64,000 nt of DNA, taken from Dictyostelium discoideum. Its lineage: Eukaryota. Positions 1 through 64,000 of the stretch are shown here, one piece after another. The translations under genes were made by a program, and so were the position numbers. The DNA is taken from the NCBI GenBank assembly GCA_000004695.1, contig CM000155.2, forward strand, positions 1,664,001 through 1,728,000, written 5' to 3'. Each line of letters opens with the position of its first letter. Positions within the stretch are counted from its first letter, which is position 1. Below the pieces are notes generated by a model, which searched no databases, was not told the origin of the DNA, and worked only from the letters and a program-made list of their open reading frames with translations.

Positions 1-44
1 TGATATTAAAATGTTAATTTATGGATTTTTTGGTCTTCTAAATA

Positions 45-57
45 GGGAGTCGATCCC
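45..57 (-). promoter_or_regulatory. Candidate external B box (ex-B) about 32 bp downstream of tRNA-Cys (minus-strand GGGATCGACTCCC)
   Basis: 8/11 match to the internal B box GGTTCGAATCC. Dictyostelium tRNA genes often carry a downstream ex-B box (established knowledge). Confidence 0.4.
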
Positions 58-88
58 TTGACCTCAGGTTCACACAACTAAAAATGAA

Positions 89-160
89 AGTTCCGAACCA
101 GGATTGAACTGGCGACCTAACGATTTGCAGTCGCTTGCTCTTCCACTGAGCTATCGAAAC
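89..160 (-). tRNA. tRNA-Cys (anticodon GCA), 72 nt
   Basis: Reverse complement reads GTTTCGATAGCTCAGTGGAAGAGCAAGCGACTGCAAATCGTTAGGTCGCCAGTTCAATCCTGGTTCGGAACT. It has a 7-bp acceptor stem (GTTTCGA/TCGGAAC with one G:T pair), D and T arms, anticodon loop CTGCAAA and a B-box-like GGTTCAATCC... motif (AGTTCAATCCTGG). Confidence 0.85.
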
Positions 161-227
161 TTCTTGAAAAAAAAATTTTTTTTTTCGTATCTGGCGCCGA
201 TTAAAGATAAAAAAAAAATTAACAGAG

Positions 228-2382
228 ATGGAAGACAGAATCGAAGAATATGAGGTTAAGCTAGCAATAGAAAAGATAGCAGAAGGTAAATCACCAGGAG
301 AAGATGGAATAACATCTTCATTCTATAAAATCCACCAACACAAACTAATTCCAATCCTCACAGAACTATTCAACTTCTTTTTAAACAATGAAATTCCAAC
401 AGAATTCAAGAACGGTATCCTTACATCAATATACAAAGGTAAAGGGGATGTCTTGGAAATCTCAAACAGAAGACCAATAACGTTACTCAACGTAGACTAC
501 AAAATCTACTCAAAAATAATCAACAATAGAATACTAAAAATCCTGCCAAACATAATCTCAAAGTACCAGAACGGTTTTATACCAGGAAGGCTACTCCACA
601 ACAACATTATAGCTTTGGATTTAGCAATGGAAAAGAGTGATAGAAACACGATAATCACCTTTTATGACTTCGAAAAAGCCTTCGATTCAATATCTCATAA
701 AGCGTTAATAAGGACTCTAAACCATCTAAAGTTCCCTCGGAAAATAACAAACACAATACTAAGCATGTTAACGAACACCAACATAAGGGTCATGGTAAAT
801 GGACAACTCTCTGAATCCTTCAGAGCAGGAAGAGGTACAAAACAGGGCGACCCAATTTCACCAACTCTCTTCGCTATAGTATGTGAATGCTTATCAACAT
901 CAATAAGAAAAGACAATACCATAATAGGCATAAAACTCAATCAGAACAATTCGATGAAGATTGGACAATATGCAGACGACACAGTCACACTAGCCAGTAA
1001 CATAGATGACGCAGATAAAATGGATATGAAAGTTATAAAATTTTGCCAAGCCACAGCAGCAAAAATAAACGATAATAAATGTGTGTGCATCACTAAAAAC
1101 CCAAAGATAAAGACCAAATATAAGACAATTGGGGCGAAAGAAGAAGAAAGATATCTTGGCTTTTTCTTCAACCGCAAAGGTGTAATAAGCAAAGTAGATG
1201 ATACGGTGAACAAACTGGAAAACCTCACAAAATGCTATTCGAGCGTGTCATCAACGCTAAAAGGTAGAATCACAATCCTCAAATCATACCTGCTGTCCCA
1301 ACTAACATTCCAACTATACATCAACGAAATAAATGACATAAAGAAACTGGAGAACGTTAATGCCAACATGTTATTCAAAGGGGACAGGTGGGCTATCTCA
1401 AAAGAAAGGAGCAGAAGAGACTATGAAATTGGAGGCCTGGAACTCTGGAATATGGCAACCAGATCCAATGCCCAGAAAGCATGGATATACGAACAATACC
1501 TCAGAGAAAAAGACGACCAGAACTGCCCTCCACATATGGAAGTCTGGAAGTCGGAAAAAGAAAACTCACTATCAAGGATTCACATCAAATGCTGGAAAGC
1601 CTGGAAGTTGTTGCACCACCCAAGAGAGCGAATAACTCTCAAACTAAACCAAGTCAAACCCAAATACGAAAACAAACAAAAATTAAAAGTAATCTATAGA
1701 AACATGATGGATATCAAATACAAGGGATGGAACAAACACCAGCCAACAACAGGTCAAAAACTGATTCAAAAGAACATTAATCACCCAATTCTACCATTCA
1801 GAGAAGCCAGATCAATCACAACTATCAAAGGAAGAGACTTAGCATGGAGATATCTACTCAAGGCACTTCCAAAACACCATGGGGAGAATTGCCACTCATG
1901 TAAAGAAGAAGAATCGTCTATGCACATCTTCTTCGAATGCAAATCAATAAAACAGAATATCGACTCAATCTATCAAAAGGTCTGTAAAGACTCCAACAAC
2001 ACTTACCACGGTCCATGGAGCGAAAAAGTTCTCGGAAAACTACTCACACCATTCTCATCAAATCTGATAGGAGCCATTATGGAATCGATATGGTACAGAA
2101 GAAATCAAATAAAATTCAACGATAACACTACAATAATAACAGAGAACCAAATAATTCATAAAATCAAAAAAGCGAGAGATGCCGAATGGGATAGAACAAG
2201 AAAGATAGTAGAAAAACAACTACGTCAAGAACTAAGATGCACTGATAACCGAGAGTCAATCAATCGGACCGCATCAATAAAAAGAAGACTCGAAAAATTC
2301 AGCCACAACTGGAACTCGAAACTCATGACCATAAACATCCCGGAACACTTCATACCATACTGCTCATATAACACCAACTACT

Positions 2383-2387
<5 letters not shown>
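228..2387 (+). CDS. Retrotransposon ORF2 fragment (RT domain + CCHC zinc knuckle); no APE endonuclease domain, so 5'-truncated
   Basis: 719-aa ORF from the track. RT motifs and a CX2CX8HX4C zinc knuckle are present. The ORF begins inside the RT domain. Confidence 0.85.
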
Positions 2388-2421
<34 letters not shown>

Positions 2422-2544
2422 ATAACAATAATAATAATAATAATAATATAATAATAATAATAATATAATAATAATAATATAATAATAATAATAATATAAT
2501 AATAATAATAATAAAAAAAAAAATAAGAATAACAAGAAAAAAAG

Positions 2545-2577
<33 letters not shown>
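2388..2577 (+). repeat. Poly(A) followed by (ATA/TAA)n microsatellite and poly(A): the 3' tail of the retroelement
   Basis: A30 run, then about 100 bp of (taa/ata)n, then A-rich runs ending at 2577. Confidence 0.8.
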
Positions 2578-2579
<2 letters not shown>

Positions 2580-2807
2580 AATTAACTTTCCTGGGACACC
2601 CTCAAATTGAGTGATGTTATTAAAAAAAAAAAAAAGCCGATTAAAAATTTTTTAAATGTTTTTTAATAAATTCTTAAATAATTTATATTATCAGTTTTAT
2701 TAATAGATTTTATGTAACGAAACTTTTTTATTATATATTAAGTTTTGTTATATTATTTTTTTTTTAATTAACATAAAAAACAAAAAAAAAAAAAATTAAA
2801 AAATCGG

Positions 2808-2840
<33 letters not shown>

Positions 2841-2853
2841 CAATTATTTTAAA

Positions 2854-3126
2854 ATGAATAAAATATTAATCAGGAATTTTTGTACAAATATAAAAAATGA
2901 ATCAACAAAACCTTTAATAGATAATATATATAAAAATATATTAAAAGATAATTTTAAAATTGTAGAAATTAAAGACTGTAAAAACAATAGAGGTTTATTT
3001 TATAATCCAATAGAATCACCAACACAAACCTTATCAGTTATAAATCCCAAAACTAATAAACCCAATCTAATCTTTAAAGAAGAACCTTTTATAAGCTATC
3101 CTTCAATTATAAAATCAAATGAAAAT
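2854..3126 (+). CDS. SET and MYND domain (SMYD-like) protein, exon 1
   Basis: ORF ending at a GTGTGT donor. It is followed by a 105-bp AT-rich intron (or 99 bp if the donor is at 3133) ending TATAG at 3231. Frame is preserved into exon 2. Confidence 0.6.
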
Positions 3127-3231
3127 GTGTGTGTGTATTTTTAATAATAAATAATAATTAAAAAGAAAAAAAAAAAAATTAAAACTAAAAAATAATTATA
3201 TATATATATATATATATAAATATATTTATAG

Positions 3232-3990
3232 ATATGTAATCATTGTTTAAAAGAAATTAAAAAAGAAGAAGAAGAAATTAAACAAGAATGTGAAGAATGT
3301 AAAGTTTATAAATATTGTTCAATTGAATGTAAAGAGAAATCATCAATTGAATATCATAGTGTTTTATGTAAATCAACAGGATCAGGATTTAATTATTTAG
3401 AGAAACATGCATCGATAGAGAAGAGGAGATTTCCATTATTAGCAGGTAAAATATTAGCAAGAATGATAATGGGATATCATTTAGAGAAATCATCAAAATC
3501 AACATGGTTACCATTACAAATGTTATCATTTGCAAAGAAACCACCACCATTAGAATGGAAAGATGATTATTTAATTTTCTCAAGATCATTATTAAAAGGT
3601 ATTAATAATGAAAGTATGAAAAAGAAATTCGATTATGATTGGTTCGTTAGAGTAATGCAAATTCTTTACTTGAATACAATTGGTATTGATATTGATCCAA
3701 ATCAACAAAGCACCAAAATGTCATCACCAGAGTCTGGAATTGGTCTTTATTTACTTACATCATTCATCAATCATGATTGTGACCCAAATGCATTCATTCA
3801 TTTCCCTGATGATCATACGATGCATTTATCACCACTTAAACCAATTAATCCAGGTGATGAAATTACAATCTCTTATACTGATACAACAAAAGATTTAGTT
3901 GATAGAAGATCACAATTATTTGAAAATTATGGTTTTAATTGTGAATGTAAAAAATGTTTAAATGATTTATTAATTAAAAGAAATAAATAA
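3232..3990 (+). CDS. SMYD-like protein, exon 2 (MYND zinc finger CNHC...CEEC...YCSIEC...H..C; SET core NHDCDPN; post-SET CECKKC)
   Basis: Translation ICNHCLKEIKKEEEEIKQECEECKVYKYCSIECKEKSSIEYHSVLC ... FINHDCDPNAF ... ENYGFNCECKKC. Confidence 0.7.
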   Translation: MCNHCLKEIKKEEEEIKQECEECKVYKYCSIECKEKSSIEYHSVLCKSTGSGFNYLEKHASIEKRRFPLLAGKILARMIMGYHLEKSSKSTWLPLQMLSFAKKPPPLEWKDDYLIFSRSLLKGINNESMKKKFDYDWFVRVMQILYLNTIGIDIDPNQQSTKMSSPESGIGLYLLTSFINHDCDPNAFIHFPDDHTMHLSPLKPINPGDEITISYTDTTKDLVDRRSQLFENYGFNCECKKCLNDLLIKRNK

Positions 3991-4117
3991 AATAAAATAA
4001 TATTTAAATATATATAAAAAGAAGATAAAATGTTTTTATTTAATAATATTATTTTACCATATGGTGGTGGTAGTGGTGGTGGTGGTGGTGTAATTGTTGT
4101 AATTTTTTTTAAAAATT

Positions 4118-5979
4118 TTAATTTAAATATTTTTTTAACCATAATGAAATATTAACCCATTGATCTAAACGAGCATCAATTGAATCAAGACTATGACCAG
4201 TTTTTGGATACATTAAACATTTTGTTGGTACATCTCTTTCTCTTAACATACGATAATATAATAAACCTTGAGAAGGTGGAACACGAAGATCTGAATCACC
4301 TAAAGCTAATAATGATGGAATTTTGATGTTTTCAATATGGAAACTTGGTGAACATTTTCTCATTTTTTCAATTTCTTCCATTGATGGTAATGTATGATAT
4401 TGAGAGGTTGGATCAGAGAGATTAATACCAGCTTCAAAGAAACACCAATCTGGAATATCGGATAAGGTTGACATTGATGGAATATCGATTACAGGATTTC
4501 TCATGATTGAAGTTTTGACAATTGGGAATCTACTTAGATGTGCTGATAAGAAACCACCATGACTACCACCAATAACACCAATTTTATTTCTATCGATTGT
4601 ATTATCGATTTTATCGAGTGTGTAATTAATTGCTTGAACACAATCGTCAACATCCAAATCACCAATATAACCTGGTAAACAATCTACGAAATCTTTACCA
4701 TAACCTGTTGAACCTCTATAATTTGGAATTATAATATTATAACCCAATGAGAGTAAATAAGTGATTGTTGAAACATAACCAACATCTAAATTTGAATGTG
4801 GACCACCATGAATGAAAACTAAACAACCCAATGGTGAAGATTGTGTACTATTTTTATTCTTTAAGTAAATCAATTCAAATGATTTAATTGACTCTGTGTA
4901 TGGTTGTGGTGTTGGTTTTGATACTGGTACATTATGAATGGTTGCATTAAATGATTTGAAAATTGAATTACATTGTTCACTTGGTTTTGGTGAGTAAATT
5001 AATTGTTTCTCTTTATCACTACCCAAATAATCAACTAAATAAACTTTAGTTGGTTGATTTACTGATGATTCACCAATTAAATATTTCTTTGATTTAAAAT
5101 CAATATCATATAAAACATAAAGTTTTGGTTCTTCGTCACCACCATCAGTTGATGATGGAATTTTAATAATTTTCAATTCCTTTGATTCATAATTAAAAGA
5201 AACAATCATTTCAGTTGATCTAATAATTGTTGAAAATAAAAATGTTTTTTCATCAATAAATGGTCTCTCTGGTAATGATTGACAGAAAACACCTGGGAAT
5301 GAATCATTAAAATTCTTATAATCCAACAATGTTTCAAATGATTGTGGTGGTTGTTGTTGTTGAGTGATATTGTTTGAAGACCAATTTAAAGAGAAAATCT
5401 TTGAACAAGTATCATGAGCATAAATTCTTTCGTTAAAACCCAAGAAAATTAATTTTGAAGAATCTGGTGTAAAACGTGGTGATCTATAACAACCATTATT
5501 ACCATTTGGAATTAAATTTACAATTTGCAATGGTGTTGTTAATTTGGTTTGTTTTGGATCCAATTTTTGGTTCTCTTTCCATTGATTTCTAGCATTAATA
5601 AACTCTTTGAAATTTAAATGATACAATGAACTTGATCTATTGAAACATGCTCTAATACCAAGTTTTCTTTTACCAAAATTCCAACCAACATAAACTAATC
5701 CCTCACCATTTGGTGTCCAAATGACTTGACCTGCTGATATCTTTTCAGATGGGAATGGTTCAACTGGGAATACAACCTCCTTTTCAATATCTAATATAAA
5801 TATTGATGGATTTGCAACTGGTGAATAAGTTTCACCCCAATCATCTCTAAATACAAATTGATCACCAATAGCTTTATCTTTTGGTTCCTTATCAAAAAAT
5901 CCTGTTACATTTAATTTTGAATCTGCAATAAATGCTACATATTTCTCACATGGTGACCATGAAAAACTACCAAACCATT
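4118..5979 (-). CDS. Acylamino-acid-releasing enzyme / acylaminoacyl peptidase (S9C prolyl oligopeptidase family), exon 2
   Basis: GFSWSPCEKYVAFIA, GDQFVF..DWGE, GGPHS, YRGSTGYG and GGSHGG (catalytic Ser motif) align along the length with APEH. The N-terminal MEFLLILFIFFFFKKKK of the tracked ORF is read-through of the intron. Confidence 0.8.
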
Positions 5980-6073
5980 CTTTTTTTTTTTTAAAAAAAA
6001 AAAAAATAAATAAAATTAATAAAAATTCCATTATTATTATTATTATTATTATTAAATTTTATTAATTACAAAC

Positions 6074-6506
6074 CATCATTTAAAATTTTTTTATGAATAT
6101 CTTTTGAAGTAATTGAAGTAATTAAATGTGAACCATCAGTAATATCAAAAGAGAATTCGAATTCAGTTGAAGGGTTCTCTTTAATTGTTAAAACTTTCTT
6201 ATGTGATGGTGATACTGATATGATTGAAGTTGCTAATTCTTGTTGAATTGCTGATGAAATTACTTGGTTTTTCTTTGATGATGATGATGAATCTTTTAAA
6301 ATTGTTTTTTGTGACATATAAAATTTAGTTTTCTTATTGGTGATATCAATTTGAGATACAATGATTGATGCTGATGTTTGATTTTCATTACTTTCATCAT
6401 TGTTTGTAAAAAATGCGTTGTTGACTGTTGGAATTGATAATAACTCCCTGTAAACTTTAGTTGTATCTTCTCTATACTTTATTTCTTGTTCACTTAAACT
6501 TTCCAT
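6074..6506 (-). CDS. Acylaminoacyl peptidase, exon 1
   Basis: MESLSEQEIKYREDTTKVYRELLSIP resembles the APEH N-terminus. A phase-1 GTTTGT donor at 6073 and an AG acceptor at 5981/5980 give a 94-bp intron and the junction ...ILND-E-WFGSFSWS, which parallels human ...DDCFGCLSWS. Confidence 0.65.
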
Positions 6507-7354
6507 CTTTTATGTCTCTTTTTGAAAAAAAATTAAAAAAATAAAAAAAATTAAAAAAATTAAAAAATTAATTTAAACCACCACTTATTAAAAAAAAAAA
6601 ATAAAAAAAATAAAAAATTAAAAAAAAATAAAAATAAATTAAATTGCGAACTTAAAAAAAAAAATTCTCACACAAACTACCTTTCATAATTTTTTTTTTT
6701 TTTTTTTTTTTTTGTCAATAAATTAATCAATTAAAGATCTTTGATTTAACTCATATTTTTTTTTTAAAAAAAATAATAAAAAATAAAATTTAATAATTGT
6801 TTTAAAGGGAATGAAAAACAAATTAAAAAAATTTTTTTTTTTTTTATAAAAAAAAGTGTAAAATCTGAATATTTTTTGTTTAATATCAATAAAAAAAGTA
6901 AAAAAAAAAAAAAATGATTTTCCAAAAAAAATTAGAAAAAAGAAATTTATTAAATGTTAGGGTTAGTTATTTTTTTTCCCCCTCCCGAAAAATTTTAATA
7001 TTTTTAATAATAAAAAAAAAAAAATATGGGTTTTTTTTTCCCGTCCATTATCATATTTGCATCATTTTTTTTTTTTTTTATTTTTTATTTAATTTTTAAT
7101 TTATTTTTTGAGTCAATCCTGAAAAAAAAACCAAAAAAAAAAAAACCAAAAAAAGAAATTAAAAAAAAAAAAAAAAAAAAAAAAACAGTGTTTATATTCT
7201 TTTGATGGTAACCGAAAGAAATCAAAATAACATATAGTTGAAACATAAACTCTTACAATTCTTTAAAAATAATAATAACCCCAAAAAAAATAAAAAAAAT
7301 TAAAAAAATTAAAAAAAAAATAAAAAAAAAAAAAAAAAATAAAAAAATAAAAAA

Positions 7355-9121
7355 ATGATCAGAAACTTAATCAAAACAAAAACAAAAATAAATGAAATTA
7401 AATTTAATAGGAATTTTTTATCAAGTTCAATATTAAAAATAAGAAATCATAATGATGATAGTAATAATATATTATTTTCAAATTCAAATACCATTGAAAT
7501 TCAAAATCTCCCATTAAATATAACAACAACTGATCTATTGAATCAATTTAAAAATTATAAAATATCACCACATGGAATTAAAACAAAATATAATACAGAT
7601 AAAGGATTTGCTTATATTACCTTTGAAAATAATCAAGATTTTATGAAAGCAATAGACAAGAAATTAATTTCATTCAATAATTTAAATTATTCAATTGAAC
7701 CAATTAAACAATCATTATCATCCTTATTATTATCATCATCATCAAATGAAGAAGAAGAAGTAACAACAACAACTAGTGAAACTATAAATACAAAAGTTGT
7801 TCAACACGAAAATGTAAATATAATATCATCATTAAATTCAAATCATTATAATCATTCAATATCGTATCCAAATCAGTCAGCTATTACTCAACAATTATGG
7901 TTTGCAAGAGTTAGTAAAGAAGTTAATCCAGCAATAACTGAAGCACCAAAGTTAACAACAAAAACACCAGAAGAGAGTAAAGTTGAGGTGATTTTACCAT
8001 TTAGTAGTGATTTACAATTACGTGAAAATTATTTATCCCCATATGGTAATTTAAGAATCGGTAGATTCTTGGAAGATTTAGATGCAATTGCTACAGCTGT
8101 AGCTTTTAAACATGGTGAGAATGAGAATGACGGTTATAAGAAAATGTTTGTAACTGTATCAGTTGATACAATTAAAATTCTTAGACCCTTAATTCCAGAT
8201 AGGGATATTAAAATGGAGGCTAAATTATCATGGGTTGGTAATAGTTCAATGGAGATCATGATTAGAGTTTTCTCAAAAGATAATGACAAAACTCAACAAT
8301 GGGATCCTGTCCTAGTCGCATTCTTTACAATGGTTGGTGTAGATCCAAAAACAATGAAACCAACACTTATCAACTCATTAAAAGTTGAAACTCCAACAGA
8401 GAGGAGACTATTCGCTGAAGGTGAACAACATAAATTACAACGTTTAAATTCAAATCAGCAATCACTTGAAAAATTACCACCAACTCCAACTGAATTACAA
8501 ACTATTCATAATCTATTCATGATTTCAAAACAACAACACCAATCATCAGATGTTGTTGATAGAAATTTCATTCCAATGAATTCAACAAGTTTAGAAACTG
8601 TTATTTTATGTCAACCTCAAGAAAAGAATATTAACGGTCAAATTTTTGGTGGTTATTTAATGAGAATGGCATTTGAAACTGCTTATACAACTTGTTTTAT
8701 GAAGTTTCCAGAATCATTACCAAGATTTAGAAGTATTAGTGGTTTGAAATTCCTTAAACCTGTTGAAATTGGTGATATTCTTAATATGGAATCAACCATT
8801 ACCTACTCAAAGCCAATGAACTCTGAAGATGATTGTGAAAATCAAACTTATTATACTCAAGTAGAAGTTTTAGCCTATGTCACCGACCCTTCCATTGGTG
8901 AAAAAAAACTTTCAAATGTTTTTAATTTCACTTTTTATTGTGCTCCTTCAAAATCTCAAAAAGAAAAATTACAACAACAAAATACAAACAAAAAATTAAA
9001 ACAAATTTTACCTCAAACTTATTCCGAAGCAATGCGTTATTTAACTGGAAAAAGAATTATTGATAGTTATATAGAATTTGATCAATCACCTTCTAAAATG
9101 GATATTTTTAAAAATGAATAA
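7355..9121 (+). CDS. Acyl-CoA thioesterase (ACOT9-like, tandem hotdog domains) with an N-terminal presequence-like region and an RRM-like segment
   Basis: ILCQPQEKNINGQIFGGYLMRMAFETAYTTC and RIGRFLEDLDAIATAVAF match the two hotdog folds of ACOT9/10. The N-terminal ...IEIQNLP...KGFAYITFENNQDFMKAI looks like RNP2/RNP1. Confidence 0.7.
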   Translation: MIRNLIKTKTKINEIKFNRNFLSSSILKIRNHNDDSNNILFSNSNTIEIQNLPLNITTTDLLNQFKNYKISPHGIKTKYNTDKGFAYITFENNQDFMKAIDKKLISFNNLNYSIEPIKQSLSSLLLSSSSNEEEEVTTTTSETINTKVVQHENVNIISSLNSNHYNHSISYPNQSAITQQLWFARVSKEVNPAITEAPKLTTKTPEESKVEVILPFSSDLQLRENYLSPYGNLRIGRFLEDLDAIATAVAFKHGENENDGYKKMFVTVSVDTIKILRPLIPDRDIKMEAKLSWVGNSSMEIMIRVFSKDNDKTQQWDPVLVAFFTMVGVDPKTMKPTLINSLKVETPTERRLFAEGEQHKLQRLNSNQQSLEKLPPTPTELQTIHNLFMISKQQHQSSDVVDRNFIPMNSTSLETVILCQPQEKNINGQIFGGYLMRMAFETAYTTCFMKFPESLPRFRSISGLKFLKPVEIGDILNMESTITYSKPMNSEDDCENQTYYTQVEVLAYVTDPSIGEKKLSNVFNFTFYCAPSKSQKEKLQQQNTNKKLKQILPQTYSEAMRYLTGKRIIDSYIEFDQSPSKMDIFKNE

Positions 9122-9521
9122 AAAAAAAAAAATACAAATAAAAAAAAAACATTCAAATAAATTAAATTTATTATTATTATTATGTTAGATTAAAAAATTA
9201 AAAAAAAAAATAATTAATTATTTGTGTTACTGTTAAACATTTTGAAAATGAATTTGATGTTAATAATAAAACACATTTTGTAACTGGATGTGTTAGTAAA
9301 ATTAAATAAAGAATTGATTCAGAATAATTTTGAGGTATAATTCTTTTTATTTTTTTTTTTTTAATAATTTTTTTTTTTTTCTATTATTTTTTTTTATTAT
9401 TTTTTTTTTTACAAAACATTTTATGTTATATATATATATTACTATTAAAAAGAAAGAATCTGGAAAAAAAAAAAAATATACCAATTTTTTTTCTTTCTTT
9501 TGTTTTTTTTTTTTTTTTTTT

Positions 9522-9773
9522 TTATTTCCATAATTTGTTGATTGACATATTTTGTTCTGAATCCTTCTTCATAACTTTAGAAACTGCCATTTCAAAATCT
9601 TCTTGAGATACATGAACTCTTCTTTCACGAAGAGCATACATACCAGCTTCAGTACAAACTGCTTTTAATTCTGCACCTGAAGCACCATTCATTTTATCTG
9701 AAATCTTTTTAAGGTTAATTCCTCTTGTTAAATTCATTTTTCTTGAATGGATCTTTAAAATATCTAAACGACC
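9522..9773 (-). CDS. psmC5: 26S proteasome regulatory ATPase subunit Rpt6 (PSMC5), exon 2
   Basis: [21 protein letters not shown]...[26 protein letters not shown] is near-identical to the PSMC5 C-terminus. The acceptor AG lies at 9775/9774. Confidence 0.85.
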
Positions 9774-9905
9774 CTATTTGTTTTTGAAAAAAAAAAAATA
9801 TAAAAAAAGGAATAATAAAGAAATAATAAAGAAATAATAAAAGTTAATTTAAATTATTTTTTTTTTTTGTTTTTTTTTTTTATGAAAAAAAAAAAAAATA
9901 CATAC

Positions 9906-10865
9906 AGCATCACCTGGATTTGGAAATTCAATTTTTCTATCAATTCTACCTGGTCTTAATAAAGCTGGATCTAAAATATCAATACGATTTGTACACATGA
10001 GTACTTTAATGTTTTTAGTACTTTCAAAACCATCCAATTGATTGAGTAACTCTAACATAGTACGTTGAACTTCACTATCACCACCACCGGAACCAGATTC
10101 ACCACGAGATGAACCAATGGAATCGATTTCATCCATGAAAATGATTGAAGGAGCATGTTCTCTAGCCATAATGAATAATTCACGAACCATACGACTACCT
10201 TCACCAATATATTTTTGAACCAATTCGGAACCACTAACTCTAATGAATGTGCAATCGGTATGATGAGCAACGGCACGAGCTAACAAAGTTTTACCAGTAC
10301 CTGGTGGACCATACAAGAGTACACCCTTTGGTTGAGCGATACCTAAACTTTCAAATAACTCTGGATGTTTAATTGGCAACTCAATGACTTCTTTGATCTC
10401 TTTGATTTGTTTATCCAATCCACCAACCATATCATAGGTTGAATCTGGTATCTTTTCAACTTTCATCAAACTGACCAACGGATCAATTTTATTTGGTAAG
10501 ATTCTATGGAGTGTGTAACTTTCATGTTTCAATGCAGCTCTGGTTGATGGTGTTAACTTGGCAATATCAACGGTTGGATCAATATCAACCACGAATTTAC
10601 CCTCTGGATTAACCTTTACCAATACTTTATTCTTTCCCATTAATTTGACTACCTCTGCTACATGTGATCCTGGGTTAGTCAATAATTGTAATTCCTCTTT
10701 TAACATTCTTACACGATTATTTAATTCATTTCTTTGTGCTTCTAATCTTCTTAAATCTTGTGCTTTTTCATTAACTTTAATTTCTAATTCTTCAATCTTT
10801 GAACAATAATATGATTTAATACCTTTTGTTTCATCTTTATTTTGTTGATTATTTTGTGCAACCAT
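9906..10865 (-). CDS. psmC5: 26S proteasome regulatory ATPase subunit Rpt6 (PSMC5), exon 1
   Basis: Walker A GPPGTGKT, Walker [24 protein letters not shown] and a GTATGT donor at 9905. The 132-bp intron is in phase and the total length is 403 aa. Confidence 0.85.
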
Positions 10866-11356
10866 TTTTTTTTTTTTTTTTTTTTTTTTAATTAATTTAA
10901 TTCCTTTTTTTTTTAAAAAAACCCAAATAAAAATTTTTTTATTTTTTCCTCTGAATATTAAATATAATATATATCAAAGTAGGGGGGGGGGTTTTTTTAG
11001 AAAATTTTTTTTATAATGGAAAATTAAAAAAAAAATTTATTAAAATTAAAAAAAAAAATTTATTAAAAAAAAAAAAAAAAATTTAAAAAAATTAATTTAA
11101 ATTTTCCAAATTAAAAAAAAAAAAAAGGTGAACTTGATCATGGAAGTTCACTTGGTGTTTTTTTTTTATTTTTTTTTTTTATTTTTTTAACCCTTTTTTA
11201 TTTAAATTAATATAATTTAAAAAAAATATAAAATATAAATTAAAAAATAACTAATATCAAACAAATAATTTTTTTTTTTTTTTTTTTTTTTTTTCTTAAT
11301 TCTGGAAATTATGAACCGATTTCTCTTTTTTGTGAAAAATTATGAATTACTTGGGA

Positions 11357-11387
<31 letters not shown>

Positions 11388-12477
11388 CTTCTTATTTTTG
11401 TGTTATTAATTATTGATTTTTAAGATTAAACCTAATCCTTTTTTAATAAATAAAGATATTAATCTTTACTGTTTTTTTTTTCACATTATTTTTCCCAACT
11501 GCAAAATTTTTTTTTTTCCAAAATATTTAATGATCTTTTTAAATTTATATCCAAAATGTTTAAATATTTGAAAAAATAATAAATAAATGCACATATATAT
11601 ATATATTAATATAATTCGAAAATTTTAATTTTTTTTTATTCATATTTTAAAATAACCATCTTCTTTTTTCATTTTTTTAAATTATTTTAATCTCAAAAAA
11701 TGGAAAGTTAGTTCTTTTTTTTATTTTTAATATTAACTTTTTATTTTTGTCCTACTGTTTTTTTTTTCAAACATTGTGTTATTTAAAAAAAAAAAAAAAA
11801 ATATCCCGAATAATAATAATAAAATAAAGTAATAAAATAAAAGAGATTGCAAATAAAAGAGTTATTTTTAAAAAGTATAAAAAAATAAGAAAAAAAGGTA
11901 ATCTAAAAAAAAATAAAAAAATAAAAAAAAAAAAAAAAATAAAAAAAAAAAAAAAATAAAAAATTGTCAACACGGTAACACTAAAAAAAAATTTTTTAGA
12001 AAAATAAAAAAATCAAAAAATTTTGCGTCGCGCATTCGTTTTTGAATTTTTTTTTTTTTTTGAAAATTTTTTGTTAGTTACAGAATACAGAAAAAATGTA
12101 TGTTGGACTATATCACATATCACATATCACATATAATAATTTAATGTGTGATAATATAACTCAATCAATTCACTCTCTCAAATTTGAAATATAATTATAT
12201 AATGATGGATAATAGTTGATTAGAGATATAATAGATAGAAAAAAAAAAAAAAGAGAAGGATTGAGGATATAGGATATAGATTATCAAACCACAATTACAG
12301 GTACACAGCATTAATTTTTTCAATCTTTAATCTTTAATTTCAATCTATCTTTAATCTTCAATAATTCAATCAACATATAAATTTATAAATCAAATGAAAG
12401 AGAAGGAGAAAGAGAGACGAGTAATATATAAAATATAGATTATGGATTATTAATATTGATTTAAATTAATTAATTAG

Positions 12478-13186
12478 GGCTCTTGACAATAAATTTGTTG
12501 CTAAAGGATTAAGACTCTACAGTGCTCGTTCTGTCGCAAACAGAACCAAGACCTTTGTTGCCAAGAAAAACAAGGTTGTTGCACCAAAGAAAGTTGTTGC
12601 CCCAGTCACACCAGTTGAAAAGACTTTCGGTAAAGGTAAACGTGTTATTGCTGCCAAAGCTTCCAAATTTGCCCCATCCATCCCAGCCGAAATCAGAAGC
12701 ACCGCTGCCAAAAAAGTTCAACAAAAAGTTGCTCTCCGTAAATCAATCACCCCAGGTACCGTCCTCATCATCCTTGCTGGTCGTTTCGCTGGTAAACGTG
12801 TTGTTGCCTTAAAACAATTAGACTCTGGTTTAATTTTAATCACTGGTCCATTCAAAGTTAACGGTGTCCCATTACGTCGTATTGATCAAAGATACGTCAT
12901 TGCCACCTCAACTAAAATCGACGTCTCAAGTGTTAAAGTTGCTGCCACCATCAACGACGCTTACTTTGCCGCTGAAAAGAAATCAACCACTAAATCTGAA
13001 GGTGCTTTCTTCAGTGACGAAAAGAAAGCTGAAAAGAAGAAAATCGCCGACTCACGTGTTGCTGACCAAAAATCCGTTGACTCTGCAATCTTAGCTGTCC
13101 TCAAGAAAGAAAAATTCTTAACTGTTTACTTAAAGACTAAATTCTACTTGAAGAAAGGTGAATTCCCACATCAACTCAAATTCTAA
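12478..13186 (+). CDS. rpl6: 60S ribosomal protein eL6, main 3' exon; the 5' exon(s) are not resolved
   Basis: ITPGTVLIILAGRFAGKRVVALKQLDSGLILITGPFKVNGVPLRRIDQRYVIATSTKIDVS...GEFPHQLKF* matches eL6. Codon use is GC-rich as in highly expressed genes. The frame opens at an AG at 12476-77 and there is no in-frame ATG, so it is missed by the M-start ORF track. Confidence 0.75.
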
Positions 13187-14098
13187 ATAAACTTTTTTTC
13201 TCTTAAATCCTCTTGCAATAGAAAATAATATATAAAAAAAAAAAAACTTTTAAAAAAAAAACTTTAAATTATAATTTAATATTTAAATTTTATTTATTTT
13301 ATTTATATCTCATTATATCATTCAATTTGAAAATTTAATATTATAATTTAACAATAAAAATTAATTATTTAATTTAATAATATTATCTATTTTAATTAAT
13401 TGATTTTTTTATTTTTTTTTTTTTTCAAAGAAAATGAAATTTAATATTACCATTATTTTTATTATTTTTTTTTTTTTTTCAGAAAAAATTAAAACAAATA
13501 TTTTTAAAAATTAAGAAATCAAAGATAAATATTACAACACAATGGTGTTTTGTTTTGTTTTGTTTATTTTTTTTTATTTTTTTTTTTACAGATTTCCTAA
13601 AAAAAAAAAAAAATAAAAAAATAAAAAAATAAAAAAAAGATCTAGTCAGTTTTTTTTTTTTTATTTTTTTTTTTTTTTATTTATTTTATTTTATTTTATT
13701 TTATTTTATTTTTTTTTATTCTTATTCACATATTTTCAATATCTTTGAAAAACCCTTGGTTTAATATTTAAAAAAAAAAATAATAAAAAAAATAAAAAAG
13801 AATTCCAAAAGGACTTCGAAAATCTGTTGAAAAGATCGCGAAACCAATTTTTTTAATATTATGACATAGGACCCTAACGAAAAGGCACTCCAAATATGGA
13901 AGGAAGTTGAAATAAATTAAATTTTGATTTTTTAAACTGTTTATTGTTTAATTTAATTTTTAAAAAAAAAAAAAAAATTAAATGAAATTCTTTCTCAATA
14001 TAAATTAAACAATTTTTACCATTTTTTTTTAATTAAATAAATAAATAAAAAAAAAATAAAAAAAAAATAAACTTTCCAATTTCCAAATTACTTATACA

Positions 14099-14131
<33 letters not shown>

Positions 14132-14243
14132 TATTAATCATAAAATAAAATAAAATAAAATAAAATAAAATAAAATAAAATAAAAAAAAAAAAAATAATA
14201 ATAATTATCAATTACTAATAATATATAATTTATAAATTAAAAA

Positions 14244-14929
14244 ATGAAATTATTATTTAAAATATCAACTTTACTTTTAATTATAATTCTTTGTAATTTT
14301 TTTAATTTAATATATGGTTTTCCTGGATCATATTCAGGATGTTCATCAATATCATATTCACAAAATGAGCTTGACACAATACCAGCTTCATTTGATGTTA
14401 GAACGAATTGGGGTGATTGTATGTCACCAGTAAGAGAACAACAGAGTTGTGGTAGTTGTTGGGCTCAAGTTACATCTGGAATTTTAGCAGATAGAATGTG
14501 TATTGAAAGTGATAAAAATATTAAAATGTTATTGTCACCACAATATTTAATGGATTGTGATGGAAGCTGTGTTTCCGATGGTGTAAGTGGTTGTAACAAT
14601 GGTTGTAAGGGTGGTTTCGTTGGTCTTGCTTTAACTCGTTTAATTAATGAAGGTATTGTTTCTGATGAGTGTCTTAGTTATCAAGCTTCAAAAGATTCTT
14701 CATGTCCAACAACTTGTGATGATGGTTCTCCAATTTCAAATACAACCATTTATAAAGCAACTAGTTGCAGAGCTTTTCCAACTGTTCAAGATGCTCAATA
14801 TGAAATTATGACAAATGGTCCTGTCATCGCAACCTTTATGTTATACAGTGATTTTAAACCACATAAATGGGATGTTTACATTAAATCTTCAAATACTCAA
14901 GTTGAAAGTCATGCAGTAAGAGTTGTTGG
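14244..14929 (+). CDS. Cathepsin B-like papain-family cysteine protease, exon 1 (signal peptide directly followed by the mature domain)
   Basis: IPASFDVRTNWGDC...QQSCGSCWA (catalytic Cys) and ESHAVRVVG (catalytic His). There are only about 25 residues between the signal peptide and the mature-domain start. A GTAAGT donor lies at 14930. Confidence 0.75.
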
Positions 14930-15027
14930 GTAAGTAGTTTATATATTTATTTTTTTTTTTTTTTAAAAAATTAATTATCTAATCATTTTTATTTTTTTTA
15001 TTTTATTTTAAAATTTAATATATTTAG

Positions 15028-15313
15028 ATGGGGAACTACAAGTGATGGAGTTGACTATTGGATTGCTGCTAATAGTTGGGGAACTGGATGGGGTGATAAA
15101 GGATATTTTAAAATTCGTAGAGGTAGTGATGAAGCAGCTTTTGAAGAAGGCTTCATTACTGTTACTGCTGATACTGCATCAGTCCCAACTTCACAATATG
15201 GTTTGGAATATCAATTTGGAGGAAATTCTTCCACATTCTTAAAACCATCCTTTTTAATTTTATTAACTTTAATTGTTTTATACTTTTTATTAGTTCCAAT
15301 TATTTTATCATAA
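15028..15313 (+). CDS. Cathepsin B-like protease, exon 2 with a C-terminal hydrophobic tail (putative GPI signal)
   Basis: [32 protein letters not shown] (catalytic Asn region), then ...[31 protein letters not shown]. The 98-bp intron lies between a phase-2 donor and a TTTAG acceptor. Confidence 0.7.
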
Positions 15314-15718
15314 TTTAATTGTTTTAAACAAATCGAAATTCCTGAAAATATTAAAAAAAAAAAAATTTCCATTAATTTTTTTTTTTTTTTCTAAAATATC
15401 AAATTTATTACTAATTATACTCAAGTAAATTAGGAAATAAAATAAAAATAAAAAAATTAATAAATAAAATAAATTGCTTAATTTTTATTTTTAAATTGTT
15501 GAATTTATTTCAACAGATCTTTTTTTTTTTTTTTTTTTTATTTTTTTTTTTATTTTTATTTTTAATAATTTTAATTTTTATTTTTTTTATTTTTTTTTTT
15601 TTTTTATAATTTCTCTTTTTTTTGAAACTATATATACAATAAATTTTATAATATATACATATATTTTTTTAAACCACTCCCTTCACAATTAATTAATTAT
15701 TTATTTTATTTTCTTTTA

Positions 15719-17302
15719 ATGTCAAATAATAGTAATAAAAAATATAGAGTTATAAATGAAGAGAAATATGTAGATTCATTAAATAAAATTATAGTTAGGG
15801 ATTTTTTCCCAGATTTACCAAATCTAAGGGATCAATTAGAATGGATGGAAGCAGTAGAAACAAATGATTTAGATAGAATTAGATCAGTTCAATTAGCATC
15901 ATTAAGAAAAGAAACAACTGTTAGAAGACAGCATGATGACATTACACCTTCAATTAATAATAATAATAATAATTCAACATCATTTGAAACACCTATAATA
16001 CATAACGAATTTGATAATAATAGTAATAATAATAATCAAGATAATAAGAAAATTAACAATATTGAGGATGATGATAAACATATAGAAAATACTAATTTGG
16101 ATAATTTTGTAAATACATTTGTAAGCGAAGATGATGCAAGTTATATAGATATTCAAAAGAAACAAAATGAAAGAATATTAATAAAATATAAATGGTTATT
16201 CGATAAAGCTAAAGAGATTAATAAACATAATCAATTACAATTAGAGGGAAATAAAGGAACTACAACAACAACAACCACAACAACCACAACAACCACCACA
16301 ACTAACAAAAATTTATCATCTATAATTGAATATAAACCACCAAAAAATATTGTACCAGATACATGGAATTATAAAGTTAGGAATACATTAATGTTTAAAC
16401 CTGAAAATCTTGATCCTTCATTTAATAGGGAAATAATTGGTGGTCCACCAAAAGAAATTCAACATAGTAATACAAGAATAACTGGTAATATTTGGGAAAA
16501 TGAACCAAAACCTCAAAATATAAATAGATTTCGTGATAGTAATAATAATAAACCATTTTCTGAAATGACATTACAAGAACAAATTGAAAAACTAAAACAA
16601 TTAGAAGAAGAAGGTAAATCATCGATGGAAATTGAGAATTCGACATTTGGTTATTTATCAACACCACAAATTATACCTGGTAGAAGTATTGATGATAGTA
16701 GTGGTGGTGGTGGTGGTGGTGTTGGAGAATCACCATTAATGACATGGGGTAGAGTTGATGGTACACCATTGTTATTGGACTCAAGACCCATTTCAACACC
16801 ATTAGATATTAAATTAAGAGGTAGTGGTGCACCATCATTTAAAATACCAGAAACACCAAAAAGAGAACAACTTGCAAATAAATTATTTGAAAAAGTTGCT
16901 GTATCAAAAACTAAATCACAACAATCACCAATTGTAAATAGAAATAAAAGAAATAGTACTGGAGGTATGACACCAACCAGATCACTTGAAAGTTTATCGC
17001 CTGCTGCTCAAAGATTACTTCAAGCTAAAGGTAGTTTAACTCCAACTCATATTAAATCTAAAAATCATATAGATGATCAATTAAGAAAGAGTTATACATC
17101 TTTATCACCTTCACCTAAAAAACAAGTTTCAAATAATTTTACACCAACACCAATTACACCAAAATCAACACCATCAAACCTTTCAAGAAATATTTATAAT
17201 AATGATACCAAAAAAACAACAACAACGATAAAAACGACAGCTGCACCACTTCCAAACCCTTCAAATTCATCAATAACAGATAATTTATTAGATTTTACAT
17301 AA
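15719..17302 (+). CDS. Splicing factor ESS-2/ES2 (DGCR14) homolog
   Basis: RDFFPDLPNLRDQLEWMEA, SPLMTWGRVDGTPL and C-terminal ITDNLLDF match ES2 family signatures. The ORF is single-exon. Confidence 0.7.
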   Translation: MSNNSNKKYRVINEEKYVDSLNKIIVRDFFPDLPNLRDQLEWMEAVETNDLDRIRSVQLASLRKETTVRRQHDDITPSINNNNNNSTSFETPIIHNEFDNNSNNNNQDNKKINNIEDDDKHIENTNLDNFVNTFVSEDDASYIDIQKKQNERILIKYKWLFDKAKEINKHNQLQLEGNKGTTTTTTTTTTTTTTTNKNLSSIIEYKPPKNIVPDTWNYKVRNTLMFKPENLDPSFNREIIGGPPKEIQHSNTRITGNIWENEPKPQNINRFRDSNNNKPFSEMTLQEQIEKLKQLEEEGKSSMEIENSTFGYLSTPQIIPGRSIDDSSGGGGGGVGESPLMTWGRVDGTPLLLDSRPISTPLDIKLRGSGAPSFKIPETPKREQLANKLFEKVAVSKTKSQQSPIVNRNKRNSTGGMTPTRSLESLSPAAQRLLQAKGSLTPTHIKSKNHIDDQLRKSYTSLSPSPKKQVSNNFTPTPITPKSTPSNLSRNIYNNDTKKTTTTIKTTAAPLPNPSNSSITDNLLDFT

Positions 17303-17384
17303 AATTATTTAAAAATAAAAAAAAAAAAAAAAAATTATATATTTATATATATATATATATATGGGAGGGGGTGAAAATTTTAAT

Positions 17385-19184
17385 TTATTTTTTTTTTACA
17401 ACTTTCTTTGATTTGTTATTTAAATTCTTTTTAGAAGCTGAAGGTATGAATGCTATTTCTAAATCACCATTATCTTTTTTAGTTATTTTAGTACCATCTT
17501 TTTCATCTTTATCATCTAAACCTGTTGCTTTCTTTATTTCTTTACCCACTCTAACACTGAATGGAGCACTCTTTAAAATTTGTTGTTTTCCAGATTCTTT
17601 ACCATTTAATGATGGTAATGAATGGCCAGTTTTAATTTCATACATTTTAATTGGTTTCTTTGATTTAATCTGTTCTTTTTGTAATTCTTTTCTTTTATTT
17701 GTAATTGGATTTGATTTAATTTTAATATCATCTTCATCATAATCGTCATCGTCATCACTATCTTCACTATCACTATTTCTATTTTTATTTTTATAATTAT
17801 CTTGATCGTCGTCGTCGTCATCATTGTCGTCATCACTATCTTCATCATCAAAATCAACTTTATCGAAATTATCTTGAATATGTTTATCCAATTTTGAAAT
17901 TTTAGATCTTGGATTTACTCTTAAGAAAGCTTCACTTCCTTCATCTTGTTCAAAATCTCTATTTTCAAACATTGCTTTAAATCTTGGATCTGATGAAGAA
18001 GATTGTGTAATTTCAGCATCCATTGGTTTGTGAGAATCTTGTTTTTGAATTTCATATTGAGCAGCGAGACGTTCAGCAAGTTTGGCATTGACAGCTGGTT
18101 TATTAATTGTAGTTGATGATGAAGAAGTTGGTTTCTTGGTGAGTGAAATACGAGTTTGATTCTTTTCAGCTAATTTATCTTTAATTTGTTGTTTACGTAA
18201 ATCTTCATAATTTGTTGGATTTTTAGACATTACAACTTTATTATATAATTTAATGTGAATGAAGTAACCATGCATATAAGCCTTCAAATAACCAGTACCA
18301 ATTAAATTTTCAATATCAAGTTTAGCAACTTCATCACGTGTAATGAATTTATAATCTTCGTATACTAATTGTTTATCTTCTTCGAGTTCTTCTGTTAAAT
18401 TATCCAAGAATGAACACCAACGTGGTGCAGCACCCAATGCAGGTACATAATAAGTTTGAATCTTTTGTGTGTTACCTGGCATTAACAATAAACCAGATCC
18501 ATTGGTCACCACCACGTCGGTAATCGGATTCTTTGGCTCCAATACCATATGAATTTTACCGGTATCCTTCTCGAATGATTTAAAGATTTTAGCATCTGAT
18601 GACATAATTCTTTGTGTACCATCACCACTAATATGGAAATTGATTGAATTAATTGGTAATTGGTATTGGTGCATCTTTATCATTGATGGCGATGCTGAAC
18701 GAATATCGTACATCAAGACACCGCCATTCGATGTGCCCAAACCCAATAACAAACCGTCTGGTCCGAATTTACCTGCAGTGATTGAAATTGGTTCAGAATC
18801 TTCATCTGCACTATTATAATCTGGCAATGCTGCTGCTGCGTTGATTGTTGATACCATTGTTCTAACCCTTGGATCCCAACATTCAATAAAACCATTTTCA
18901 CCACCCAACATCATCAATTGGTGTACTGGATTTTGAGCTATAACATTAATACCACCATTCAAATGAGTTGTCAATGGTGCTAAAAATCTACCTTCTTCTA
19001 AATTTAATCTATAAACTTCTGTATCTGATGCTGTAATATATAAATCACATGATGGTTTATGATATGTCATATCTCTACCTAATTTTGGAATTCTAGTTTT
19101 AAAATATGATCCAAATTTTGCATGAAATTCAATATATCTATCATCTCTTAAAAATACTGGTTTTGAATAATCATCTGATAACAT
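17385..19184 (-). CDS. Nucleolar protein 10 (NOL10/Enp2) homolog, exon 2
   Basis: LSDDYSKPVFLRDDRYIEFHAKFGSYFKTRIPKLGRDMTYHKPSCDLY, APRWCSFLDNLTEELEE and YLKAYMHGYF are near-identical to NOL10. An acidic Asp/Ser tail follows. Confidence 0.85.
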   Translation of the reverse strand: MLSDDYSKPVFLRDDRYIEFHAKFGSYFKTRIPKLGRDMTYHKPSCDLYITASDTEVYRLNLEEGRFLAPLTTHLNGGINVIAQNPVHQLMMLGGENGFIECWDPRVRTMVSTINAAAALPDYNSADEDSEPISITAGKFGPDGLLLGLGTSNGGVLMYDIRSASPSMIKMHQYQLPINSINFHISGDGTQRIMSSDAKIFKSFEKDTGKIHMVLEPKNPITDVVVTNGSGLLLMPGNTQKIQTYYVPALGAAPRWCSFLDNLTEELEEDKQLVYEDYKFITRDEVAKLDIENLIGTGYLKAYMHGYFIHIKLYNKVVMSKNPTNYEDLRKQQIKDKLAEKNQTRISLTKKPTSSSSTTINKPAVNAKLAERLAAQYEIQKQDSHKPMDAEITQSSSSDPRFKAMFENRDFEQDEGSEAFLRVNPRSKISKLDKHIQDNFDKVDFDDEDSDDDNDDDDDDQDNYKNKNRNSDSEDSDDDDDYDEDDIKIKSNPITNKRKELQKEQIKSKKPIKMYEIKTGHSLPSLNGKESGKQQILKSAPFSVRVGKEIKKATGLDDKDEKDGTKITKKDNGDLEIAFIPSASKKNLNNKSKKVVKKK

Positions 19185-19287
19185 CTTATATTATAAAAAA
19201 AAAAAAATTAAAAATTAAAAATTATTAATATATTTATTTTTTTATAGATTTGAAGATTTTTGTAAAAAAAAAATAAGCACTACTTAC

Positions 19288-19587
19288 TTCAAAAGTTACA
19301 ACATTACAATCTAAATTTCTTGAAACTTTTTGAGATAATTGTGATAATTCAAATACTTTAAATTGTGGTGGATAAATACCAGTTGCCATAATATATTGAC
19401 CATCTTGTGAAATTCTAACACGTTGAGATGATGTTTCAAATGAGAAATCTTGAATTAATTCAATTCTTTGATTAAATTCTTTATTCTTTCTTAGTTCTTC
19501 TCTTTTATTTTCTGATAACCATTCTGGTAATGATTTACCTGCTGAAACATTATATATTTTAACACCATTTGTAGTTAATAAATTCAT
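19288..19587 (-). CDS. NOL10 homolog, exon 1
   Basis: KIYNVSAGKSLPEWLS...RIELIQDFSFETSSQRVRISQDGQYIMATG matches the NOL10 N-terminus. A GTAAGT donor lies at 19287 and the intron is 103 bp. Confidence 0.8.
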
Positions 19588-19879
19588 TTTTTATTATTAC
19601 TACTTTTAAAAAAATAGTAATTTTTAATTATTACTTTTTTAAATTATGAAAAAAAAAAAAAAAAAAAAAAAAAAATAAAATTTTATGAATTTTTTAAAAA
19701 ACGACAAATACTCGGTTTTTTTTTTTAAATTTTTTTTTTTTTTTATTTTTATTTTTTTATTTTTATTTTCCCCAATTCTTTTTTTTTTAATTTTTATTTT
19801 TATTTTCCACGATTCAAAATTTTTTTTTTTTTTTATTATTTACTAATTTATTTTATATATAAATAACAAAAAACAAATA

Positions 19880-21955
19880 ATGTCAGATTCAAGTGATAGT
19901 GAATCATCATATAATTCATCATCATCATCATCAAGTGAAAATGAATCAAATAAAGATGAAAAGAAAGTTTTATTTCAAGATGATTCAGAATCAGAAGCTG
20001 AAAATGAAATTAAAGTAAATGAAAAGTTTGAAAGAATGTATGAAGCTAAAAAAGCACATAATGAATTAATTTCAGCATCAACCACACTTGAAGAAGATGA
20101 ACAAAGTGAAGATGATGATGGTAAATTTGATTCAAAAGTAATGAAAGATGGTTTCCTTACACTTTTACCATTATTAGCAAAAAAAAAAACAGATTTATTA
20201 TTAAAGAATAAAGATGTAAAATTCTTTAATAATAATAATGATAATAATAACAATGATGAAGAAGAAGAAGAGGATGAAGGATCAGATGAAGCAGATAGCG
20301 AATCTGAAGAATCTGAATCTGAAAAAAAGAAAAAGAAGAAACCATTCACATTAAAAGATTATCAAAGAGAGAAACTTACAAAAACAATGAATAAAGATCA
20401 ATATGAGGAATCTGATGAAGAGGATTTCGATTCATTACCACATAATAAACAACAAGAGAAATTAAAGAAAGATTTCTTTGATGCTTCAAGAAAATCATTT
20501 AAAGATGGTGGTGGTGATGATGGTGATGACGATGATGGTGAAGATGGTTCAGATGATGATTTTTTAGTTAAAAGAAAAAAGACTGAACAAGATCAAGAGA
20601 TTGAAGATAAAGAATTTGAAGAATTTAGACAACGTTTAGAGAAAAAGAAATCACCATTCCTTGAAGAGACTGATACAATTAGTGAATTTTGGAAAGGTAA
20701 AGATGCCGATACTGATGAGAAATTCCTTAGAGATTATTTGTTAGGTCAAAAATGGCAATCTGACAAAGGTAAATTACCAACCTATGAAGAGATTCTTAAA
20801 GAATTGGATCAAGATGAAGGTGAAACCGTTAAACAAGATGATTTCGAACGTACTTTTAATTTCCGTTTCGAGGAACCAGGTTCAGCAATTATCGTCAATC
20901 ATCCACGTACAATTGAAAACTCAGTTCGTCGTAAAGATTCCGCTAGAAAAACAAAAAGAGAAAAGAAGAAAGAAAGAAAAGAACAACGTGCTGTTCAAAA
21001 TCAAGAGAAAATTAAACAACTCAAAAATGAGAAAAAGAAACAAATCCTTGAAAAAGTTAAAGAAATTAATAGTATCACTGGTTCAAATTTATTCAATTTA
21101 GATTCTGTTGATATTAAAAAGATTGATCCTGAAATAATGGTAAAATCAATTGGTAAAAAAGTTAAGCAACCACAACAACAAGATAGTAATAATAATGAAG
21201 AAGAAGGATATGATGAAAACTATGAAGGTGGTGAAGGTGATGATTATCAATATGATGAGGGTAATGGTGGTCGTTATGATTTAAATAAAATCATTGAGTC
21301 AGGACTTTATGATGACCAATTTGAAGATGATGGTGAAGTTTGGTCAAATGAAAGAATGTCAAAAGAACGTGAAGAATTAGAATCAATGTTAGATAGATAT
21401 TATGAAATGGATTATCAAGATCTTTTAGGTGATGATACTCCAGTTCGTTTCAAATATACAAAAGTTGAACCTGATTCAACCATTTCAATCGATGATATCT
21501 TGGAAAAGGATGATAAAGATTTAGAAAAGATTTTACCATTAAATAAAATCGCCACCTATTATAATCCTTCCTATAAAGGTTATCGTCAAAAAGCTGATAA
21601 AAGATATTTCGATAAACCTTCAACTAGTAAATATCTCACAAAATCTTCAAAAACTTCAACAAATTATAATAGTAAATATAATCAAAATAAACAATTTAAT
21701 TCTAAATTTGATAATAATAATAATAATAATAAAAATAATAATAATAATAATAAAAATAATAATAATAATAATAAATTTAATAATAATAAAAAAGAAGAAT
21801 TCAGTAATAATAAAAAAGATTATAATAATAATAAACCACAACAACAACCACAACAACCACAAACTACTGAACCAACTGAACCAGCTGGTGAAAAGAAAAG
21901 AAAAGCCAAGAACAAAAATAAAGCATCCACTAATAAAATTCAAAAAGTTGAATAA
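19880..21955 (+). CDS. KRI1-like ribosome biogenesis protein (acidic N-terminus, KRI1 core, Asn/Lys-rich tail)
   Basis: FWKGKDADTDEKFLRDYLLGQKWQSD...DFERTFNFRFEEPGSAIIVNHPRTIENSVRRKDSARKTKREKKKERKE resembles the KRI1 family core. Confidence 0.6.
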   Translation: MSDSSDSESSYNSSSSSSSENESNKDEKKVLFQDDSESEAENEIKVNEKFERMYEAKKAHNELISASTTLEEDEQSEDDDGKFDSKVMKDGFLTLLPLLAKKKTDLLLKNKDVKFFNNNNDNNNNDEEEEEDEGSDEADSESEESESEKKKKKKPFTLKDYQREKLTKTMNKDQYEESDEEDFDSLPHNKQQEKLKKDFFDASRKSFKDGGGDDGDDDDGEDGSDDDFLVKRKKTEQDQEIEDKEFEEFRQRLEKKKSPFLEETDTISEFWKGKDADTDEKFLRDYLLGQKWQSDKGKLPTYEEILKELDQDEGETVKQDDFERTFNFRFEEPGSAIIVNHPRTIENSVRRKDSARKTKREKKKERKEQRAVQNQEKIKQLKNEKKKQILEKVKEINSITGSNLFNLDSVDIKKIDPEIMVKSIGKKVKQPQQQDSNNNEEEGYDENYEGGEGDDYQYDEGNGGRYDLNKIIESGLYDDQFEDDGEVWSNERMSKEREELESMLDRYYEMDYQDLLGDDTPVRFKYTKVEPDSTISIDDILEKDDKDLEKILPLNKIATYYNPSYKGYRQKADKRYFDKPSTSKYLTKSSKTSTNYNSKYNQNKQFNSKFDNNNNNNKNNNNNNKNNNNNNKFNNNKKEEFSNNKKDYNNNKPQQQPQQPQTTEPTEPAGEKKRKAKNKNKASTNKIQKVE

Positions 21956-22298
21956 AAATATTTTTAAAAACAAAAATAAAATAAGAAATTAGATTTTCTA
22001 AAAAATTCTATAAATAATCCAAGATTTTCATTTTTTTTTTTTTTTTCTAATGGACAATTTAAGGTTTTTACCTTTTTTTTGTTTTTTAAAAAATTTCCCT
22101 CCAAATTTTGGGAAAAAAAAATAAAAAAAAAAAAAAACACAAAACAAACTTTTTTTTTTCATTTTCATACTTTATTCTTGTAATTAACAACTATTCATAT
22201 TGTAAATAAACTTTTTATTTTTTTGTAAAAAAAAAAAAAAGAGTAAAAAAGGTAAAAAAAAAAAAAAAAAAAAATATAGGTATATATAAATTCAAAAA

Positions 22299-22685
22299 AT
22301 GATTCAACAACTTCCAATGGTTAATGTTGAATTAATGATTAGTAATTTAAGAATTTTAGTTGAATCAAAGCAATTTTCATCAGCAGAATTTTTAGGTAAT
22401 TTTGTAATATCAGTACCAAATCAACAAAAAACACCTCATCAAAATATAATTTCATTTTCTTTATTTGGTGACTCTTTATTTGGAAAGAATGAATTTGTTA
22501 GATCATTAAAATATTTTAAACAATCATTAGATATATTATTTAAAGTCTATAATAATCCAAATAATAATAATAATAATAATAATAAACAAGCAGACTTTGA
22601 CAATAAACAATTTGAATACGAATTAAAATATAAAATATCATTATGTTATATTAAAATTAATAGAAATAATTTAGCAATTTCATAT
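22299..22685 (+). CDS. Anaphase-promoting complex subunit 7 (APC7, TPR protein), exon 1
   Basis: ...KYKISLCYIKINRNNLAISY parallels human ANAPC7 KYKMAECYTMLKQDKDAIA. A GTAAGT donor lies at 22686. Confidence 0.65.
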
Positions 22686-22770
22686 GTAAGTAATTTAATA
22701 TTAAATAAATATATATATATGTATATTTATAAATTTTTAAAAAATAGTTATTAATAACAAAAAAAAATAG

Positions 22771-23086
22771 CTTGAATCTATACCATTTAGCTCAAGAGGA
22801 TTAGATACACATTTAACAATTGCAAGATTATATAAAGATATTGGTAAAGAAAAATCAAAAGAATGTATTATTAGTTATAAAGAAGTTATAAAATTATGTC
22901 CATTATGTTTAGAAGCAATTAACTCATTAAAAGAAATGGGTGAAAATGTAGATCAAGTTTTAATACCATCAATAAATAAATTTCAACAAAAAAATAATAG
23001 TTTTAATTCAAATAATATAATAGATTTATCTTGGATATCTTTATTATCAATGTCTCAATATGAAATGAAAAGAAATCAACCTGAAA
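22771..23086 (+). CDS. APC7, exon 2
   Basis: SYKEVIKLCPLCLEAINSL matches ANAPC7 SYKEVLRQCPLALDAI. The GTAATT donor is phase 1. Confidence 0.65.
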
Positions 23087-23181
23087 GTAATTATAATTAT
23101 TATTATTATTTTTTTTTTTTTTTTTAATATTATTATTATTATTAATTTTATATTATTAATATTATTTAATTATTATTTTAG

Positions 23182-23401
23182 AATCATTAATATTATTAAA
23201 AAAAGTTGAATCTAAATTTTCAACAAATTTATATGTTTTAGAGAAATTAGCATTATCTTATTTATATCATGATGAACCTTCAATAATTAATACATTTAAT
23301 ATCTTTCAAAAAATTAGATTATTAGATCCATATTATATTGGTTCAATGGATATATTTTGTTCATTATTAAAAAGAAGATCATTACAATTTGAATTAAATA
23401 A
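23182..23401 (+). CDS. APC7, exon 3
   Basis: Frame continuity (phase 1 in, phase 2 out), a TTTTAG acceptor and a GTAAGT donor. Confidence 0.6.
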
Positions 23402-23496
23402 GTAAGTATTGTAATCATATAATTATTAATAAAAAAAAAAAATAAAAAAAAAACATATTATTAATTTTTTAAAAAAAAAAATAATAATAAACAAAG

Positions 23497-24009
23497 AGTA
23501 TGTAATGATTTAGTAGCATCAAATCCATATTGTGCAGAAACATGGACATCAGTAGCATTATTTTATTTTTTAAAAGAAAATGTTGAAAAATCATTAGAAA
23601 ATGTTGATAGAGCAATTAGTATTAAAGAATCACATGAATTTGCACATTCATTAAAAGGTGAGATATTATTATCATTGGATGAGCCAAGAGAAGCATTACC
23701 CTCATTGGAAAGAGCATTCCAACTTTCAAAGAATATTTTAACAGCACGTGAATTAGTTAGATGTCATTTAATATTAAATCAAATGAAAGAAGCTTTAGTA
23801 GTCGCTGAAACTATCAATAATCTTAGTCCTGACTACTCGAAAACAATGGCTTTACTTGGCATGGTTTTAGCAAATCAACCTGAAGAAAGAGAAGAAGCTA
23901 GAAAAATTTTAACAAAAGCTTTAACTTTATCTCCACATTGTACTGACACTGTTTTAACTTTAAGTAAATTAAATGTTGTTGAAGGTAGATTTCAAGAAGC
24001 AATTGATAT
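23497..24009 (+). CDS. APC7, exon 4 (TPR repeats)
   Basis: ASNPYCAETWTSVALFYF...KALTLSPHCTDTVLTLSKLNVVEGRFQEAID. A GTAAGT donor lies at 24010. Confidence 0.65.
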
Positions 24010-24100
24010 GTAAGTTAATATATTAATAATACACTCACTCTTTATATATTTAATTTATTAATTCTTTTATTTTATTTTATTATATTAAACTAAATTTTAG

Positions 24101-24407
24101 TTTAAATAGTCAATTGGAATATCAAGAAACAGATTTAATGCACACAGAAATTGCAGGAGTTTATTTAACTAAAGATTATCATGAAGATGCAATGATTCAT
24201 TATAATAGTGCATTAGAAATTAATCCTCAATATGAACCTGCATCAAGAGGTATTGCAAGATTGGAATTAATTATGAAAGGTATTGATCCTGATCAAGAAT
24301 TAGATCAAGAGAATGATGATGATGATCAAGAAGAAGGTGAGGGTGAAAATGATCAAGAGGAAAATGATGACGATGATAATGACGATGATGATGAATATAT
24401 TTCTTAA
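24101..24407 (+). CDS. APC7, exon 5 (acidic C-terminus). Acceptor choice between 24100 and 24109 is ambiguous
   Basis: ...YNSALEINPQYEPASRGIARLE... followed by a D/E-rich tail and a stop. Confidence 0.55.
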
Positions 24408-25494
24408 AAAAAAAAATAATAATAATATTAAAAAAATAAATAAAAAAATAAAAGAATTTAAAAAAACTTAAATTTGATAAAAAAAAGCAAAAGAAGAAAT
24501 AAAAATAAAATTAAAAAAGATATTTTTTCTAAAAAAAAAAAAAAAAAAAAAATGAAAAATGAAAAAAAAGATATTTTTTTTTGATGCGAAAGTGGCTCAC
24601 GTGACTTTCCAGTTTTTTTTTTATTTTTTTAAAAAATTCGAATCCTTCTTTTCACTTTTTTCATATGATTCTGATAAGATAATAATCTTTATGAATAAAA
24701 AAAAAAAAAATTTAAAAAAAAAAAAAAATTAAAATAATAAAGGGTATATTTTGTGTTATTTGTCTTTGGCACGTGACTTTTGGGGTGCGATTTTCAAAAA
24801 ATAAAAAAAAATAAATAAAAAAAAATAAAAAGATAATTGCAAACATATTTCGTAAAATTCTTAATTTTAAAATCACCATTATAATAATAGATAATTGATT
24901 GAATTTAAGCTTTGAATATAAAAAACAAATAATAAAAAAAAAAAAATATATAAAAAAAAAAAAAAAAAATATAGGACTTAATATTTGCATGCAAAAATTA
25001 TAAAATCAAGTGGTTTTCAAAAAAAAAGAAAAAAAAAAAAAAAAAAAAATAATAAAAAATAAATGGGCAACAGTGTATAGTGTTGTTGTGTGTTTAAAAA
25101 ATTTTTTTGAATTTTTTTATTTTTAAATAACCACTCCCAACTTTTTTGATTTTTTTTTTTTTGAATTTTATTTTTTTTTTTTTTTTTGTTTTTTTTTTTT
25201 TTATTCTTTTTTATTTTTTTTTATTTTTTTTTTATTATTTTTATTTATTTTTTTTTCCAACACTAAAAACAATTGACACATAAACTGTTGTTAATTAAAT
25301 TATTATTATTATATATAACCAGTAATTGTTTAATAATAATTTTAACTTGATTGTGTAATTTTTATTTATTTTAAAATTAATTTTTTTTTTTTTTAATTCT
25401 TTATTTTTTTAGTTTTATTTTTTTTTAAAAAAAAAATAAGATAATTCCTGTTTTTTTTTTTTATTATAACAGAGTATTTTACTTTATTAATAAA

Positions 25495-25526
<32 letters not shown>

Positions 25527-25734
25527 TAATAAAAATAATAAAAAATAATAAAAATAAATAATAATTCAAAATAATAATATTGGTACTAAATAAAAAAGTT
25601 GCAAAAAGTGAATAGAAAAAAATAAAAAATTTTTTTTTTTTTTTTTTTAAACAAAATTTTCTCATTTTTTTTATAATTAAAATCCATAAAAAATTAATTT
25701 ATTTTCTTAGCTTTAGGGAAAAATTAGAAATAGA

Positions 25735-25735
25735 A

Positions 25736-25810
<75 letters not shown>

Positions 25811-26553
25811 TTTATAATAGCAATAATAATTATAGTGGTGGCAACAACCAATATAATAACTATTATAATAATAATAATAATAATAATATTAATAATAATA
25901 ATAATAATAATTCATATAATAATGAAAATAATAATGAATTTATAGAAGATTTACAGGATCCAGACTTAGATGCATTAACAAATTTAATAGTTAACAATAT
26001 ACCAAAATCAATGGATTCAAACGAATTAAAATCATTATTTGACAAATTTGGGGAAATAGAATCATGTAAAATTGTTTTCAATCGTAAAAAAGATGGCAAT
26101 GGCAATAGCAATATCAATATCAATAGCAACAACAGCAATGGCAGCAATAGCAACAACAACAACAACAACAGTAATAATAATAGTAGTTTAGGATATGGAT
26201 TTGTTAAATTTTCTAAAAAAGATGAAGCAGCTATGGCAATCGAACAATTGAATGGTTTTGAAGTCGATTCTAAACCACTCAAAGTGTCATATGCTCAAGC
26301 GAGCAGTAGTCAATCCACTCATGCAAATCTCTACATTAATAGATTGGAACCACATGTAACCAATGCTAATTTAAAAGAGGTATTTGGTAGTTTTGGAGAT
26401 GTGATAGATACTAAAATTTTAACTGACCCTGATACTGGGGCAAGTAGATGTGTAGGCTTTGTTCATTTCTCACAAAGAAGAGAGGCTTTAAAAGCTGTAT
26501 CTTCAATGAATGGTGCTAACATACCTTTTCAATCTACTCCCATTTACGTTAAA
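25735..26553 (+). CDS. ELAV/Sxl-like RNA-binding protein with three RRMs, exon 1 (poly-Asn N-terminus, RRM1, RRM2)
   Basis: RNP1-like GYGFVKF and RCVGFVHF. A GTAAGT donor lies at 26554. Confidence 0.7.
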
Positions 26554-26828
26554 GTAAGTTGATTCTTTTTTTTTTTTTTTTTCATTTGAATGAATTGCTT
26601 CACTTTTTTTATTTTATAATTTTATACTTTTAATTTTTTAATTTTTTATTTTCCCTCTTGAAAATTAATCTTAACATTTCCTTTTTTTTATTTATTTATT
26701 TTTTTTATTTAATTTCTTTATTTATTTATTATTTTAATATATAACTTCCCGTTTTATTTTTTAATTTTTAAATTTAATTTGTCTGATAAATTTTATATTT
26801 TCCTTAAATTTTTAATTTCTAAACTAAG

Positions 26829-27236
26829 TTTGCAAATCAATTGAGTGGAAATAATAATGGCAATAATAATAATAATATTATTAATAGTAATAGTAATAAT
26901 AATAATAATAATAATAGTAATAGTAATTTTAATAATAATAATGGAAACTTTAATAACCCTTTCAACTTTAATGGTAATAATAATAATAACAATAATAATG
27001 GAAATAATTACAATAATAGTGGTAGTAGTAGTAATAATAATAATAATAACAATAAAAACAGTAATGGAAACCATAATAATAATGGCAATAATTTTAACAA
27101 TAACTATAATAGCAATTATGGTAATATGTATAATAACAACAATAATAATGGTAACACTAATAACAATTTTAATAACAATGGTAATGGGAATAACAATAAC
27201 AATAGGAATAGTTATAATGGTTATGATAACAATAAC

Positions 27237-27269
<33 letters not shown>

Positions 27270-27662
27270 TTTAGTGATGATTACAATGGATACAATAATT
27301 ATAACGGCAATAGTAGTAGTAATGGTAATAATAGTAATAATAATAATAATATAATGTCATCATTTCCAATTCATATTTCCAATTTACCAAATAATATAGA
27401 TGAAACCTTTTTATATAAGCTATTTGCTTTTGGTGCAATTTCAGGTGTTCAATTATTAAATAATGGTCAAGCTATTATCACATATTTAGATTATCAAACT
27501 GTTCAAAATGCAATTAATACCTTAAATGGTAAAATCATTTCCGGTAGATCATTAAAGGTTGTTTGTCTTACAAACTCTTCCCCTTCAAATGATAATAATA
27601 TGATATATGGTAATGGTAATGGTAATGGCAATGGCACCAATGGCAATAATATGTACTATTGA
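26829..27662 (+). CDS. ELAV-like RNA-binding protein, exon 2 (Asn/Gly-rich linker and RRM3)
   Basis: IHISNLPNNIDETFLYKLFAFGAISGVQLL...KIISGRSLKVV. The 275-bp intron is in phase 0. Confidence 0.65.
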
Positions 27663-27928
27663 AAAAGCTATTGAAATTACTTTCCACATTTTCCTTTTTT
27701 TTTTTTTCCTCGTTCTCAATCAATCCATAAAAAAAAATAAAAAATAAAATAAAATAAAAAAATGAAAATCAAAATCAACAAACAACAAAAAAAGATTATA
27801 TATAACAATTTTACATTAAAAATGGCACTCTCTCTTCTTTGTCTTAGCTTTAGTCTAGTCTTGGTTTTAGTTTTCAGTCAGTGTTTTAATTTTAGTGAAT
27901 TTAGAAAATCAATTTATTTTTGGTAATA

Positions 27929-27976
<48 letters not shown>

Positions 27977-28116
27977 AAAAACAAAAGCAAAATCTTTGTT
28001 AAATCTTTAATTATTTGATTTTTCTTTTTTTCTTTTTTCTTTTTCTTTTTTTCTTTTTTTCTTTTTCTTTTCCTTTTTTTATTATACAAAATTATATTCC
28101 ACATTTCTTAGGGTAA

Positions 28117-28293
28117 TTAGCAATCTACCGATTCTCCCATTGATAGAGTATTTCCACTAAATGCAAATTCTTTTGAAGGTTTCTTTTCTATTTTATCTGA
28201 ACTACTTATTGTACTCTCTGAATTAATTTTTGCCTTATTTAATAATAAATAACTTGACCAATGTCCATTGGAGAGCACTAACATTACAGATAC
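28117..28293 (-). CDS. Multi-pass membrane protein of unknown family, exon 5 (last)
   Basis: Five minus-strand ORF segments are linked by GTAAGT/GTATGT donors and AG acceptors with consistent phases. This exon ends ...SMGESVDC*. Confidence 0.45.
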   Translation of the reverse strand, partial: VSVMLVLSNGHWSSYLLLNKAKINSESTISSSDKIEKKPSKEFAFSGNTLSMGESVDC

Positions 28294-28411
28294 CTAATTA
28301 ATTAAAATTTAAAAATTAAAATTTTAAATTTAAAATTTAAAATTTAATAATTAAAAAATCAAAAATTATGGATTACTTTATTAATTTAATAATAACTAAA
28401 TAACTACTTAC

Positions 28412-28645
28412 CATTTGGGAAAACTCAATAATACCAGTTACAAATAATTTTAAAAATTGTTTTGAAGTCTGGTATGTGTCTGTATAATATATGTTGAAAA
28501 TAATCTCTTGGATTATAATAAACACAAAAACAAGTATAATTGTTGTAAGTAATATTTTGGTTTTGAAAATCATTAAATCAAAATGTTTCATTGGTGTTAC
28601 TTTTCTATGGATTTTTAAATGTCTAATTAAAACAAATCCATTAAA
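28412..28645 (-). CDS. Membrane protein, exon 4
   Basis: FNGFVLIRHLKIHRKVTPMKHFDLMIFKTKILLTTIILVFVFIIIQEII...EFSQM. A GTAAGT donor lies at 28411. Confidence 0.45.
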
Positions 28646-28706
28646 CTAATATTATTATTATTAGTATTCTGGAATTTTTGGAAAAAAAAAAAAAAAAAAA
28701 ACTTAC

Positions 28707-28911
28707 AACAATGATGGAAACAAAAATTATCAAGAGGATTATAAAACCAACAGTATCAACAGTTTCAATATTTTTCTCTAAAGTTATACTTGATACTATT
28801 ATTTGATATACAACAACCAGTGATACGAAAAAATATGTCATAATTCTAATTGGTTTAGTTCTATATTGTCCAATATCATCTGCCACAAAAAGTGAATACA
28901 TTATTAAAAGC
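28707..28911 (-). CDS. Membrane protein, exon 3
   Basis: LLIMYSLFVADDIGQYRTKPIRIMTYFFVSLVVVYQIIV...IIVV. The 61-bp intron starts with a GTAAGT donor at 28706. Confidence 0.45.
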
Positions 28912-29026
28912 CTTTTTTTTTTTTTTTTTTTTTTTATTTTTTTATTTTTTTTTTTTTATTTTGACATTAATAGTTAATATTGTTGGAAAATATTTTTATT
29001 ATTTTTAAATAATAAAAATATACATA

Positions 29027-29150
29027 CCAAAATTGAACTATAAATGTCCATTCAACAAAAATCATAGCTGAACCTAAAGTAAAAAAAAAAAAATTGAGTG
29101 TTCCCATTCCAAGATTTGGATTTGAGTAAAAAAATGCTGTTTGAATTGCT
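29027..29150 (-). CDS. Membrane protein, exon 2 (contains a T13 homopolymer; needs T12 for one continuous frame)
   Basis: AIQTAFFYSNPNLGMGNTQ then (T)13 then TLGSAMIFVEWTFIVQF lie in two frames one nucleotide apart. Confidence 0.35.
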
Positions 29151-29230
29151 CTAATTAAGATGATTAATTTATGTATTTTTTTTTTTTTTAATATTTGTCG
29201 ATACCATTATTTTTAAAATTACCCACATAC

Positions 29231-29421
29231 CTTAAAACACAAAAAAGGGTAAGGCTAAAAAATACAAAAAATCTTGTTTCTTTTTTTTTATTCCTTAAAT
29301 TTTTTATTTCGAAAATTGTTTGAAATAAATTCATTATAAAAAAAAGTGTATAAATTATAAGCCTTATTCCCATAAAAGAATACAATAACCTATCATATAA
29401 TTTTGATTCAGTAATTGTCAT
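29231..29421 (-). CDS. Membrane protein, exon 1
   Basis: MTITESKLYDRLLYSFMGIRLIIYTLFFIMNLF...FCVL. A phase-2 AG|GTATGT donor lies at 29230. Confidence 0.45.
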
Positions 29422-29427
29422 TTTTTT

Positions 29428-29463
<36 letters not shown>

Positions 29464-29791
29464 AATATAATTTTAAATTTTATGTTATATATAATTTGTG
29501 ATTTTGGTTATGGTTGTAGTGTTGTGAACTTGTCGTCTGATTTCTTTTTTTTTTTCCATATAAAATAAAAAAAAAAAAAAAAAAAAAATTTAAAAATAAA
29601 AATTTAAAAATAAAAAATTAAAAATAAAAAAAAGATTATTTTCAAAATCAAAGCAGTTTTTTATTATAATAAAAACAACACGATATTATGTTTTTTTTCA
29701 TTTTTTTTTTCATTTTTTTTTGTTACTGATTGACATTCGCATCTACTCTTGTGTAGTGCAAAATTCGCTTTTTAAAATTTTCCGTGGTTTT

Positions 29792-29829
<38 letters not shown>

Positions 29830-30637
29830 CTTTTAATAATTTTTTAAATATCCTTTTTTATTTTTAAATAATAATTTTTTAAATATCCTCTATAAAACAT
29901 TTACATATTAATTTTTTTGAAATAATAAAATTTTGGTGTTTAAAAAAAAAAAAAAGTAATCTAAAATAAACTTTTTTTTTTTTTGTTTATTTTTTTATTA
30001 ATTCTTTGAACATGGTAAAAAGTGCAAACTCTTTTGTCCAATCATCTTTGTTTTGAAGTTATTTTTAGATTTTTTTTTTATATGGAATTTGAAATTTTTT
30101 TTTTTTTTTATTTTTTTTTTTAAACCACCAAATCGAGATTTCTATGAAATTATAAATTACCAAACTGTAAATGTTCATATGAAATCCTTATTTCTAATTT
30201 GAAAATATAATAATAAGATATTACTTTCAAAAACATATTTAAAATACTAAAATTATTAATATATTTAATTTATTCTTTCTAATTTTCATTTCAATCAAGT
30301 CGGATTTTTATTTTTTTTTTTTACTTATTTTTTTTATTTATTTATTTTTTTTTTATATTCATTATTATTTTTTATTTATTTGTTTATTATTATTATTTGT
30401 TATTATTTTTAAAGTTTTTAATTTTTAAAATTATTTTATTAACTGAAAAAAAATTAAATTTTGGAGAATTTACTTAAAATAATGAATAATACATTTTTTT
30501 TCCAATTAAAATATTACAATCACTTAAAATAAAAATATTATTAAAAAACTTTTTTTTTTTTTTTTTTATTTTTTTATTTTTTTTTTATTTTTTTATTTTT
30601 TTTTTATTTTTTTTTTATTTTTTTTTTTTTTTAAAAT

Positions 30638-30675
<38 letters not shown>

Positions 30676-30800
30676 CTCAAAAAACCACAAACACCAATAC
30701 ATATAAAAAAAAAAAAATAAAAAAAAAAGGACTTAAACCTAAATATTATACACACAAATATATATATTTAAATATATATATATATATCCAATATATATAA

Positions 30801-31031
30801 ATGAAACGAGTAGGAGATTATATTTTAGATAAAAGAATAGGTTGGGGTGCATTTGCTCAAGTTTATAAAGGATTTAGTATTAAAACAAATGAACCCTTTG
30901 CCATAAAGGTTGTCGATGTTTGTAGATTAGCGGATAAGAACTCAAAATTAACAGAGAATTTAAATTATGAAATTAGAATTTTAAAAGAATTATCTCATAC
31001 AAATATAGTTAGATTATATGATGTTTTAAAT
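30801..31031 (+). CDS. atg1: Autophagy kinase Atg1 (ULK family Ser/Thr kinase), exon 1
   Basis: Kinase subdomains I-II: ILDKRIGWGAFAQVYKG...AIKVV. A GTAATA donor lies at 31032. Confidence 0.8.
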
Positions 31032-31156
31032 GTAATAGTATAAATAATAATTATAATAATACTATTAATAGTAGTAGCAGTGGTATTAGATAATTATTAT
31101 AATAAAATTACTAAAATTTTTTATTTTTTTTTTATTTTTTAAATTATTATCTATAG

Positions 31157-32831
<1,675 letters not shown>

Positions 32832-33028
32832 GTATGTATTTATTTAATTTAATTTAATTTAATTTAATCATTTAATTAATTATTTGTTTATTTATTTAAT
32901 TATTTATTTATTTAATTATTTATTTTTTTAATTATTTTTTTAATTTTTTTTTAATTATTTTTTTAATTATTTATTTAAAATTAAAATACTAATTTTTTTT
33001 TTTTTTATTATATTTTATTATATTTTAG

Positions 33029-33129
33029 ATTTAAATGCATTTGAAGTGAGAACTCAAATTTGTAAAAAAAATTATGAAAATAGCAAAAATACAGTTTTGA
33101 ATACCAATAGTATTCAAAATAATACATAA
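33029..33129 (+). CDS. atg1: Atg1 kinase, terminal exon 3
   Basis: TTTTAG acceptor. The phase-consistent junction gives ...IIKK-Y-LNAFEVRTQICKKNYEN...*. The three exons total 668 aa. Confidence 0.55.
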
Positions 33130-33850
33130 TCATAATAAAATAATTTAAAAACAACACAAATTATTATTATTATTATTATTTTTTTTTTTTTTATTATCTT
33201 TTAACACTTTTTTTTTTATTTTTGTTTTTTTAATAATATATCCCTTATTTAAATTCAATTTTAAAAATCATTGTAAATAAACAAACAAATTAATGTGTAA
33301 AAATAATTCTTCTTAAGTAAATATTTTAAAACCACCATCAAATTTAATTTTTTTTTTTTATAATTTTATATTCTAAAAATTATATTTTATATTTTTTCTA
33401 AATTAGTATAAAAATAATAAATAGCAGTAAATGAATTTCTACCATTCAATCATACACCAAATGGTTTTCTCCTATAATCGTAAACGTCAAATTATTTTGT
33501 ATGTAAGATTTGTTAATCCAATAATATTTTTCTATGCATATAAAATCATGAATATATGATAATAATAATTAAAAAAAAAAAAAAAAAAAAAATATCTTTG
33601 AAAAGTGTGGTTTAACTGTTTACTTTTATCAGTTTTTTTAACCTTTTTTTATTTTTATTTTAAAAAATTTATTAACAATATCTTCACAATCAAAGGATTG
33701 GGAAAAAGTATTAAATTCTCGATTTTTGGATATATAATTTAATTAAGATTTAATTTATTTAAAAAAAAAAATTAAAATTACATAAATAGAACCAAATTTT
33801 TTTTTTTTTCAATTAAAAAATAATAATAAAATTACTAAATATATATTATT

Positions 33851-33907
<57 letters not shown>

Positions 33908-33910
<3 letters not shown>

Positions 33911-35365
33911 TACTGTTTAAAAATTTATATATTATTTTATATTCTAATAATATCAATGGTATCAATATCACAATGTAATTCATTTTTAATAAAAAGTAAA
34001 CCAGATGTTATGATTGTTGATGAATCAATTCAAATCCATGAAATTGTTTATCAATTATTCGTCCAAAAAGTTGATCATTTTAATTTATTAGATGATAGAA
34101 CATTTTTTCAAAGATTTGTTGTAAATTCAAAATATTGGAATGGCACTGGTCCAGTTTTTTTCATTATTAGTGGGGAACAAAATATGGAGGCCAGTTCTGT
34201 AAATTCTTGTCAGTATACAATTTGGGCCAAACAATTAAATGCATTAATCGTGTCTTTAGAACATAGATATTATGGTGGTAGTTATGTAACTGAAGATTTA
34301 TCAACTGATAATCTAAAATATTTAACAACTCAACAAGCTTTGGCCGATTGTGTTGTATTTATCGATTGGTTTACCAAAGTATATTATCATGTACCATCAT
34401 CATCAAAAATCATTTCATTTGGAGGAAGTTATGCTGGTACTTTATCAGCTTATTTGGCAATGAAATATCCTTCAAAAATAAGTTTCTCTGTTGCTTCAAG
34501 TGCACCATTGAACCCAGTGGTTAATTTTTATCAATATATGGAAGTAATTCAAAAATCAATACTTTTATTAAATAATGGTGAAAAATGTTTAAATAATATT
34601 AAACTTGCAAATAATAAAATCATTGAAATGATTCATGACCCAATATTAACTTATAATATTACAAAATTATTTGGTCTTTGTTCAAATATTGATTTTGATA
34701 ATGATTTATCAACATTCATGTTTGAAATTGCAAATGTTTGGGGAACTGCTGCTCAATATGGTAATTTGGTACCTGGCTATATATCATTGGATTCATTATG
34801 TAATATTATGGTCGATGATTCAAAGGAACCATTGGATAACTATTTATACATTTGGTATGGTATGAAAAATTCTGATGAATGTAATGATGTTACCTATCAA
34901 ACAATGATTGCAAATTTTAAATATAGTCAAATCGACCATTTAAATACAAGAAATGAATTATTTAATATGACAAGACAATGGTTATTTCAATGTTGTACTG
35001 AATTTGGATTTTTCATTACAAGTGATTCATATGATCAACCTTTTACTAATTTCAATTTCAATTTTCAAAGACAAATTTGTATTGATGTATTTGGAAAAAA
35101 ACCTACACTTTCAACAAGTTGGACTTTGGTAGAGTATGGTGGTATTAGTCCAAACTATAACTCTGTTAGAAATGTTTTATTTGTTTCAAGTACTAATGAT
35201 CCTTGGTCATCTCTTTCAATTTCAAAATCAAATCAATATAAAATCGTTATAGTTGAAAATGGTACCCATTGTTCTGATATGATACCAATAAACGAAGTTT
35301 CTGTACCTGATGTTGCAAGGGCTCAAAATGAAATATTTAATTATATATTAGATGCTTTAAATTAA
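33908..35365 (+). CDS. Serine carboxypeptidase S28 family (lysosomal Pro-X carboxypeptidase-like), secreted
   Basis: Signal peptide, ISFGGSYAGTLSAY (the S28 GxSYxG nucleophile motif) and overall S28 architecture. Confidence 0.75.
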
Positions 35366-35684
35366 TTATAAAAAACAAATATTATTATTATATTTTATAT
35401 TTTTGTACAATAAATAATTTTAAAATAAATAAATAAAACAAAATTAAATAAATTAAATAAAAAAACAAATTATGAAATTGTAATTGATTAAATGGAAAAT
35501 GAAAGATATCCCATCATATTTGGAAAATAAAAACAATTATTAAAGTACATTGAAATTATTTTTTTTTTTTTTTTGATATAAATAAACTATTGTAGTATAC
35601 AATTAGTATGTTATTTTTATTTATTTATTTTAGGTTTTTTAGTTTTTGTGAATTTAAAATGGTATGTTATTTTAGATTAGGTAA

Positions 35685-36548
35685 TTAATAATTAATTGGT
35701 GGTGTAATTGTTGGAATTGGTTCATTTGTGTTTATGCTCCATTCTTTTTTAAATTTTTTGATGGTTTCGGACCATTGGGTTTCTTTTTGAGTTTTTGTGA
35801 GGTTGTTTTTAATTGAGTATTGGTTAAAGTTTGATAATGTTCTTGAATATTCCAATCTTATTAGCTTGTGCCATTTTGATTTTAATATATCATAATCTAG
35901 TGTTATGTTGTTTATTTGGTTGTTCCAATTGTCAATTGATTGAGTTATATTGATGTCAAATAATGATTTGCATAACCATATCCATATTTGGTGAATAACT
36001 AATGAGATTATGTTCCAATATGCATGTGTTCTGACTAGATCAAGATTTGTGTTTATATAATTCCAGTTGAACCTGTATTTTTTATATTGTGCGTTTTCTG
36101 CAAAATGAAAATTAATATTGATAGTTGGATCTGGTTTAAATGCTTTGTTGTTTGTTTGTGGTTTATCAATGAGTGTGTATAATTTTGTTGTTTGGTTTTT
36201 TGTTAGTGACCAGTTTTTGTTTCCATTGCAATTTTTATATATAAAATATTTTAATTTGTCGTGGTTTATGAAGTTGATTGTGTGCTGACAATTGAAAAAC
36301 AAATGACCATAGGGATCATTATTCATTTCATTGTTGCAAATGGGGCAAACTTTGTTGTGTAGATGATTAATCGGAAGACATCTAGCATGGAATCTTTGCT
36401 TGTATAACGGCCTTTTGGATCTTTTAATTTTTGAATTTTGACAAATAGTTGGTCGTATGTGTATTTCCATAATAGTTGTATTGATTGTTGGTGCGAAGTA
36501 AGAAGTAGATCTGAATATTTCTTGCCAACATAGTCTTTTGATTTGCAT
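35685..36548 (-). pseudogene. Retroelement ORF2 remnant, C-terminal part, in a different frame from the RT part
   Basis: HARCLPINHLHNKVCPICNNEMNNDPYGHLFFNC aligns with the zinc-knuckle region of the first element. It overlaps the upstream frame by about 225 nt. Confidence 0.65.
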
Positions 36549-37988
36549 TGGTGATTGTTGAGTATTGTCGAGTAGATTTCTTTGAGTGTTGGTGGTAGTG
36601 AAATATTATTTGTGGTTAATGTTTGAGAGGTTTGGTTTTTTGTTAATATTGGTTGTAGGGTTTGAACTTTATCTTTTAGATGTCCAATTTGAGTTGCATA
36701 GTTTTCCCATTCTTTTTTGATTTTTATCAGGTATGGAGAAGAGATTGATTTGTTGATGATTTGATCCATCCAACTTATCATGTATATTGAGTTATTTGCA
36801 GATTTATGCATTTGTAAAAATCTGTTGTATATCCATATCTTTTGAGCAACTTGTCGTAATTGTATATTCCACATACCCCAACCACCTTCTTTTAATGGTT
36901 TTAATGATATATCATAACACATCAAAGGTATTTTTGCACGTGAATGGATGGTTGATGTGTTGTTTTCAATGGAATTGGTATTGAGAGTTGGTGATTCAGA
37001 ATTTGAGGGAGAATTCATAAACCATGAGATTAATTTATTAATTTGAATTTCTTCATCTTTTGTAAATTCTTCAAGGTATGATAAATATGTTATTGGTGAT
37101 AGTGAGTAGGTGTTTATTATGGTTGTTTTTGTTTTTAATGTTGTGCCACTAGTTTTCCATAGTACTAATGATTTGATCAGTGTTTTCATTGTTTCTGGTA
37201 ATTTCCTATGTAAACCATTATGATTAAAGAAATAGCCAAGAACTCTTTCTGATTGATCTTTTTTGGTTATTGGTATTCTTTTTGATTGTGGAATGTTGTT
37301 TATTATGTGTTTATCAGTGATTTTGTGGGGGTTGATTTCTATTATTGCACTTTTGTTAAAATTTAATGATGATGATGTTGAAGAGCAGAAATTATCGAAA
37401 TGTTTGATTGATTGTTGTTGTTGTTGTTCGTAGTTGATGTTGTATGTTGTAGAGTCGTCTGCAAATTGGGTAAATTTGATTTTAATTTGTGGATTGGGTG
37501 AAATTGGTAATCCAATTATTGTATTGTCTGCATATATTGTTCTAGCTAATATTTCAATTACAATTACAAATAAAGTGGCTGAGATTGGGTCACCTTGTTT
37601 TACACCTCTTTTAATATCGAATTTTCTGGTCGTTTTACCATTAATTGAAATTTTTGCTTGTGAGTCAGATAATAGCTTGTGGATTAAATTTATTAATTTT
37701 ATTGGTATACCAATATTAATTAATGTTCTTTTAATACTATCGTGAGAGATAGAATCAAATGCTTTAAAGAAGTCAAATAGTGTGATGATACCAGGGAGGT
37801 TTTTAGATTTGAGGTAATTGATTAATTCATTGATGTTGATGATGTTGTCTATGATGAATCTGTGGGGTACGAAACCAGTTTGGTTGTTGTTGATAATGAA
37901 AGGAAGTATTCTCAGAAGACGTGCATTGAATACTTTTGAGAGGATCTTGTAATCAGTGTTTAGAAGTGTAATGGGACGACGATTTGAT
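36323..37988 (-). pseudogene. Retroelement ORF2 remnant, RT part. Open from the truncation point to a stop at 36323
   Basis: Continuous minus-strand frame ...LNNLSNRRPITLL...GDPISATLFVIVIE...FADDSTTY...GGWGMWNIQLRQVAQKIWIY...ATMK*. Confidence 0.7.
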
Positions 37989-38356
37989 AAATTATTTAAT
38001 TAAATTTTTTTTTTTATTTTTTATTTTTTATTTTTTTTTATTTTATTTTTTTATTTTAAAAAAAAACAAAAGATTCTTAATTTATTAAAATTAATCTTGA
38101 TTAGATTTTTTTTTTTTTTGGTTTTCGTTTTGGTTTACTGTGTGTTTGTTGAGGTTTTTGTATTAAAAGGTTGAGGTTTTTGTATTAAAAGGTTGAGGTG
38201 TATTTGTGTGTGTGTATGTGTGTTGATGTTTTGTTGACGTTTTTGCAGTTTTATGTAAAAATTTTACAATTGATTATTTCTTTTTATTGTTTTTTTATTT
38301 TTATTATTTATTATTTATTTATTATTTATTTTTATATAATTTGAAGTATATTATAT

Positions 38357-38674
38357 TTAATCCAACATTCCTTCTGGTAAAGCATCATCTGGATTATCGG
38401 TACCTTTTTCAGTTTCTTCTAAATCAGCTGATAAACATTTATAAGCTGGAGTAAGGAAAAGTGCTGCAAATGTAACTGTAACCCATGTCATATTTAAAAT
38501 TTTTCTAGTTGTGAAACAAACCAAATTTGCTGAACTAACAATAATATTTCCTAATGTTTTGTTGGTGCTTAATCTACTAAAAAATCCAACTGAAGGTTTT
38601 GGTGTTTCGTGAGATGTAGTTGCTGGTAATGATTTATTTTTTTTGGTTGGTTTCTTTGTTAATCCTTTTGCCAT
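38357..38674 (-). CDS. Hypothetical small protein (105 aa) with a Lys-rich N-terminus, one predicted TM helix and an acidic C-terminus
   Basis: Clean ATG-to-stop ORF in a GC-richer island between the two retroelement pieces. No family recognised. Confidence 0.35.
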   Translation of the reverse strand: MAKGLTKKPTKKNKSLPATTSHETPKPSVGFFSRLSTNKTLGNIIVSSANLVCFTTRKILNMTWVTVTFAALFLTPAYKCLSADLEETEKGTDNPDDALPEGMLD

Positions 38675-38750
38675 TTTTACTAATTATATATATATATATG
38701 TTGAGGTGATTTAAATATTATTTGTGTGTTTGTTCCTCCAAATTTTAAAA

Positions 38751-38956
38751 TTTTTTTTTTTTTTTTTTTTTTGATATAAATAAACTATTGTAGTATACAA
38801 TTAGTATGTTATTTTTATTTATTTATTTTAGGTTTTTTAGTTTTTGTGAATTTAAAATAGTATGTTATTTTAGATTAGGTAATTAATAATTAATTGGTGG
38901 TGTAATTGTTGGAATTGGTTCATTAGTGTTTATGCTCCATTCTTTTTTAAATTTTT

Positions 38957-38997
<41 letters not shown>

Positions 38998-39118
38998 TGG
39001 ATTAACAAGATTGATATATCTACCTATTTTTGATTGTTTCGGACCATTGGGTTTCTTTTTGAGTTTTTGTGAGGTTGTTTTTAATTGAGTATTGGTTAAA
39101 GTTTGATAGTGTTCTTGA

Positions 39119-39123
<5 letters not shown>
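38751..39123 (-). mobile_element. 3'-terminal fragment of the same TRE3-type element (about 350 bp with a 70-bp insertion), near-identical to 35573-35870
   Basis: Direct repeat of the 3' module: ttttgatataaataaactattgtagtatacaattagtatg...gagtattggttaaagtttgata(a/g)tgttcttgaatatt, preceded by T22. It is followed by further oligo(T) runs, each of which reads ataatc(A)n on the minus strand. Confidence 0.7.
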
Positions 39124-39154
<31 letters not shown>

Positions 39155-39185
39155 ATTATTTTTTTTTTTTACCTAAAAGCGGTGT

Positions 39186-39197
39186 AAAGAGTGGGGA
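39186..39197 (-). promoter_or_regulatory. Candidate ex-B box about 78 bp downstream of tRNA-Lys (minus-strand TCGGATCTCCCC)
   Basis: GC-rich island between oligo(T) runs that shares GGATC with the box near tRNA-Cys. Weak call. Confidence 0.25.
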
Positions 39198-39203
39198 GAT
39201 CCG

Positions 39204-39244
<41 letters not shown>

Positions 39245-39274
39245 ATTATAAACAAAAGATTTTAAAAAAAAATT

Positions 39275-39347
39275 CGCCCAAAGGGGGGCTCGAACCCCCG
39301 ACCACAAGGTTAAAAGCCTTGCGCTCTACCGACTGAGCTATCTGGGC
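39275..39347 (-). tRNA. tRNA-Lys (anticodon UUU), 73 nt
   Basis: Reverse complement GCCCAGATAGCTCAGTCGGTAGAGCGCAAGGCTTTTAACCTTGTGGTCGGGGGTTCGAGCCCCCCTTTGGGCG. Acceptor stem GCCCAGA/TTTGGGC, anticodon loop CTTTTAA and B box GGTTCGAGCCC. Confidence 0.85.
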
Positions 39348-40174
39348 ATTTTATTAGAATTATTTTCTTAATATAAGATTTTATAGAGTATATATATAAT
39401 ATAACTAGTATCTCAAAGCAATTAAAAATATCAAATTGTTGGTATTGAGTTATTAAAAAGAATCGTGTTATTTATTTCTTCGTTTTAATTTATCATTCTG
39501 TTATACAATAAGTTAATTTGTAAAGTAAATTTATTTAGGGTGTAATCAAATTTAAAAAATATAAAAAAATAAATGAAAAAAAAAAAAAAAAAAAGTGAAC
39601 TTTTGGGTAAAACGTACGTTAAACATTACAAGGGTTACAACAAAATGACCCTATATAGATTTTTATTTTTTTTTATTTTTTTTGAATTTTTTTTTAAATT
39701 TTTTTTTTGAATTTTTTTTTTTTAATTTTATTTTTAAATTAAATTTGATACCAAAGATAAACAAATGAGCTGTTTAAAAAAAAAAAATAAAAATAAAAAT
39801 AAAAAAAAAAATAAAAATAAAAAATAACTAATAAATTTCAAACAGAAATAATAACAATAATAATAATCTAGATTTATTATAAAAATTAAGAAATCCTATT
39901 AATAATAATAAATAAAATTTTTTTTTTATTTTTTTTTTTTTGTTTTGGTTGTCCCCCTTTTTAATTCATTGTTAATTTTTTATTTATTTATTTTCTATTT
40001 ATTTTTTATTTTTTTATTTTTTTTTTTTGTTCACTTAAATATATTTATATATATATAATAATTATTGAATAAATAAAAAAAAAAAGGCGGGTTGGGTGAA
40101 CAAAAAAAAAAAAAAAAAAATTATTTATTTAATTATTTATTTAATTTTAATTTAAAAAAAAAAAAAAAAAAAAA

Positions 40175-40241
40175 ATGAGACCATTACAACAATGGTCTTT
40201 GTATATAGTATCAATAATAATAATAGTAATTTTAAAAATTG
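40175..40241 (+). CDS. OSCA/TMEM63/CSC1-like (DUF221) calcium-permeable channel, exon 1 (signal peptide)
   Basis: MRPLQQWSLYIVSIIIIVILKI. A GTAAGT donor lies at 40242 (phase 1) and an AAATTTAG acceptor at 40318. Confidence 0.6.
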
Positions 40242-40318
40242 GTAAGTATGAAAAAAAAAAAAAAAAAAAAAAAAAATCGAAAAATTAATTTTTTATTTTT
40301 TTTTTTTTTTAAATTTAG

Positions 40319-42513
40319 AAAATTGTTTAAGTTCAACCAATTTTATGCCAACATTGGCAGTTGAAAGAAGGTCAACATTATTTATAGGTAATTTAACAAT
40401 AGAATCATCAGAAAGGGATTTAACTATAGGGTTATTACCAGGTACAGGTAATAATTTTGAATGGTTAGTTTTTAAAGATGGATTTAGTTTAATGGAAGGA
40501 AGGAGAGTTCAATCAGATGAATCGAATGATGCATTAAAATTTCAATGTGTTACAAGCTATGATAGTGGAATTTATTATTTCAAACAAAACGACCCAACAA
40601 ACACAGGTTACAATATAGAAACGGAAAGATTCATATTAAATGTCATTGGTAATGATACGGAAACATTGGTAATGATTAGAGAACCATCATCAATAGTTAT
40701 GTCTGGTACATCATTTTCAGTACAACCAGTGATTGGATTTGGAAGAGCGAAATTACCAACATGGAAAGGTGAATCCCGAGGAAGAATTGAACCAGTGATA
40801 TTGGAAAGTCCATCCAACGGGAAGAACATGCATTTTCTACTACAATTTAGAGGTGTCGATATAGATTTGGAGAGAAAAGAGACGACATTCAATACGCTCT
40901 CTCTAATTGGTGAGCCTGGAGTATATAGAATTGGATTCATTGATACCGATACATGTGAAATGTATAAATCAACAATGGAAATCACAGTTATTGGTACATT
41001 GAATTCGCTTTACTTTGAATGGTCATTGTCAGCATTCATAGTGTTATTAATAATCATAGTATCATTGGTAATCAATTTCATAGCAAAACATAAGGTGAAA
41101 TCAAAAGGATTCCTATCATTGAAGATGGCATTCCTCACACCAATGGAAAGTATATACAAATTCAAAGGTGAATCGATTAGATTCTACTTTAAATCACAAA
41201 GATTATTAGTATTCCAATGTTTATTCTTTACTTTTATCAGTTTGGTATTGTTCATACCAGTCACAGTGAAAGGTGATAACAAATTCCGAGACATGATACT
41301 ATTGTCACAAGCCAATTGGAATGCAAATTCACCATTTCTATTCTTTTATCAAGTGCAAGTGTTTTTATTATTCTGTTCATTAATAATTTGTTATACAAGA
41401 TTCAATGATGAAAGAATATATCTTTCACATGATAGTAATCATTTGGTAACATCAAGAAGTGTATTATTGACAGGCTTACCAAGATCATTGACCAATGTTC
41501 AAATGTTGAAAGATTTCCTTCAAACTGGTTATTCAAATGGTGTTTATTCAGTCTCAATCATTCTTATTAAAATATTTTCACAATCAGATAAAGATAACGA
41601 TTTAAATGGTAGATTGGAACATATCTATGTCGATCCAAATACTGATATAAATCAATTACCATCAGAATTGAAAGTTGAATCAACTGGTAAAGCATTTATA
41701 ACATTTTCATGTGTATCGGATGCTCATTTATTTACAAATCAATTCTCATCATACAAATGGACAAAATCATTAATTAAACGTATCACTCAACCAGTTATAC
41801 CTCAAGAGTATCGTACTGAATTGGGTACTGATAATTGGAGGGCCCACCCTGCACCAAGAGTATCCGATATACTTTGGACAAAGTTACATGACCCTGCAAA
41901 TTTTAGAAATGTTGGTTGGACAATACTACAAATGATTGGTATAACATTCTTCTTTTTGGTGATTGTATTCTTTGCCATCATCTTTTACGAAACTCAATTC
42001 TCAATCATTGACACAATTTCACCCATAGATTATGGTACCAAACAAGCCATGCTCGTTAGTTTAACCTCTTATTTAGCCTATTACTTTTGTCCAAGCATTA
42101 TTCTAATGGGTTTAAATCATTCATTACCCGGTATTATTAGATTCATTCTAATGCGATCAAATAATTATGTTAGAAGCTTTTCAAAGAGTAAAGTCATGTT
42201 AATCACCTTTATAGCTCAATCATTAATCATCGTTATTTTCCCATCTGCTTATTTCTTAATCAATGTTAATCCAGATTCCGATCATGTTTCAAATCAAAAT
42301 CTATTCTTAGTACCAATTAAATTCTTACGTAGAGGTGGTTCATTCTATATTCATTTCATTACTATATTCGCTATGTTAACTCCATTCTTAGAATTATCAA
42401 ATCTTTCCGATATAGTTTATAAAATTTTATTTCATAGAAATTTAAAAACTGAAGAAATCTTTAGTTTTGAACCTTTAAATTTAAAAAAACAATATTTAAA
42501 TTCATTATTATTA
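40319..42513 (+). CDS. OSCA/TMEM63-like channel, exon 2 (about 220-aa N-terminal ectodomain, TM helices, cytosolic RRM-like domain, pore-region TMs)
   Basis: AFITFSCVSDAHLFTNQF and WRAHPAPRVSDILWTKL match OSCA/CSC1 cytosolic-domain signatures. Multiple TM segments are present. Confidence 0.7.
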
Positions 42514-42607
42514 GTAAGTTATTATTTTTTAAAAAAAATTTAAATTAAAAAAAAAAAAAAAAAACATATTAATTTTAATTTTAATTTTATTTAAATAATA
42601 ATATTAG

Positions 42608-43494
42608 GTAATGATGATTGGTTGTTATGGACCAATTTTTCCATTATTATGGGTATTTGTATTATCATATTTAATTGTTAAATTTTATTTAGTTAAATAT
42701 GTTTGTATTGCTTCAAAGGCACCAATACCACCAAGTGATAAGTATTTTGCAGTTTCATTTCAACAATGTATTTGGTTCATTTTAACAGTGATATCAACAT
42801 TTCATTTCTATTATGTAGTTTCATTTGGCCGTGTTGATTTAATGTGTGTCTATATATTCTTGGTTGTCGTTGCATTTGGTAAATATTTCCCATCTTGTTC
42901 AAAGAGTTTATGTTATAGTTTCTTTGATGGTGCAGTTTTACCATGTTTTTCAAAAGATAATGGTAAAAATAAAAAAAGTAATTCAATTGATCCAAATGAT
43001 TCAGATTATTATGATGATGAAAGAGATCAAGATTATTATCAAGATTCTGATGATTCAGATTATGATGATGATGATGATGATCAATATGAAGATAATCATA
43101 GAAATAATGATGGTTATTATCAATATGATGATGATGATGATGATGAAGAAGAAGATGATGATGATGAAGAAGAATATGAAGATGAAGATGAATACGAAGA
43201 TGATCAAGTAGAATTAAGAAGAAGAATGTATGGTAATAGATATAATGATAATGAATATACAGAACAAGATTCATCAGGCGAAGAATATGATGTAAATTCA
43301 CCACCAGAATATTATTATGATGAAGATCGTGGTGAATTTGTTCAACAATTCCCAAGTTCTATTCATCGTCGTAATAATAATAATATGAAAAAACAAAGAG
43401 CAAATTATAGTAATAATAATAACAATAGCAATAACAATAATAATCAAAAACAGCAACAACAGCAACAACAGCAACAACAGCAACAACAGCGACA

Positions 43495-43525
<31 letters not shown>

Positions 43526-43541
43526 AAAAAACAAAAACATC

Positions 43542-43611
<70 letters not shown>

Positions 43612-44149
43612 TTACAATGTTAATTTAACAGAATCATTTGGATCAAGGCCACCACAACCTATTTCTAATGGTGTTTCAAGTGCAGTTTCTCAGCCAGCAT
43701 TACCATTATCAGCAATTCACTCACCATTACCACCACCACCACAACCAGCAACAACAACTACTACAGATTCAAATACAGATTCTAACAGTGGATTACATGA
43801 TGATTTAATTAATGAATATCTTAAAGAACCAAATCAAGATGATGTTAAATTAAATATTCATCATAAATCGAAATTAAAACAAAAGATTTTAAAGATTAAA
43901 CAAAGTTATACTCAAGATCAAGGTTTTGGATTTATGTCTAGATTCTTTGGTCGTTATAAGTTACCAACTCCAGAGTCAATGACTGTTATAACTTATCTAT
44001 CTCCTTATTTTGGTTTGGATATTTCTCAGTGTGAAAATGTTAAAGATATAGAAGAAGAAGAAGATCAAGATATTAACGATGATGATTATGAATATGATGA
44101 TGAGGATAATTTAGGTGGAGGTGGTGATTATGAAGACTATTCTTCTTAA
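42608..44149 (+). CDS. OSCA/TMEM63-like channel, exon 3 (last TM helices plus a roughly 430-aa acidic/poly-Gln low-complexity tail)
   Basis: The frame continues across a 94-bp intron (GTAAGT donor, TATTAG acceptor). YGPIFPLLWVFVLSYLIV... is followed by D/E/Y-rich and Q-rich tracts. Confidence 0.65.
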
Positions 44150-44600
44150 AAATAATAATAATAATAATAATAAATAATAATAAATAATAATAAATAATAA
44201 ATAATAATAAATAATAATAAATAATAAATAATAAATAATAAATAATTATAGAATAATTTAGATCTAAAAAAAATGGTTCAAAGAATAAATTAAATCTTGT
44301 TTTTATTTTTTTTTTTATTTTTTTTAAAAACTCCACACAACTCAAAAAAAAAAAATGAGTTTCCCCACACAACTCTTTTTTTTTTTTTTTTTGTTGATAG
44401 TCTATTTTTTATTTTTTTTTAAACAGACTATTTTTTTTTTATTTTTTTTGTTAATAGTCTATTTTTTATTTTTTTATTTTTTAATTTTTATTTTTATTTT
44501 TTTTTTTTTTTTTAATCTTTTAGTCTATTTTTTTTTTTTATTTTTTTTTTTTAATCTTTTAGAACTTACACCACAACCAAACATTGTTGATTTTAAGAAA

Positions 44601-44625
44601 ATGTCTCTTCAGCTCGATATTGATC
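44601..44625 (+). CDS. Poly-Q protein, putative exon 1 (MSLQLDID)
   Basis: ATG followed 25 nt later by a GTAAGT donor. Phase 1 is consistent with the acceptor at 44718-19. Confidence 0.4.
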
Positions 44626-44719
44626 GTAAGTGTATAAAAATTAAAAAAATAAAAATAAAAAATTAAAAAAATAAAAAATGAAAATTAAAAAATTAAAATA
44701 ATAAAAATAAATAAAATAG

Positions 44720-46848
<2,129 letters not shown>

Positions 46849-46860
46849 TATGTTGGGGGG

Positions 46861-46925
<65 letters not shown>

Positions 46926-47272
46926 AGTAATTAATAATTCAAATAGTTAAATAGTCATTAATTAAAATTTTGATAGTTTGACTATTTAATTTTATTATTT
47001 TTTTAAAAAATATATTTAAAAATTAAATAAAAATAAATCAAAAAAAAAAAAAAAAAAAAAAAAAACATAAAGTCAATTGATTTACCATAAAGTTCAAAAT
47101 TCCACAAAAACATATTTTTTCTTTGAATCATCAAAAAAAAAAAAATCTATTTTAATTTTTATTTTTTTTATTTTTTTATTTTTTTTTGGTCATCATAAAT
47201 CAGAAATTCTAATTTTAAAAAAAAAACAAAAATAGTTAAATAAATAAAAAAAAAAAAAAAAAAATTTAAAAA

Positions 47273-47824
47273 ATGACAACTAAATACATAGTTTTGGTTA
47301 GAGCACTTAGTACAAAGATTAAAATGAAAGATTTAAAAGATCAATTAGAAAAGATTAAAGGATTTAAAAATTTAAAAACATTTTTTACAACTGGAAATAT
47401 TATTGTGGATGTACAACAAACAATGACTAAAAAAGAAGTTTGTATGGAGATTTCAAATGTTCTATCAAATGAATACCAAATGGAGAAACCATTGATGGCA
47501 ATTTTCAATATTGAAGAATATAATGATATATTATCATCAAACCCATATGAAAAATCAAATGAAACTAAAACTGTGATTTTCTTTCCAATTAATGAATTTT
47601 TAAAACAATCTGATTGTGATAAAGATAAAGATTTCATGACAAAATCATCTCAATGGCAATTAGTAAATGGTGTCATTTGGTATTTAGGTCCAACAACTGG
47701 TACTGCTTCTGATGTTAAAATTTTTAAATTAATTGAAAAAAAGATAAAACCAGGTTCAAATCATGAATATACATTTCGTACTTTAAGATCAAGTCAAAAA
47801 ATATTAGATACTGCAAATAAATAA
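47273..47824 (+). CDS. DUF1697-like protein (bacterial-type family), 183 aa, intronless
   Basis: MTTKYIVLVRALSTKIKMKDLKDQLEKIKGFKNLKTFFTTGNIIV follows the DUF1697 N-terminal pattern (M..YI.LLRGINVGG...M..L...L...GF..V.TYI.SGNVVF). Length is typical of the family. Confidence 0.5.
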   Translation: MTTKYIVLVRALSTKIKMKDLKDQLEKIKGFKNLKTFFTTGNIIVDVQQTMTKKEVCMEISNVLSNEYQMEKPLMAIFNIEEYNDILSSNPYEKSNETKTVIFFPINEFLKQSDCDKDKDFMTKSSQWQLVNGVIWYLGPTTGTASDVKIFKLIEKKIKPGSNHEYTFRTLRSSQKILDTANK

Positions 47825-48189
47825 AATAAAGTAAAAATAAAATAAAGTAAAATAAAATAAAATTAAATAAAATAAAATAAAATAAAATAAATAAATTATT
47901 TATTTATTTTTTTTATTTTATTTTTTATTTTTACTTTATTATTATTATTTTTTCTATAACAAAATTAATTTTTTCAGTTTTTTAAAAAAAAAAAAAAAGA
48001 TTTGTTTTTTTTTTTTTCTCTTTTGGTAATTTAATTTTTTACTTTATTATTTTTTTTTTTTTTTTTTTAATTAATTATTTTGTTTTTCCTTTTCTCCAAA
48101 TATAAACTTTTTTATTTTTTTTGTTTTTTATAATTTTGTTTTACTTTTTCTATTATATATATTTTTTTTTTATTATCAAATATAACACA

Positions 48190-48315
48190 ATGGAAAATAA
48201 CTATTTTTGCACAATAAATGATTTATTATTAGATACATCACTGATTGTTGATGAATATTCATGTCCTCTTTGTAATCAAATATTATATAAAGCTGAAATT
48301 TATCAATGTAAAGAG
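48190..48315 (+). CDS. TRAF-like protein, putative exon 1 (start of RING: CPLCNQILYKAEIYQCKE)
   Basis: ATG ORF ending at a GTATGA donor. No canonical AG acceptor exists before the next coding segment. Confidence 0.35.
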
Positions 48316-48459
48316 GTATGAAGTTGAAATAGTAAAAAAAAAAAAAAAATTTAATTTCTAGATTTTAATGAAAGTAAAAAAAAAAAAAAAAAAACTAATT
48401 TTTCATTTTTTTTTTTTTTTTTCTGTTTCAACAAAAAAAAAAAAAAAAAAAAAAAAAAT

Positions 48460-49525
48460 TATTGGGGATTTTGGAATTGTAAAGAATGTTGGTTAGATTT
48501 AATAACAGAAGGTGAGCAGCGTAAAGATTGTAAATGTATAATTCAATCAATTAATGATTTATCAAGATCAATATTCATTGAAAATAAATTTTCAAATCAA
48601 AAAATAAATTGTCCATTTTCATTTTCATATATAAAGAAAGATTATCAATATATTGGAGGTAGTGGTGATGATGATGATGATTATGATGATGAAAATGATT
48701 CAATACCATTAATTAAAGATAAAGAGAATGGATGTAAACAAATAATTACAGTGGAAGAATTAGATACACATTTAAAACAATGTCAATTTAAATTTGTTGA
48801 ATGTCCAAATAAAAAGAATGGTTGTGAAATTCAATTTAGATTTAACAAATTAGAGATTCTAAAAGATCATGAACAAATATGTGATTCAAGATTTGAAAAA
48901 TGTAAACATTGTTTAGAATTAATTGTATTTAAAAATTTAAATTCTCATCAAGATCAATGTATTAAAACATTAATTGAGTGTATTAGTTGTAAAAGTCACA
49001 TTGAAAGAGGAAAATTGAAAAAACATTTAAATCTAAATTGTCCAAATGAAATCGTTGATTGTGCATTCAAAGCCAATGGTTGTAATGATCAAATGAAAAG
49101 AGTCGATCTATCACAACATTTATTAATTTCAAAACATATGTTATTCATTTCAGAATCGATTGAAAAACAGCAAAATCAAATCCAACATACTAAAAGAAAA
49201 TATTTAAAATTAAAAAGAAAAATTCAAGAAATTAATGAAAATTCAATTAATAAAATTTATGAAAATGATTGGTTCATAAAGAATTTTACAAAATCAAAAA
49301 AAAAAGTTGGTTCTTTTTTTTTAGGTCCTGAATTTAAAATTGGTTCTTTTGAATTTGGTTTATCATTGTATCCAAATGGTAGAATTGATACATTTGAAAA
49401 TCATTTAGTAATTGCATTATTTGAAAAAAGTGGTCTTTATAAATCAGTAACTGTAGAATCTGATTTTACATTAATTAATAAAGAAGAATCTGATAATAAT
49501 AATAAAAACTATTTTTTTGAAAATT
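48460..49525 (+). CDS. TRAF-like protein, main exon (rest of RING, TRAF-type zinc fingers, start of MATH domain)
   Basis: ...NCKECW..., repeated C/H-rich TRAF-zf motifs (ECPNKKNGCEIQF...HEQIC, ECISCKSHI...HLNLNC, CAFKANGC) and a MATH domain (WFIKNFTK...GSFEFGLSLYPNG...HLVIALFEKSG). The 5' boundary is uncertain. A GTAAGT donor lies at 49526. Confidence 0.6.
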
Positions 49526-49645
49526 GTAAGTTAAAACTAAATTATTTTAATAAAAAATTCTATACAAATTCTAATTAATTTATTTTTATTTAATAATAAC
49601 AACAACAATAACTTTAACAACAATAACTATAACAACAACAACAAC

Positions 49646-49794
49646 AACAACAAATAGTAATTCAACCAAAAAAATGGTATTGTAATAGAATGATGAAATT
49701 TGAAAAGATCAACAAAAATGGGTTTTTAACTAATGATACACTACATATAAAGTTTAAAATTGAAGTTTTTAATTGGATTTTAACACCTTTTGAG
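49646..49794 (+). CDS. TRAF-like protein, terminal exon (C-terminal MATH strands)
   Basis: AAATAG acceptor. The phase-1 junction gives ...FFEN-L-IQPKKWYCNRMMKFEKINKNGFLTNDTLHIKFKIEVF...*. Confidence 0.55.
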
Positions 49795-49801
49795 ACAGAT
49801 G

Positions 49802-49835
<34 letters not shown>

Positions 49836-50074
49836 TAAAAATAAAGGTAAAAAAAAAAAAAATAAAGAAAAAAATTTAAAAGTAAATAAAAAATAAAATA
49901 AAATTGCGGTATAGGCCAATCTTTGGAAATTAAAAAAAGTCAGAAATCTAGATTTTTTTTTTATGAATTATTTTAAAATGATTAATTTTTAAAAAAAAAG
50001 TTTTCCACATACACACGGTTGGAGCTTACAAAATTAGGTAAAGATATATCTAGAAAAAAAATAATAAAATAATA

Positions 50075-50735
50075 AAAAATAAAAAATACCAATAATATAA
50101 TTATTTTAATAATAATAAAAAAAAAAAAAAATAAAAAAAATAATAATAAAATAAAATTAATAACAAAGTATTAAAAGTAAGAGATTTGGTTATTTAAAAT
50201 AATTACCAATATTGGAAAGCTATCATGTTTACGAATAATTTGACCATTATTATAGTATTGTGGCTCTCTATTTTGGTCTTTTATAGTATATATTTGATCA
50301 TGAACGGAACCTGGGAATCCCTCAGGATGTAGTAACAATAATCTGTATGATCTAGTGCATACCTCACAATGAAATTTGACCACATGACTTTGCTTTTACC
50401 AGAATAGTATTTTTTTTTTGGATTTGGTAATCAGTGGGAGTTTCAATAACAATAGAGGTAGATTCAGCAGCAATTGCACGATAAAGCACATTAGATATAG
50501 GATGTTTTAAAAAGCCAACTGATTCAACAAGTTTATCATATCTCTTTTCCATTTTTTCCTTGCATACAACTCAAAGTGAATGAATGGTTGACTATAGTGA
50601 TTTTGAAATGTTTTTGGACTAATACCAAAAGTAACACATATTTCATAAATTGGAAGATATTGTTTCCAATATAAGAGAGTCTAGCACAAAAAAAAATAAA
50701 AAATAAATAATGTTATTAATTAATTCATTTTATTT
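50075..50735 (-). repeat. Arm A of a large inverted duplication. It carries decayed PIF/Harbinger-like (DDE_Tnp_4-like) transposase coding remnants
   Basis: The reverse complement aligns at about 90% with 51740-52258 but contains an extra roughly 190-bp segment flanked by the 8-bp direct repeat ggtcaaat. Peptides: ...YDKLVESVGFLKHPISNVLYRAIAAE..IVIETPTDYQIQKK, YYSGKSK, VKFHCEVCTRSYRLLLLHPEGFPGSVHDQ. Confidence 0.6.
50171..50552 (-). pseudogene. Harbinger/PIF-type DDE transposase remnant (frameshifted; catalytic D positions substituted)
   Basis: In order: IVIETPTDYQIQ (cf. AIDGTHIPIQ), YYSGKSK (cf. YYSGKKKRH), then KFHCEVCT...EGFPGSVHDQ (cf. ...vcD....GWPGSVHDS), spread across three frames. 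Confidence 0.5.
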
Positions 50736-51339
50736 TTTACATTTTTTATTTTTTTTTTTTTTTGTTTATAATTTTTTTTTTTTTTTACATTTTGTTTAAT
50801 TTATGACTTGGTGTAATTTTACCAAATTATTTAATTTAATTAAATCTAATTTAATTTAATTTAATTTTTTTTTTTTTCATTTAATTTTAAAAAATGAGTA
50901 GTTTTTAATGGAACATATTATTGTCTAAAAATAGATATTTATTTTTAAAAATAATATTATTTTTTTTTTTCTATTCAAAATTAGAAATTTCCAGAAAATC
51001 TTAAAAAATACGTATTTCATTTTAAAAGTTAAGGTAATTTTGTTTTTTTATCTAAAAAAAAAAAACATATTATTGTAAAAAAGAATATGTATTTTTGGAA
51101 TAATAATATTATTTTAAAAATTTACACAAAAATCTTTTGTCTTTATGAACATTTTAAAATCAAAAATTAAATTAAATTAAATTAAATTAAATTAAATTAA
51201 ATTATATTAAATAGGTATAATTTTTTGACTTGTGGAAAAAAAAAATTATTATGTGAAGGGGTAAAAATTTTTACATAAAATTTAATTATGTTAATCGGGG
51301 TGTTAAATTTTTCTTTAAATTTTTTTTTTTAAGTTGTAT

Positions 51340-51480
51340 TTTTTTGATTAAATAAATAAATTCATAATTATTTCCTTCTATTAATAAAAAAAAAAAAAAA
51401 AAAAAAATTCATAATTATCTCCTTCTATCAATAAAAAAAAAAAATAAATAAATTCATAATTATTTCCTTCTTTTAATAAA
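51340..51480. repeat. Three tandem copies of an approximately 50-bp unit (aaattcataattatttccttctattaataaaaaaaa...) inside the spacer of the inverted duplication
   Basis: Directly visible: ...aaataaattcataattatttccttctattaat(a)n / aattcataattatctccttctatcaat(a)n / aaataaattcataattatttccttcttttaat(a)n. Confidence 0.8.
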
Positions 51481-51739
51481 AAAAATGGTAAACTCTTGAC
51501 CAAGAAAAAAGCAAATGACTCAACCAAATTTAATGTTGTATTCTTTTGGATTAGAACCTGATATTATAGATAAATTATTAAATTTAATTAATGAAAATGA
51601 AGAACTTAAAGAAAAACGTATTAAAGATAAACATATAATTTGTGTGGGTGTTTAATATTAAAATAAAACTATAAAAAATAAATATAATAATAAAAATAAA
51701 AATAAAAATAAAAAATAAAAAATAAAAATAAATGTTGAA

Positions 51740-52258
51740 AATGAATAAATTAATAACATTATTTTTTTATTTTTTTTTTTGTGTTAGACTCTCTTGTGTT
51801 GGAAACAATATCTTCCAATTAATGAGATATGTGTTACTTTTGGTAATAGTCCGAAAACATTTCAAAATCACTATAGCCAAACCATTCATTCACTTTGAGT
51901 TGTATGCAAAGGAAATAATGGAAAAGAGATATGATAAACTTGTTGAATCAGTTGGCTTTTTAAAACATCCTATATCTAATGTGCTTTATCGTGCAATTGC
52001 TGCTGAATCTACCTCTATTGTTATTGAAACTCCCACTGATTACCAAATCCAAAAAAAATTACTATTCTGGTAAAAGCAAAAGTCATGTGGTTAAATTATT
52101 CGTAAACATGATAGCCTTCCAATCTTGAGTAATTATTTTAAATAACCAAATCACTTCCTCTTACCTTAATAATTTGTTATTAATTTTTATTTTATTATTA
52201 TTATTATTATTATTTTATTATTACAATAATTATATATTATTGGTATTTTTTATTTATA
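51740..52258 (+). repeat. Arm B of the inverted duplication. It carries the HTH-like N-terminal part of the transposase remnant and lacks the 190-bp DDE-core segment
   Basis: Tracked ORF 51732-52073 ...FQLMRYVLLLVIVRKHFKITIAKPFIHFELYAKEIMEKRYDKLVESVGFLKHPISNVLYRAIAAESTSIVIETPTDYQIQKK, then a stop. Confidence 0.6.
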
Positions 52259-52689
52259 AAAATTAAAATCTGGGGCAATATAAAAAAAAAAAAAATAAAA
52301 AAAATAAAAAAAAAAAATGTGAAAATTAAAAAAATAAAAAAAAATAAAAATATTTACACCAACTTTTCATTTTTACATAAAATTTATAAAAAAAAAAAAC
52401 AAAAAAAAACAACAACAACAACAAATAGTAATTCAACAATATATTTTTTTTTATGTTTTTTTTTTTACATTTTCTTTTTGGCTTCACATTACTGTTTTTT
52501 TTTTTTTTTTTTAAAATTTTAATCAAACTATTTTTGTGCGATGTCAATTATTTCTAGATTTTTATCTCTTTTTTAGATTACTAAAACAAATATGATAAGA
52601 TTAAAATATTAAAAAAAAAAAATAAGGGGGAATTCAATATTAATTTATTTTTAAAAATGATTGTTTGTATATATACTATATTTTATTTT

Positions 52690-52850
52690 ACTTAATTTTT
52701 TTTAAAATTTTTGGGGTTATAAATATATCTCTTATTAAAGATATTTTTAATAATTAAAAATCTCTTATTAAAGATATTTTTAATAATTAAAATTTTTGGG
52801 GTTATAAATATATCTCTTATTAAAGATATTTTTAATAACCAAACTCACAA
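52690..52850. repeat. Interleaved tandem repeat X-Y-Y-X-Y (X = tttttggggttataaatat; Y = atctcttattaaagatatttttaataattaaaa, internally palindromic) about 230 bp upstream of the first PKS gene
   Basis: Directly visible. Y contains ttattaaa...tttaataa inverted repeats. Confidence 0.8.
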
Positions 52851-53007
52851 AGATTAAAATTTACCAATCATTTTATAACCAAGACACTATCTTGATTTTT
52901 TTTTTTTTTTTATTTTTTTTTTTTTTTAAAAGTTGCTGTTTATCCATTTAATTTTTAATTATTTAATACTTTTTTTTTTTTTTTTTTTTCTTTATTCTTA
53001 CTAAATT

Positions 53008-53046
<39 letters not shown>

Positions 53047-53074
53047 TTATTTTTGTATAAAAAGTGAAATAAAA

Positions 53075-53408
53075 ATGATTGAAAGTCAAAGGGAATTTAA
53101 TTGTATTGGTGGTGATAATCAGAATGGTGTCGCAGTTATTGGTGTAGGTTTTAAAATCCCATTAGATCTAGAAAATTGTTTATCAAGTCCAAGTGAATTA
53201 TATTCAGCATTATTTAATGAATTTGATAGTGTAACAAAGAATACAAGTTCACGTTGGTCTGATAACTATTTTAAAAATGGTGATATTGTTAGTCTTAGTG
53301 CAGGTTTATTACCACTCAGAGAAATTAAATCATTTGATCCAACTTTTTTCGGTATTAATCCATCCGATGCAGATTTAATTGATCCTCAACAAAGATTATT
53401 ATTAAAAT
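53075..53408 (+). CDS. Type I polyketide synthase (PKS) gene 1, exon 1 (N-terminal KS region)
   Basis: MIESQREFNCIGGDNQNGVAVIGVGFKIP...DPQQRLLLK then a phase-1 GTAACT donor. Typical Dictyostelium PKS N-terminus. Confidence 0.8.
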
Positions 53409-53480
53409 GTAACTTTTTTTTATTTTATTTTTATTTTTATTTTTTTATTATTAACAAATTTAATTAAATAAATATATTAG

Positions 53481-53798
53481 GTGTTTGGAATGCATTAGAA
53501 GATGGTGGTATTGACCCAATCAGTATTCGTTCATCAGATACTAGTGTCTACATTGGTTGTTCAACTATTGACTATTTTCTTTTAAATAGAAATCCTGTTG
53601 ATCCTCATAATCATGGTATTCAAACCGCAAGTTATTCAATTCCAAATAGAATATCATATTGCTTTGATTTTAGAGGTGAAAGTTTGTTTGTTGACACTGC
53701 ATGTTCATCATCACTAAATGCAGTTCATCTTGGTTACAATTCAATTATAAATTTAAAATCAAAATTATCAATTGTTGGTGGTTCCAATTTAATTTTAG
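53481..53798 (+). CDS. PKS gene 1, exon 2 (KS active-site Cys: DTACSSS)
   Basis: [27 protein letters not shown]...[17 protein letters not shown]...GGSNLIL. A GTATGA donor lies at 53799. Confidence 0.8.
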
Positions 53799-53914
53799 GT
53801 ATGAATTATCTTTTTATTTATTTTTTTTTTTTTTTTTTTTTTGTACTATTATTAATATTATTATTAATATTATTATTATTATTTTTATTTTACTGACATA
53901 TATATATTTCCTAG

Positions 53915-54568
53915 ATCCACAAAATAGTATTTTTTTTTCTAAACAACAGGTGAATGGTCCAAGTGGTAAATGTAATAGTTTTTCAGAAGAAGCAGATGGC
54001 TTTGTTCGTAGTGAGACAGTTGGTGTAGTAGTATTAAAGAATTTAAAAGATGCAATTAAAGATGGTGATAGAATTTATTGTGTAATTCAAGGTTCAAATT
54101 CAAATGTTGACGGAAATTATGAAAAATTAAATTATATTTCACCTTCAAAATTATCACAAGCTGAAAATATTACCAAAGCATTAAAATCAACAAATGGTGC
54201 GGTGAATGCATCTGATATTGATTATTTCGAATGTCACGGTACTGGTACACCAACTGGAGATCCAATCGAATTAGAAGGTATATCAATTGCATTAAATAGA
54301 ACTCAACAATCTACAACATTATCAAATCCACTTTTAATAGGTTCAATTAAATCAAATATTGGTCATGGTGAGGCAAGTAGTGGTATAGCCAGTTTAATTA
54401 AATGTTGTGTAATGTTTAAATATCGTCAATTTTTACCAAATATTAATTTCAAAACACCAAATCCATTAATCAAATTTAAAGAATGGAATTTAAAAGTTGT
54501 AACTGAACCAGTTCCATTCAATAATAATAAACAAACTATTATGGCAATTAATAATTTTGGTGTTTCTG
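53915..54568 (+). CDS. PKS gene 1, exon 3 (KS C-terminal half with the two catalytic His residues)
   Basis: [23 protein letters not shown]...[14 protein letters not shown]...[11 protein letters not shown]...NNFGVSG. A GTAAGA donor lies at 54569. Confidence 0.8.
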
Positions 54569-54652
54569 GTAAGATTTTAATATAACAATAATAAGAGCAA
54601 AACAAGATAATCAAACTACTAATATTTACTATTTTTTATTTTTATTAAATAG

Positions 54653-57600
54653 GATCAAATTGTTGTATTATTTTATCAGAATATAAAAGTAATAACAACA
54701 ATAATAATGATTTTAAAGCAACAACACATTTAAAATCAAAGAAATTTATTATACCATTTTCATCAAATTCCTCAACATCATTAGACAATTATAAATCATT
54801 ACTTTCAAATGAAACAAATAATTTTCAAGATTTTGTTATTAAACAAATTAATAATAAATCAACATCATTAATTCAAAGATCAGTAATCATTGCAAGTAAT
54901 TGGAGTGAATTTAATGAGTCATCAAATGAAATTCAATCAAATATTAAAAAATCAATTATATCTAATATCACAATTAAAAAAAAGAATGCAGTTACAGTAT
55001 TTGTATTTTGTGGTCAAGGTTCGCAATATAATAAAATGGCATTATCATTATATGAAAATGAACACATTTTCAAATCAACAATGGATAAATTAGATAAAGA
55101 ACTATCCAAACACTATGGGTATTCAATTTTAGAAAAATTAAGATCAATTACAGATGAAGATTTAGTAACAATTCATCAACCAATTTTAGCAATTCCAGTT
55201 AATGTAATGGTTCAAGTATCTCTATATGAATTGTATAAACATTGGGGTATTAAATCAGATATTATGGTTGGTCATTCGTTTGGAGAAATCGCTTGCTCTT
55301 ATTGCTCTGGTATGGTTGATTTTAAAACATTATGTTATTTAACATACCACAGATCAGTAGCTCAGAATAAAACAATTGGATCAGGTAAAATGTTATCAAT
55401 TAATATTGGTGCTAAAGAATACTTGGATTCTTATTCAACTAAATATCCATCGGTAGAAATCGCATGTTATAATAGTGAAACATCAATCGTTATTGCAGGC
55501 AATGAAGAATTATTAAATGAAATTTCAAAAGATTTAAAATCAAAAGATATTTTTACAGCAATGTTACCATCATTATCAGCATTTCATACAACACACCAAT
55601 CAGTTATTAAAGATGATATTTGCTCATTGAATTTTAAATCGACATTATCAAAAATAACAGTATTTTCCACAGTCACATCTAATCAGTTTGGTATTAATAA
55701 TAATAATAATAATAATAATAATCAACTTAATTCAAATTACCTTTTTCAAAATGTTATTCAACCAGTTAAATTTAGTGAGACAATATCAAATATATATAAA
55801 TACATTGAATCAAATGATATGGGTAATGAAATAACATTTATTGAAATTGCACCACACCCAACATTACAATATTATTTAAATCAAATGAAGTCACAACAAT
55901 CAGAATACTTTAATAATGGTGAAAAGATTTCAATCTATTCAGCATGTAATAAAAAGAAGAATGATTATAATGAATTTTTAAAAACAATTTCAACATTGTT
56001 TGTAAATGGTTATAATAATATTAATTTTAAATCTCAAATTATTAATAATAATAATAATGATAATAATAATAATTTTAATTTACCATTATATCAATGGGAT
56101 GATAATGAATATTATAAAATTCATCCAACATGGAAAAAAGCAAATAAAAATGGACCATCAATTAATCATCTTGGAAATCTAAATGATTCTTCAATTAAAT
56201 CATTTAAAACCTATATTAATACAAGAAAACCACAATTCCAATGGTTAAAAGGTCATTCTTTAAAAGGAAAAGTTGTATTCCCTGGTATGGGTTATATTTC
56301 AAATTTACTCTCAGTTTATAATATGAACCAAGATATTACAATTAATGAAATTCAATTCAAAAGTGCATTTATTTTAGTCGATGGTGTTAATAACTGTTTA
56401 GAGACATCGATTGTACCATTAACAAAGAATGAATTCAATATTAAATTTCATTTTAAAGATTTAAAAACAAATAAATGGGTATTATGTGCAAATGCTAATT
56501 ATAGTTTATTTAAACATAATGATAATAATGATAAACTTGATATTGAAAAATTAAAATCTAATTGTAATTATACAATAATTTCAAAAGATGAATTATATAA
56601 TAATATTAGAGCTAAAAGTGGATTGATTTATAAAGGTTTATTTCAAGGTGTTAAAGAAGCTTTCATTGGTAATAGATGTTCGTTAACAGTTTTATCATTA
56701 AATGAAATTGAAAACCAACAAGAGTTTAAACATTTATTAGAGAATAGAAACTTCAATTCATTATTTAATACAGCAATTTTAGATTCATGTTTACATGGTT
56801 CACTTCACTCAAAAGAACAATCTCAAATTTATTTTGACAAATGTGAAGGTTTTAAATATTATTCAAACAATATTAATTTAGCAACTTCGAAAAGAAATGA
56901 GTACAAAGAGATTAATGTTTATATTGAAACGAATCCCGTGATCAATTCAACAGTTATTGTAAGTTTAAAAATTATGTTACCAGATGGAACATTATTAATT
57001 GAAATTCAAAAAGTAGTTTGTAAATCATCAATACCAATTATTGATAGTACCTCAGTTATTCAACCATCACCAAAAGATTTACACACACCATATTATCAAC
57101 CAAAAAACTCATTAATTAAACCACCACAATCATTTAAACATTTACATTGTATGAAAGAATTTGCAAGTATAGAATCTGATAATAGAGAAATGGTGTATAT
57201 GTCAATTTATCATTTAATTTTTAAAGCCATCAATGCTAGATCTCCAACAAAAATCAATTTAGAATCCCTTGAAAATTTAACATTAGATCAATTTAAAGAA
57301 TTAATAAAAGACAGTGCAGCAAATATTCAACGTTCCAATCAATTTATATATGAATGTTTAAAACTATACCATACAAATCATTCAAATTATAAAAAAAATC
57401 AAATTAAAGATTTTATTAAAGAATGTGAAGATTTTAATGGATATAATCAAATAATTTTTAAAACAATTAAAATCTATGCAAAATCATTATTCCCATTACC
57501 AGATGACGATCCATTTACAGATACAATTCAATCATTGTTTGAAGATGATCAATTAGAAAACGTTTACATCCATTTAAAACACCTTTATCCAGTAAACAAT

Positions 57601-58074
57601 TTATTAAGTGAAATCGTTTTTCAATCAATTAAACCAATAATAAATCAAACATCAACATTTAGAATTTTAGAAATAGGAGCAGGTTATGGTACAATCTCAC
57701 AATTAATATTTGACAAACTCGAACAACTATTAGCAGATAATTTCACATCATCAAGAATTGATATAGAATATACATTTACTGATATTTCAAATACTTTCTT
57801 ACCAAGAGCAAAAGAGAGATATTCAAAATATAAAAGATTCAACATAATTTACAAACTCTTAGATTTAGAACTTCCTTTAACAGAGGGAATTCAAGATTTT
57901 AGACCATTATATTATGATATAGTTGTTATGTCAAATGTTTTACATGTTGTAAAAGATATTAATTTCAGTACAAATGAAATCTATAAAGTTTTAAAACAAA
58001 ATGGTCAATTAATATTTGTAGAACCAACATATAAAAATTTATATCTTGATACTATATTTGGCATATTTCCACAA
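54653..58074 (+). CDS. PKS gene 1, exon 4 (linker, AT with GHSFGE, DH with HSLKGKVVFP, C-methyltransferase with LEIGAGYGT)
   Basis: Continuous frame from the tracked ORF 55036-58089 extended upstream to the AG at 54651-52. A GTAAGT donor lies at 58075. Confidence 0.8.
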
Positions 58075-58136
58075 GTAAGTAGTTATTAATATTTATTATT
58101 ATCTATTTATTAATCTAATATATTTTTTTTTGTAAG

Positions 58137-58504
58137 TGGTGGTCATTTAATGATGATATTAGAACTGATAGATGTTGTCTTGAACCTTCAAAATGGTTTG
58201 AATTTTTAGAAACAATTAATTTTAAAGATACAATTATTTTGGGTCAAGATAACAAAGAAATCTTGAAAAATGTTGAAAATTCAATAATATTAGTACAAAC
58301 TAGAAAACCATCACAACTTGAATTATCGATAAATAATTCACCATCAACCAACCAATTCAAATCTTTTGAAAACATAATATTATATACTGATGATAACCAA
58401 CAACCAAATGATTGTAGTGAAATTATCGATTTATTAAAATCATTAGAACTACCAATTAAAATAATTAACAATATAGACCAATTTAATCAAATTATTAAAA
58501 CACA

Positions 58505-58571
<67 letters not shown>

Positions 58572-61053
58572 AATAACAATTTAATAATATTTTTAAAATC
58601 AGTTAATCAATTAAATACTAATAATTATAAAGATATTACATTTGAATATGTTCAAATCAATCAAATTTTAGTAAAATTAGAACTTGAAGAAAATTATAAA
58701 TTATTATTAATAACTAATAATTCTCAATCAAGTAATTATTTATCAAATTCATTAATTGGTACATCAAGATATTTATTTGCAGATATAGTATCATCAAAAT
58801 TAGATATTATTACAATTGATTTCGATACCGTTTCAATTAAGAACCATCAAAATGTTATATCAGTTATTAACCATTTATTAGATTCAAAAGATAATAGTGA
58901 AAGAGAATATTATATTATTAATAATGAAATTAATATTGAAAGATATAAAAATGAATCAAATATTAAACATCAATTAAAATCAAAAACCTTTCAAGAAAAT
59001 AAAGATGAATTAATGGTACAATTAGACTCAAATTTAGAATATAGATTAAAATCAAAATCAAAACAAGAATTAAAATCAACTCATGTTGAAATTCAAGTTA
59101 AAGCAATTGGAATTAATTATAAAGATTATGCAACTTACAGTGGTTTAATCGATTCAATCATAGAAATTGATAAAGATAAAGAAAAGGATGAAAATTATGA
59201 CCAAAATTATCCAAGTATTGGTAATGATTTTAGTGGTGTAATTACAAGAATTGGTAGTGATGTTAGAAAGTTTAAAGTTGGTGATGAAGTATGTGGTTTA
59301 GCACCTAAAACATCCGCTTCACATATTATCACTGAAGAAGGTTATCTTTGTAAGAAACCATCAAACATTAGTCACTCTGAAGCTGCATCATCAGTAACAG
59401 TTTACACAACATCATTTCAAAGTATTTATAGCATTGGTGATTTAAAGAAAAATGAAACCATATTAATTCATTCAGGTAGCGGTGGTATTGGTTTATCTGC
59501 ATTGGAAATATTAAAATGGAAAAATCATCAAGGTTACATATTTGCAACTGTAGGCTCTGAAGATAAAGTTAAATATTTAACAGATACCTATGGTTCATTC
59601 ATAACTGGTATATATTCATCCAGAGATAAGGACTATCAAGATCAAATTAAAGAGAAATTAAAATCATTAGGTTGCGATATCGATCATCAAGGAGTAGATC
59701 TAATATTGAATACACTATCAGTAGAGTACATGGATTCAAATTTTAAATGTTTAAATCAAAAAGGTAGATGTATTGATCTTTCAATCACTCATTTAACTCC
59801 ATTTGATTATATGGATTATAATAAATTCAAATTCAATGTTTCCTATGGTAATATTGAACTTGTTGTATTACCATCCAAAATTATTAAAGATCATTTAAAA
59901 AAGATGCTTAAAGCCTTTTCATTAGGTAGTTTAAGATTTATACCTATTGTTGAATTTTCAAATTTGAATATAAGAAATGCAGTCGAATACATTAATCAAC
60001 GTAAACATATTGGTAAAATTGTAGTAAAGAATGATGTTGATTTTATAAATAAATTATTTATTGAACAACAACAACAACAAAACTCTGTTGAAAATAATGA
60101 AATTTTAATGAAAGATAAATATGATATTTCAAATTTAGAACTTGGTAAAAATATATTATTAACTGGTCAAACAGGTATTATTTTAACTATATTAAAATGG
60201 TTATATAAACATTCAAATAATTCAATTGAAAATATTATTATAATTTCCAAATCAAAATTAAAATGGGAATTAGAATTATTTATAAATGAATCAACTAATA
60301 ATAGAATTAAAATTCATTATAAACAAGCTGACGTTGGTAATAATAATGAATTAAATCAGTGCTTTGAAGAATTAAGATTACGACATTCAATTGAAGATAT
60401 TAATTCAATTTTCCATTTTGCATTTATTAATGATATTGGTCAATTTGAAGATGTTAATATGAATCGTATGGATATCGCTCATCATGCTAAAGCAATTGGT
60501 TCACTTAATTTACATAACCAATCTATTGAACGTAAATGGAATATTAAACAATTTGTATTGGCATCTTCGGCGTTATCAGTATTTGGTGGAGACAACCAAT
60601 GTTGTTATATCAGTGCTTGTTCAGTTTTAGACTCCTTATCAAAGTATAGAAAATCAATTGGTCTTCCATCTTTATCAATTAACTTTGGTGGTGTAACATC
60701 AACTGGTTTCGTATCTCGTAGTGGTGCTGTCGAAGCTAACCTTGAAAGTTCTATTATCAATTTAATTACACCACAATCATTAATTTCTTCATTGGATTTA
60801 TTTATTCAAAACTCTCAAACCTTTTCAAACTATACTCATTTCAATTTCATATATGATAATATAGAATCATATTCACTCAACAGAATGTTATTTAAATTTG
60901 ACTATTTAATCAACCAACATTCCTCATTAGTTTCAAATAAAAGATTAGGTGGAATAAATGAAAATAATAATATTGGTGATTTATTAGTATCAAAAATTGG
61001 TGAACTTTTATCAATTGAGCCATCAAAATTGAATTTAGATTTTAGATTAGTTG
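58137..61053 (+). CDS. PKS gene 1, exon 5 (ER with GSGGIG; KR with LTGQTGII Rossmann motif)
   Basis: The frame continues across a 62-bp intron (TTGTAAG acceptor). A GTAAGT donor at 61054 is phase 1. Confidence 0.8.
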
Positions 61054-61131
61054 GTAAGTTTTGTTTTTTTTTATTTATAATTTTTATTTTATTATTACTA
61101 ATCTTTTCTAAAAATTAATAAATAAAATTAG

Positions 61132-61454
61132 ATTATGGTTTAGATTCATTGGTTATCGTTCAACTTAAAAATTTTATTGATAAACAATTCCAACCTCATT
61201 TAATTTCAATTTTACAATTACAAAATAATAAAATCTCAACAACAATAGAAATTATAATCAAAGGATATAATAATAATCAAAATAAAAAAATTAAAAATGA
61301 ACAATCAAATGACATTCCAAGTGTAGTTCAAAAAGAAACTATCAAAGATAACAATGAAAATAAAGACGATATAAAAATCGATATGGATGATAAAAAAGAA
61401 AATTTAAAAGGTAAAAAAGAGAATATTGATGACAAAAAAGAAAATAACAATTAG
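61132..61454 (+). CDS. PKS gene 1, exon 6 (ACP with phosphopantetheine-attachment motif DYGLDSL; Lys/Asn-rich tail)
   Basis: AAATTAG acceptor, then D-YGLDSLVIVQLKNFIDKQF...NNN*. The six exons total about 2655 aa with architecture KS-AT-DH-cMT-ER-KR-ACP. Confidence 0.8.
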
Positions 61455-62128
61455 CCATAATTTCAAAATCGTTAGTTTTATAAAGTTTTTGTATTCAAAA
61501 CAATAATTAAAAAATAAAGTGATAATAATTTTACAAAAAATATTGTTACAAAAAAACAAAGATTAACCAAAAAAATTGATTTAATTAAATGGTTTTATTA
61601 TTTATTTTTTTTTTTTTAAAATTTAATTAATTTATAAAATTATACTTCATTTTTTAAAAAGATAAATTAGTGGGGGGACAAATTAATGGTCATTTTCTTT
61701 TTTTAAAATTCCTTATTTTCTCTTATTATTACTATATAGAGTTTAAATATTTTTTTATTTTTTTTTTTTTTTTTTTTTATTAAACCAAAATAGGGGCAAA
61801 AAAAACAAAAATACAAAAAAATTATTATTTTTTTTTTTTTTTATTTGCCATTTTCACCACAAAATAACATTACTACATAAAAATAAATAAATAAATAATT
61901 TTTTTTTTTTTTTATTTCAAAAACCGTTCTTGTGTTAAATCGAAATGGGCTTGTAGAATTTAAAAATGATAGTAAGTTTATTACAATATTGGGTGTTTGA
62001 AATTTTTTTTTTTTTTTCTATTTATTTTATTTTTAATTTAATGTTTTAATACCTTTTTTTTTATTTTTTTTTTAATTAGTTTATTTATTTATTTATTATT
62101 TTAGTATATCATATTAAGTGGAATACAA

Positions 62129-64000
62129 ATGATTAAAAGTCAAAGAGAATTTAATTGCATTTGCGGTGATAATCAAAATGGTGTCGCAGTTATTGGTGTA
62201 GGTTTTAAAATACCATCAGATCAAGAGAATTGTTTATCAAGTCCAAGTGAATTATATTCCGCATTATTGAATGAATTTGATGGTGTAAAAAATGATACAA
62301 GTACGCGTTGGTCTGATAACTATTTTAAAAATGGTGATATTGTTAGTAATAGTGCAGGTTTATTACCACTCAAAGAAATTAAATCATTTGATCCAACTTT
62401 TTTCGGTATTAATCCATCAGATACTGATTTAATTGATCCTCAACAAAGATTATTATTAAAATGTAACTTTTTTTTATTTTATTTTTTATTTTTATTTTTT
62501 AATGTAAATTATTATTAACAATTTTAATTTATTTAAAAAATTATATATATATTATTATTATTAGGTGTTTGGAATGCATTAGAAGATGGTGGTATTGACC
62601 CAATCAGTATTCGTTCATCAGATACTAGTGTCTACATTGGTTGTTCGAATATCGATTATTATCTTTTAAATAGAAATCTTATTGATCCTCATAATCATGG
62701 TATTCAAACTGCAGGTTATTCAATTCCAAATAGAATATCATATTGCTTTGATTTTAGAGGTGAAAGTTTGTTTGTTGACACTGCATGTTCATCATCACTA
62801 AATGCAGTTCATCTTGGTTACAATTCAATTTTAAATTCAAAATCAAAATTATCAATTGTTGGTGGCTCAAATTTAATTTTAGGTATGAATTATCTTTTTA
62901 TTTTTATTCGGTTATTATAATTTATTATAATTTATATTATTATTATTATTATTATTTTATTTTATTTTTTATAAATACTAACATATATATAATTTCTAGA
63001 TTCACAAAATAGTATTTTTTTTTTCTAAACAACAGGTGAATGGTCCAAGTGGTAAATGTAATAGTTTTTCAGAAGAAGCAGATGGCTTTGTTCGTAGTGA
63101 AACAGTTGGTGCGATAGTATTAAAGAATTTAAAAGATGCAATTAAAGATGGCGATAGAATTTATTGTGTAATTCAAGGTTCAAATTCAAATGTTGACGGA
63201 AATTATGAAAAATTAAATTATATTTCACCTTCAAAATTATCACAAGCTGAAAATATTACCAAAGCATTAAAATCAACAAATGGTACAGTCAATGCATCTG
63301 ATATTGATTATTTCGAATGTCACGGTACTGGTACACCAATCGGAGATCCAATTGAATTAGAAGGTATATCAATTGCATTAAATAGAACTGAACAATCTAC
63401 AACATTATCAAATCCACTTTTAATAGGTTCAATTAAATCAAATATTGGTCATTGTGAAGCAAGTAGTGGTATGGCCAGTTTAATTAAATGTTGTGTAATG
63501 TTTAAATATCGTCAATTTTTACCAAATATTAATTTCAAAACACCAAATCCATTAATCAAATTTAAAGAATGGAATTTAAAAGTTGTAACTGAACCAGTTC
63601 CATTCAATAATAATAAACAAACTATTATGGCAATTAATAATTTTGGTGTTTCTGGTAAGATTTTATTATAAAAATAATAAGAACAAAAATAAATCATCTA
63701 ATATTTACTATTGTTTATTTTTATTAAATAGGATCAAATTGTTGAATTATTTTATCAGAATATAAAAATAATAATAATAATAATAATAACAATAACAATA
63801 ATGATTTTAAAGCAACAACAAATTTAAAATCAAAAAAATTTATTATACCATTTTCACCAAATTCATCAACATCATTAGACAATTATAAATCATTACTTTC
63901 AAATTTATCAAATGAAACAAATAATTTTCAAAATTTTGTTATTAAACAAATTAATAATAAATCAACATCATTAAATCAAAGATCAGTAATCATTGCAAGT
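62129..64000 (+). pseudogene. PKS gene 2: a tandem paralogue of gene 1 (about 90% nt identity, same exon structure) carrying a +1 frameshift (T10 versus T9 at 63015-63024) and a TGT-to-TGA nonsense change at 63743-45. It runs off the window end
   Basis: Exon 1 62129-62462, exon 2 62565-62882, exon 3 from 62999, exon 4 from 63732. The frame breaks after ...DSQNSIF. The exon-4 start reads GSNC* where gene 1 reads GSNCC. Confidence 0.6.

Follow-up and report, generated by a model that had tools for sequence, protein, structure and literature searches.

Among the tRNA-gene-targeted retroelements of Dictyostelium discoideum is TRE5-B, reportedly described by Glockner et al. in 2001. [quoted passage not shown] The ORF1 proteins of TRE5-A and TRE5-B are involved in targeting through TFIIIB (PMC3159450, PMC5911963). 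The families can be told apart at the 3' end: a 3' B-module is absent from TRE5-B and TRE5-C, and a C-module terminates TRE5-A and TRE5-C, not TRE5-B (PMC3159450).

The 64-kb stretch of DNA analysed here, which we call the window, carries near its left end a single insertion that has an A tail, a target-site duplication and a truncated 5' end, and that lies at the distance and in the orientation characteristic of its family. We put at about 0.9 the probability that this insertion was made by target-primed reverse transcription of a TRE5-family element (an L1-like non-LTR retrotransposon, most likely TRE5-B), 44 bp upstream of a tRNA-Cys(GCA) gene and with the two 5' ends facing each other. Compared by description, the element shows no difference from TRE5-B other than its length, which is 2.43 kb in this copy as against roughly 5.4 to 5.5 kb for the full-length element. 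[quoted passage not shown] With TRE5-A (DRE) the element has in common the targeting geometry, the orientation, the order of domains in ORF2 and, in its full-length copies, a homologous A-module. It differs at the 3' end, where TRE5-A has a duplicated B-module and a C-module of 134 to 137 bp and the window element has a segment of 44 to 46 nt with a predicted hairpin, and in the distance to the tRNA gene, which is about 47 to 54 bp in the TRE5-A copies examined versus 39 to 45 bp in the clade of the window element. [quoted passage not shown]

Boundaries of the insertion

To define the ends of the element we used as a reference a full-length copy, L001 (2175..8420), which has a duplicated 5' module of ~197 bp, a 451-aa ORF1 and ORF2. 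The alignment with full-length copies starts precisely at position 205, the lower limit of the interval (about 205 to 228) in which the first-pass annotation had placed the start. Window 205..2409 corresponds to L001 5254..7457 at 99.7% identity, with 6 mismatches in 2,205 nt. Homology to L001 then resumes at 2427 and stops at 2635, so that window 2427..2635 represents the L001 3' end. The additional ~755 bp in the L001 3' UTR is an insertion private to L001, because another copy, L003, aligns contiguously to window 211..2635 (99.2%). By these alignments the 5'-truncated TRE5-type non-LTR retrotransposon, most likely TRE5-B, occupies 205..2635 on the plus strand and is 2,431 bp long, which agrees with the initial description of a truncated copy of about 2.4 kb.

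The 3' end itself had been set at 2577, where an A run stops, and has to be moved to 2635, since this run lies within the 3' UTR and all related copies continue past it. The 3' UTR (2388..2621, plus strand) consists of an A run (2388-2419), a TAA-type microsatellite, an A-rich run ending at 2577 and a unique terminal segment of 44 nt (2578-2621), and it is followed by a terminal oligo(A) tail of 14 A residues (2622..2635, plus strand), read directly from the sequence. This layout is common to L001, L003, L013, L014, L015 and L017. In the seven copies compared at the 3' end (these six and the window copy), the terminal segment, 44 to 46 nt in length and ending in ...CTCAAATTGAGTGATGTTATT, runs into an A run of 12 to 15, reduced to a single A in L015.

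Directly outside both corrected ends lies the same 9-bp sequence, GCCGATTAA, a perfect target-site duplication. Its 5' copy (196..204, plus strand) abuts the first element base at 205, its 3' copy (2636..2644, plus strand) begins directly after the tail, and the same 3' junction is present in a second assembly (L002). The duplicated sequence has only these two matches in the 64-kb window, where 0.10 are expected by chance. The check suggested at first was for a duplication flanking 205 and 2577; it exists at 205 and 2635, and a search at 2577 would have failed. The A14 tail, the 9-bp duplication at both junctions and the truncation at ORF2 residue ~331 are together the hallmarks of a non-LTR insertion.

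One part of the 3' UTR calls for separate consideration. In the patch 2578-2602, six positions are unlike every other copy, and 2578-2585 (CCAATTAA) resembles the duplication, which could be read as the trace of two events, a very short 3' fragment (2578-2635) having been inserted first and a later element (205-2577) having used the internal A run for priming. The element family does include genuine cases of tandem insertion next to one tRNA gene (L012, L015), and the divergence of 2578-2602 from the other copies is unusual. However, L002, from assembly GCA_054883475.1, is the same locus (99.6% identical over window 1..5403), and it carries the canonical contiguous tail ACAAATAAACTCTCCTGGAACACACTC without an inner duplication. 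Moreover, the window assembly and L002 have only 5 mismatches in 5.4 kb, and all five are located within the 25 nt of this patch, directly following an A stretch longer than 30 nt. On the L002 comparison we reject the model of two insertions, whose chance of being correct we consider negligible, and regard the patch as most likely a base-calling error or a strain-private patch within one insertion.

Position relative to tRNA genes

The tRNA-Cys(GCA) gene announced at 89-160 is borne out by two methods: Rfam RF00005 matches 89..160 on the minus strand over its full length with 61.4 bits (gathering score 29), and ARAGORN calls a tRNA with anticodon gca at 88..161, also on the minus strand. [quoted passage not shown] The gap had been estimated at 48 bp; the corrected value is smaller and remains within the 44 to 54 bp reported for TRE5 (PMC5911963). 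It also coincides with the short edge of the 47 ± 3 bp range measured for TRE5-A.

Related copies show the same arrangement. The full-length copy L001 starts 45 to 46 bp upstream of a tRNA-Ala gene, with 45 bp of intervening sequence, and has its own duplication. The intervening sequence is 44 bp at tRNA-Val(UAC) (L014), 45 bp at tRNA-Lys(UUU) (L015), 39 to 40 bp at tRNA-Asp (L017) and 45 bp at tRNA-Thr (L018, of a 77% subfamily). Two members of a sister family lie 45 bp from tRNA-Leu(UAA) (L012) and about 43 bp from a degenerate tRNA-Ala-like sequence that yields no ARAGORN call (L016). Thus, in all seven loci that have a tRNA gene or tRNA-like sequence within reach, the copy sits 39 to 45 bp upstream of it and head-to-head with it, and each of the seven has its own duplication of 9 to 14 bp. 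L013 was left out of this distance survey: an intervening LTR-type element, which encodes reverse transcriptase, RNase H and integrase domains, puts any tRNA gene out of reach. The association with tRNA genes is a property of the family, not a coincidence at one locus. The proposal that a TRE5-type element stands beside an RNA polymerase III gene fits on every count, in its position, its head-to-head orientation, its non-LTR hallmarks and its ORF2 homology.

The published work on TRE5-A and TRE5-B (PMC3159450, PMC5391098, PMC5911963) suggests how such an insertion could come about. By analogy, ORF1 protein bound to TFIIIB subunits on the tRNA gene would position the pre-integration complex, the element's endonuclease would nick the DNA about 45 to 50 bp upstream of the TFIIIB-occupied gene, and reverse transcription would be primed at the A tail; an early stop of this last step would leave a 5'-truncated copy.

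On the other side of the tRNA-Cys gene lies a candidate external B box (ex-B box), GTCAAGGGATCGACTC (47..62, minus strand), which deviates at one position from the published B-box consensus used for scoring, GTCnnnnGTTCRAnYC. The internal B box of the tRNA-Cys gene (101..116, minus strand) matches this consensus exactly. The candidate lies 25 to 26 nt beyond the tRNA-Cys 3' end, and a B-box-like motif (up to 2 mismatches) is found 22 to 26 nt past the 3' end in 10 of 16 tRNA genes, tRNA-Cys included, the sample being the tRNA genes of the window and of the fetched loci. At up to one mismatch the 64-kb window holds only four matches, two of which are the internal B boxes of its two tRNA genes. 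Ex-B boxes are known for D. discoideum tRNA genes and have been reported in about 80% of them (PMC5911963). The identification of GTCAAGGGATCGACTC as a putative ex-B box, proposed at the outset, is thus supported by its position and agrees with the known element. A further B-box-like sequence, at 40784-40799, is embedded in what looks like coding DNA and probably arose by chance.

Assignment to a TRE5 family

Membership of the element in the TRE5 family is, in our judgment, next to certain. Its placement in TRE5-B is probable; it relies on the lack of a C-module and of a 3' B-module and on exclusion, with the TRE5 families compared by published description. For this purpose a TRE5-A reference was rebuilt from the published module structure, and the subfamily was then assigned by exclusion. 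Elements of the P0149 type (L004-L011) were recognised as TRE5-A by their tandem A-modules of ~200 bp, duplicated B-module and terminal C-module. In one of them, L005, the B-module duplication links 2236-2586 with 7132-7482 at 98% identity, placing one copy in the region of the 5' UTR and the start of ORF1 and the other in the 3' UTR, and the element begins 48 bp upstream of a tRNA-Val(AAC) gene. ORF1 of the P0149 type has isoleucine at position 10, the residue (Ile-10) reported for TRE5-A ORF1 (PMC3159450).

When the B-module and C-module defined on L005 were compared with window 2381-2700, they matched A runs only. The window element has neither a C-module nor a 3' B-module, so that its 3' end is not that of TRE5-A or of TRE5-C, and a C-module terminus occurs in 0 of 7 copies of its family. 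The absence of both modules therefore points to TRE5-B according to the published definitions (PMC3159450). At the protein level, the window ORF2 is 44% identical to TRE5-A ORF2 P0149 (43 to 44% if the D. cf. discoideum relative P0006 is included), 43 to 47% identical across related TRE5-A-like families and 34 to 39% identical to three TRE3-like families. P0127 could be located on no contig.

A truncated copy of TRE5-A, the abundant and active TRE5 family, would have the same position and orientation as the window element, and the TRE5-A A-module is visibly homologous to the 5' A-module of the full-length relative L001. The low ORF2 identity and the 3' UTR of the window element, without a B-module copy or a C-module, nevertheless refute an identity with TRE5-A, to which we assign almost no probability. 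In addition, ORF1 of the full-length relatives has no significant BLASTP similarity to TRE5-A ORF1; the comparison was made with L001, and its result is uninformative on its own and compatible with the published identity of 25%.

A less improbable alternative, which we still consider unlikely, is that the element belongs to TRE5-C or to an unnamed TRE5 subfamily instead of TRE5-B. There are two families other than TRE5-A in D. discoideum assemblies, the window type and the P0012 type (54% identity), and neither has a C-module. The second of these, the sister family of P0012/P0004 type, is 50 to 54% identical to the full-length ORF2 of the window type and 54 to 57% identical to the window ORF, and because it too lacks a C-module, there is some doubt as to which of the two families was first named TRE5-B. 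Against TRE5-C stands the fact that no C-module end is present in any of the seven copies. An intact TRE5-B ORF1 has been cloned in the Winckler laboratory (PMC3159450). The window family has full-length copies with an intact ORF1 of 451 to 454 aa; the copies of the P0012 type observed in D. discoideum are all truncated fragments. TRE5-B thus remains the probable identity of the window element.

The ORF2 remnant and its genomic setting

The copy retains part of ORF2. The remnant (210..2387, plus strand) represents residues 332-1056 of the 1056-aa full-length ORF2; its frame is open from 210, and its first ATG, at 228, gives a protein of 719 aa. A tblastn search with residues 332-1056 of P0001, a 1056-aa protein from recent D. 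discoideum assemblies, showed 100% identity, and the 719-aa ORF is identical at 719 of 719 residues to XP_629628.1/DDB_G0292452 of D. discoideum AX4. The first-pass annotation had described an apparently intact reverse transcriptase frame with a zinc knuckle, and both features hold up: 228..2387 is open, a reverse transcriptase domain is recognised at 459..1163 on the plus strand (Pfam RVT_1, E = 1.6e-37, ORF residues 78-312), and a CCHC zinc knuckle (C-HS-C-x7-H-x4-C, that is, C-x2-C-x7-H-x4-C) can be read from the translation at 1890..1940, also on the plus strand. UniRef names fragments of this element family [quoted passage not shown]

Missing from the copy are the 5' UTR, ORF1, the first ~331 residues of ORF2 and the endonuclease region, the latter corresponding in the N-terminal part of full-length P0001 to a weak, sub-threshold match to Exo_endo_phos (17.3 bits, cut-off 24.5). 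The loss of ORF1 and of the endonuclease region makes autonomous transposition of the copy impossible, and the promoter module is absent as well; what is left is a dead remnant. Its 99.7% identity to full-length copies indicates that the insertion is young, and youth alone accounts for the open ORF2 frame. DDB_G0292452, listed as a "hypothetical protein," is a retrotransposon ORF2 remnant rather than a host gene; a literature search on this name retrieved nothing. One could imagine that read-through or a cryptic promoter yields transcripts of DDB_G0292452 and that its product provides reverse transcriptase in trans, or that the ORF has been co-opted. We consider this highly improbable: nothing in the analysis points to it, and an open frame is expected from the near identity to active copies.

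The window is AT-rich, with ~20 to 30% G+C outside the element, and its proteins match Dictyostelium discoideum. The element lies within a 2.7-kb interval bounded on one side by the tRNA-Cys gene and on the other by a SET-domain gene whose start is at 2854; this intergenic position agrees with the picture of tRNA genes as safe havens. The locus is already sequenced and fixed in D. discoideum, because the ORF is DDB_G0292452 and the locus recurs in GCA_054883475.1. The insertion is ordinary, already catalogued and well-described biology of the reference genome, and it makes a clean textbook case of TRE5 elements settling safely next to tRNA genes where the genome is densely packed with genes. 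Beyond annotation it is of little importance; the corrected boundaries, 205-2635 with their flanking duplication, are of use in repeat masking. Elsewhere in the window, a copy of the P0041 type at 35736-37987 has the arrangement of a TRE3 element, downstream of a tRNA-Lys(UUU) gene.

Hairpin and divergent patch at the 3' end of the element

A short hairpin lies immediately 5' of the A tail and is kept across the TRE5-B-like clade, being found in the window element (2596-2621), in the related copy L001 (8379-8405), in the 77% subfamily L018 (about 7090-7120), and in the sister-family copies L012 (6562-6590) and L016 (7623-7648). Its z-scores are -3.05 in L001, -4.16 in L012, and -2.19 in L016; the window copy has a weakened hairpin, with a z-score of 0.10. 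L018 carries a double change in the hairpin, from CACUC/GAGUG to CACCC/GGGUG; the sequences are too few for a real covariation test. The TRE5-B-like hairpin may correspond to the essential stem-loop that TRE5-A carries in its C-module, a 3'-terminal module that is missing from the window element.

When the window was compared over 5.4 kb with the same locus in the second assembly, GCA_054883475.1, all five of the five mismatches clustered at window 2578-2602, immediately after a long A run. The second assembly matches the family consensus across this patch. The source assembly of the window probably has either an error in base calling here or a patch private to its strain.

Position and order of insertions at tRNA genes

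The three TRE5-A copies compared here (L005, L009, and L010) start about 47 to 54 bp from the 5' end of the tRNA, and members of the TRE5-B-like clade start 39 to 45 bp from it, which makes a systematic small offset between the two subfamilies possible in this small sample. Two loci with TRE5-B-like copies, L012 (6591-6775) and L015 (3862-3960), show the same order of a TRE5-B-like copy, a copy of the target-site duplication, and a solo C-module fragment with about 89 to 91% identity to the TRE5-A C-module. At L012, one more copy of the duplication follows beyond the solo fragment. These arrays look like successive insertions at one tRNA gene, with the younger element closer to the gene.

A mirror of the TRE5 case is found in the same window, where remnants of a TRE3-like ORF2 of the P0041 type (35736-37987 and 39029-39121, both on the minus strand, 86 to 99% amino acid identity) lie on the downstream side of a tRNA-Lys(UUU) gene (39274-39348, minus strand) and share its transcriptional orientation. 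This arrangement is the TRE3 pattern, and the copy looks fragmented. At 40784-40799 on the minus strand, ATCACTGGTTCAATTC resembles a B box with one mismatch; this match falls within coding-like sequence at a distance of 1.4 kb from tRNA-Lys and is probably due to chance.

Inserts with terminal inverted repeats in TRE5-B-like copies

Outside the window, an element of ~755 bp with terminal inverted repeats CACAGCGAAGAAAAA ... TTTTTCTTTGCTGTG was found in three TRE5-B copies. The three insertions are independent and their sites all differ, falling in the 3' UTR, ORF2, and ORF1 of TRE5-B copies (L001 7468-8222, L017 about 7656-8415, and L018 about 2126-2878). The element appears to be flanked by a 2-bp AA duplication and contains a tRNA-like piece that includes the B-box-like GGGGGATCGAATCCC. 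It is possibly a non-autonomous DNA transposon that favours TRE5-B-type retroelements. Another, different insert, with terminal inverted repeats of ~37 bp, is present in D. cf. discoideum (L016 6935-7520), where it occupies the 3' UTR of a full-length sister-family element immediately past the ORF2 stop codon.

Follow-up and report, generated by a model that had tools for sequence, protein, structure and literature searches.

A cathepsin B-like protease of Dictyostelium discoideum made without a canonical prodomain and carrying a predicted membrane-anchoring tail

Papain-family proteases are the textbook case of enzymes in which a prodomain is needed both for folding and for silence en route. 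In cathepsin B, an occluding loop with the His110-His111 pair and the Cys108-Cys119 disulfide is the source of dipeptidyl-carboxypeptidase activity. Among the C1A peptidases of Entamoeba histolytica, the EhCP-C proteins are predicted to be membrane-associated and have no recognisable pro region (PMC1913524), and the EhCP-B proteins carry a predicted C-terminal GPI signal or transmembrane (TM) segment (PMC1913524). In cathepsin X, Cys10P of the propeptide bonds the catalytic Cys31 (PMC7863939).

The gene considered here occupies positions 14244-15313 of a 64,000-nt stretch of DNA (the window, in whose numbering all features are given, each on the + strand). It consists of two exons and one intron, with its ATG at 14244 and TAA as its stop codon. 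ORF and splice reconstruction placed exon 1 at 14244..14929 (residues 1-228 and two bases of codon 229), a 98-nt intron of 6% GC at 14930..15027 (GTAAGT...TAG), and exon 2 at 15028..15313 (residues 229-323 and the TAA), which encodes the end of the catalytic domain, a C-terminal extension and a hydrophobic tail. The intron is supported by the unspliced frame, which runs into a stop just after VVG, and by orthologues that align across the junction (VVGWG). The spliced product of 323 aa is an exact match to XP_629634.1 / Q54D62, the product of DDB_G0292462 in D. discoideum AX4, annotated as a “hypothetical protein”. Because the gene is both annotated and conserved, chance is no concern for the observation. 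A search of the whole 64,000-nt window found no second papain domain, and, to judge by the relatives found, the gene is single-copy. No paper was found on DDB_G0292462, Q54D62 or its family, and literature on propeptide-less or GPI-anchored papain-like enzymes and on loopless cathepsin B in Dictyostelium yielded nothing on this family. We consider it likely, with a probability of roughly 0.7, that the product is a membrane-tethered endopeptidase of the secretory pathway, a papain-family member of the cathepsin B lineage that is synthesized with no inhibitory prodomain.

The papain-fold catalytic domain spans residues 46-276 (14379..15169, interrupted by the intron) according to Pfam, PDB, AlphaFold (AF2) and Foldseek results. 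Pfam Peptidase_C1 (PF00112) matches residues 46-266 with an E-value of 4.9e-49 and 167.8 bits, against a cut-off of 20.7, and the best PDB sequence match is cathepsin B (E 2e-36). The AF2 model has a mean pLDDT of 88 and a two-domain papain fold; searched against the PDB with Foldseek, it returned papain-family enzymes for all of the top 50 matches, led by cathepsin B and procathepsin B (E 5e-25 for cathepsin B). Together the Pfam, PDB and Foldseek matches bear out the cathepsin B-like assignment of an earlier sequence-only reading of this locus, and cathepsin B is the nearest solved relative by sequence and by predicted fold. The catalytic Cys, His and Asn that the same reading had listed are indeed all in place: Cys72 (TGT, 14457..14459) lies within QQSCGSCWA, with the oxyanion-hole Gln66 six residues upstream, and alignments to cathepsin B and to the family locate His223 (CAT, 14910..14912) and Asn244 (AAT, 15071..15073). 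These four residues and Trp246 are invariant in all family members, from dictyostelids to a choanoflagellate.

DDB_G0292462 is made without a canonical prodomain. Its N-terminus is a predicted signal peptide (residues 1-25, 14244..14318, MKLLFKISTLLLIIILCNFFNLIYG) on the basis of hydropathy, orthologue alignment and the AF2 model, which shows a helix at 2-19 and pLDDT below 50 at 20-25. In a rule-based reading it follows the n/h/c-region pattern, and the YG/FP site fits the -3/-1 rule, so that cleavage is likely after Gly25; D. purpureum keeps SYG/FP. The mature domain begins with IPASFDVRTNW, which aligns with LPASFDAREQW of human cathepsin B and puts query residue 45 opposite residue 63 of procathepsin B. 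From the signal peptide it is therefore only ~20 residues to the mature start, as compared with ~62 aa in the cathepsin B propeptide, and the propeptide families PF08127 and I29 have no Pfam match in the 323-aa product. An upstream exon encoding a propeptide was considered and rejected. The 5' neighbour is the rpl6 gene, followed by a 1 kb spacer; at 13184-14243 the DNA is 12% GC and its stop-free stretches encode only poly-F/K/N, and across all of 12800-14300 the + strand offers only the rpl6 exon and low-complexity runs of the same kind. A stop codon stands immediately 5' of the ATG, the N-terminus is already a predicted signal peptide, and tblastn of seven cathepsin B propeptides against the whole window gave scattered matches elsewhere, with E-values of at least 0.76. 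The earlier claim that the propeptide is absent thus withstood both the alignment to cathepsin B and the search for an upstream exon. As papain-family enzymes generally need a prodomain in folding, the product may depend on a folding aid.

The occluding loop is missing as well. At its site (residues 141-153, 14664..14702, DECLSYQASKDSS), 12 aa stand in place of ~36 in cathepsin B (procathepsin B 154-190), and neither His110/His111 nor the Cys108-Cys119 pair has a counterpart. The region had been described as shortened; short it is, but the loop itself is absent or deleted, with the His pair and both cysteines gone.

The same architecture was found in Dictyostelium spp., Polysphondylium, Heterostelium, Synstelium, Soliformovum and the choanoflagellate Hartaetosiga, so that, judged by these sequences, the family spans Dictyostelia, a protosteloid amoeba and a choanoflagellate. 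The closest sequences outside the family are environmental, loopless, cathepsin B-like proteins of protists (P0010-P0013), which are 37-43% identical and whose loop region is likewise short, at 11-15 residues. Unlike DDB_G0292462, they have N-termini of ~75-85 residues, that of P0011 matching Pfam Propeptide_C1 (PF08127), and lack both the staple cysteines discussed below and a hydrophobic tail. In some loopless, cathepsin B-like relatives, Ser or Gly takes the place of the catalytic Cys. A neighbouring clade with N-terminal extensions of ~285 residues had provisionally been called “TINAG-like”, a name that was dropped as Pfam finds no domain there; the neighbor-joining tree carries no support values and is a rough guide only.

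The C-terminal tail points to membrane anchoring. Its anatomy was read by eye from the sequences against the rules for GPI signals: GGNSS at 293-297, TFLKPS at 298-303 and a hydrophobic segment at 304-323. The candidate omega residues are Gly294, Asn295 and Ser296 (15221..15229), with small residues at omega and omega+2, followed by a spacer (STFLKPS, residues 297-303, 15230..15250) and by an uncharged hydrophobic segment (15251..15310) that runs to the stop codon, Lys301 being the last charged residue. Mean Kyte-Doolittle hydropathy is 2.09 for the 19-residue window 301-319 and 2.86 for the last 18 residues, and the AF2 model has a helix at 302-322 with pLDDT below 50 at 295-300. In a rule-based check this layout conformed to the GPI rule (small omega and omega+2, a spacer of 5-10 residues, and 15-20 hydrophobic residues to the C-terminus). 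Of the 15 complete family proteins that bear the signature, 12 have a C-terminus that is hydrophobic and uncharged, versus 7 of 175 others. Exon 2 encodes the end of the catalytic domain and the tail without a break, so an origin of the tail as a separate exon was rejected. The sequence-only reading had seen a GPI-attachment-like tail here, and this stands: the tail fits the rules, has no cytosolic portion and does not come from a second TM exon.

The hydrophobic segment could instead be a permanent TM anchor, making the product a type I membrane protein with practically no cytosolic tail, still tethered and still without a prodomain. A helix of 20 hydrophobic residues could span the bilayer, and the tail motifs LKPSF and LVP are kept between Dictyostelium and Polysphondylium at ~50% overall identity, a degree of conservation that exceeds what a discarded GPI signal would strictly require and would suit a transmembrane helix that stays in the protein. 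In the family member P0142 a true TM helix is clearly present, with a charged cytosolic tail behind it. Against this, no dictyostelid orthologue has basic stop-transfer or cytosolic residues past the hydrophobic stretch, and omega-type residues (GGNSS, GNGS, SSGS) are found in these orthologues at the canonical distance, with a spacer of 6-7 residues, where the D. discoideum model is disordered. We therefore regard a permanent TM anchor as unlikely and favor a GPI signal. Distant family members have long Ser/Pro-rich stalks preceding the tail, and these stalks, together with the TM helix of P0142, suggest that membrane tethering is the trait conserved in the family.

In the place of the propeptide lies a linker of residues 26-45 (14319..14378, FPGSYSGCSSISYSQNELDT), which includes Cys33 (14340-14342). 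The proposal that the mature start follows the signal peptide almost directly holds for the distance; the ~20 residues concerned, however, are no neutral spacer, as they are ordered and contain this cysteine. Residues 31-50 have pLDDT of 92-98 in the AlphaFold model, with a beta bridge at 34-35, and residues 26-30 are of low confidence. A second cysteine, Cys175 (TGC, 14766..14768), is family-specific: it is absent from cathepsin B, where the equivalent human residue is Tyr151, and in a 10-sequence alignment of the family Cys33, Cys109 and Cys175 are invariant. Sixteen non-redundant sequences have both the linker cysteine and Cys175, 7 the linker cysteine alone and 11 Cys175 alone, in a count that ignores phylogeny. 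The 11 sequences with Cys175 only were rejected as relatives and taken as coincidental, since they have unrelated architectures and differing N-terminal regions and 7 of the 11 have the catalytic Cys changed to Ser. An identical framework of 13 cysteines is seen in the Dictyostelium, Polysphondylium and Heterostelium sequences, an odd number that would leave Cys72 free; Cys109 and Cys117 are both lost in P0142. The co-occurrence of the two residues, the parity of the cysteines and the order that the model gives the linker suggest a disulfide staple between Cys33 and Cys175. In the model of the distant homologue P0008, too, a strand begins right after the linker cysteine.

The linker may alternatively be read as a functional mini-propeptide, lying in or near the cleft as the 38-residue cathepsin X propeptide does and holding the enzyme in a latent state pending its own removal or reduction. 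In favor of this, the linker has an ordered structure in the model, Foldseek query TM-scores are slightly higher for pro-forms (0.67-0.68) than for mature forms (0.62-0.64), and procathepsin X is among the fold matches, cathepsin X having a very short, Cys-bearing propeptide able to inhibit (PMC7863939). In distant family members the linker has a motif, GLGGNLGI, that lines up with KRLCGTFLGG, the stretch of human procathepsin B that crosses the cleft, at an equal distance from the mature start, which makes some residual self-masking possible. However, the known propeptides depend on anchoring of an N-terminal domain to the primed side (PMC7863939), and DDB_G0292462 has no such domain. The linker cysteine co-varies with Cys175 of the R domain and not with the catalytic Cys, which parity leaves free. 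After the predicted signal peptide, 3-9 residues precede the linker cysteine in dictyostelids, 7 of them in Dictyostelium and 3 (QQQ) in Heterostelium, where there is no room for a cleft-blocking segment. Low confidence at residues 26-30 speaks in the same direction, as does the model of P0008, in which the GLGGNLGI stretch has pLDDT of only 53-83. For the short run before Cys33, the co-occurrence, the parity and the P0008 model, a covalent propeptide of the cathepsin X type is disfavored, and we hold an inhibitory linker to be improbable. Catalytically dead cathepsin B-like proteins are known, and a non-proteolytic surface protein that keeps the papain fold for adhesion or binding would suffer no harm from losing its prodomain, in line with the Ser or Gly that replaces the catalytic Cys in some loopless relatives, but the invariance of the active-site residues across the family indicates purifying selection on catalysis and makes such a role very improbable here.

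Under the favored reading of a tethered endopeptidase without a prodomain, the product would enter the ER through its signal peptide, which would be cut after ~Gly25. Six disulfides may form: 59-86, 69-121, 105-154 and 143-158 at cathepsin B positions, a local 109-117 pair, and the family-specific Cys33-Cys175 bond to a strand of the R domain, which would fasten what is left of the propeptide to the enzyme's flank, out of the active-site cleft. The C-terminal 27-30 residues would act as a GPI-attachment signal under the sequence rules, with the anchor placed at Gly294, Asn295 or Ser296 and the catalytic domain left near the outer leaflet. The active site is complete in the sequence (Gln66, Cys72, His223 and Asn244). 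Loop-deletion work on cathepsin B leads us to expect a pure endopeptidase, without dipeptidyl-carboxypeptidase activity. With no prodomain and only 3-9 residues before the stapled cysteine in dictyostelids, classical zymogen latency would be impossible, and pH, redox state, location or endogenous cystatins might restrain activity, unless it is simply constitutive. The cell-surface location and the constitutively unmasked activity that the sequence-only reading suggested are, like GPI anchoring, putative. Speculatively, the protein may cleave substrates close to the membrane, at the cell surface or within the phagosome or macropinosome lumen.

What is new in the analysis is the ordered linker, the co-occurrence of Cys33 and Cys175, and the retention of the architecture in Dictyostelia, a protosteloid amoeba and a choanoflagellate. 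The combination of a full catalytic set, no prodomain, a conserved putative cysteine staple and a predicted anchor signal would make this family a natural test case for folding and for restraint in the ER and Golgi. Tentatively, and leaning against it ourselves, we raise the broader proposal of an old clade of papain-family endopeptidases, present at least in Amoebozoa and choanoflagellates, which use a disulfide-stapled N-terminal clamp in the stead of a prodomain, are never zymogens, and are displayed at the surface by GPI or TM anchors as membrane-proximal sheddases or processors of prey proteins. If it were true, the papain fold could do without prodomain-assisted folding and latency in secretory proteases of eukaryotes. 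The loopless, tethered design predicts endopeptidase action confined to substrates near the membrane, with possible relevance to the shedding of adhesion molecules or to the digestion of prey in phagosomes. D. discoideum lends itself to genetics, the gene is apparently single-copy, and experiments are straightforward.

Comparison with known systems places these features in context. Cathepsin B (MEROPS C01.060; human, rat, trypanosome and schistosome structures) has in common with DDB_G0292462 the (I/L)PASFD(A/V)R mature start, the catalytic residues and four disulfide positions. DDB_G0292462 differs in lacking the 62-residue propeptide and the occluding loop and in having Gly270 for Glu245 of cathepsin B, and it has in addition the putative Cys33-Cys175 pair, the Cys109-Cys117 pair and a C-terminal extension of 47 residues bearing a membrane signal. 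The EhCP-C proteins, likened here by their description, are 500-630 aa long with an N-terminal signal anchor (PMC1913524), whereas DDB_G0292462 has 323 aa, a probably cleaved signal peptide and a C-terminal tail. The EhCP-B proteins, in contrast, are cathepsin L-like, with a pro region of ~105-144 residues in most and of 55 in EhCP-B6 (PMC1913524). Cathepsin X/Z (procathepsin X, PDB 1DEU) has a very short pro segment with an important cysteine; the DDB_G0292462 linker, at 20 aa, is shorter, and its cysteine would pair with one in the R domain. Each separate feature thus has precedent, in the missing pro region of EhCP-C, the GPI tails of EhCP-B, the tiny propeptide of cathepsin X and the loopless cathepsin B of protists, and the importance of the finding is moderate. 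DDB_G0292462 is a genuine if unusual variant within an enzyme family that is very well known, and several other protists share its design.

DDB_G0292462 is encoded on the forward strand by two exons, in a window of 23% GC with AT-rich, Dictyostelium-style introns and intergenic DNA. Exon 1 (14244-14929) opens with an ATG at 14244, preceded closely by an in-frame stop, and is joined across a 98-nt intron (14930-15027, GTAAGT...TAG, 6% GC) to exon 2 (15028-15313), which ends with a TAA stop at 15311-15313. Unspliced, the frame meets a stop directly past VVG; spliced, it gives a 323-aa product identical at every residue to XP_629634.1 / Q54D62, the D. discoideum AX4 "hypothetical protein DDB_G0292462", an annotated, uncharacterised entry of a known kind of enzyme. 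No competing ORF lies on the opposite strand of the locus, and a 66-aa GTG-initiated ORF in another frame of exon 2 (15042-15242, +) was discarded as an artefact of bacterial-style listing. Directly upstream on the same strand, the last exon of a ribosomal protein L6e gene (12800-13183, +; Ribosomal_L6e Pfam E 2e-40) sets the 5' limit of the intergenic region. The spacer (13184-14243, ~1 kb, 12% GC) is rich in long A/T homopolymers, with (AAT)n at ~14100-14135 and (AAAAT)n at ~14140-14185 just 5' of the start codon. The downstream neighbors, an Es2/DGCR14-type nuclear protein gene with a run of 15 threonines (15719-17302, +) and a NOL10-like WD-repeat nucleolar protein gene (17385-19184, -), are housekeeping genes and show no obvious connection with the protease; a 26S proteasome regulatory subunit ORF with AAA and proteasomal-ATPase OB domains lies at 9849-10865 (-).

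The product belongs to family C1A and, within it, to the cathepsin B lineage. Peptidase_C1 (Pfam) spans aa 46-266 (E 4.9e-49), human and rat (pro)cathepsin B score best among relatives of solved structure (E 2e-36), and mature cathepsin B begins at a residue that aligns with residue 45/46 of the query (LPASFDAREQW vs IPASFDVRTNW). An AlphaFold2 model (35 homologues, mean pLDDT 88) searched against the PDB with Foldseek placed cathepsin B and procathepsin B on top (E 5e-25 to 1e-21), with cathepsin C and procathepsin X lower. A sequence-only reading had proposed a cathepsin B-like papain-family protease with its catalytic Cys, His and Asn present; both points hold, as Cys72, His223 and Asn244 are intact in the alignments together with Gln66 and Trp246.

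That reading's claim of a missing propeptide is likewise borne out. Only a 20-residue linker (aa 26-45, FPGSYSGCSSISYSQNELDT) separates the predicted signal peptide, MKLLFKISTLLLIIILCNFFNLIYG, from the mature start; Pfam detected no propeptide family in the product, and orthologues of 317-325 aa from D. dimigraforme, D. firmibasis, D. citrinum, D. purpureum, Polysphondylium violaceum and Heterostelium album share the layout. An upstream exon supplying a propeptide was sought and not found: past the end of L6e at 13183, the low-complexity spacer 13184-14243 holds only poly-F/K/N stop-free stretches, and tblastn of seven cathepsin B propeptides against the whole 64 kb gave a best E of 0.76, with none near the gene. 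The predicted signal peptide, moreover, is already at the protein start, and a propeptide could therefore not precede it. By contrast, 75-85 residues lead up to the mature start in P0010-P0013, the closest relatives from outside the family (37-43% identical), and one of these, P0011, has a Pfam Propeptide_C1 domain.

The occluding-loop region had been described as shortened, which is correct as to the reduction but understates it. The HMMER match falls into two pieces, since 12 aa of the query (141-153) stand opposite about 36 aa of procathepsin B (154-190), and the segment with His110-His111 and Cys108-Cys119 is missing from the multiple alignment, in which the human row at the loop agrees with the PDB alignments and standard residue numbers. 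By alignment, then, the loop is wholly lost, which we count among the new findings. Where cathepsin B has the S2 pocket residue Glu245, DDB_G0292462 has Gly270.

Three cysteines never vary in the family alignment and are missing from true cathepsin B: Cys33, which lies in the linker, Cys109 and Cys175. A profile search covered 1.84 billion representative proteins, and the 203 sequences collected were aligned with hmmalign. A linker Cys lying 8-16 residues ahead of the mature start was present together with a Cys at position 175 in 16 non-redundant proteins; 7 and 11 proteins had just one of the two (Fisher p = 2e-11, phylogeny not corrected for). Eleven inspected single-Cys175 proteins were set aside as unrelated; their N-terminal regions differ, and seven carry a catalytic Cys-to-Ser change. 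Dictyostelid sequences have exactly 13 cysteines in common outside the signal peptide, eight of them at cathepsin B disulfide positions (59-86, 69-121, 105-154, 143-158). Joint loss of Cys109 and Cys117 in P0142, a 385-aa family member from a Logan assembly that does have the linker Cys and Cys175, suggests that these two pair with each other, and with Cys72 necessarily free, Cys33 and Cys175 would remain as a pair. In the model the linker is well ordered (aa 31-50, pLDDT 92-98, beta bridge 34-35) and Cys175 lies within strand 172-178; the model of a distant homologue, P0008, has a strand right after the linker Cys. From co-occurrence, cysteine framework and model order we infer a conserved Cys33-Cys175 disulfide, new here, which would fasten the linker to the R-domain like a staple.

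The linker of the more distant members P0007, P0008, P0009 and P0069 has the form (R/K)GLGGNLGIxxC. In the MAFFT alignment it lies opposite KRLCGTFLGGPKP in human procathepsin B, and the two stretches are about equally far from the mature start. That propeptide segment runs extended and in reverse orientation through the active-site cleft before the mature N-terminus (PMC3355106; PMC7863939), and the linker thus looks like a vestigial C-terminal end of the cathepsin B propeptide, a reading new here. Known propeptides depend on having an N-terminal domain that is anchored at the primed side, and in cathepsin X, the shortest, a disulfide to the catalytic Cys compensates (PMC7863939). The stapled Cys is separated from the predicted signal cleavage site by only 7 residues in Dictyostelium, 9 in Polysphondylium and 3 in Heterostelium (QQQC), and aa 26-30 are modeled with low confidence; with so few residues and no anchoring domain, a classical zymogen mechanism therefore seems ruled out in dictyostelids. 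The GLGGNLGI stretch of P0008, with a pLDDT of only 53-83, likewise speaks against masking. Weak residual masking is possible in basal members. P0155 of Hartaetosiga balthica (365 aa), with the three signature cysteines and a hydrophobic tail, has ~50 residues from signal peptide to mature start, and its N-terminus may be an intermediate stage of propeptide reduction.

GPI signals have an omega residue from G/A/S/N/D/C, a small omega+2, a spacer and a hydrophobic end without cytosolic residues. The C-terminus, previously likened to such a signal, matches these rules in sequence: candidate omega sites G294, N295 and S296 with small residues at omega+2, a 6-7 residue spacer, and 20 uncharged hydrophobic residues to the protein end. 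In the model, aa 277-292 are still packed against the domain (pLDDT 87-97), confidence drops below 50 over 295-300, and 302-322 are helical. The objection that the tail is a second TM exon does not apply, because tail and catalytic-domain end share one exon. A retained TM helix instead of a cleaved signal is possible, since the LKPSF and LVP of the tail are kept between Dictyostelium and Polysphondylium. Uncharged hydrophobic C-termini mark 12 of 15 complete proteins bearing both linker Cys and Cys175 vs 7 of 175 others among the collected sequences, distant members P0006, P0008 and P0067 place 30-60 residue Ser/Pro-rich stalks ahead of the tail, and P0142 has a true TM helix and charged cytosolic tail (~50 residues) with no terminal hydrophobic tail. 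Membrane tethering, by either route, so seems the conserved trait of the family.

Among named organisms, family members are present in Dictyostelium spp., Polysphondylium violaceum, Heterostelium album (PPL_08471), Synstelium polycarpum, the protosteloid amoeba Soliformovum irregulare and the choanoflagellate Hartaetosiga balthica, with further metagenome and transcriptome sequences; all carry automatic names only, and a conserved family reaching a choanoflagellate is recognised as new here. Two members are fusions, P0006 (Synstelium polycarpum, 519 aa) with ~200 unrelated N-terminal residues and P0061 (1180 aa) with ~900 unrelated C-terminal residues, probably because separate gene models were merged when the sources were annotated. 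A rough NJ tree without support values begins with the staple family and tail-bearing, staple-less forms (including a Goniomonas avonlea cluster), followed by loopless proteins with ~285-residue N-terminal extensions of no recognised type, then loopless cathepsin B-like proteins with propeptides, and last canonical cathepsin B.

The original observation is confirmed, and the architecture, cathepsin B-like with prodomain absent and a GPI-type tail, is right; GPI versus TM anchoring, surface location and constitutive activity are unproven. Our literature search found no paper naming DDB_G0292462 or its UniProt entry, or describing this combination of features, although every unusual feature has precedent elsewhere. 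Entamoeba EhCP-B proteases are predicted to have GPI or TM tails, but most of them retain a pro region, roughly 105-144 residues long (PMC1913524), where DDB_G0292462 has none. EhCP-C proteases, of unknown function, also lack a pro region but have an N-terminal signal anchor (PMC1913524), and cathepsin X, with its 38-residue propeptide, is a precedent for a short pro segment (PMC7863939).

Follow-up and report, generated by a model that had tools for sequence, protein, structure and literature searches.

Downstream of a lysine tRNA gene in the window (the whole stretch of 64,000 nucleotides of Dictyostelium discoideum DNA that was analysed), a 3.7-kb block of retroelement pieces and host DNA was found that was probably built by at least four target-primed hits on the 3' flank of the tRNA, including a TRE3-mediated capture of a host gene, preferably by 3' transduction. 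All the pieces lay on the strand of the tRNA gene. Three other genomes of the discoideum clade (L005, L007 and L008) had nothing of the whole block at the orthologous site, whereas the assembly L006 contained it with 99.9% identity, homopolymer length being the only difference. On either side of the block, the outer flanking DNA ran collinear with one and the same contig of the other isolates, and indels of hundreds of bp separated L005, L007, L008 and the window. The initial annotation had proposed several separate target-primed insertions by tRNA-targeted elements and had pointed to a comparison of the same tRNA locus across genomes, and both the distinct pieces in tRNA orientation and the presence or absence of the block agree with that proposal.

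TRE3 copies and their insertion distances

The largest piece, the truncated 2.4-kb copy that had been noted initially, was a 5'-truncated non-LTR copy on the minus strand (35559–37989; RVT_1, E = 1.4e-29), with its element body at 35575–37989 and an A16 tail at 35559–35574 (T16 on the plus strand). It kept the RT and the C-terminal CCHC region, with a CX2CX10HX4C motif in the C-terminal frame, and was 98% identical to positions 7352–9778 of the locus L001. Compared with the intact ORF2, it carried a 1-nt deletion near 36400 that produced a frameshift, a 3-nt insertion (37426–37428) and 47 substitutions, and the copy is inactive. The proteins nearest to it were RT models of D. discoideum AX4, with 86–97% identity, which the database lists as 'hypothetical protein DDB_G...', and on abundance alone (seven AX4 gene models at 75–97% identity; clusters of 21 and 11 members) it is probably a TRE3-A. 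The full-length relative in L001 consisted of a 402-aa ORF1 overlapping a 1275-aa ORF2 with the domains Exo_endo_phos (residues 8–231) and RVT_1 (502–732), so that this relative and the window copy together gave two ORFs and the ORF2 order of APE, RT and zinc finger. Together with another tandem copy and a stub of X, it formed an array oriented like the tRNA-Lys(UUU) gene ahead of it, the insertion points lying 37 and 49 nt downstream of that gene, and the events in this array were marked by three nested target-site duplications (CTATATTTTTAG, TTTTAGTATTACCAAAA and GTATTACCAAAA).

The 3' end of the TRE3 element read ...TTTATTTATATC(A)n in six of six cases, a count that includes the near-identical L006 assembly. 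In the window, the tails were A16 and A22, the two copies were cut at different 5' points, no terminal repeats were found on the elements, and placement followed the TRE3 pattern of about 40–150 bp behind the tRNA in the same orientation. These features support the identification of the elements as tRNA-downstream-targeting non-LTR retrotransposons with TRE3 behaviour, resembling the D. discoideum TRE3 (TRE3-A, formerly Tdd-3, and TRE3-B, C and D) in the poly(A), the two ORFs and the APE-RT-zinc-finger ORF2. TREs are placed in the L1 clade (PMC5911963, Table 1), TRE3 is known to form tandem arrays at tRNA genes, and repeated hits of TREs on a single tRNA gene are on record (PMC5006619, supplementary Table S2 note). 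Unlike the usual TRE3 arrays, the window allele had no external B box, its oldest copy lay 1.3 kb off and a host gene stood inside it. Skipper-2 (formerly DGLT-P) shares the target zone downstream of Dictyostelium tRNA genes (PMC5006619), but it is an LTR element with an integrase, whereas the window inserts had neither LTRs nor integrase and all ended in poly(A).

A 3'-terminal fragment at 38751–39123 had also been recognized; it was indeed derived from the same element, matching its last ~277 nt with 98–99% identity, but in two pieces (38754–38960 and 39027–39123; BLAST E values of 6e-101 and 7e-43) interrupted by a 66-nt foreign insert at 38961–39026 that had gone unnoticed initially. The 5' part of this short fragment (39027–39123, minus strand, with the truncation point at 39121–39123) was 97.9% identical to 35755–35851, and the 3' part with its tail (38751–38960, minus strand) was 99% identical to 35559–35762, the element occupying 38773–38960, with the end ...TTTATTTATATC, and the A22 tail 38751–38772. 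The fragment began 151 nt behind the tRNA and had two diagnostic variants in common with L001 copy 1 that were absent from the large copy. Since the fragment and the large copy differed in diagnostic variants, each matching another L001 copy, the two came from independent sources and not from a local duplication.

A candidate target-site duplication of the large copy, AAATAATTT, was located at 35553–35561 on the minus strand, with its partner at 37989–37997; its informative part was TAATTT, with a chance probability of ~0.03. The flank that follows the large copy, CAATGTACTTTAATAATTGTTTTTATTTT, matched the empty alleles at ~129–205 nt behind the tRNA (z = 4.3; 0 of 300 shuffles), and the 3' junction of the copy fell in these alleles ~125–170 nt behind the tRNA and ~95 nt past the external B box. 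This mapped distance is the canonical TRE3 distance, and the 1.3 kb between copy and tRNA in the present allele is secondary. The idea that all insertions struck the same Pol III-marked site was borne out as far as serial insertion goes, but the 2.4-kb copy is now parted from the tRNA by the host gene.

The host segment and its route to the locus

Between the two TRE3 pieces lay a host segment of ~760 bp on the minus strand (37990–38750), with 78% nucleotide identity to D. citrinum L003 9934–10678. It had been described as about 750 bp of unique DNA with a small ORF, which was correct for its extent and its ORF, but the DNA was foreign to the locus and contained a conserved host gene. The segment comprised a 75-nt leader, the small ORF and a 3' region of ~350 nt ending A-rich. 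The intact ORF (38357–38674, minus strand) encodes a 105-aa protein that has a basic N-terminus, a single hydrophobic segment and an acidic tail; this protein had no Pfam match, even at E = 10, and orthologues (75–80% identity) were found only in D. citrinum, D. firmibasis and D. dimigraforme. The gene occupies a different, conserved locus in these three sister species; in D. citrinum and D. firmibasis it lies between an opposite-strand tRNA-Lys(CUU) and the zf-C2H2_jaz, NOC4 and ATG16 genes, the nearest tRNA gene in the D. citrinum locus pointing the opposite way. The small gene was the only ORF of the D. citrinum locus with a match in the window, and no second copy of 37990–38750 was found within the window by BLAST. 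The three-species alignment was robust from 38740 to 38046, and the 3' boundary of the segment was imprecise, falling between 37990 and about 38045.

Homology of the host segment began at most ~10 nt from the A22 tail of the short fragment, the order on the minus strand being TRE3 end, A22 and then TTTTAAAATTTGGAGG..., and it stopped where the large copy has its 5' end, or close to that point. Because the host gene starts exactly at the TRE3 poly(A) tail, RNA-mediated capture is the best reading, probably by 3' transduction, as an element 3' end with its own poly(A) was followed by unique DNA foreign to the site. Such transduction has reportedly been observed for mammalian L1 (Moran et al. 1999; Goodier et al. 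2000; Pickeral et al. 2000), and this locus resembles it in the element 3' end with poly(A), the foreign unique DNA, the A-rich end and the 5'-truncated element; unlike in the L1 cases, no source element was found here. Against 3' transduction, the host-segment unit had neither a clean terminal poly(A) nor a verifiable duplication of its own: both its ends lay in A-runs, and its end consisted of an A-rich tract and A11 resembling the genomic tract of the sister species. Nor could intron loss serve as a test of RNA origin, the small gene being intronless. The opposite direction of the nearest tRNA gene in D. citrinum likewise counts against the transduction.

It seems unlikely that the host segment arrived at the DNA level, through segmental duplication, gene conversion or repair-mediated capture, with TRE3s inserted independently on either side and the large copy off-target. 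Such a route would suit the very fluid intergenic DNA among these isolates and the host segment itself, which bears no diagnostic mark of RNA origin (intron loss or clean poly(A)), but it needs an upstream end that falls within ~10 nt of a TRE3 poly(A) and a downstream end at a TRE3 5' end. It also needs a TRE3 insertion ~790 bp from the tRNA, as opposed to the reported location of TRE3s, always ~100 bp downstream of the tRNA (PMC5006619). Moreover, the collinearity of the outer flanks with a single contig of the other isolates leaves no translocation breakpoint at the locus, which again argues against arrival as DNA.

A single composite target-primed insertion producing all of 35559–39123 is less likely still. 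In one version, the RT would have started on a TRE3 RNA, switched templates to the mRNA of the small gene and from there moved onto the poly(A) tail of a further TRE3 RNA; the alternative is a 5' transduction, in which a chimeric transcript would have run from the small-gene promoter to a truncated TRE3 downstream. Either would account for the TRE3 sequence bounding the host segment on both sides and for the ATAAT(C/T) at both outer ends (39154–39159 and 35553–35558), and one event would set the whole unit at the canonical distance. Chimeric retrocopies are reportedly formed by template switching with L1 (Buzdin et al. 2002), and R2 reportedly makes end-to-end template jumps (Bibillo and Eickbush 2002), which the 5' junction between the A22 tail and the host segment resembles. 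As in template-switch chimeras, different RNAs follow one another head to tail on one strand, a poly(A) abutting the next apparent 5' end; unlike in those, the expected poly(A) is present at only one of the two junctions, both of which would be accounted for equally well by two separate events. The deficient junction is the one joining the host segment to the large copy, at which a jump onto an mRNA 3' end would be expected to leave a poly(A). In addition, AAATAATTT flanks the large copy alone, though this match reaches only p ~0.03, more rare steps are required for the composite than for two ordinary events, and a copy so truncated would be unable to provide its own proteins.

Stubs X and Y and the tRNA-proximal flank

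The tRNA-Lys(UUU) gene was placed at 39274–39348 on the minus strand by ARAGORN and Rfam (RF00005 tRNA, 72.6 bits, E = 1.4e-14), in keeping with the 3' end near 39275 that the initial annotation had given, and its sequence was 100% the same at the orthologous loci L005–L008. An external B box, relative to which the 3' junctions were to have been mapped, was absent from this allele: the scan of 35300–39400 found none, its sole B-box match being the internal box GGGTTCGAGCC (start 39297). In L005, L007 and L008, an external B box lay 53 bp past the internal one in each case. An S28 peptidase gene adjoining the locus matched DDB_G0292476, which makes chromosome 6 of AX4 the very probable origin of the window.

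The tRNA was followed by a 30-nt trailer (39244–39273, minus strand) made up of a T9 Pol III terminator and AAAATCTTTTGTTTATAATC, whose homology to the empty alleles stopped ~5 nt past the tRNA and whose last six nucleotides, ATAATC (39244–39249), form the upstream copy of a presumed duplication around stub X. An A35 run came next (39209–39243, minus strand; T35 on the plus strand), which either is a native A-run that expanded and was duplicated along with ATAATC, or represents a product of poly(A) alone. As this run was 4 nt shorter in L006, its length is unstable or was miscalled by the assembler. Stub X (39159–39208, minus strand) consisted of the 38-nt sequence TTTCTCGGATCTCCCCACTCTTTACACCGCTTTTAGGT (39171–39208) and an A12 tail (39159–39170). 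Its last 15 nt with poly(A) recurred between the two tandem TRE3 copies at L001 9797–9826, behind another tRNA-Lys, and X is the 3' end of another poly(A) retroelement. Stubs of similar appearance, ending ...TAGGT(A)n, lay behind a tRNA-Lys gene in D. firmibasis. Beyond it, at 39122–39159 on the minus strand, stood the second ATAATC copy (39154–39159), the first A of which is common to the tail of X, and an A32 run (39122–39153). The series of oligo(T) runs with gattat units described initially was recovered, gatta(t) coming after both T32 (39122–39153) and T35 (39209–39243), but the G+C-containing 38 nt of X with their A12 tail had been overlooked. Long A/T homopolymers are commonplace in this genome (66 runs of ≥16 nt and 10 runs of ≥30 nt in the window), so the oligo(T) runs are by themselves no proof of insertion; what exceeds chance is that four homopolymer runs directly adjoin established retroelement 3' ends.

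The two ATAATC(A)n copies are probably a target-site duplication around X rather than TRE3 stubs. In such AT-rich DNA, five informative nucleotides match at a junction with a chance probability of ~0.06. Among the window and nine compared loci (246 kb), ATAATC(A)n was confined to this locus. The initial interpretation, in which both units are ultra-short 6–10-nt TRE3 3' stubs of aborted insertions, is very doubtful, for although GTTTATAATC resembles the TRE3 terminus GTTTATTTATATC and tRNA genes can be followed by very short poly(A)-tailed stubs (such as those of 15 nt in L001 and ~36 nt in D. firmibasis), the TRE3 ends read TATATC and never ATAATC in all six cases including L006, the same deviation in two independent stubs is less likely than one duplication, the position of the copies on either side of X and its tail is just that of a target-site duplication, and a 6-nt AT-rich match is nearly without information.

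Stub Y (38961–39026, minus strand; 66 nt with its tail) was nested in the short TRE3 fragment, the match of which to the large copy it splits and which is otherwise unbroken. It consisted of the 34-nt TAGGTAGATATATCAATCTTGTTAATCCAATATT (38993–39026) and an A32 tail (38961–38992), and was flanked by the 8-bp duplication ATCAAAAA, with the upstream copy at 39027–39034 and the downstream copy at 38953–38960. The last 27 nt of Y with poly(A) were identical to the 3' terminus of another element, located in L009 (14760–14786 and A28), that encodes P0016, with 58% identity to the TRE3 RT. Y is thus the terminus of a second RT-encoding element, probably a separate lineage of the TRE3 family. A homologue of Y was found behind tRNA-Lys(CUU) in D. 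citrinum (L003 8915–8945). Two of the four inserts were only 27–38 nt long; the earlier impression that most insertions had aborted after a few dozen nucleotides therefore applies to some of them, the real stubs X (38 nt) and Y (27–34 nt).

Proposed order of events and significance

In the favoured reading of serial insertion with 3' transduction, a TRE3 copy, probably TRE3-A, would first have inserted at the canonical distance and been truncated to 2.4 kb. A second TRE3 RNA, of another sub-lineage, would then have contributed the ~277-nt 3' fragment, the A22 and ~760 nt of host sequence from elsewhere: a TRE3 lying 75 nt upstream of the small gene may have been transcribed with read-through into the gene, reverse transcription being primed on the A-rich 3' end or poly(A) tail of the gene and ending 277 nt into the TRE3. 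Lineage Y would subsequently have placed a 27–34-nt stub with A32 in the short fragment, creating the 8-bp duplication, and element X a 38-nt stub with A12, leaving ATAATC(A)n on both sides. In the course of these events, the native flank next to the tRNA was lost together with its external B box; this loss of ~100 nt counts against the reading, as simple insertion does not explain it. The analysis shows directly what each piece is and where it ends, that Y is nested, that other genomes lack the block and that the host segment is foreign, whereas the succession of events, the RNA-mediated route of the host segment and the target-site duplication seen in ATAATC are inferences. Because the duplications are short and AT-rich, with chance probabilities of ~0.03 for the large copy and ~0.06 for X, the boundaries and order of the events are insecure.

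Retroelement pile-ups behind tRNA genes are already known, so the gene capture is possibly the only new part; no report of host-gene shuffling or 3' transduction by TREs was found in the literature searched. The chances appear about even that a functional, conserved host gene, leader and 3' region included, was copied by the TRE3 machinery out of the ancestral locus and into the safe-haven zone behind a tRNA gene. If this is true, 3' transduction or template switching allows the tRNA-targeted retroelements of Dictyostelium to shuffle host genes, and the laboratory lineage may carry a gene retrocopy or relocation that is absent from the other discoideum-clade isolates.

Layout and family of the insertions

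TRE elements are a model for how mobile DNA persists in a haploid genome crowded with genes, by targeting tRNA genes, and for D. discoideum the piling up of TRE3 copies beside such genes is textbook knowledge, so that the pile-up behind tRNA-Lys(UUU), as first stated in the initial annotation, was an ordinary finding, already annotatable, and by itself merely illustrates known TRE behaviour. Inside the array, a conserved host gene was found that appears to have been moved by retroelement machinery. Such a capture of a host gene by retroelements, which is polymorphic between isolates, could be the new part; a limited literature search found no report of host-gene capture for Dictyostelium TREs. 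The initial interpretation as serial insertions held in outline and was wrong in three details: the identity of the stubs, the native origin of the intervening DNA and the external B box that had been assumed.

On the minus strand, the tRNA-Lys(UUU) gene (39348-39274) is followed by a trailer of 30 nt (39244-39273; T9, then AAAATCTTTTGTTTATAATC), directly by an A35 run and then by X, a 38-nt G+C-containing sequence (TTTCTCGGATCTCCCCACTCTTTACACCGCTTTTAGGT) ending in A12. TAATC and A32 stand between this tail and the short fragment (39123-38773), which consists of the last ~277 nt of a retroelement followed by A22 and is interrupted by Y (34 nt plus A32; 39026-38961). Between the A22 and the large copy lie some 760 nt of unique DNA, which contain a 105-aa ORF (38674-38357). 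The large copy (37989-35575) belongs to the same retroelement, is 5'-truncated and 2.4 kb long, is 98–99% identical to the short fragment and is followed by A16. The S28 peptidase gene DDB_G0292476 (33908-35365, opposite strand) ends 193 nt beyond the tail of the large copy. The element and the neighbouring genes had their best protein matches among D. discoideum AX4 models. The G+C content of the window is 23%, and long A/T runs, whose lengths are unstable or miscalled, are frequent. Very long A runs were observed at 33856-33908 (53 nt) and 46861-46923 (63 nt), the former reaching the ATG of a 485-aa S28 ORF that isolate annotations begin 16 codons later (469 aa). A second tRNA gene, tRNA-Cys(GCA) (88-161, minus strand), lies at the extreme edge of the window, with its downstream side outside. 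A hidden Pol III gene beside the large copy was rejected, as the tRNA was the sole Rfam match over 30000-45000 and no B box was found near the large copy.

The large copy encodes a reverse transcriptase (RVT_1, E 1.4e-29) and a C-terminal CX2CX10HX4C motif. Compared with an intact relative at L001, a locus of a different D. discoideum assembly, it has lost 1 nt near 36400, gained an insertion of 3 nt and accumulated 47 substitutions over 2.4 kb, and is, judged by its sequence, dead. The intact relative (~5.3 kb) contains ORF1 (402 aa) overlapping ORF2 (1275 aa; endonuclease and reverse transcriptase), and sits downstream of another tRNA-Lys(UUU) gene, whose orientation it shares, with a second copy following in tandem. 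Three nested duplications at this locus (CTATATTTTTAG, TTTTAGTATTACCAAAA and GTATTACCAAAA) record three insertions made one after another, at 37-49 nt from the end of that tRNA. Since this arrangement is the published behaviour of TRE3, which inserts 40-150 bp downstream in the same orientation (PMC5911963) and whose tandems arise by sequential targeting (PMC5006619, supplementary Table S2 note), membership of the TRE3 family is well supported; the label TRE3-A is one that we only infer, from abundance alone. L001 was rejected as an orthologue of the window locus, the 3' flanks matching over ~15 nt and the wider flanks not at all, and is another tRNA-Lys locus. Its tandem full-length copies (4438-4480 and 9827-9850) differ in the extra 5' nucleotides ahead of a common AAAAAAACCGAAAAAAC. 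The extension of copy 1 (GTTCAAATCCCAG...) forms, together with the preceding G, a perfect B-box-like GGTTCAAATCC, which may be a 5'-transduced external B box or native flank. The element at another locus, L002 (13300-14400), was only 45% identical, with different 3' ends and no tRNA nearby. Both this TRE3-like element and that of L009 (reverse transcriptase identities of 45% and 58%, respectively) lie within transposon-rich clusters, broken by a DDE transposase element and LTR retrotransposons, with no same-strand tRNA gene adjoining.

Short insertions X and Y

The ATAATC(A)n sequences behind the tRNA had been taken for TRE3 stubs. This identification was abandoned, as the 3' ends of the element read TATATC in all six cases observed (the near-identical L006 assembly included in the count), and ATAATC(A)n occurs once on each side of X plus tail, in the fashion of a target-site duplication. 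The two copies are read here as such a duplication, with the reservation that a 5-nt AT-rich match has a chance probability of ~0.06 and that long A/T runs are frequent in this DNA and of unstable or miscalled length. The idea that extremely short aborted insertions lie behind tRNA genes proved to be real, as seen in X, Y, L001 and D. firmibasis. The last 15 nt of X, with a poly(A) tail, recur in L001 between the tandem copies, with a 12-nt flanking duplication; X is thus a mobile 3' end rather than host DNA. Within the short fragment, which it splits, Y has on either side a copy of an 8-nt piece of the element's own sequence (ATCAAAAA) and is unambiguously a nested insertion. Over its last 27 nt and the poly(A), Y has exactly the sequence found at the 3' end of the different element in L009, and a stub homologous to Y was found in D. 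citrinum behind tRNA-Lys(CUU), in the orientation of the tRNA. Similar-looking stubs of ~36 nt, ending in ...TAGGT(A)n (AAACACCGCCGATAGACCTTGCGTCTAATCATAGGT), stand behind tRNA-Lys(CUU) of D. firmibasis (L004, 8684-8772 and 8362-8396, minus strand), one of them with a 13-nt duplication (CTCTCGGAAATCC) at the external B box, starting inside or immediately after it. How often integration aborts is shown by these very short stubs (15-38 nt), which derive from two or more further element lineages.

Empty and filled alleles

The orthologous locus L006, from the same assembly as L001, was 99.9% identical to the window over 11.5 kb, the whole pile included, with differences in two homopolymer lengths only. 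It is probably from the laboratory lineage, because AX2 is among the strains of a recent study (bioRxiv 10.1101/2025.08.01.668227). The AX4/AX2 lineage carries a chromosome 3/6 translocation (bioRxiv 10.1101/2025.08.01.668227), and a breakpoint at this block was rejected, both flanks being collinear with single contigs in other isolates. The orthologous loci of three other discoideum-clade assemblies, L005 ('cf. discoideum'), L007 and L008, share the flanking genes and tRNA-Lys(UUU) with the window, and no TRE3, stub or small gene was found between the tRNA and S28 in any of the three.

In these empty alleles, an external B box stands exactly 53 bp past the internal one (L005, 11864; L007, 9033; L008, 9434). 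The external B box assumed in the initial annotation was not found in the window, where 39244-39297 was compared with the same three loci, and the filled allele has lost it. The flank after the tail of the large copy (CAATGTACTTTAATAATTGTTTTTATTTT) matches the empty alleles 129-205 nt behind the tRNA (z 4.3; 0/300 shuffles), ~95 nt beyond the external B box, and this match places the 3' junction of the large copy, the start of target priming, at the canonical TRE3 site. The filled allele is without ~100 nt of native flank, the external B box included, suggesting that repeated targeting can wear away the very signal at which it is aimed. A further ~680 bp of L008 are also missing from the filled allele. 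This stretch, absent from the window, holds a cysteine-rich ORF of 61 aa with a signal-peptide-like start (MLKILIANILLMTGLLSV...), located between the tRNA and S28 (L007, 8718-8903, plus strand; L008, ~9070-9260). In DNA this rich in A+T and in indels, aligning a reconstructed 'empty' allele of the window with L005, L007 and L008, globally or by MAFFT, gave ambiguous results, and the allele comparison was based on local alignments with shuffle controls only. By these, neither the trailer (39244-39273) nor the 5' flank of the large copy matched the empty alleles significantly; the collinear 8-mers AATCTTTT, TTTAATTA and CAATGTAC, found by eye, are only suggestive.

The host segment and its origin

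Orthologues of the 105-aa ORF were found, at 75-80% identity, in D. citrinum, D. firmibasis and D. dimigraforme only. The ORF is intact, with one hydrophobic segment and an acidic tail, and the protein gave no match in a Pfam search. No D. discoideum match was found in a database of 5.8 billion proteins and the ORF is uncalled in L006; this may be an unannotated gene. The DNA between the two TRE3 copies had been regarded as native to the locus, a view contradicted by the lack of the small gene in L005, L007 and L008 and by its position at another locus in D. citrinum (L003) and D. firmibasis (L004). There, tRNA-Lys(CUU) (L003, 9054-9126; L004, 8801-8873; both minus strand) lies 0.9-1.1 kb upstream on the opposite strand, with zf-C2H2_jaz, NOC4 and ATG16 genes on the other side, whereas the upstream tRNA in the window is tRNA-Lys(UUU), on the same strand as the small gene and not orthologous. 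Of the ORFs at the D. citrinum locus, the small gene alone matched the 64-kb window, Rfam gave no support for a tRNA-like sequence upstream of the D. citrinum small gene, and the 3' flank of the large copy, taken as a continuation of that locus, scored no better than shuffles.

Nucleotide homology of the host segment (37990-38750) extends from 38740, ~10 nt past the A22 tail, to a conserved TTTTTTTTTAAAATAA block (38069-38046), and beyond 38046 fades into an A-rich tract reaching the large copy; TTTTAAAATTTGGAGG is the sequence abutting the TRE3 poly(A). A gene-bearing segment of ~760 nt, foreign to the locus, thus has its start precisely at the poly(A) tail of a retroelement. Diagnostic variants differ between the short fragment and the large copy, each of which shares its own with a different L001 copy; the former is therefore no local duplicate of the latter. 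The best reading is that of two main events and two stubs. The first would be a canonical TRE3 insertion, giving the large copy (candidate duplication AAATAATTT, p~0.03); later and nearer the tRNA, a 5'-truncated TRE3 insertion would have carried along host DNA that lay downstream of it at the source locus (3' transduction), and X and Y would be short aborted insertions. As the junctions lie in low-complexity DNA and the gene has no intron, two alternatives keep a lower probability, namely a single composite insertion, arising through template switching or through 5' transduction, and arrival of the host segment by transfer at the DNA level. If true, relocation of the host gene by the retroelement machinery would exemplify how such elements move genes in an amoeba, and its polymorphism among the sequenced isolates makes it testable by direct comparison. 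A 22-bp unit (GTTGAGGTTTTTGTATTAAAAG) that D. citrinum has once is perfectly duplicated in tandem at 38148-38191, within the small gene's 3' region.

Follow-up and report, generated by a model that had tools for sequence, protein, structure and literature searches.

The classical candidates for bacterial genes transferred to Dictyostelium reportedly go back to Eichinger and colleagues in 2005. Sixteen candidates were kept in a later analysis, among them members of the families DUF885, DUF1121, DUF1289, DUF1294, OsmC, Thy1, and IPT (Sucgang et al., 2011; PMC3188802, Table 2). Like the gene described here, which encodes a DUF1697 protein (hereafter the query), these genes belong to Pfam families that are otherwise bacterial, several of them without known function, and they have an orthologue in D. 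purpureum, which in both cases places the acquisition before the group-4 radiation. DUF1697 is missing from the 16-gene list (PMC3188802, Table 2), and it differs from the classical transfers in being multi-copy and in extending beyond group 4 to Tieghemostelium lacteum and Polysphondylium violaceum. A literature search found no paper linking DUF1697 or PF08002 with Dictyostelium, and public databases already name the proteins of D. purpureum, D. firmibasis, and P. violaceum “DUF1697 domain-containing protein.”

Another eukaryotic member of the family is PPERSA_00010290 of the ciliate Pseudocohnilembus persalinus, a PF08002 protein that has been listed as a horizontal gene transfer from Bacteroidetes (PMC4614350). 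It resembles the query in being a DUF1697 gene of a bacterivorous microbial eukaryote that is attributed to bacterial transfer, but it belongs to another eukaryotic supergroup and is absent from the best matches to dictyostelid queries. The ciliate case implies either that DUF1697 entered eukaryotes at least twice or that its eukaryotic range is slightly wider than the searches show.

Structurally, the closest described protein is SP0830 of Streptococcus pneumoniae (PDB 2HIY), the one DUF1697 protein with a solved structure; it is a structural-genomics entry that shares 15% identity with the query. In SP0830, the RGINVGG loop is complete and both the SGN turn and the TxRN motif of the family are present, whereas the query has neither the loop nor the Asn of TxRN. 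Beyond the family, DUF1697 can be compared with the ACT and HMA domains, which are small-ligand or metal-binding ferredoxin-like modules, although the comparison is an analogy in the way they work and not a matter of membership. In these domains, the loop between strand 1 and helix 1 is the ligand site. Unlike ACT and HMA, DUF1697 has a second domain and another set of conserved residues, and there is no significant sequence similarity between them; HMA_2 scores 14.8 bits against the query where the cutoff is 30, and the query has no CxxC metal motif.

The query gene lies in a window of 64,000 nucleotides of D. discoideum DNA, which is the whole stretch that was analyzed. The gene and its immediate surroundings are composed of the following features:

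44635..46882, + strand: upstream neighbor gene (context), 717 aa with very long polyglutamine tracts (model L001, 7363-9610, offset 37272)
46883..47272, no strand: upstream intergenic region with extreme A+T content and long A runs, typical Dictyostelium intergenic DNA, delimited by sequence and annotation boundaries; it presumably holds the promoter
47273..47824, + strand: DUF1697-family coding sequence, complete, single exon, 183 codons plus TAA (open reading frame listing and sequence, Pfam, annotation, and dN/dS)
47279..47680, + strand: DUF1697 segment, residues 3-136 aligned to positions 2-137 of the 137 of the PF08002 profile (hmmscan)
47825..48189, no strand: downstream intergenic region, GC about 0.12, with AATAAA-rich repeats immediately 3′ of the stop codon
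48190..49800, + strand: downstream TRAF-type gene (context), 444 aa, zf-TRAF and MATH domains (gene model, and Pfam on the large exon)

Because the window has a G+C content of 23%, stop codons are frequent in it (random-codon stop frequency of about 0.093, or one stop per about 11 codons), and the chance expectation for an open reading frame as long as the one that runs from the ATG at 47273 to the TAA ending at 47824 is about 0.002 over the whole window in all six frames. Its translation starts with MTTKYIVLVRALSTKIKMKDLKDQLEKIKGFKNLKTFFTTGNIIV and contains both the N-terminal signature and the length of 183 residues from which the initial annotation had recognized a DUF1697 protein. That assignment, to a family of COG3797-type proteins, is borne out by HMMER, in which the query matches Pfam PF08002 with 74.6 bits (E = 1.3e-20; hmmscan), well above the gathering cutoff of 24.4; the profile is also matched by 9 of 10 dictyostelid relatives. 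A scan of NCBIfam with the query gave no match. The absence of introns, likewise proposed at the outset, agrees with the annotation of GCA_054883475.1, where an identical protein is encoded by one exon of a 2.2-Mb contig, and the 90%-identity cluster that holds the query is represented by a protein of “Dictyostelium cf. discoideum.” Both neighbors do carry introns in public gene models: about 94 nt of intron sequence in the upstream gene, which spans 2248 nt for 717 aa and whose C-terminal part has no Pfam match, and about 276 nt in the downstream gene, which spans 1611 nt for 444 aa and whose first exon is immediately followed by a GT donor at 48317. The query gene is genuine, intact, and free of introns, and it belongs to a family that is almost entirely bacterial outside the social amoebae. 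On balance, it is probably a functional, host-adapted Dictyostelium gene that descends from a bacterial DUF1697 gene by an ancient transfer, followed by duplication and divergence.

The closest relatives of the query are dictyostelid proteins, with identities of 36-89%, while bacterial proteins reach about 30% at best. Orthologues are present in D. citrinum (89% identity), D. firmibasis (84%), and D. purpureum (52%), and remoter copies occur in D. purpureum (P0005), two strains of D. cf. discoideum (P0006 and P0010), T. lacteum (P0007), P. violaceum (P0009), and the EukProt entry P0012, which groups with P. violaceum in the trees. In an exhaustive phmmer search of 1.84 billion representatives, dictyostelid or dictyostelid-like proteins account for seven of the nine best matches (ranks 1-4, 6, 7, and 9), namely two from D. 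purpureum, two from D. cf. discoideum, and one each from T. lacteum, P. violaceum, and EukProt (P0012); the first named bacterium is Listeria floridensis, with an E value of 1e-7. The family is found in at least six dictyostelid species. Among these, T. lacteum belongs to the Raperosteliaceae and the other copy-bearing species to the Dictyosteliaceae, so the gene family is older than the split between the two.

The genomes of the D. discoideum complex harbor two further paralogous loci, B and C. In paralogue B (L005), the annotated 67-nt intron takes out conserved coding sequence and conceals a frameshift (...EEYN|ISSNPF...); for these two reasons, a gain of an intron in this copy was rejected. 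In paralogue C (L006), one frameshift splits the gene into two frames, and the annotation covers the C-terminal half only. Paralogues B and C are either pseudogenes or carry homopolymer errors in the assemblies examined. The seven intact dictyostelid genes each consist of one exon, the gene length being three times the protein length plus one codon. With every intact dictyostelid copy free of introns, intronlessness is uninformative on the timing of the transfer.

Outside the Dictyostelia, the family appears to be very largely bacterial, in line with the initial annotation: among the matches listed, all named ones are bacteria and belong to Flavobacteriia, Listeria, and Paramesorhizobium. A profile built from the dictyostelid sequences retrieved 4181 proteins at E ≤ 1e-3, all of them with PF08002, and the best named matches beyond the dictyostelids were Flavobacteriia (Tenacibaculum, Polaribacter, and Muricauda). 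The less derived P. violaceum protein, when used as a query, led to metagenomic proteins and one alphaproteobacterium. The contigs checked for the closest bacterial matches are bacterial, with dense overlapping genes or operons. The best matches are skewed toward A+T-rich organisms, and for this reason their rank order alone is insufficient to name a donor. A viral vector was also searched for: BFVD yielded no structural match at E ≤ 0.001 and the 2.9 million contigs of IMG/VR a single weak relative, so that no viral intermediary is supported.

The gene neighborhoods of the bacterial homologues were surveyed at 73 loci, mostly from Bacteroidota/Flavobacteriaceae, which were located using 20 bacterial sequences. 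The best bacterial match lies between the genes for kynurenine 3-monooxygenase and RidA, within a kynurenine-pathway operon; a kynurenine monooxygenase neighbor is found in only 6 of the 73 loci, in Tenacibaculum/Polaribacter. At 32 loci, the gene for an HI0933-like flavoprotein is located upstream and mevalonate-pathway genes downstream, in a cluster with diphosphomevalonate decarboxylase, a GHMP-kinase-like protein, and a UbiA prenyltransferase, and another bacterial homologue adjoins a PMT_2 glycosyltransferase. The associations vary between clades, and no consistent functional partner emerged in the neighborhoods examined. A function derived from these neighborhoods was rejected, given that they are conserved in a single bacterial family, possibly as synteny by descent. 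A marginal Cas6 match reported by PADLOC, which involved the query alone, was discounted as well.

The origin of the gene was approached with bootstrapped neighbor-joining trees on ML-gamma distances, calculated with a rate matrix derived from the Gonnet matrix, from L-INS-i alignments in which the paralogues had been repaired for frameshifts. The trees contained 106 or 141 taxa, with alpha set to 0.7, 1, or 2, and were complemented with Dayhoff-6 recoding. In all five point trees, whether ML-gamma or Dayhoff-6, the ten dictyostelid sequences form one exclusive clade, the trees being unrooted; the bootstrap values of this clade are 34-47% with ML-gamma distances and 22% with Dayhoff-6. The phylogeny called for by the initial annotation returned a dictyostelid clade in the gamma-corrected and recoded point trees, with bootstraps of 22-47% in unrooted distance trees. 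Within the clade, the query lineage (lineage A) groups with paralogue C at 80-100%, and a core group without P. violaceum and P0012 reaches 66-73%. In an earlier neighbor-joining tree, based on Kimura distances, automatic MAFFT alignment, and fragmentary paralogue models, the dictyostelids were not monophyletic, owing to the saturation of distances at 1.2-1.5. The group adjacent to the dictyostelids is always composed of P0025, P0014, and P0015, which correspond to two Listeria species and one bacterial contig, and the bootstrap for the dictyostelid clade with this Listeria-like sister is 16%.

Shared residue states, counted separately from the distance trees but on the same alignment, point in the same direction. 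Five states are near-fixed in dictyostelids and rare in bacteria: a residue other than Gly at position 11, T40, L64, Y83, and I106. Dictyostelid sequences carry three to five of them, whereas 227 of 287 other sequences carry none; outside the dictyostelids, three of the states are found in P0014 and P0025 only. These observations are best read, with weak statistical support for both the single origin and the donor, as one ancient acquisition, possibly from Listeria-like Bacillota. As to the donor, the trees and the shared states hint at Listeria-like Bacillota, the profile search at Flavobacteriia, and the search with the P. violaceum protein at Alphaproteobacteria, and an amino acid composition driven in common by high A+T content could have inflated the similarity within dictyostelids as well as to A+T-rich bacteria.

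The same trees also bear on several independent transfers, in which the query lineage with paralogue C, P0005/P0007, and P. violaceum/P0012 would each have come from a separate bacterial donor. At 1.0-1.5 substitutions per site, these dictyostelid groups are roughly as far from one another as from the nearest bacteria, the sequences nearest to P. violaceum by distance include bacteria, and the inclusive clade has the low bootstraps given above. Nevertheless, every gamma-corrected or recoded point tree unites the ten dictyostelid sequences, and no others, in one clade, and the rare states at positions 11, 40, 64, 83, and 106 are common to all the groups and jointly absent from 285 of the 287 other sequences, so repeated acquisition appears unlikely.

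Somewhat less likely still is vertical inheritance from an early eukaryote or an amoebozoan ancestor, with loss in nearly all other eukaryotes. The family is old in Dictyostelia, its composition is fully host-like, and there is no identifiable donor, all of which such an origin would accommodate; moreover, the eukaryote searches covered the best matches rather than every eukaryotic family member. However, no eukaryote outside Dictyostelia is among the best matches listed in the large sequence searches, that with the P. violaceum query included, and the sole other eukaryotic case found in the literature, the ciliate gene, is itself reported as a horizontal transfer (PMC4614350). Vertical descent would further require many independent losses, and three of the five rare states are held in common with one Listeria-like bacterial group. 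With a family so largely prokaryotic among the matches listed, horizontal transfer from bacteria explains the origin of the gene best. To this extent, the candidate horizontally acquired, bacterial-type protein of the initial annotation is upheld, but not as a lone, recognizably foreign gene, as it has orthologues, paralogues, and a host-like base composition.

The query is a small soluble two-domain alpha/beta protein, the N-terminal half of which adopts a ferredoxin-like beta-alpha-beta-beta-alpha-beta arrangement. It has the SP0830-like two-domain fold of about 170-185 residues, and its AlphaFold2 model, built on an alignment of 132 sequences, has a pLDDT of 87.2 and a pTM of 0.83. A search of the PDB with the family profile matched 2HIY alone (E = 2e-30), and the one match of a single-sequence PDB search, with 11 bits, was spurious. 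The alignment of 124 bacterial members has 28 positions with a conservation of 80% or more, which cluster in RGINVGG between strand 1 and helix 1, in TYIQSGN at the turn between strands 2 and 3, and in TxRN ahead of the last helix. Of the 28, the query retains 10, T. lacteum 21, and P. violaceum 20. The corresponding segments of the query are:

47300..47326, + strand: beta1-alpha1 loop RALSTKIKM, residues 10-18, shortened (alignments and AlphaFold2 secondary structure)
47378..47398, + strand: beta2-beta3 turn TFFTTGN, residues 36-42, a degenerate T-Y-I-Q-S-G-N (conserved-column table)
47771..47782, + strand: C-terminal TFRT, residues 167-170, family T-x-R-N (conserved-column table)

In the model, the beta1-alpha1 loop is flanked by a strand at residues 2-9 and a helix at residues 18-26. 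Where the family has R-G-I-N-V-G-G-x-x-K-I-x-M, the query reads RAL----STKIKM, with four residues deleted, a deletion that it has in common with paralogue C. Of the RGINVGG motif, the Arg alone is kept, and the Asn (99% in bacteria) and both Gly residues (the second 93%) are absent. The turn retains T36 together with G41 and N42, which are invariant in 132 sequences, while positions 39 and 40, Gln and Ser in the family, are both Thr. In the C-terminal motif, T167 and R169 are kept, N170 (Asn in 96% of bacterial members) is replaced by Thr, and T173 by Ser. In the absence of the signature loop, the query is to be regarded as a homologue by descent that belongs to a divergent subfamily, and sharing of the family's activity is not to be assumed.

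As the conserved loop of DUF1697 occupies the position at which ACT and HMA domains hold their ligand, the beta1-alpha1 loop is, by this analogy, most likely where the ancestral protein binds a small metabolite or acts on one. The deletion then suggests an altered ligand site in the query lineage.

The loss of the RGINVGG loop, and of 18 of the 28 conserved positions overall, could also be read as the decay of a relic, in which the window copy is non-functional and drifting after the loss of its active-site motifs, and the frameshifts of both other loci of the D. discoideum complex in the assemblies examined would agree with that. The coding sequence tells otherwise. Four species, namely D. 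discoideum, D. citrinum, D. firmibasis, and D. purpureum, have kept an uninterrupted reading frame, and the Nei-Gojobori dN/dS is 0.19 between the query and D. citrinum, 0.23 between the query and D. firmibasis, and 0.19 between D. citrinum and D. firmibasis, at dS values of 0.34-0.48 in the three comparisons. Purifying selection on the lineage A gene is clear. In addition, the derived motifs RALSTKIKM, TFFTTGN, and YTFRT are themselves conserved, with no difference between D. discoideum, D. citrinum, and D. firmibasis and almost none in D. purpureum, and the structural model is confident. A decaying relic is therefore very unlikely, and the conservation of the derived motifs makes their divergence from the family in lineage A look like a functional change and not decay.

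The base composition of the query is that of its host. Its GC3 is 0.137, compared to a median of 0.135 for 17 open reading frames of the window and of 0.30 for 73 bacterial DUF1697 genes, so that no compositional trace of a transfer is left, and the GC3 comparison suggested by the initial annotation revealed no foreign composition. Each dictyostelid homologue follows the GC3 of the genome in which it resides, as the P. violaceum gene does with 0.42. The flanks have 11-12% G+C overall (0.114 in the 500 nt of the 5′ flank), and the query gene is surrounded on both sides by host genes, tRNA genes, and retroelements; the window also contains the genes for tRNA-Cys and tRNA-Lys, each of which adjoins a reverse-transcriptase open reading frame, as well as ribosomal protein L6e and a large polyketide synthase. 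Synteny around the query is kept in D. citrinum, is partial in D. firmibasis, and is absent in D. purpureum. The query gene is integrated in an ordinary Dictyostelium chromosome and is not a contamination, and none of the marks of a recent, unameliorated transfer was found, be it an odd GC3, occurrence in a single species, or high identity to a donor. A recent transfer or a bacterial contamination of the assembly, for which an intronless gene from a bacterial-type family might speak, is refuted by the syntenic orthologues, the host GC3, the closer dictyostelid relatives, and the A+T-rich intergenic surroundings with host genes on a megabase contig, and its probability is negligible.

In the history favored here, that of an ancient transfer with subsequent duplication and divergence, a bacterial DUF1697 gene would have entered the dictyostelid lineage once, before the divergence of Dictyosteliaceae and Raperosteliaceae, and it has since been duplicated, so that genomes of the D. 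discoideum complex have three or more loci. The window copy belongs to lineage A and is the intact one, and purifying selection has maintained it in D. discoideum and in its relatives D. citrinum, D. firmibasis, and D. purpureum. In this lineage, four loop residues have been deleted and five other near-invariant residues replaced, changes after which the protein probably retains the fold, while the ancestral ligand specificity was probably changed or lost.

For the social amoebae, the short list of fixed bacterial-type genes grows by one family, which is missing from published lists. It also illustrates that an intronless bacterial-type gene located between intron-containing genes is no sign of a recent transfer. 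The scope of the finding is modest: it neither opens nor settles a major question, and the gene is probably an ordinary case of an already familiar kind of ancient transfer. For the family, it offers a tractable eukaryotic model of a large uncharacterized bacterial group, with modest practical value. Less ordinary is that a copy under selection does without the signature loop of its family. It is conceivable, although we hold it only tentatively, that lineage A and paralogue C constitute a eukaryote-specific, neofunctionalized DUF1697 subfamily that discarded the signature loop and is under purifying selection, with the bacterial-type site kept in sister paralogues and in the orthologues of T. 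lacteum and P. violaceum. If that is true, Dictyostelium would provide a natural pair of proteins with and without the loop, with which the family, comprising more than 4000 clusters, and the re-use of a domesticated copy could be probed.

Two further DUF1697 copies were found in genomes of the D. discoideum complex:

L005 5001-5550: paralogue B, DUF1697 family, D. cf. discoideum (GCA_054859235.1)
L006 4753-5402: paralogue C, DUF1697 family, D. cf. discoideum (GCA_054859205.1)

Paralogue C is the sister of the query lineage (98-100% bootstrap), which comprises the query gene and its orthologues, and shares with it a GS insertion and the deletion of four residues from the beta1-alpha1 loop, RGINVGG in the family. 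A single frameshift near 4965-4980 breaks paralogue C into two reading frames, and its annotation (P0010) covers the C-terminal 133 aa only. The public annotation of paralogue B contains a 67-nt intron, which takes 22 conserved codons out of the coding sequence and offsets a frameshift located between ...EEYN and ISSNPF...; a real intron was rejected, as it would excise these conserved codons while offsetting the frameshift. For paralogue B this leaves two readings, a pseudogene or an assembly error.

Among bacteria, the best DUF1697 match lies in an operon:

L010 4154-13230: best DUF1697 match and its operon, bacterial contig, Logan SRR10135559

There, a kynurenine 3-monooxygenase gene, a neighbour common to six Tenacibaculum/Polaribacter genomes, ends one base before DUF1697 begins, and the operon also encodes kynureninase, RidA, aldehyde dehydrogenase, 3-hydroxyanthranilate dioxygenase and an ACMSD-like amidohydrolase. 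The bacterial genome loci L013-L092 each carry the DUF1697 match at about 6001-6530, and of 73 loci, mostly from Flavobacteriaceae, 32 have it in a conserved run of genes on one strand (GDPD, HI0933-like flavoprotein, DUF1697, diphosphomevalonate decarboxylase, GHMP-kinase-like protein, UbiA prenyltransferase, pseudouridine synthase).

Elsewhere in the window, two tRNA genes lie close to reverse-transcriptase (RVT_1) ORFs with raised GC3, which is the pattern of Dictyostelium tRNA-gene-targeted non-LTR retrotransposons:

88-161, minus strand: tRNA-Cys(GCA) gene
168-2384, plus strand: RVT_1 ORF close to tRNA-Cys(GCA), GC3 0.41
36326-37999, minus strand: RVT_1 ORF close to tRNA-Lys(UUU), GC3 0.27
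39274-39348, minus strand: tRNA-Lys(UUU) gene

GC3 is also far higher in a ribosomal protein L6e exon (12470-13183, plus strand) than the window median (0.357 versus 0.135), in agreement with codon bias from high expression.

The gene upstream of the query gene (44770-46848, plus strand) encodes polyglutamine and Q-rich repeat tracts of extraordinary length, with units including QQQSLPQMYEQ, and gives rise to long spurious ORFs in its antisense frames; no Pfam domain was found in its C-terminal 315 aa. Two intergenic A runs precede the query gene, one unbroken and of ~63 nt (46860-46922), the other of ~27 nt (47040-47066). On the 3' side, a large multi-exon polyketide synthase gene (53075-61115, plus strand) contains acyltransferase and methyltransferase domains, and in D. 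citrinum, too, the DUF1697-TRAF pair is followed by the same polyketide synthase gene.

The TRAF-type gene downstream of the query gene has a first intron with a clear donor:

48317-48480: region of the first intron, GT at the intron's start

No AG was seen from ~48375 until the conserved RING/zinc-finger frame (…GFWNCKECW…) picks up again near 48465. This TRAF-type gene (zf-TRAF and MATH; 48190-49800) adjoins the query gene, and one at L005 1-1244 adjoins paralogue B, which may reflect the mere abundance of TRAF-like genes in Dictyostelium, or may be the trace of an old segmental duplication.

Follow-up and report, generated by a model that had tools for sequence, protein, structure and literature searches.

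Two truncated, head-to-head copies of a probable PIF/Harbinger transposon in Dictyostelium discoideum

Introduction

PIF/Harbinger transposons such as maize PIF, rice Ping/Pong and zebrafish Harbinger3_DR, which are related to IS5, share with the family described here a DDE_Tnp_4 transposase with an N-terminal HTH, the motif series D...GDxxY...RxxxE, terminal inverted repeats (TIRs), 3-bp target-site duplications (TSDs) composed of A/T only and a second ORF. In contrast to these elements, the TSDs of the family are AAT/ATT instead of the usual TAA/TTA, its second ORF is without a detectable Myb/SANT-like domain, its lineage is very isolated in sequence, and the copies that gave rise to this study are non-functional fragments. 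Harbinger-derived host genes, HARBI1 among them, belong to the same DDE_Tnp_4 fold family, and one D. firmibasis copy is comparable to them in that its ORF is open although the catalytic Glu has been substituted. Unlike these host genes, the family has TIRs, TSDs, a second gene linked to the transposase gene and multiple dispersed copies in decay, while conserved synteny was not seen. In maize, Mu killer, an inverted MuDR derivative, silences active members of its family. Its inverted partial duplication of MuDR resembles the locus described here, in form only, by its head-to-head partial copies and the potential for a long hairpin.

The DNA transposons listed for D. discoideum are only Tdd, DDT and thug, and the transposases of these elements are stated in the same review to resemble no known transposases (PMC5633606). 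Like the family presented here, Tdd-4/Tdd-5, DDT-A/B/S and thug-S/T are class II elements that occupy the same genome at low copy number, measure a few kb and have TIRs. Tdd-4/5 (Ginger2/TDD) encode a Gypsy-integrase-like transposase and have TIRs of 260-297 bp and 5-bp TSDs (PMC2836005). Identity with Tdd-4/Tdd-5 was ruled out, as the DDE_Tnp_4 transposase and 3-bp TSD of the family place it in a different superfamily.

The locus lies in a 64,000-nucleotide stretch of D. discoideum DNA (the window), between a TRAF-like gene and a polyketide synthase (PKS) gene. We conclude that it very probably consists of two copies of a low-copy PIF/Harbinger transposon of dictyostelids, arranged head-to-head, both of them truncated, mutated, immobile and now functionless.

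Results and Discussion

Inverted repeat

An earlier note on this DNA had claimed a large inverted duplication, which was borne out by our analysis: arm A (50077-50803, - strand) matches arm B (51653-52255, + strand). Comparison of 50040-50820 with 51640-52300 by blastn paired 50373-50803 with 52097-51653 (91% over 447 nt, E=2e-170) and, as a second segment, 50077-50246 with 52255-52088 (84% over 177 nt, E=6e-41), and a repeat search delimited a 150-nt core of 99% identity between the arms (50412-50561 / 51909-52058). Since an independent D. discoideum assembly has the inverted pair as well (L005, 99.76% identity over 20.5 kb), it is no assembly artefact. The arms had been located correctly, but their extents had been set too narrowly: arm A continues to 49966, and the copy containing arm B spans ~50808-52385 across an internal deletion of ~390 bp. 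Similarly, the reported core deletion in arm B exists, although it removes 136 bp of arm A (50247-50372) instead of 190 bp, and the direct repeats noted at its borders (ggtcaaat, which represents the opposite strand) are not 8 bp but 10 bp long (AATTTGACCA, flanking the deleted segment at 50237-46 and 50373-82). No Rfam families or tRNAs were detected near the locus.

Copy A

Copy A (49966-50803, - strand) is collinear with 10189-11098 of L002, a complete relative whose positions 7657-11448 served as the reference element. It comprises the following parts:

49966..50049, - strand: exon 3 remnant, reading DISLPNFVSSNRVYVENFFFKINHFKII; 97% identical to L002 11029-11098
50050..50206, - strand: intron 2, AT-rich, GT..AG, from the L002/L004 alignment; 98.7% identical to L004 intron 2
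50207..50680, - strand: exon 2 pseudogene with HTH region, first catalytic motif, YYSGKSK and PGSVHD, from translations and alignments
50681..50803, - strand: 3' part of intron 1; blastn homology to arm B stops at 50803 / 51653

This copy therefore extends from within intron 1, through exon 2 and intron 2, into exon 3 and has no TIRs. Truncation at 50803 has cost it the left TIR, the companion gene, the upstream region and exon 1, and truncation at 49966 the right TIR, the 3' UTR and the final ~55 codons. The exon 3 remnant has kept the catalytic-Glu motif RVYVENFF (49990-50036), while deletions have removed the GDRA codons (12 bp), and thereby the second catalytic Asp, as well as a segment of ~66 bp. 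Both deletions are also present in L004, an unlinked copy. In exon 2, where GC climbs to 32-35%, the damage comprises a TGA nonsense codon (50573-50571), an Asp->Glu codon (GAA, 50465-50463), several 1-bp frameshifts and a 15-bp deletion (LKIAD). Part of this exon is overlapped by the public gene model P0003.

Copy B

Copy B (~50808-52385, + strand) includes the region between the arms and is composed as follows:

50808..51484, + strand: 5' intergenic region, the former "spacer", from alignments to L002 and L003 and TRF
50829-50887: (ATTTA)n in the intergenic region, TRF
50912/51064: direct repeat of ~52 nt in the intergenic region, repeat search
51164-51212: inverse (AAATT)n in the intergenic region, TRF
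51350-51485: 45-bp x2.9 tandem repeat in the intergenic region, TRF
51485..51643, + strand: exon 1 (MVNS*PRKKQMTQPNLMLYSFGLEPDIIDKLLNLINENEELKEKRIKDKHIIC), from tblastn of P0001/P0002/P0004 and alignment
51644..51787, + strand: intron 1, A-rich, GT..AG, from the L002 alignment, with exon structure as in the intact models P0041/P0042
51788..52128, + strand: exon 2 pseudogene, from blastn, translations and alignments
52129..52255, + strand: 5' part of intron 2; window 52093-52255 aligns to L002 10745-10910
52257..52385, + strand: 3' untranslated end and right TIR, matching L002 11341-11449 directly and 7655-7759 inverted

Exon 1 is interrupted by a TGA stop at codon 5, and its last codon shows a Trp->Cys change; the public gene model P0005 begins at the second ATG of this exon (51515). 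Exon 2 shares the TGA nonsense codon (51896-51898) and the Asp->Glu codon (GAA, 52005-52007) with copy A and has in addition a +1 frameshift and the 136-bp deletion, which takes out the KFHCEV...PGSVHD...QYYNNG block and left the junction TGGTTAAATT (52087-52096). The ~390-bp internal deletion eliminated the rest of intron 2, the whole of exon 3 with the second Asp and the Glu, and the stop codon, and the alignment picks up again at L002 ~11307. The right TIR (~52277-52385) ends in a complex 33-nt core (52353-52385, TTTACACCAACTTTTCATTTTTACATAAAATTT), which places the end of the element at 52385. The TIR core pattern matched the window once, at this right end only, with 0 matches expected by chance. 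Truncation on the left has deprived copy B of the companion gene and the left TIR.

Closer examination of the region between the arms confirmed, by TRF and repeat search, the repeats described for it in the earlier note, whereas its interpretation as a separate insert, or as the loop of a foldback element, was ruled out: the order of L002 9220-10598 is preserved in window 50721-52097 (85% over 1431 nt), and window 50808-51245 aligns with L003 9358-9780 at 83%, which identifies the "spacer" as the conserved intergenic region, presumed to be the promoter region of the element, followed by exon 1 of copy B. A foldback-type element was likewise rejected, as the arms derive from the interior coding sequence of two separate copies and the true TIRs are termini of ~100 nt. 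The 3' half of arm A is closest to the unlinked L004, and because arm A is 98.5-100% identical to that copy, the arms represent dispersed defective copies and not a foldback element. Of the two arrangements originally proposed, the foldback derivative is thus discarded, and the head-to-head pair of decayed Harbinger-like elements is supported.

Intact relatives and the transposase

The transposases of intact relatives from D. cf. discoideum and D. firmibasis measure 327/326 aa and are encoded in three exons. The profile DDE_Tnp_4 (PF13359) was matched by P0041 with 79.4 bits (E=2.9e-22, profile positions 2-157/158), over its entire length by P0042 (69.6 bits) and P0045 (77.9 bits), and with 80 bits by the protein of L002 after independent re-splicing. 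Alignment with canonical relatives assigned the catalytic triad of P0041/P0042 to AADSTSI, ILGDRAY and RVYVENFF, corresponding in P0041 to D126, D218 (GDRAY) and E261 (RVYVE), and an HTH is present as well. The family transposase weakly resembles the IS5 family, and no related solved structures were found at E<=1. Its lineage is isolated, with 30 representatives at E<1e-3 among 1.84 billion, every named one of which is dictyostelid.

The peptides of the window itself gave a fainter signal. While single-frame ORFs from the arms had no match in Pfam, the frameshift-corrected peptide of arm A, whose reading frames were chosen with the Harbinger hypothesis in mind, scored 21.9-23.1 bits (E=6e-5 to 1.5e-4) against DDE_Tnp_4, just below the gathering cutoff of 24.8; the profile search suggested earlier thus succeeds with the intact relatives and falls short for the window peptide alone. 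This peptide is 69-86% identical to close relatives that are full DDE_Tnp_4 proteins, and the copies in the window are family members because they share 85-97% DNA identity with other members. At the level of the family, the earlier reading as PIF/Harbinger was therefore correct, its relatives being full DDE_Tnp_4 proteins with TIRs, 3-bp TSDs and a second ORF.

The peptide motifs had been listed in the right order but were in part wrongly assigned to catalytic residues, as became apparent from alignment of the intact relatives. The first Asp is indeed replaced by Glu, but the site is AA[D/E]STSI and not the E of IVIETPTD. The "vcD" taken for the second catalytic Asp occupies a non-catalytic position, the true residue being that of GDRAY in exon 3, and HDSFPIL as a candidate GDxxY motif was dropped once this exon was found. 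Frameshifts, as had been claimed, are present in exon 2 of both copies. Compared with an intact element, the copies in the window have a single TIR (52277-52385), stops, frameshifts and deletions, with Glu at the first Asp position and the second Asp deleted or absent. Judged by their sequences, neither copy can encode a transposase, given the stops, frameshifts, the Asp->Glu change at the first catalytic residue and the loss of the second Asp. Neither would be mobilisable in trans, because at most one TIR is present. The window relics themselves are ordinary transposon debris with no expected function.

Element termini and family distribution

Full elements measure 3.8-4.3 kb and have complex TIR cores of ~35 nt within T-rich termini of ~100 nt that start with AAATTTTATGAAAAAATGAAAAGTTGGTGTAAA. 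The TIR pairs of the three complete copies are 86-91% identical:

L002: 7652-7759 and 11341-11449
L003: 7425-7542 and 11658-11753
L006: 3688-3793 and 7737-7830

All three complete copies are flanked by 3-bp TSDs (AAT/AAT for L002 and L003, ATT/ATT for L006), which are direct repeats and in no case extend to 4 bp; for this sample of three in very AT-rich DNA, the probability of three 3-bp matches by chance was estimated at ~1e-3. The search for other copies proposed earlier was thus successful in that intact relatives with TIRs and 3-bp TSDs exist, while the duplicated sequence is AAT/ATT and not the predicted TAA/TTA.

It is highly improbable that these sequences constitute a domesticated, HARBI1-like host gene family of which the window contains two pseudogenised paralogues instead of transposon relics. 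Such an origin would be compatible with the D. firmibasis copy L001, whose three-exon ORF stays open despite replacement of the catalytic Glu by Lys (RAYVK), with the location of copies among ordinary genes and with the confinement of the family to dictyostelids. Against it stand the TIRs and 3-bp TSDs of the complete copies, the neighbouring genes, which differ at every family locus, and the second gene that accompanies the transposase gene. Furthermore, one D. cf. discoideum genome contains several copies that are at least 90% identical to each other, at least two of them with an intact transposase reading frame, and most family copies have decayed by different deletions. Shared synteny between the window and the D. 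firmibasis copy L007, which lies beside a PKS gene, was considered and rejected; at 74-85% and in opposite relative orientation, the PKS similarity was judged to be paralogous.

With these data the dictyostelid PIF/Harbinger family is defined by its termini, its 3-bp TSD, a three-exon transposase and a further gene linked to that of the transposase. Some copies from D. cf. discoideum and from D. firmibasis apparently still have an intact transposase frame.

Companion gene

The suggested search for a companion ORF revealed a linked second gene but not the anticipated Myb/SANT domain. This gene was found in four copies, two of which are truncated at one end, and adjoins the transposase gene divergently in L002, L003 and L006 (locus-tag pairs 000525/526, 008114/115 and 010981/982). 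Its protein of ~360 aa had no match in Pfam or NCBIfam, and no Myb/SANT domain was detectable in it. The AlphaFold2 model (pLDDT 31.5) is unusable, with three N-terminal helices predicted at low confidence only. A companion without a recognisable Myb domain poses a small question for Harbinger biology.

Origin of the pair

By analogy with characterised Harbinger elements, the transposase, possibly aided by the companion protein, would bind the TIRs and move the element by cut-and-paste. Two copies of one defective sublineage may have landed, or been joined, side by side, deletions would have followed, and gene conversion between the inverted arms then probably homogenised the exon 2 core.

Alternatively, a single defective copy could have been duplicated in situ in inverted orientation, by fold-back break repair or aberrant transposition, with the arms diverging afterwards by independent deletions. 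We regard this as unlikely. Derived inactivating changes common to both arms, namely the nonsense codon (TGG->TGA), GAC->GAA (D->E) and GAT->GTT (D->V), all absent from L002, L003 and L001, favor such an event, as does the observation that the arms are each other's best match in the 5' part of exon 2 (96.9%, and 99% over 150 nt). Further 3', however, their identity drops to 90-93.5%, whereas arm A, in the 3' part of exon 2, in intron 2 and in exon 3, reaches 98.5-100% identity with the unlinked L004 and has three deletions in common with it. The relationship of the arms and L004 is a mosaic, since L004 has GAT where both arms have GTT, which also argues against local duplication. In addition, upstream sequence and a TIR are found only in arm B and exon 3 sequence only in arm A. 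The juxtaposition of two copies of a defective sublineage is therefore preferred.

Potential silencing function

Over ~450 nt the arms show 91% complementarity, rising to 99% in the 150-nt core, and read-through, e.g. from the upstream TRAF-like gene, could produce a dsRNA hairpin of ~600 bp that directs RNAi against active Harbinger copies. The arrangement is kept in two assemblies, the RNAi machinery of D. discoideum acts on transposons (PMC5633606), and the D. discoideum data examined yielded no intact copy. A silencing locus of this kind, if real, would help to explain why intact copies were not seen in this species as opposed to several in the sister lineage D. cf. discoideum. On the other hand, the element's own intergenic promoter would yield no hairpin, because both arms would be transcribed in sense direction and away from each other, the decay by deletions appears neutral, and two assemblies of a single species say little about selection. 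We consider a silencing role very doubtful and retain the interpretation as functionless relics.

Relation to named Dictyostelium elements

No relevant report of Harbinger/PIF in Dictyostelium was found in the accessible literature, and, as far as published descriptions of its elements go, such a family appears to be unreported for this genus. At the same level of published descriptions, the previous statement that the superfamily is absent from the classic set of Dictyostelium transposons fits the published list (PMC5633606). As Tdd, DDT and thug are the only D. discoideum DNA transposons named in the accessible literature, the family may add a superfamily to the catalogue of this species, or it may reveal the affinity of an element that already has a name.

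It is possible, if somewhat unlikely, that the arms are fragments of a named thug-S/T or DDT element whose Harbinger affinity went unrecognised, in which case the species would gain no new family. These elements were reportedly introduced by Glockner et al. in 2001, and the Harbinger superfamily was barely defined in that year, which would account for such an oversight. An abundance of ~0.1% of the genome for thug elements and the intron in thug-S (PMC5633606, PMC4894637) would fit a low-copy, intron-containing element. In contrast, the Tdd, DDT and thug transposases are said to be unlike known ones (PMC5633606), which is at odds with the DDE_Tnp_4 match at E~3e-22, and TE annotation of D. firmibasis and D. 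giganteum using the D. discoideum entries of Repbase lists no Harbinger. Moreover, the published small RNAs that were testable as a check for thug-S do not map to the element, their sole match lying outside of it. None of these three points is decisive.

Gene models

A recent assembly annotates the pair in the window as two spurious small genes. Among the public gene models, ACTFIT_009386, ACTFIT_009402, P0006, P0008 and P0045 are pseudogene fragments or chimeras, and RB653_004816 is mis-spliced such that the catalytic exon segment is skipped.

Inverted repeat in the window

The inverted duplication described in the earlier note was borne out: 50373-50803 matched 52097-51653 in inverted orientation at 91% identity (447 nt, E=2e-170), 50077-50246 matched 52255-52088 at 84% (177 nt), and an arm core of 150 nt was 99% complementary. 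The segment of arm A absent from arm B (50247-50372, flanked by 10-bp direct repeats AATTTGACCA) comprises 136 bp in our comparison, not the 190 bp assigned to it before. The pentanucleotide pair, tandem repeat and direct repeat previously noted in the "spacer" between the arms were all found:

50829-50887, (ATTTA)n array
51164-51212, (AAATT)n array, inverse of (ATTTA)n
51350-51485, 45-bp tandem repeat, 2.9 copies
50912/51064, direct repeat of ~52 nt

A local GC scan showed a GC content of 30-35% to be confined to the two exon-2 remnants, and no tRNA, Rfam family or further element copy was found near the pair. A contig of GCA_054883475.1 (L005) is 99.76% identical to the D. discoideum window across 20.5 kb and shares its gene order (DUF1697, TRAF-like, two arms, PKS). 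A ~57-nt repeat (TTAAAATTTTTGGGGTTATAAATATATCTCTTATTAAAGATATTTTTAATAA...) is present three times in the intergenic DNA upstream of the PKS gene (52702-52843). Overall, the observation is confirmed and its interpretation is, after corrections, supported; the pair itself is ordinary transposon debris.

Transposase identity

Remnants of a PIF/Harbinger (DDE_Tnp_4-like) transposase had been proposed, a reading supported by relatives scoring 70-80 bits, with the window peptide alone below the cutoff. The frameshift-corrected arm A peptide, its frames picked with the hypothesis in mind, reached 21.9-23.1 bits against Pfam DDE_Tnp_4 (cutoff 24.8) and gave HTH_Tnp_4 in the correct order at E=0.19; single-frame ORFs of the arms had no Pfam match. 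By itself the window sequence is borderline for Harbinger, and it is the relatives that decide the case. A protein search returned Dictyostelium homologues of 49-93% identity, two of which (P0003 and P0005) are the window arms themselves, annotated as genes, while P0001 and P0002 exceeded the Pfam cutoff over profile positions 2-70 only. Translation of the DNA downstream of these models revealed a third exon which the predictions partly skip (GDRAYISLPNFVVPHK...NNFVSSNRVYVENFF...GNLDHLNKI), and its inclusion extended the match to the entire DDE_Tnp_4 profile (80 bits, E=2e-22). A profile search identified two independent intact gene models with exactly this exon structure, P0041 (327 aa, D. 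cf. discoideum) and P0042 (326 aa, D. firmibasis, automatically named "DDE Tnp4 domain-containing protein" in UniProt), both at 70-79 bits. Alignment with distant canonical relatives placed the catalytic residues of P0041 at D126 (AADSTSI), D218 (ILGDRAY) and E261 (RVYVENFF). Weak similarity extended to bacterial IS5 transposases. The lineage is isolated in sequence: of 1.84 billion, no more than 30 cluster representatives reached E<1e-3, the named ones all dictyostelid (D. purpureum, D. firmibasis, Polysphondylium violaceum, D. cf. discoideum).

In D. firmibasis RB653_004816 (L001 10001-11323) the three-exon frame is still open and the catalytic Glu is replaced by Lys (RAYVK); in the public model (P0002, 272 aa) the acceptor is wrong and GDRAY...RAYVK is left out. 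This copy could be decaying or in early domestication.

Complete element in relatives

Comparison of five loci at the DNA level defined a dispersed unit with unlike flanking genes at every site, and in all three complete copies an inverted version of the 3' terminal block lies at the left extremity of the unit:

L002, left TIR 7652-7759, right TIR 11341-11449, core-to-core 7657-11448 (3.8 kb)
L003, left TIR 7425-7542, right TIR 11658-11753, core-to-core 7438-11752 (4.3 kb)
L006, left TIR 3688-3793, right TIR 7737-7830, core-to-core 3693-7826 (4.1 kb)

The termini begin AAATTTTATGAAAAAATGAAAAGTTGGTGTAAA and continue T-rich for ~100 nt. Both TIRs and 3-bp TSDs, which the earlier note suggested seeking in other copies, were present in all three (AAT/AAT, AAT/AAT and ATT/ATT just outside the termini); the 3-bp repeat is a TSD outside the TIR because it is direct and varies between copies, and three such matches would arise by chance in this AT-rich DNA with a probability roughly estimated at ~1e-3.

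All three complete copies have, in addition, a second gene (291-361 aa) transcribed divergently from the transposase gene. This gene is multi-copy and confined to D. discoideum and D. cf. discoideum, and at three loci its locus tag is next to that of the transposase. Harbingers typically have a Myb-like partner protein. Looking for a companion Myb/SANT ORF had been suggested; the linked gene is a candidate, its protein had no match in Pfam or NCBIfam, and its AlphaFold model was too poor to use (pLDDT 31.5). The inverted pentanucleotide arrays, (ATTTA)n and (AAATT)n with ~280 bp between, are conserved among element copies (L002 ~9320-9365 / ~9665-9700) in the intergenic region separating the two genes.

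Structure of the two window copies

Window 50721-52097 aligned with L002 in a single collinear stretch (85%) covering intergenic region, exon 1, intron 1 and exon 2, and the "spacer" therefore belongs to copy B:

51485-51643, plus, exon 1, TGA at codon 5
51788-52128, plus, exon 2, TGA at 51896-98, +1 frameshift, 136-bp deletion
to 52255, plus, 5' part of intron 2
ending 52385, plus, 3' end and right TIR

The first catalytic Asp of copy B is Glu (GAA, 52005-07), and a ~390-bp deletion after the partial intron 2 removed exon 3. A single TIR core is present in the window (none expected by chance); copy B has neither left TIR nor companion gene. Copy A begins within intron 1, at 50803:

50680-50207, minus, exon 2, several frameshifts, 15-bp deletion of LKIAD
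50206-50050, minus, intron 2
50049-49966, minus, exon 3 remnant, SNRVYVENFF still readable

Its exon 2 has the same TGA and Asp-to-Glu change as copy B, its exon 3 lacks the GDRA codons and another ~66 bp, and it has no TIR. Neither copy is an intact element; both are relics.

Origin of the pair

The decayed head-to-head Harbinger pair proposed earlier stands, and the foldback derivative offered beside it is rejected because the arms consist of internal coding sequence and do not form the ends of the element. A purely local inverted duplication would account for the arms being mutual best matches (96.9%) in the 5' part of exon 2 and for their common derived inactivating mutations, but we consider it unlikely: beginning with the 136-bp segment, arm A matches the unlinked fragment L004 of this genome at 98.5-100% and has all three internal deletions in common with it, but matches arm B at only 90-93.5%, and at one site L004 has GAT where both arms have GTT. 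As far as the alignments go, this mosaic fits better with two copies of one defective sublineage that would have come to lie head-to-head, their inverted exon-2 core then being homogenised by gene conversion.

A 36-nt direct repeat (94%), (CAA)nATAGTAATTCAAC, brackets the pair at 49631-49666 and 52402-52437, and its left copy is formed by the final intron/exon junction of the TRAF-like gene. The repeat could be left over from a duplicated TRAF paralogue or be a trace of the pair's insertion.

Relation to known families

At the family level the element shares with PIF/Harbinger the DDE_Tnp_4 transposase, DDE motifs, TIRs and 3-bp TSD. Identity with Tdd-4/5 is ruled out by their integrase-like transposase and 5-bp TSD (PMC2836005). 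As DNA transposons of D. discoideum the accessible literature lists Tdd, DDT and thug only, with transposases unlike anything known (PMC5633606), and it yielded no Dictyostelium-Harbinger link. That the family has already been named is rather improbable, though given some weight, the comparison with thug and DDT being by published description and thug-S being reported to contain an intron. On that comparison the superfamily, itself well known, gains a dictyostelid member that is new or has at any rate no visible earlier description.

Other transposons and gene models

The repeat-rich D. discoideum contig L002 contains extra transposon-type genes (4185-5216, 5481-7169, 11842-12235), namely another, very dissimilar Harbinger-type gene bearing the canonical motifs LICDCS / VLGDSAY / RRVYVEQFFGRL (DDE_Tnp_4, 26.6 bits), hAT-type genes (Dimer_Tnp_hAT, ZBED1 RNase-like) and an RVT fragment, so D. 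discoideum may harbor DNA-transposon superfamilies beyond the classic list. In D. cf. discoideum a 446-aa gene with PF03184 DDE_1 (pogo/Tigger-type; L006 2166-3506) directly adjoins the complete Harbinger element.

Two public models, ACTFIT_009402 and ACTFIT_009386, represent pseudogene fragments and are identical with arms A and B; in P0006 (fused to a MyTH4 gene), P0008 and P0045, fragments of the element are joined to neighboring genes in chimeric models. The loci concerned are L005 8657-9038 and 10001-10559 and L004 10001-12264. L004 8499-8523 matches the published miRNA_can_D3 pair (PMC4894637) with one mismatch, outside the Harbinger fragment and ~1.5 kb from it.

Follow-up and report, generated by a model that had tools for sequence, protein, structure and literature searches.

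A polyketide synthase gene and its disabled tandem copy on Dictyostelium discoideum chromosome 6: a probable case of old duplication, gene conversion and late inactivation

Two polyketide synthase (PKS) genes stand in tandem in the last part of the window, that is, the stretch of 64,000 nucleotides of D. discoideum DNA analysed here (contig CM000155.2, positions 1,664,001 to 1,728,000). We hold with high confidence that the first gene is intact and the second dead, that the pair arose by an old duplication followed by gene conversion, and that the second copy was knocked out late, in the laboratory lineage. The coordinates of the two genes, of their flanks and of the lesions are collected in Table 1.

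Table 1. Features of the tandem PKS pair (positions in the window, unless given as codons)
Feature	Position	Strand	Remarks
Gene 1	53075..61454	+	6 exons, 2655 aa, predicted intact highly reducing type I PKS
Gene 1 exons	53075-53408, 53481-53798, 53915-54568, 54653-58074, 58137-61053, 61132-61454	+	
Spacer between the copies	61455..62000	.	AT-rich, low-complexity
Duplicated 5' flank of gene 2, ~128 bp	62001..62128	+	homologous to 52950-53074 upstream of gene 1
Gene 2, part in the window	62129..64000	+	alignment to gene 1; conserved GT..AG introns; leaves the window in exon 4
Gene 2 exons in the window	62129-62462, 62565-62882, 63000-63654, 63732 onward	+	
Lesion 1 of gene 2	63015..63024	+	T10 vs T9 of gene 1 (53930-53938); +1 frameshift, codon 223, KS domain
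Lesion 2 of gene 2	63743..63745	+	TGT>TGA nonsense, codon 440, GSNCC strand, end of KS domain
Lesion 3 of gene 2	codon 1779	+	1-bp deletion; outside the window, in GCA_054883475.1
Lesion 4 of gene 2	codon 2115	+	TAA; outside the window, in GCA_054883475.1
Lesion 5 of gene 2	codons 2542-2544	+	7-bp deletion just 5' of the ACP serine; outside the window, in GCA_054883475.1

An earlier, sequence-only reading of this DNA had described gene 1 as intact, with the six exons, length and catalytic signatures reported here, and both spliced translation and the Pfam search bear this out. All introns are GT..AG, the CDS of 7968 nt contains only its terminal stop, the nine motifs named by that reading are all found in the translation, and a 2655-aa gene is annotated at the same place in GCA_054883475.1, a second (Nanopore+Illumina) assembly of the same laboratory lineage. 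The Pfam matches follow the order KS, AT, DH_N (weak), cMT, ER, KR and ACP. The Cys-His-His triad of the KS is present (DTACSSS with Cys186, ECHGTG and NIGH; ketoacyl-synt E=1.4e-59, Ketoacyl-synt_C E=9.7e-29), the AT carries the GHSxG serine in GHSFGE at residue 642 (Acyl_transf_1 E=2.8e-41), and the ACP has the phosphopantetheine serine of DSL in GLDSL at residue 2551 (ACP_SdgA_C E=2.6e-31). The motifs of the reducing loop and of the C-methyltransferase were also found (HSLKGKVVFP, LEIGAGYG, GSGGIG and LTGQTG), and KR, Methyltransf_12, ADH_N and ADH_zinc_N_2 all exceed their Pfam cut-offs. PKS_DH_N stays below its cut-off of 27, at 22.8 bits, so the DH call is based on the motif together with a sub-threshold match. 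No recognisable release domain is present. Judged from its sequence, gene 1 is an intact type I PKS, iterative and highly reducing, of the order KS-AT-DH-cMT-ER-KR-ACP, and its domains suggest an enzyme that would load malonyl units and carry out chain methylation and full reduction on a single ACP. Beyond the orthologue group the nearest relatives are only ~55% identical, and an exact look-up of the gene 1 product in the protein collection returned no entry for the AX4 or AX2 version.

The neighbours of the pair allowed the locus to be identified. The ORF at 47273-47824 (DUF1697) is identical to AX4 DDB_G0292482 (XP_629647.1), carmil (DDB_G0292386) lies downstream in GCA_054883475.1, and the representative of the CARMIL cluster is the AX4 protein. 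By these two genes the window belongs to chromosome 6 of the D. discoideum AX4/AX2 laboratory lineage. The number of PKS genes in AX4 is put at about 40. Five PKS pseudogenes interrupted by stop codons are known in this strain (PMC9618038), and DDB_G0292544 is listed as pks42, with a published length of 2658 aa against 2655 aa for gene 1 (Sucgang et al. 2011, Table S6, PMC3188802). In that list we found no other protein-coding PKS for the neighbourhood and no pks43, and our literature search returned no paper on pks42 and no text with the name pks43 or a pseudogene identifier. From the neighbourhood and the published list, gene 1 is probably pks42 (DDB_G0292544), and gene 2 is probably the catalogued pseudogene pks43. 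The pair itself, pks42 and its dead neighbour, has almost certainly been catalogued already; nothing changes for the reference genome, since the pair fits the AX4 PKS catalogue.

Gene 2 was located by alignment to gene 1, which agreed with the earlier reading on its ATG (675 bp past the gene 1 stop) and on the shared intron positions. All five introns are kept, at the positions of gene 1 and with GT..AG borders, and in GCA_054883475.1 the copy proved to be full length, ~8.4 kb, of which ~6.3 kb extend past the window (1226-9614 of locus L007). The similarity of the two copies had been underestimated at about 90%: the exons are 95.9% identical at the nucleotide level, the conceptual proteins 93.4% and the introns ~84-85%.

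The homology between the flanks is short. Positions 62001-62200 match 52950-53146 at 79%, in agreement with a MAFFT alignment of the pair, and they also match the region upstream of the PKS in loci L001 and L002; beyond the ~128 bp of 5' flank the promoters of the two genes are unrelated. On the other side, the homology of gene 1 to locus L001 stops near 61480. Comparison of the spacer with the flanks of single-copy haplotypes gave no clear homologue, only short low-complexity BLAST matches, and a duplication junction sought in the spacers of different strains could not be shown in sequence so AT-rich and low in complexity. Farther upstream, an inverted repeat contains a small ORF (51732-52073), for which a Pfam scan found no family.

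Within the window gene 2 carries two disabling lesions, an extra T and a TGT-to-TGA change, both as the earlier reading had them. The frameshift of lesion 1 leads to a stop two codons on; T9 or TTTTCTTTT stands at this site in the seven other copies. At the site of lesion 2, all seven other copies, gene 1 among them, have TGT. Comparison of the remainder of gene 2, which that reading had proposed, added three more lesions and a scrambled C-terminal tail. In a comparison of eight homologous copies from five genomes, each of the five lesions occurs in gene 2 only; the two in the window are seen in two assemblies and the three beyond it in one (GCA_054883475.1). On this evidence gene 2 is classified as a dead non-processed pseudogene, duplicated and intron-retaining, with at least five independent disabling lesions, and presumably yields no functional product.

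Assemblies err most often in the length of homopolymers, and the T10 run above all could raise the suspicion that gene 2 is intact and its lesions are errors of sequencing or assembly. Long homopolymers are indeed where the two assemblies differ (9 indel sites over 20.5 kb), and GCA_054883475.1 therefore counts as a separate assembly. However, these disagreements all fall in non-coding runs longer than 15 nt, outside 60904-64000, and from 60904 to 64000 the two assemblies are identical base for base and gap-free (L007 positions 1-3097, 100%), T10 and TGA included. The refuting condition set by the earlier reading, T9 and TGT in gene 2, was in effect looked for in this second assembly, and T10 and TGA were found again. 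Moreover, two of the lesions are substitutions and three further ones lie downstream, which leaves the error explanation with a practically negligible probability.

A gene 2 that still works despite genuine lesions is also extremely unlikely. Both lesions of the window lie no more than 30 nt from an intron acceptor, and in-frame alternative acceptors exist 13 nt 3' of that of intron 2 (AATAG|TA) and 27 nt 3' of that of intron 3 (TTATCAG|AA), so that splicing around them can be imagined; shorter products can be imagined as well, as automated annotation of GCA_054883475.1 gives gene 2 two models (2069 and 417 aa) that bear Pfam domains. However, use of the alternative site behind intron 3 would cost the KS its conserved terminal strand, GSNCCIILS. 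The frameshift (codon 1779) and the TAA (codon 2115) lie deep in the 2.9-kb exon 5, far from splice sites, and the 7-bp deletion destroys the reading frame immediately ahead of the ACP serine. A bypass of both window lesions through alternative acceptors was rejected because of these three lesions, which lie well inside exon 5 or at its end. A split KS-AT-MT-ER protein, for its part, has neither KR nor ACP and cannot work as an iterative PKS.

The substitutions also argue against a functional gene 2. Polarised substitutions give N32/S38 (omega ~0.21) on the gene 1 branch and N46/S25 (omega ~0.45) on that of gene 2 (Fisher p=0.028), a modest difference obtained from parsimony counts. The constraint on gene 2 is relaxed relative to gene 1, only partly, with an omega of 0.45 and not ~1. 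We counted the higher identity of exons than of introns between the copies as evidence of constraint. A partial relaxation of this kind would follow from late inactivation, or from conversion that still brings in selected sequence.

The history of the pseudogene was then read from other isolates. As strain anchors, the spliced CARMIL and 230-aa proteins of loci L001, L002 and L004 were rebuilt by an exhaustive GT..AG search and their clusters looked up; a chimeric DUF1697+CARMIL query for neighbours in other genomes had given no Dictyostelium match. The tandem pair is present in the isolates ACTFIR and ACTFIZ ('cf. discoideum'), only one copy is found in ACTFIW and in D. citrinum, and ACTFIY retains a truncated remnant from which KS-AT is deleted. 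Copy 1 was read except for 182 bp in ACTFIR and except for its 3' end in ACTFIZ. Stops occur in both copies of ACTFIR, and the one gene of ACTFIW, probably a recombinant, has four lesions; the copies of ACTFIZ and D. citrinum are apparently intact.

In the whole-gene tree the copies cluster by strain at 100% bootstrap. This clustering, the single copies of ACTFIW and D. citrinum and the grouping of ACTFIZ copies 1 and 2 with each other in every segment (distance trees) are what would be seen if the pair were a recent, strain-specific duplication and the tandem pairs of other isolates had arisen independently. The site patterns speak against it: between AX4 and ACTFIR, 97 sites group the copies by strain and 76 by position, while 15 are crosswise, which is the noise level, and the sites grouping by position fall in blocks. 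In the segment 56550-58140, gene 2 joins ACTFIR copy 2 at 100% bootstrap, and segment trees give conflicting groupings at 98-100% bootstrap. The ACTFIZ copies show matching copy-specific states in the same segment, where the copy-1 state is found at 24/33 sites in ACTFIZ copy 1 and at 24/33 in D. citrinum, and the copy-2 state at 29/33 in ACTFIZ copy 2; that ACTFIZ shares the same duplication is suggested by the site patterns of 56550-58140 only. The single gene of ACTFIW resembles copy 1 in its 5' part and copy 2 in its 3' part, which is what unequal crossing-over would leave behind when it collapses a pair. A recent duplication is accordingly judged very unlikely.

Some segments have copy-specific sites common to different strains, and in others the grouping follows the strain; this mosaic phylogeny indicates one old duplication, homogenised by gene conversion. 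The low divergence of the pair, which is also present in ACTFIR and ACTFIZ with common copy-specific sites, would therefore be partly an effect of conversion. Gene 2 had been called a young pseudogene and not an artefact; the second part of this claim stands, as the second assembly is identical and none of the eight copies but gene 2 has the lesions. 'Young' fits the lesions, which are confined to this lineage, and not the duplication, which appears to be old. The view that the family evolves by tandem duplication finds support here.

We propose that the duplication is later than the split from D. citrinum, where only one copy exists, and earlier than the divergence of the D. discoideum isolates and ACTFIZ. 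Repeated gene conversion would have kept the copies ~96% alike. Copy 2 would have been under purifying selection for most of the time and disabled only in the line from which the laboratory strain comes, and in other isolates the same locus would be breaking down on its own, through different lesions. Such a birth-and-death pattern would be expected for a dispensable gene of secondary metabolism. One may go farther and read the locus as a natural 'decay series', an old converted duplication inactivated independently in most of the sampled isolates of the D. discoideum clade, and to this we give even chances. If it is true, the polyketide would be only conditionally useful and natural populations would be polymorphic for the presence or absence of the pathway. 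Conversion tracts could also pass between the pseudogene and the live gene, in either direction.

Two practical consequences can be drawn. Automated annotation of new long-read assemblies turns such pseudogenes into 'protein-coding' fragments: besides the two models mentioned above, there are three in GCA_054859385.1, and in GCA_054859355.1 one of 2515 aa, which passes over the broken ER domain. The number of PKS genes per isolate will therefore come out too high when it is taken from such annotations. Furthermore, gene conversion demonstrably acts on this pair, and a small divergence of tandem PKS paralogues cannot therefore be taken to mean that they duplicated recently.

That D. discoideum has clusters of nearly identical PKS paralogues was reportedly described by Zucko et al. 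in 2007 (Bioinformatics). The closest known system is the AX4 pair itself, pks42 with the adjacent pseudogene, presumably pks43: it has the same chromosome 6 neighbours, DDB_G0292482 upstream and carmil downstream, and consists of one protein-coding PKS of ~2655-2658 aa and an adjoining stop-interrupted copy, the numbering skipping 43 among the protein-coding genes. The only difference noted is that of 3 aa in length. More generally, D. discoideum PKS paralogues form clusters of similar copies with lineage-specific expansions (Sucgang et al. 2011, PMC3188802), and so does the pair studied here. In these clusters the coding regions are far more alike than the promoters; here the homology ends ~128 bp 5' of the ATG. 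Gene conversion seen across isolates and independent inactivation are added by this work, as we did not find them described in the literature searched on these clusters. In domain order and motifs gene 1 resembles the highly reducing iterative type I PKSs of fungi and bacteria (KS-AT-DH-cMT-ER-KR-ACP, e.g. the LovB/LovF class), although the lack of a release domain counts as a difference from that class. Unlike the fungal and bacterial enzymes, moreover, dictyostelid PKSs form a clade of their own, with asparagine-rich linkers and a degenerate nucleotide motif in the KR (LTGQTG).

Spliced translation of gene 1, the first type I PKS copy, confirmed the sequence-only reading of an intact gene with six exons and all the quoted motifs (DTACSSS, ECHGTG, NIGH, GHSFGE, HSLKGKVVFP, LEIGAGYG, GSGGIG, LTGQTG and GLDSL): the CDS of 7968 nt encodes 2655 aa and its sole stop is the terminal one. 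The GC content of the region is 15-30% and the introns are short and AT-rich, as is typical of Dictyostelium DNA. In a protein collection without the exact gene 1 product, the closest matches are those of the D. discoideum isolate ACTFIW (90%) and D. citrinum (86%), and all the remaining ones are at most 55% identical. The single-exon DUF1697 ORF found at 47273-47824 matches both AX4 DDB_G0292482 (XP_629647.1) and a protein of the sister assembly GCA_054883475.1 without any difference. In the list of Sucgang et al. 2011 (PMC3188802), pks42 is DDB_G0292544, with 2658 aa, and carmil is DDB_G0292386; pks40, pks41, pks44 and pks45 are placed elsewhere, and a protein-coding pks43 is absent. Five PKS pseudogenes with interrupting stop codons are reported in AX4 (PMC9618038). 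From these sources we infer the names: gene 1 is very probably pks42 and gene 2, its broken tandem copy, probably the catalogued pseudogene pks43.

Features of the PKS pair and of the same locus in other genomes
Feature	Position	Strand	Remark
Gene 1 exons	53075-53408, 53481-53798, 53915-54568, 54653-58074, 58137-61053, 61132-61454	+	introns all GT..AG
Gene 1 KS	aa 18-396		Pfam
Gene 1 AT	aa 551-888		Pfam
Gene 1 DH_N	aa 963-1034		Pfam, sub-threshold
Gene 1 Methyltransf_12	aa 1441-1555		Pfam
Gene 1 ADH_N + ADH_zinc_N_2	aa 1891-2206		Pfam
Gene 1 KR	aa 2250-2429		Pfam
Gene 1 ACP_SdgA_C	aa 2518-2605		Pfam
Gene 2 start	62129		675 bp past gene 1 stop
Gene 2 T10	63015-63024	+	T9 at gene 1 counterpart
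Gene 2 TGA	63743-63745	+	TGT at gene 1 counterpart
Gene 2 lesion	codon 223		+1 T, the T10 run above
Gene 2 lesion	codon 440		the TGA above
Gene 2 lesion	codon 1779		1-bp deletion, TCAAAT to TC-AAT
Gene 2 lesion	codon 2115		TTA>TAA
Gene 2 lesion	codons 2542-2544		just before ACP serine; 7-bp deletion, one unit of direct repeat TTTAGATTTTAGAT
Gene 2 C-terminal tail			scrambled
D. citrinum			one PKS, 2657 aa, apparently intact
ACTFIW			one PKS
ACTFIW lesions	TAA codon 2033		also three +1 insertions
ACTFIY			MT-ER-KR-ACP remnant only, 1288 aa; KS-AT lost
ACTFIR			tandem pair; copy 2 annotated as three fragments
ACTFIR copy 1 lesion	codon 1239		TAA
ACTFIR copy 2 lesions	codons 297, 1271; codon 2467		TAA; 1-bp deletion; also larger deletions
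ACTFIZ ('cf. discoideum')			tandem pair; two full-length models, 2660 and 2669 aa

For gene 2, the start, the T10 run and the TGA had all been placed correctly, but the earlier estimate of about 90% identity to gene 1 was too low. Introns lie in matching positions, and identity is 95.9% in exons, about 93% in the conceptual protein and about 85% in introns, this difference between exons and introns indicating that both copies were constrained during most of their history. The proposed comparison with the remainder of gene 2 was made on L007, the sister-assembly locus that extends past the window end; it was reached by rebuilding the spliced proteins of two downstream genes in other isolates, whose clusters led to P0142, the small downstream gene's version in the sister assembly. 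There gene 2 extends over its full length (L007 1226-9614), keeps GT..AG in 5/5 introns and, read in the gene 1 frame, carries three extra disabling lesions; these three, like every cross-strain comparison, are based on single long-read assemblies. Both lesions in the window lie less than 30 nt from an acceptor and in-frame alternative AGs are present, as a rescue of gene 2 by alternative splicing would need. Against it, two lesions (codons 1779 and 2115) sit far inside the 2.9-kb exon 5 and the ACP frame is lost through the 7-bp deletion; this explanation was rejected.

Gene 2 also differs beside KS motifs (NIGHGE>NIGHCE at 63453-63455, GTGTPTGDP>GTGTPIGDP at 63340-63342), changes that were counted within the general non-synonymous pool. 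In-frame length differences between the copies are mostly in asparagine-rich (AAT)n linkers; a poly-Asn tract is 42 nt shorter in gene 2 (58506-58550, gene 1 codons 1700-1714), and differences of +15 and +9 nt follow the KS, at 54688 and 54805 in gene 1. Triplet-repeat instability of this kind is usual in Dictyostelium coding regions.

Over 20.5 kb, GCA_054883475.1 matches the window except at one small non-coding site and in the length of non-coding homopolymers (runs >15 nt), which marks it as a second, distinct assembly of what is essentially one strain. De novo Nanopore+Illumina assemblies are available for nine wild isolates and the lab strain AX2-214 (PMC12745789); most simply, GCA_054883475.1 would be the AX2-214 assembly and the window the AX4 reference. 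Window 60904-64000 and L007 1-3097 are 100% identical with zero gaps, so that T10 and TGA occur in both assemblies. An assembly artefact, which the sequence-only reading had already disfavoured, was rejected on this ground, and also because the two assemblies disagree essentially at long non-coding homopolymers, because more lesions lie downstream, and because each of the five is private to gene 2 in an alignment of eight sequences. The non-coding site (48456-48462) is a substitution with short gaps. Homopolymer lengths differ at 38960, 39209, 44497, 46861 (where the window's A run exceeds the other by 34 nt), 48406, 49805 and 52970; the longer run is the window's in 8/8 sites, suggesting that tracts were systematically shortened in this long-read assembly.

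In every genome examined the PKS locus is preceded by the DUF1697 and TRAF/MATH genes and followed by a small gene of ~230 aa and CARMIL, in conserved order, with an 800-aa gene and then a p450 gene in the loci reaching that far; of the TRAF/MATH gene, ACTFIY keeps only a fragment of 99 aa. In these sequences the PKS locus is inactivated independently in ACTFIR, ACTFIW and ACTFIY. Automated annotation of GCA_054883475.1 cuts gene 2 into models of 2069 aa and 417 aa (L007 1063-7907 and 7965-9449), which are annotation artefacts; the end of the former coincides exactly with the gene 2 TAA. Three protein-coding models similarly cover ACTFIR copy 2 (L008 1532-9618), and the 2515-aa ACTFIW model (L001 10001-18256) skips the frameshifted ER region, lacking ER domains because of its +1 insertions and TAA. 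Since broken copies are annotated as protein-coding, PKS gene counts from such annotations will be inflated.

The whole-exon tree groups the copies by strain, genes 1 and 2 at 100% and both ACTFIR copies with the single ACTFIW gene at 100%, as expected if the pair were a recent, strain-specific duplication; at 97 sites gene 1 agrees with gene 2 and ACTFIR copy 1 with ACTFIR copy 2, while the two strains differ. This reading is contradicted by 76 sites at which gene 1 agrees with ACTFIR copy 1 and gene 2 with copy 2 while the copies differ, against only 15 with the crosswise pattern. These 76 are clustered, in blocks at 56617-57034, 57379-58134, 59315-59375 and the 3' tail. Segment 53075-56500 groups by strain (98-100%), but in segment 56550-58140 gene 2 joins ACTFIR copy 2, and ACTFIR copy 1 joins ACTFIW, both with 100% bootstrap. 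In the latter segment the ACTFIZ copies carry matching copy-specific states (copy-1 state at 24/33 sites in copy 1, copy-2 state at 29/33 in copy 2), and D. citrinum, with its one gene, shows the state of copy 1 at 24/33. The simplest reading is a single duplication after the D. citrinum split and before the divergence of these isolates; afterwards, repeated gene conversion would have evened out the copies, in segments that differ from lineage to lineage. The single ACTFIW gene resembles copy 1 in the 5' part and copy 2 in the 3' part, which fits a pair collapsed through unequal crossing-over. Gene 2 had been called a young pseudogene: this holds for its lesions, private among the eight sequences, but not for the duplication, which is old.

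We counted single-nucleotide codon differences, polarised by the other six sequences. On the gene-1 branch, 32 changes are non-synonymous and 38 are synonymous, with omega at about 0.21; the gene-2 branch has 46 and 25, respectively, with omega at about 0.45 (Fisher p = 0.028). Gene 2 is under relaxed constraint, though not free of it, which fits late inactivation or selected sequence imported via conversion.

The syntenic ACTFIW locus lacks a segment of ~2.5 kb that lies close upstream of gene 1 in the window (49962-52491). This segment carries an inverted repeat of ~390 nt (arms 50412-50802 and 51666-52058, centre 860 nt), 99% complementary across a 150-nt core; in the sister assembly both arms lie in or beside a small 107-aa gene model. 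A Pfam scan of the ORF at 51732-52073 gave zero matches. An insertion or inverted duplication adjoining the pks42 promoter is one possible origin of the segment.

Overall, the sequence-only reading was accurate in observation and right in substance. The present analysis adds three further lesions in gene 2, an old rather than recent duplication shaped by gene conversion, and separate decay of the locus in other isolates, all of modest, specialist interest; pks42 and the neighbouring PKS pseudogene are almost certainly already catalogued in this well-annotated model genome.
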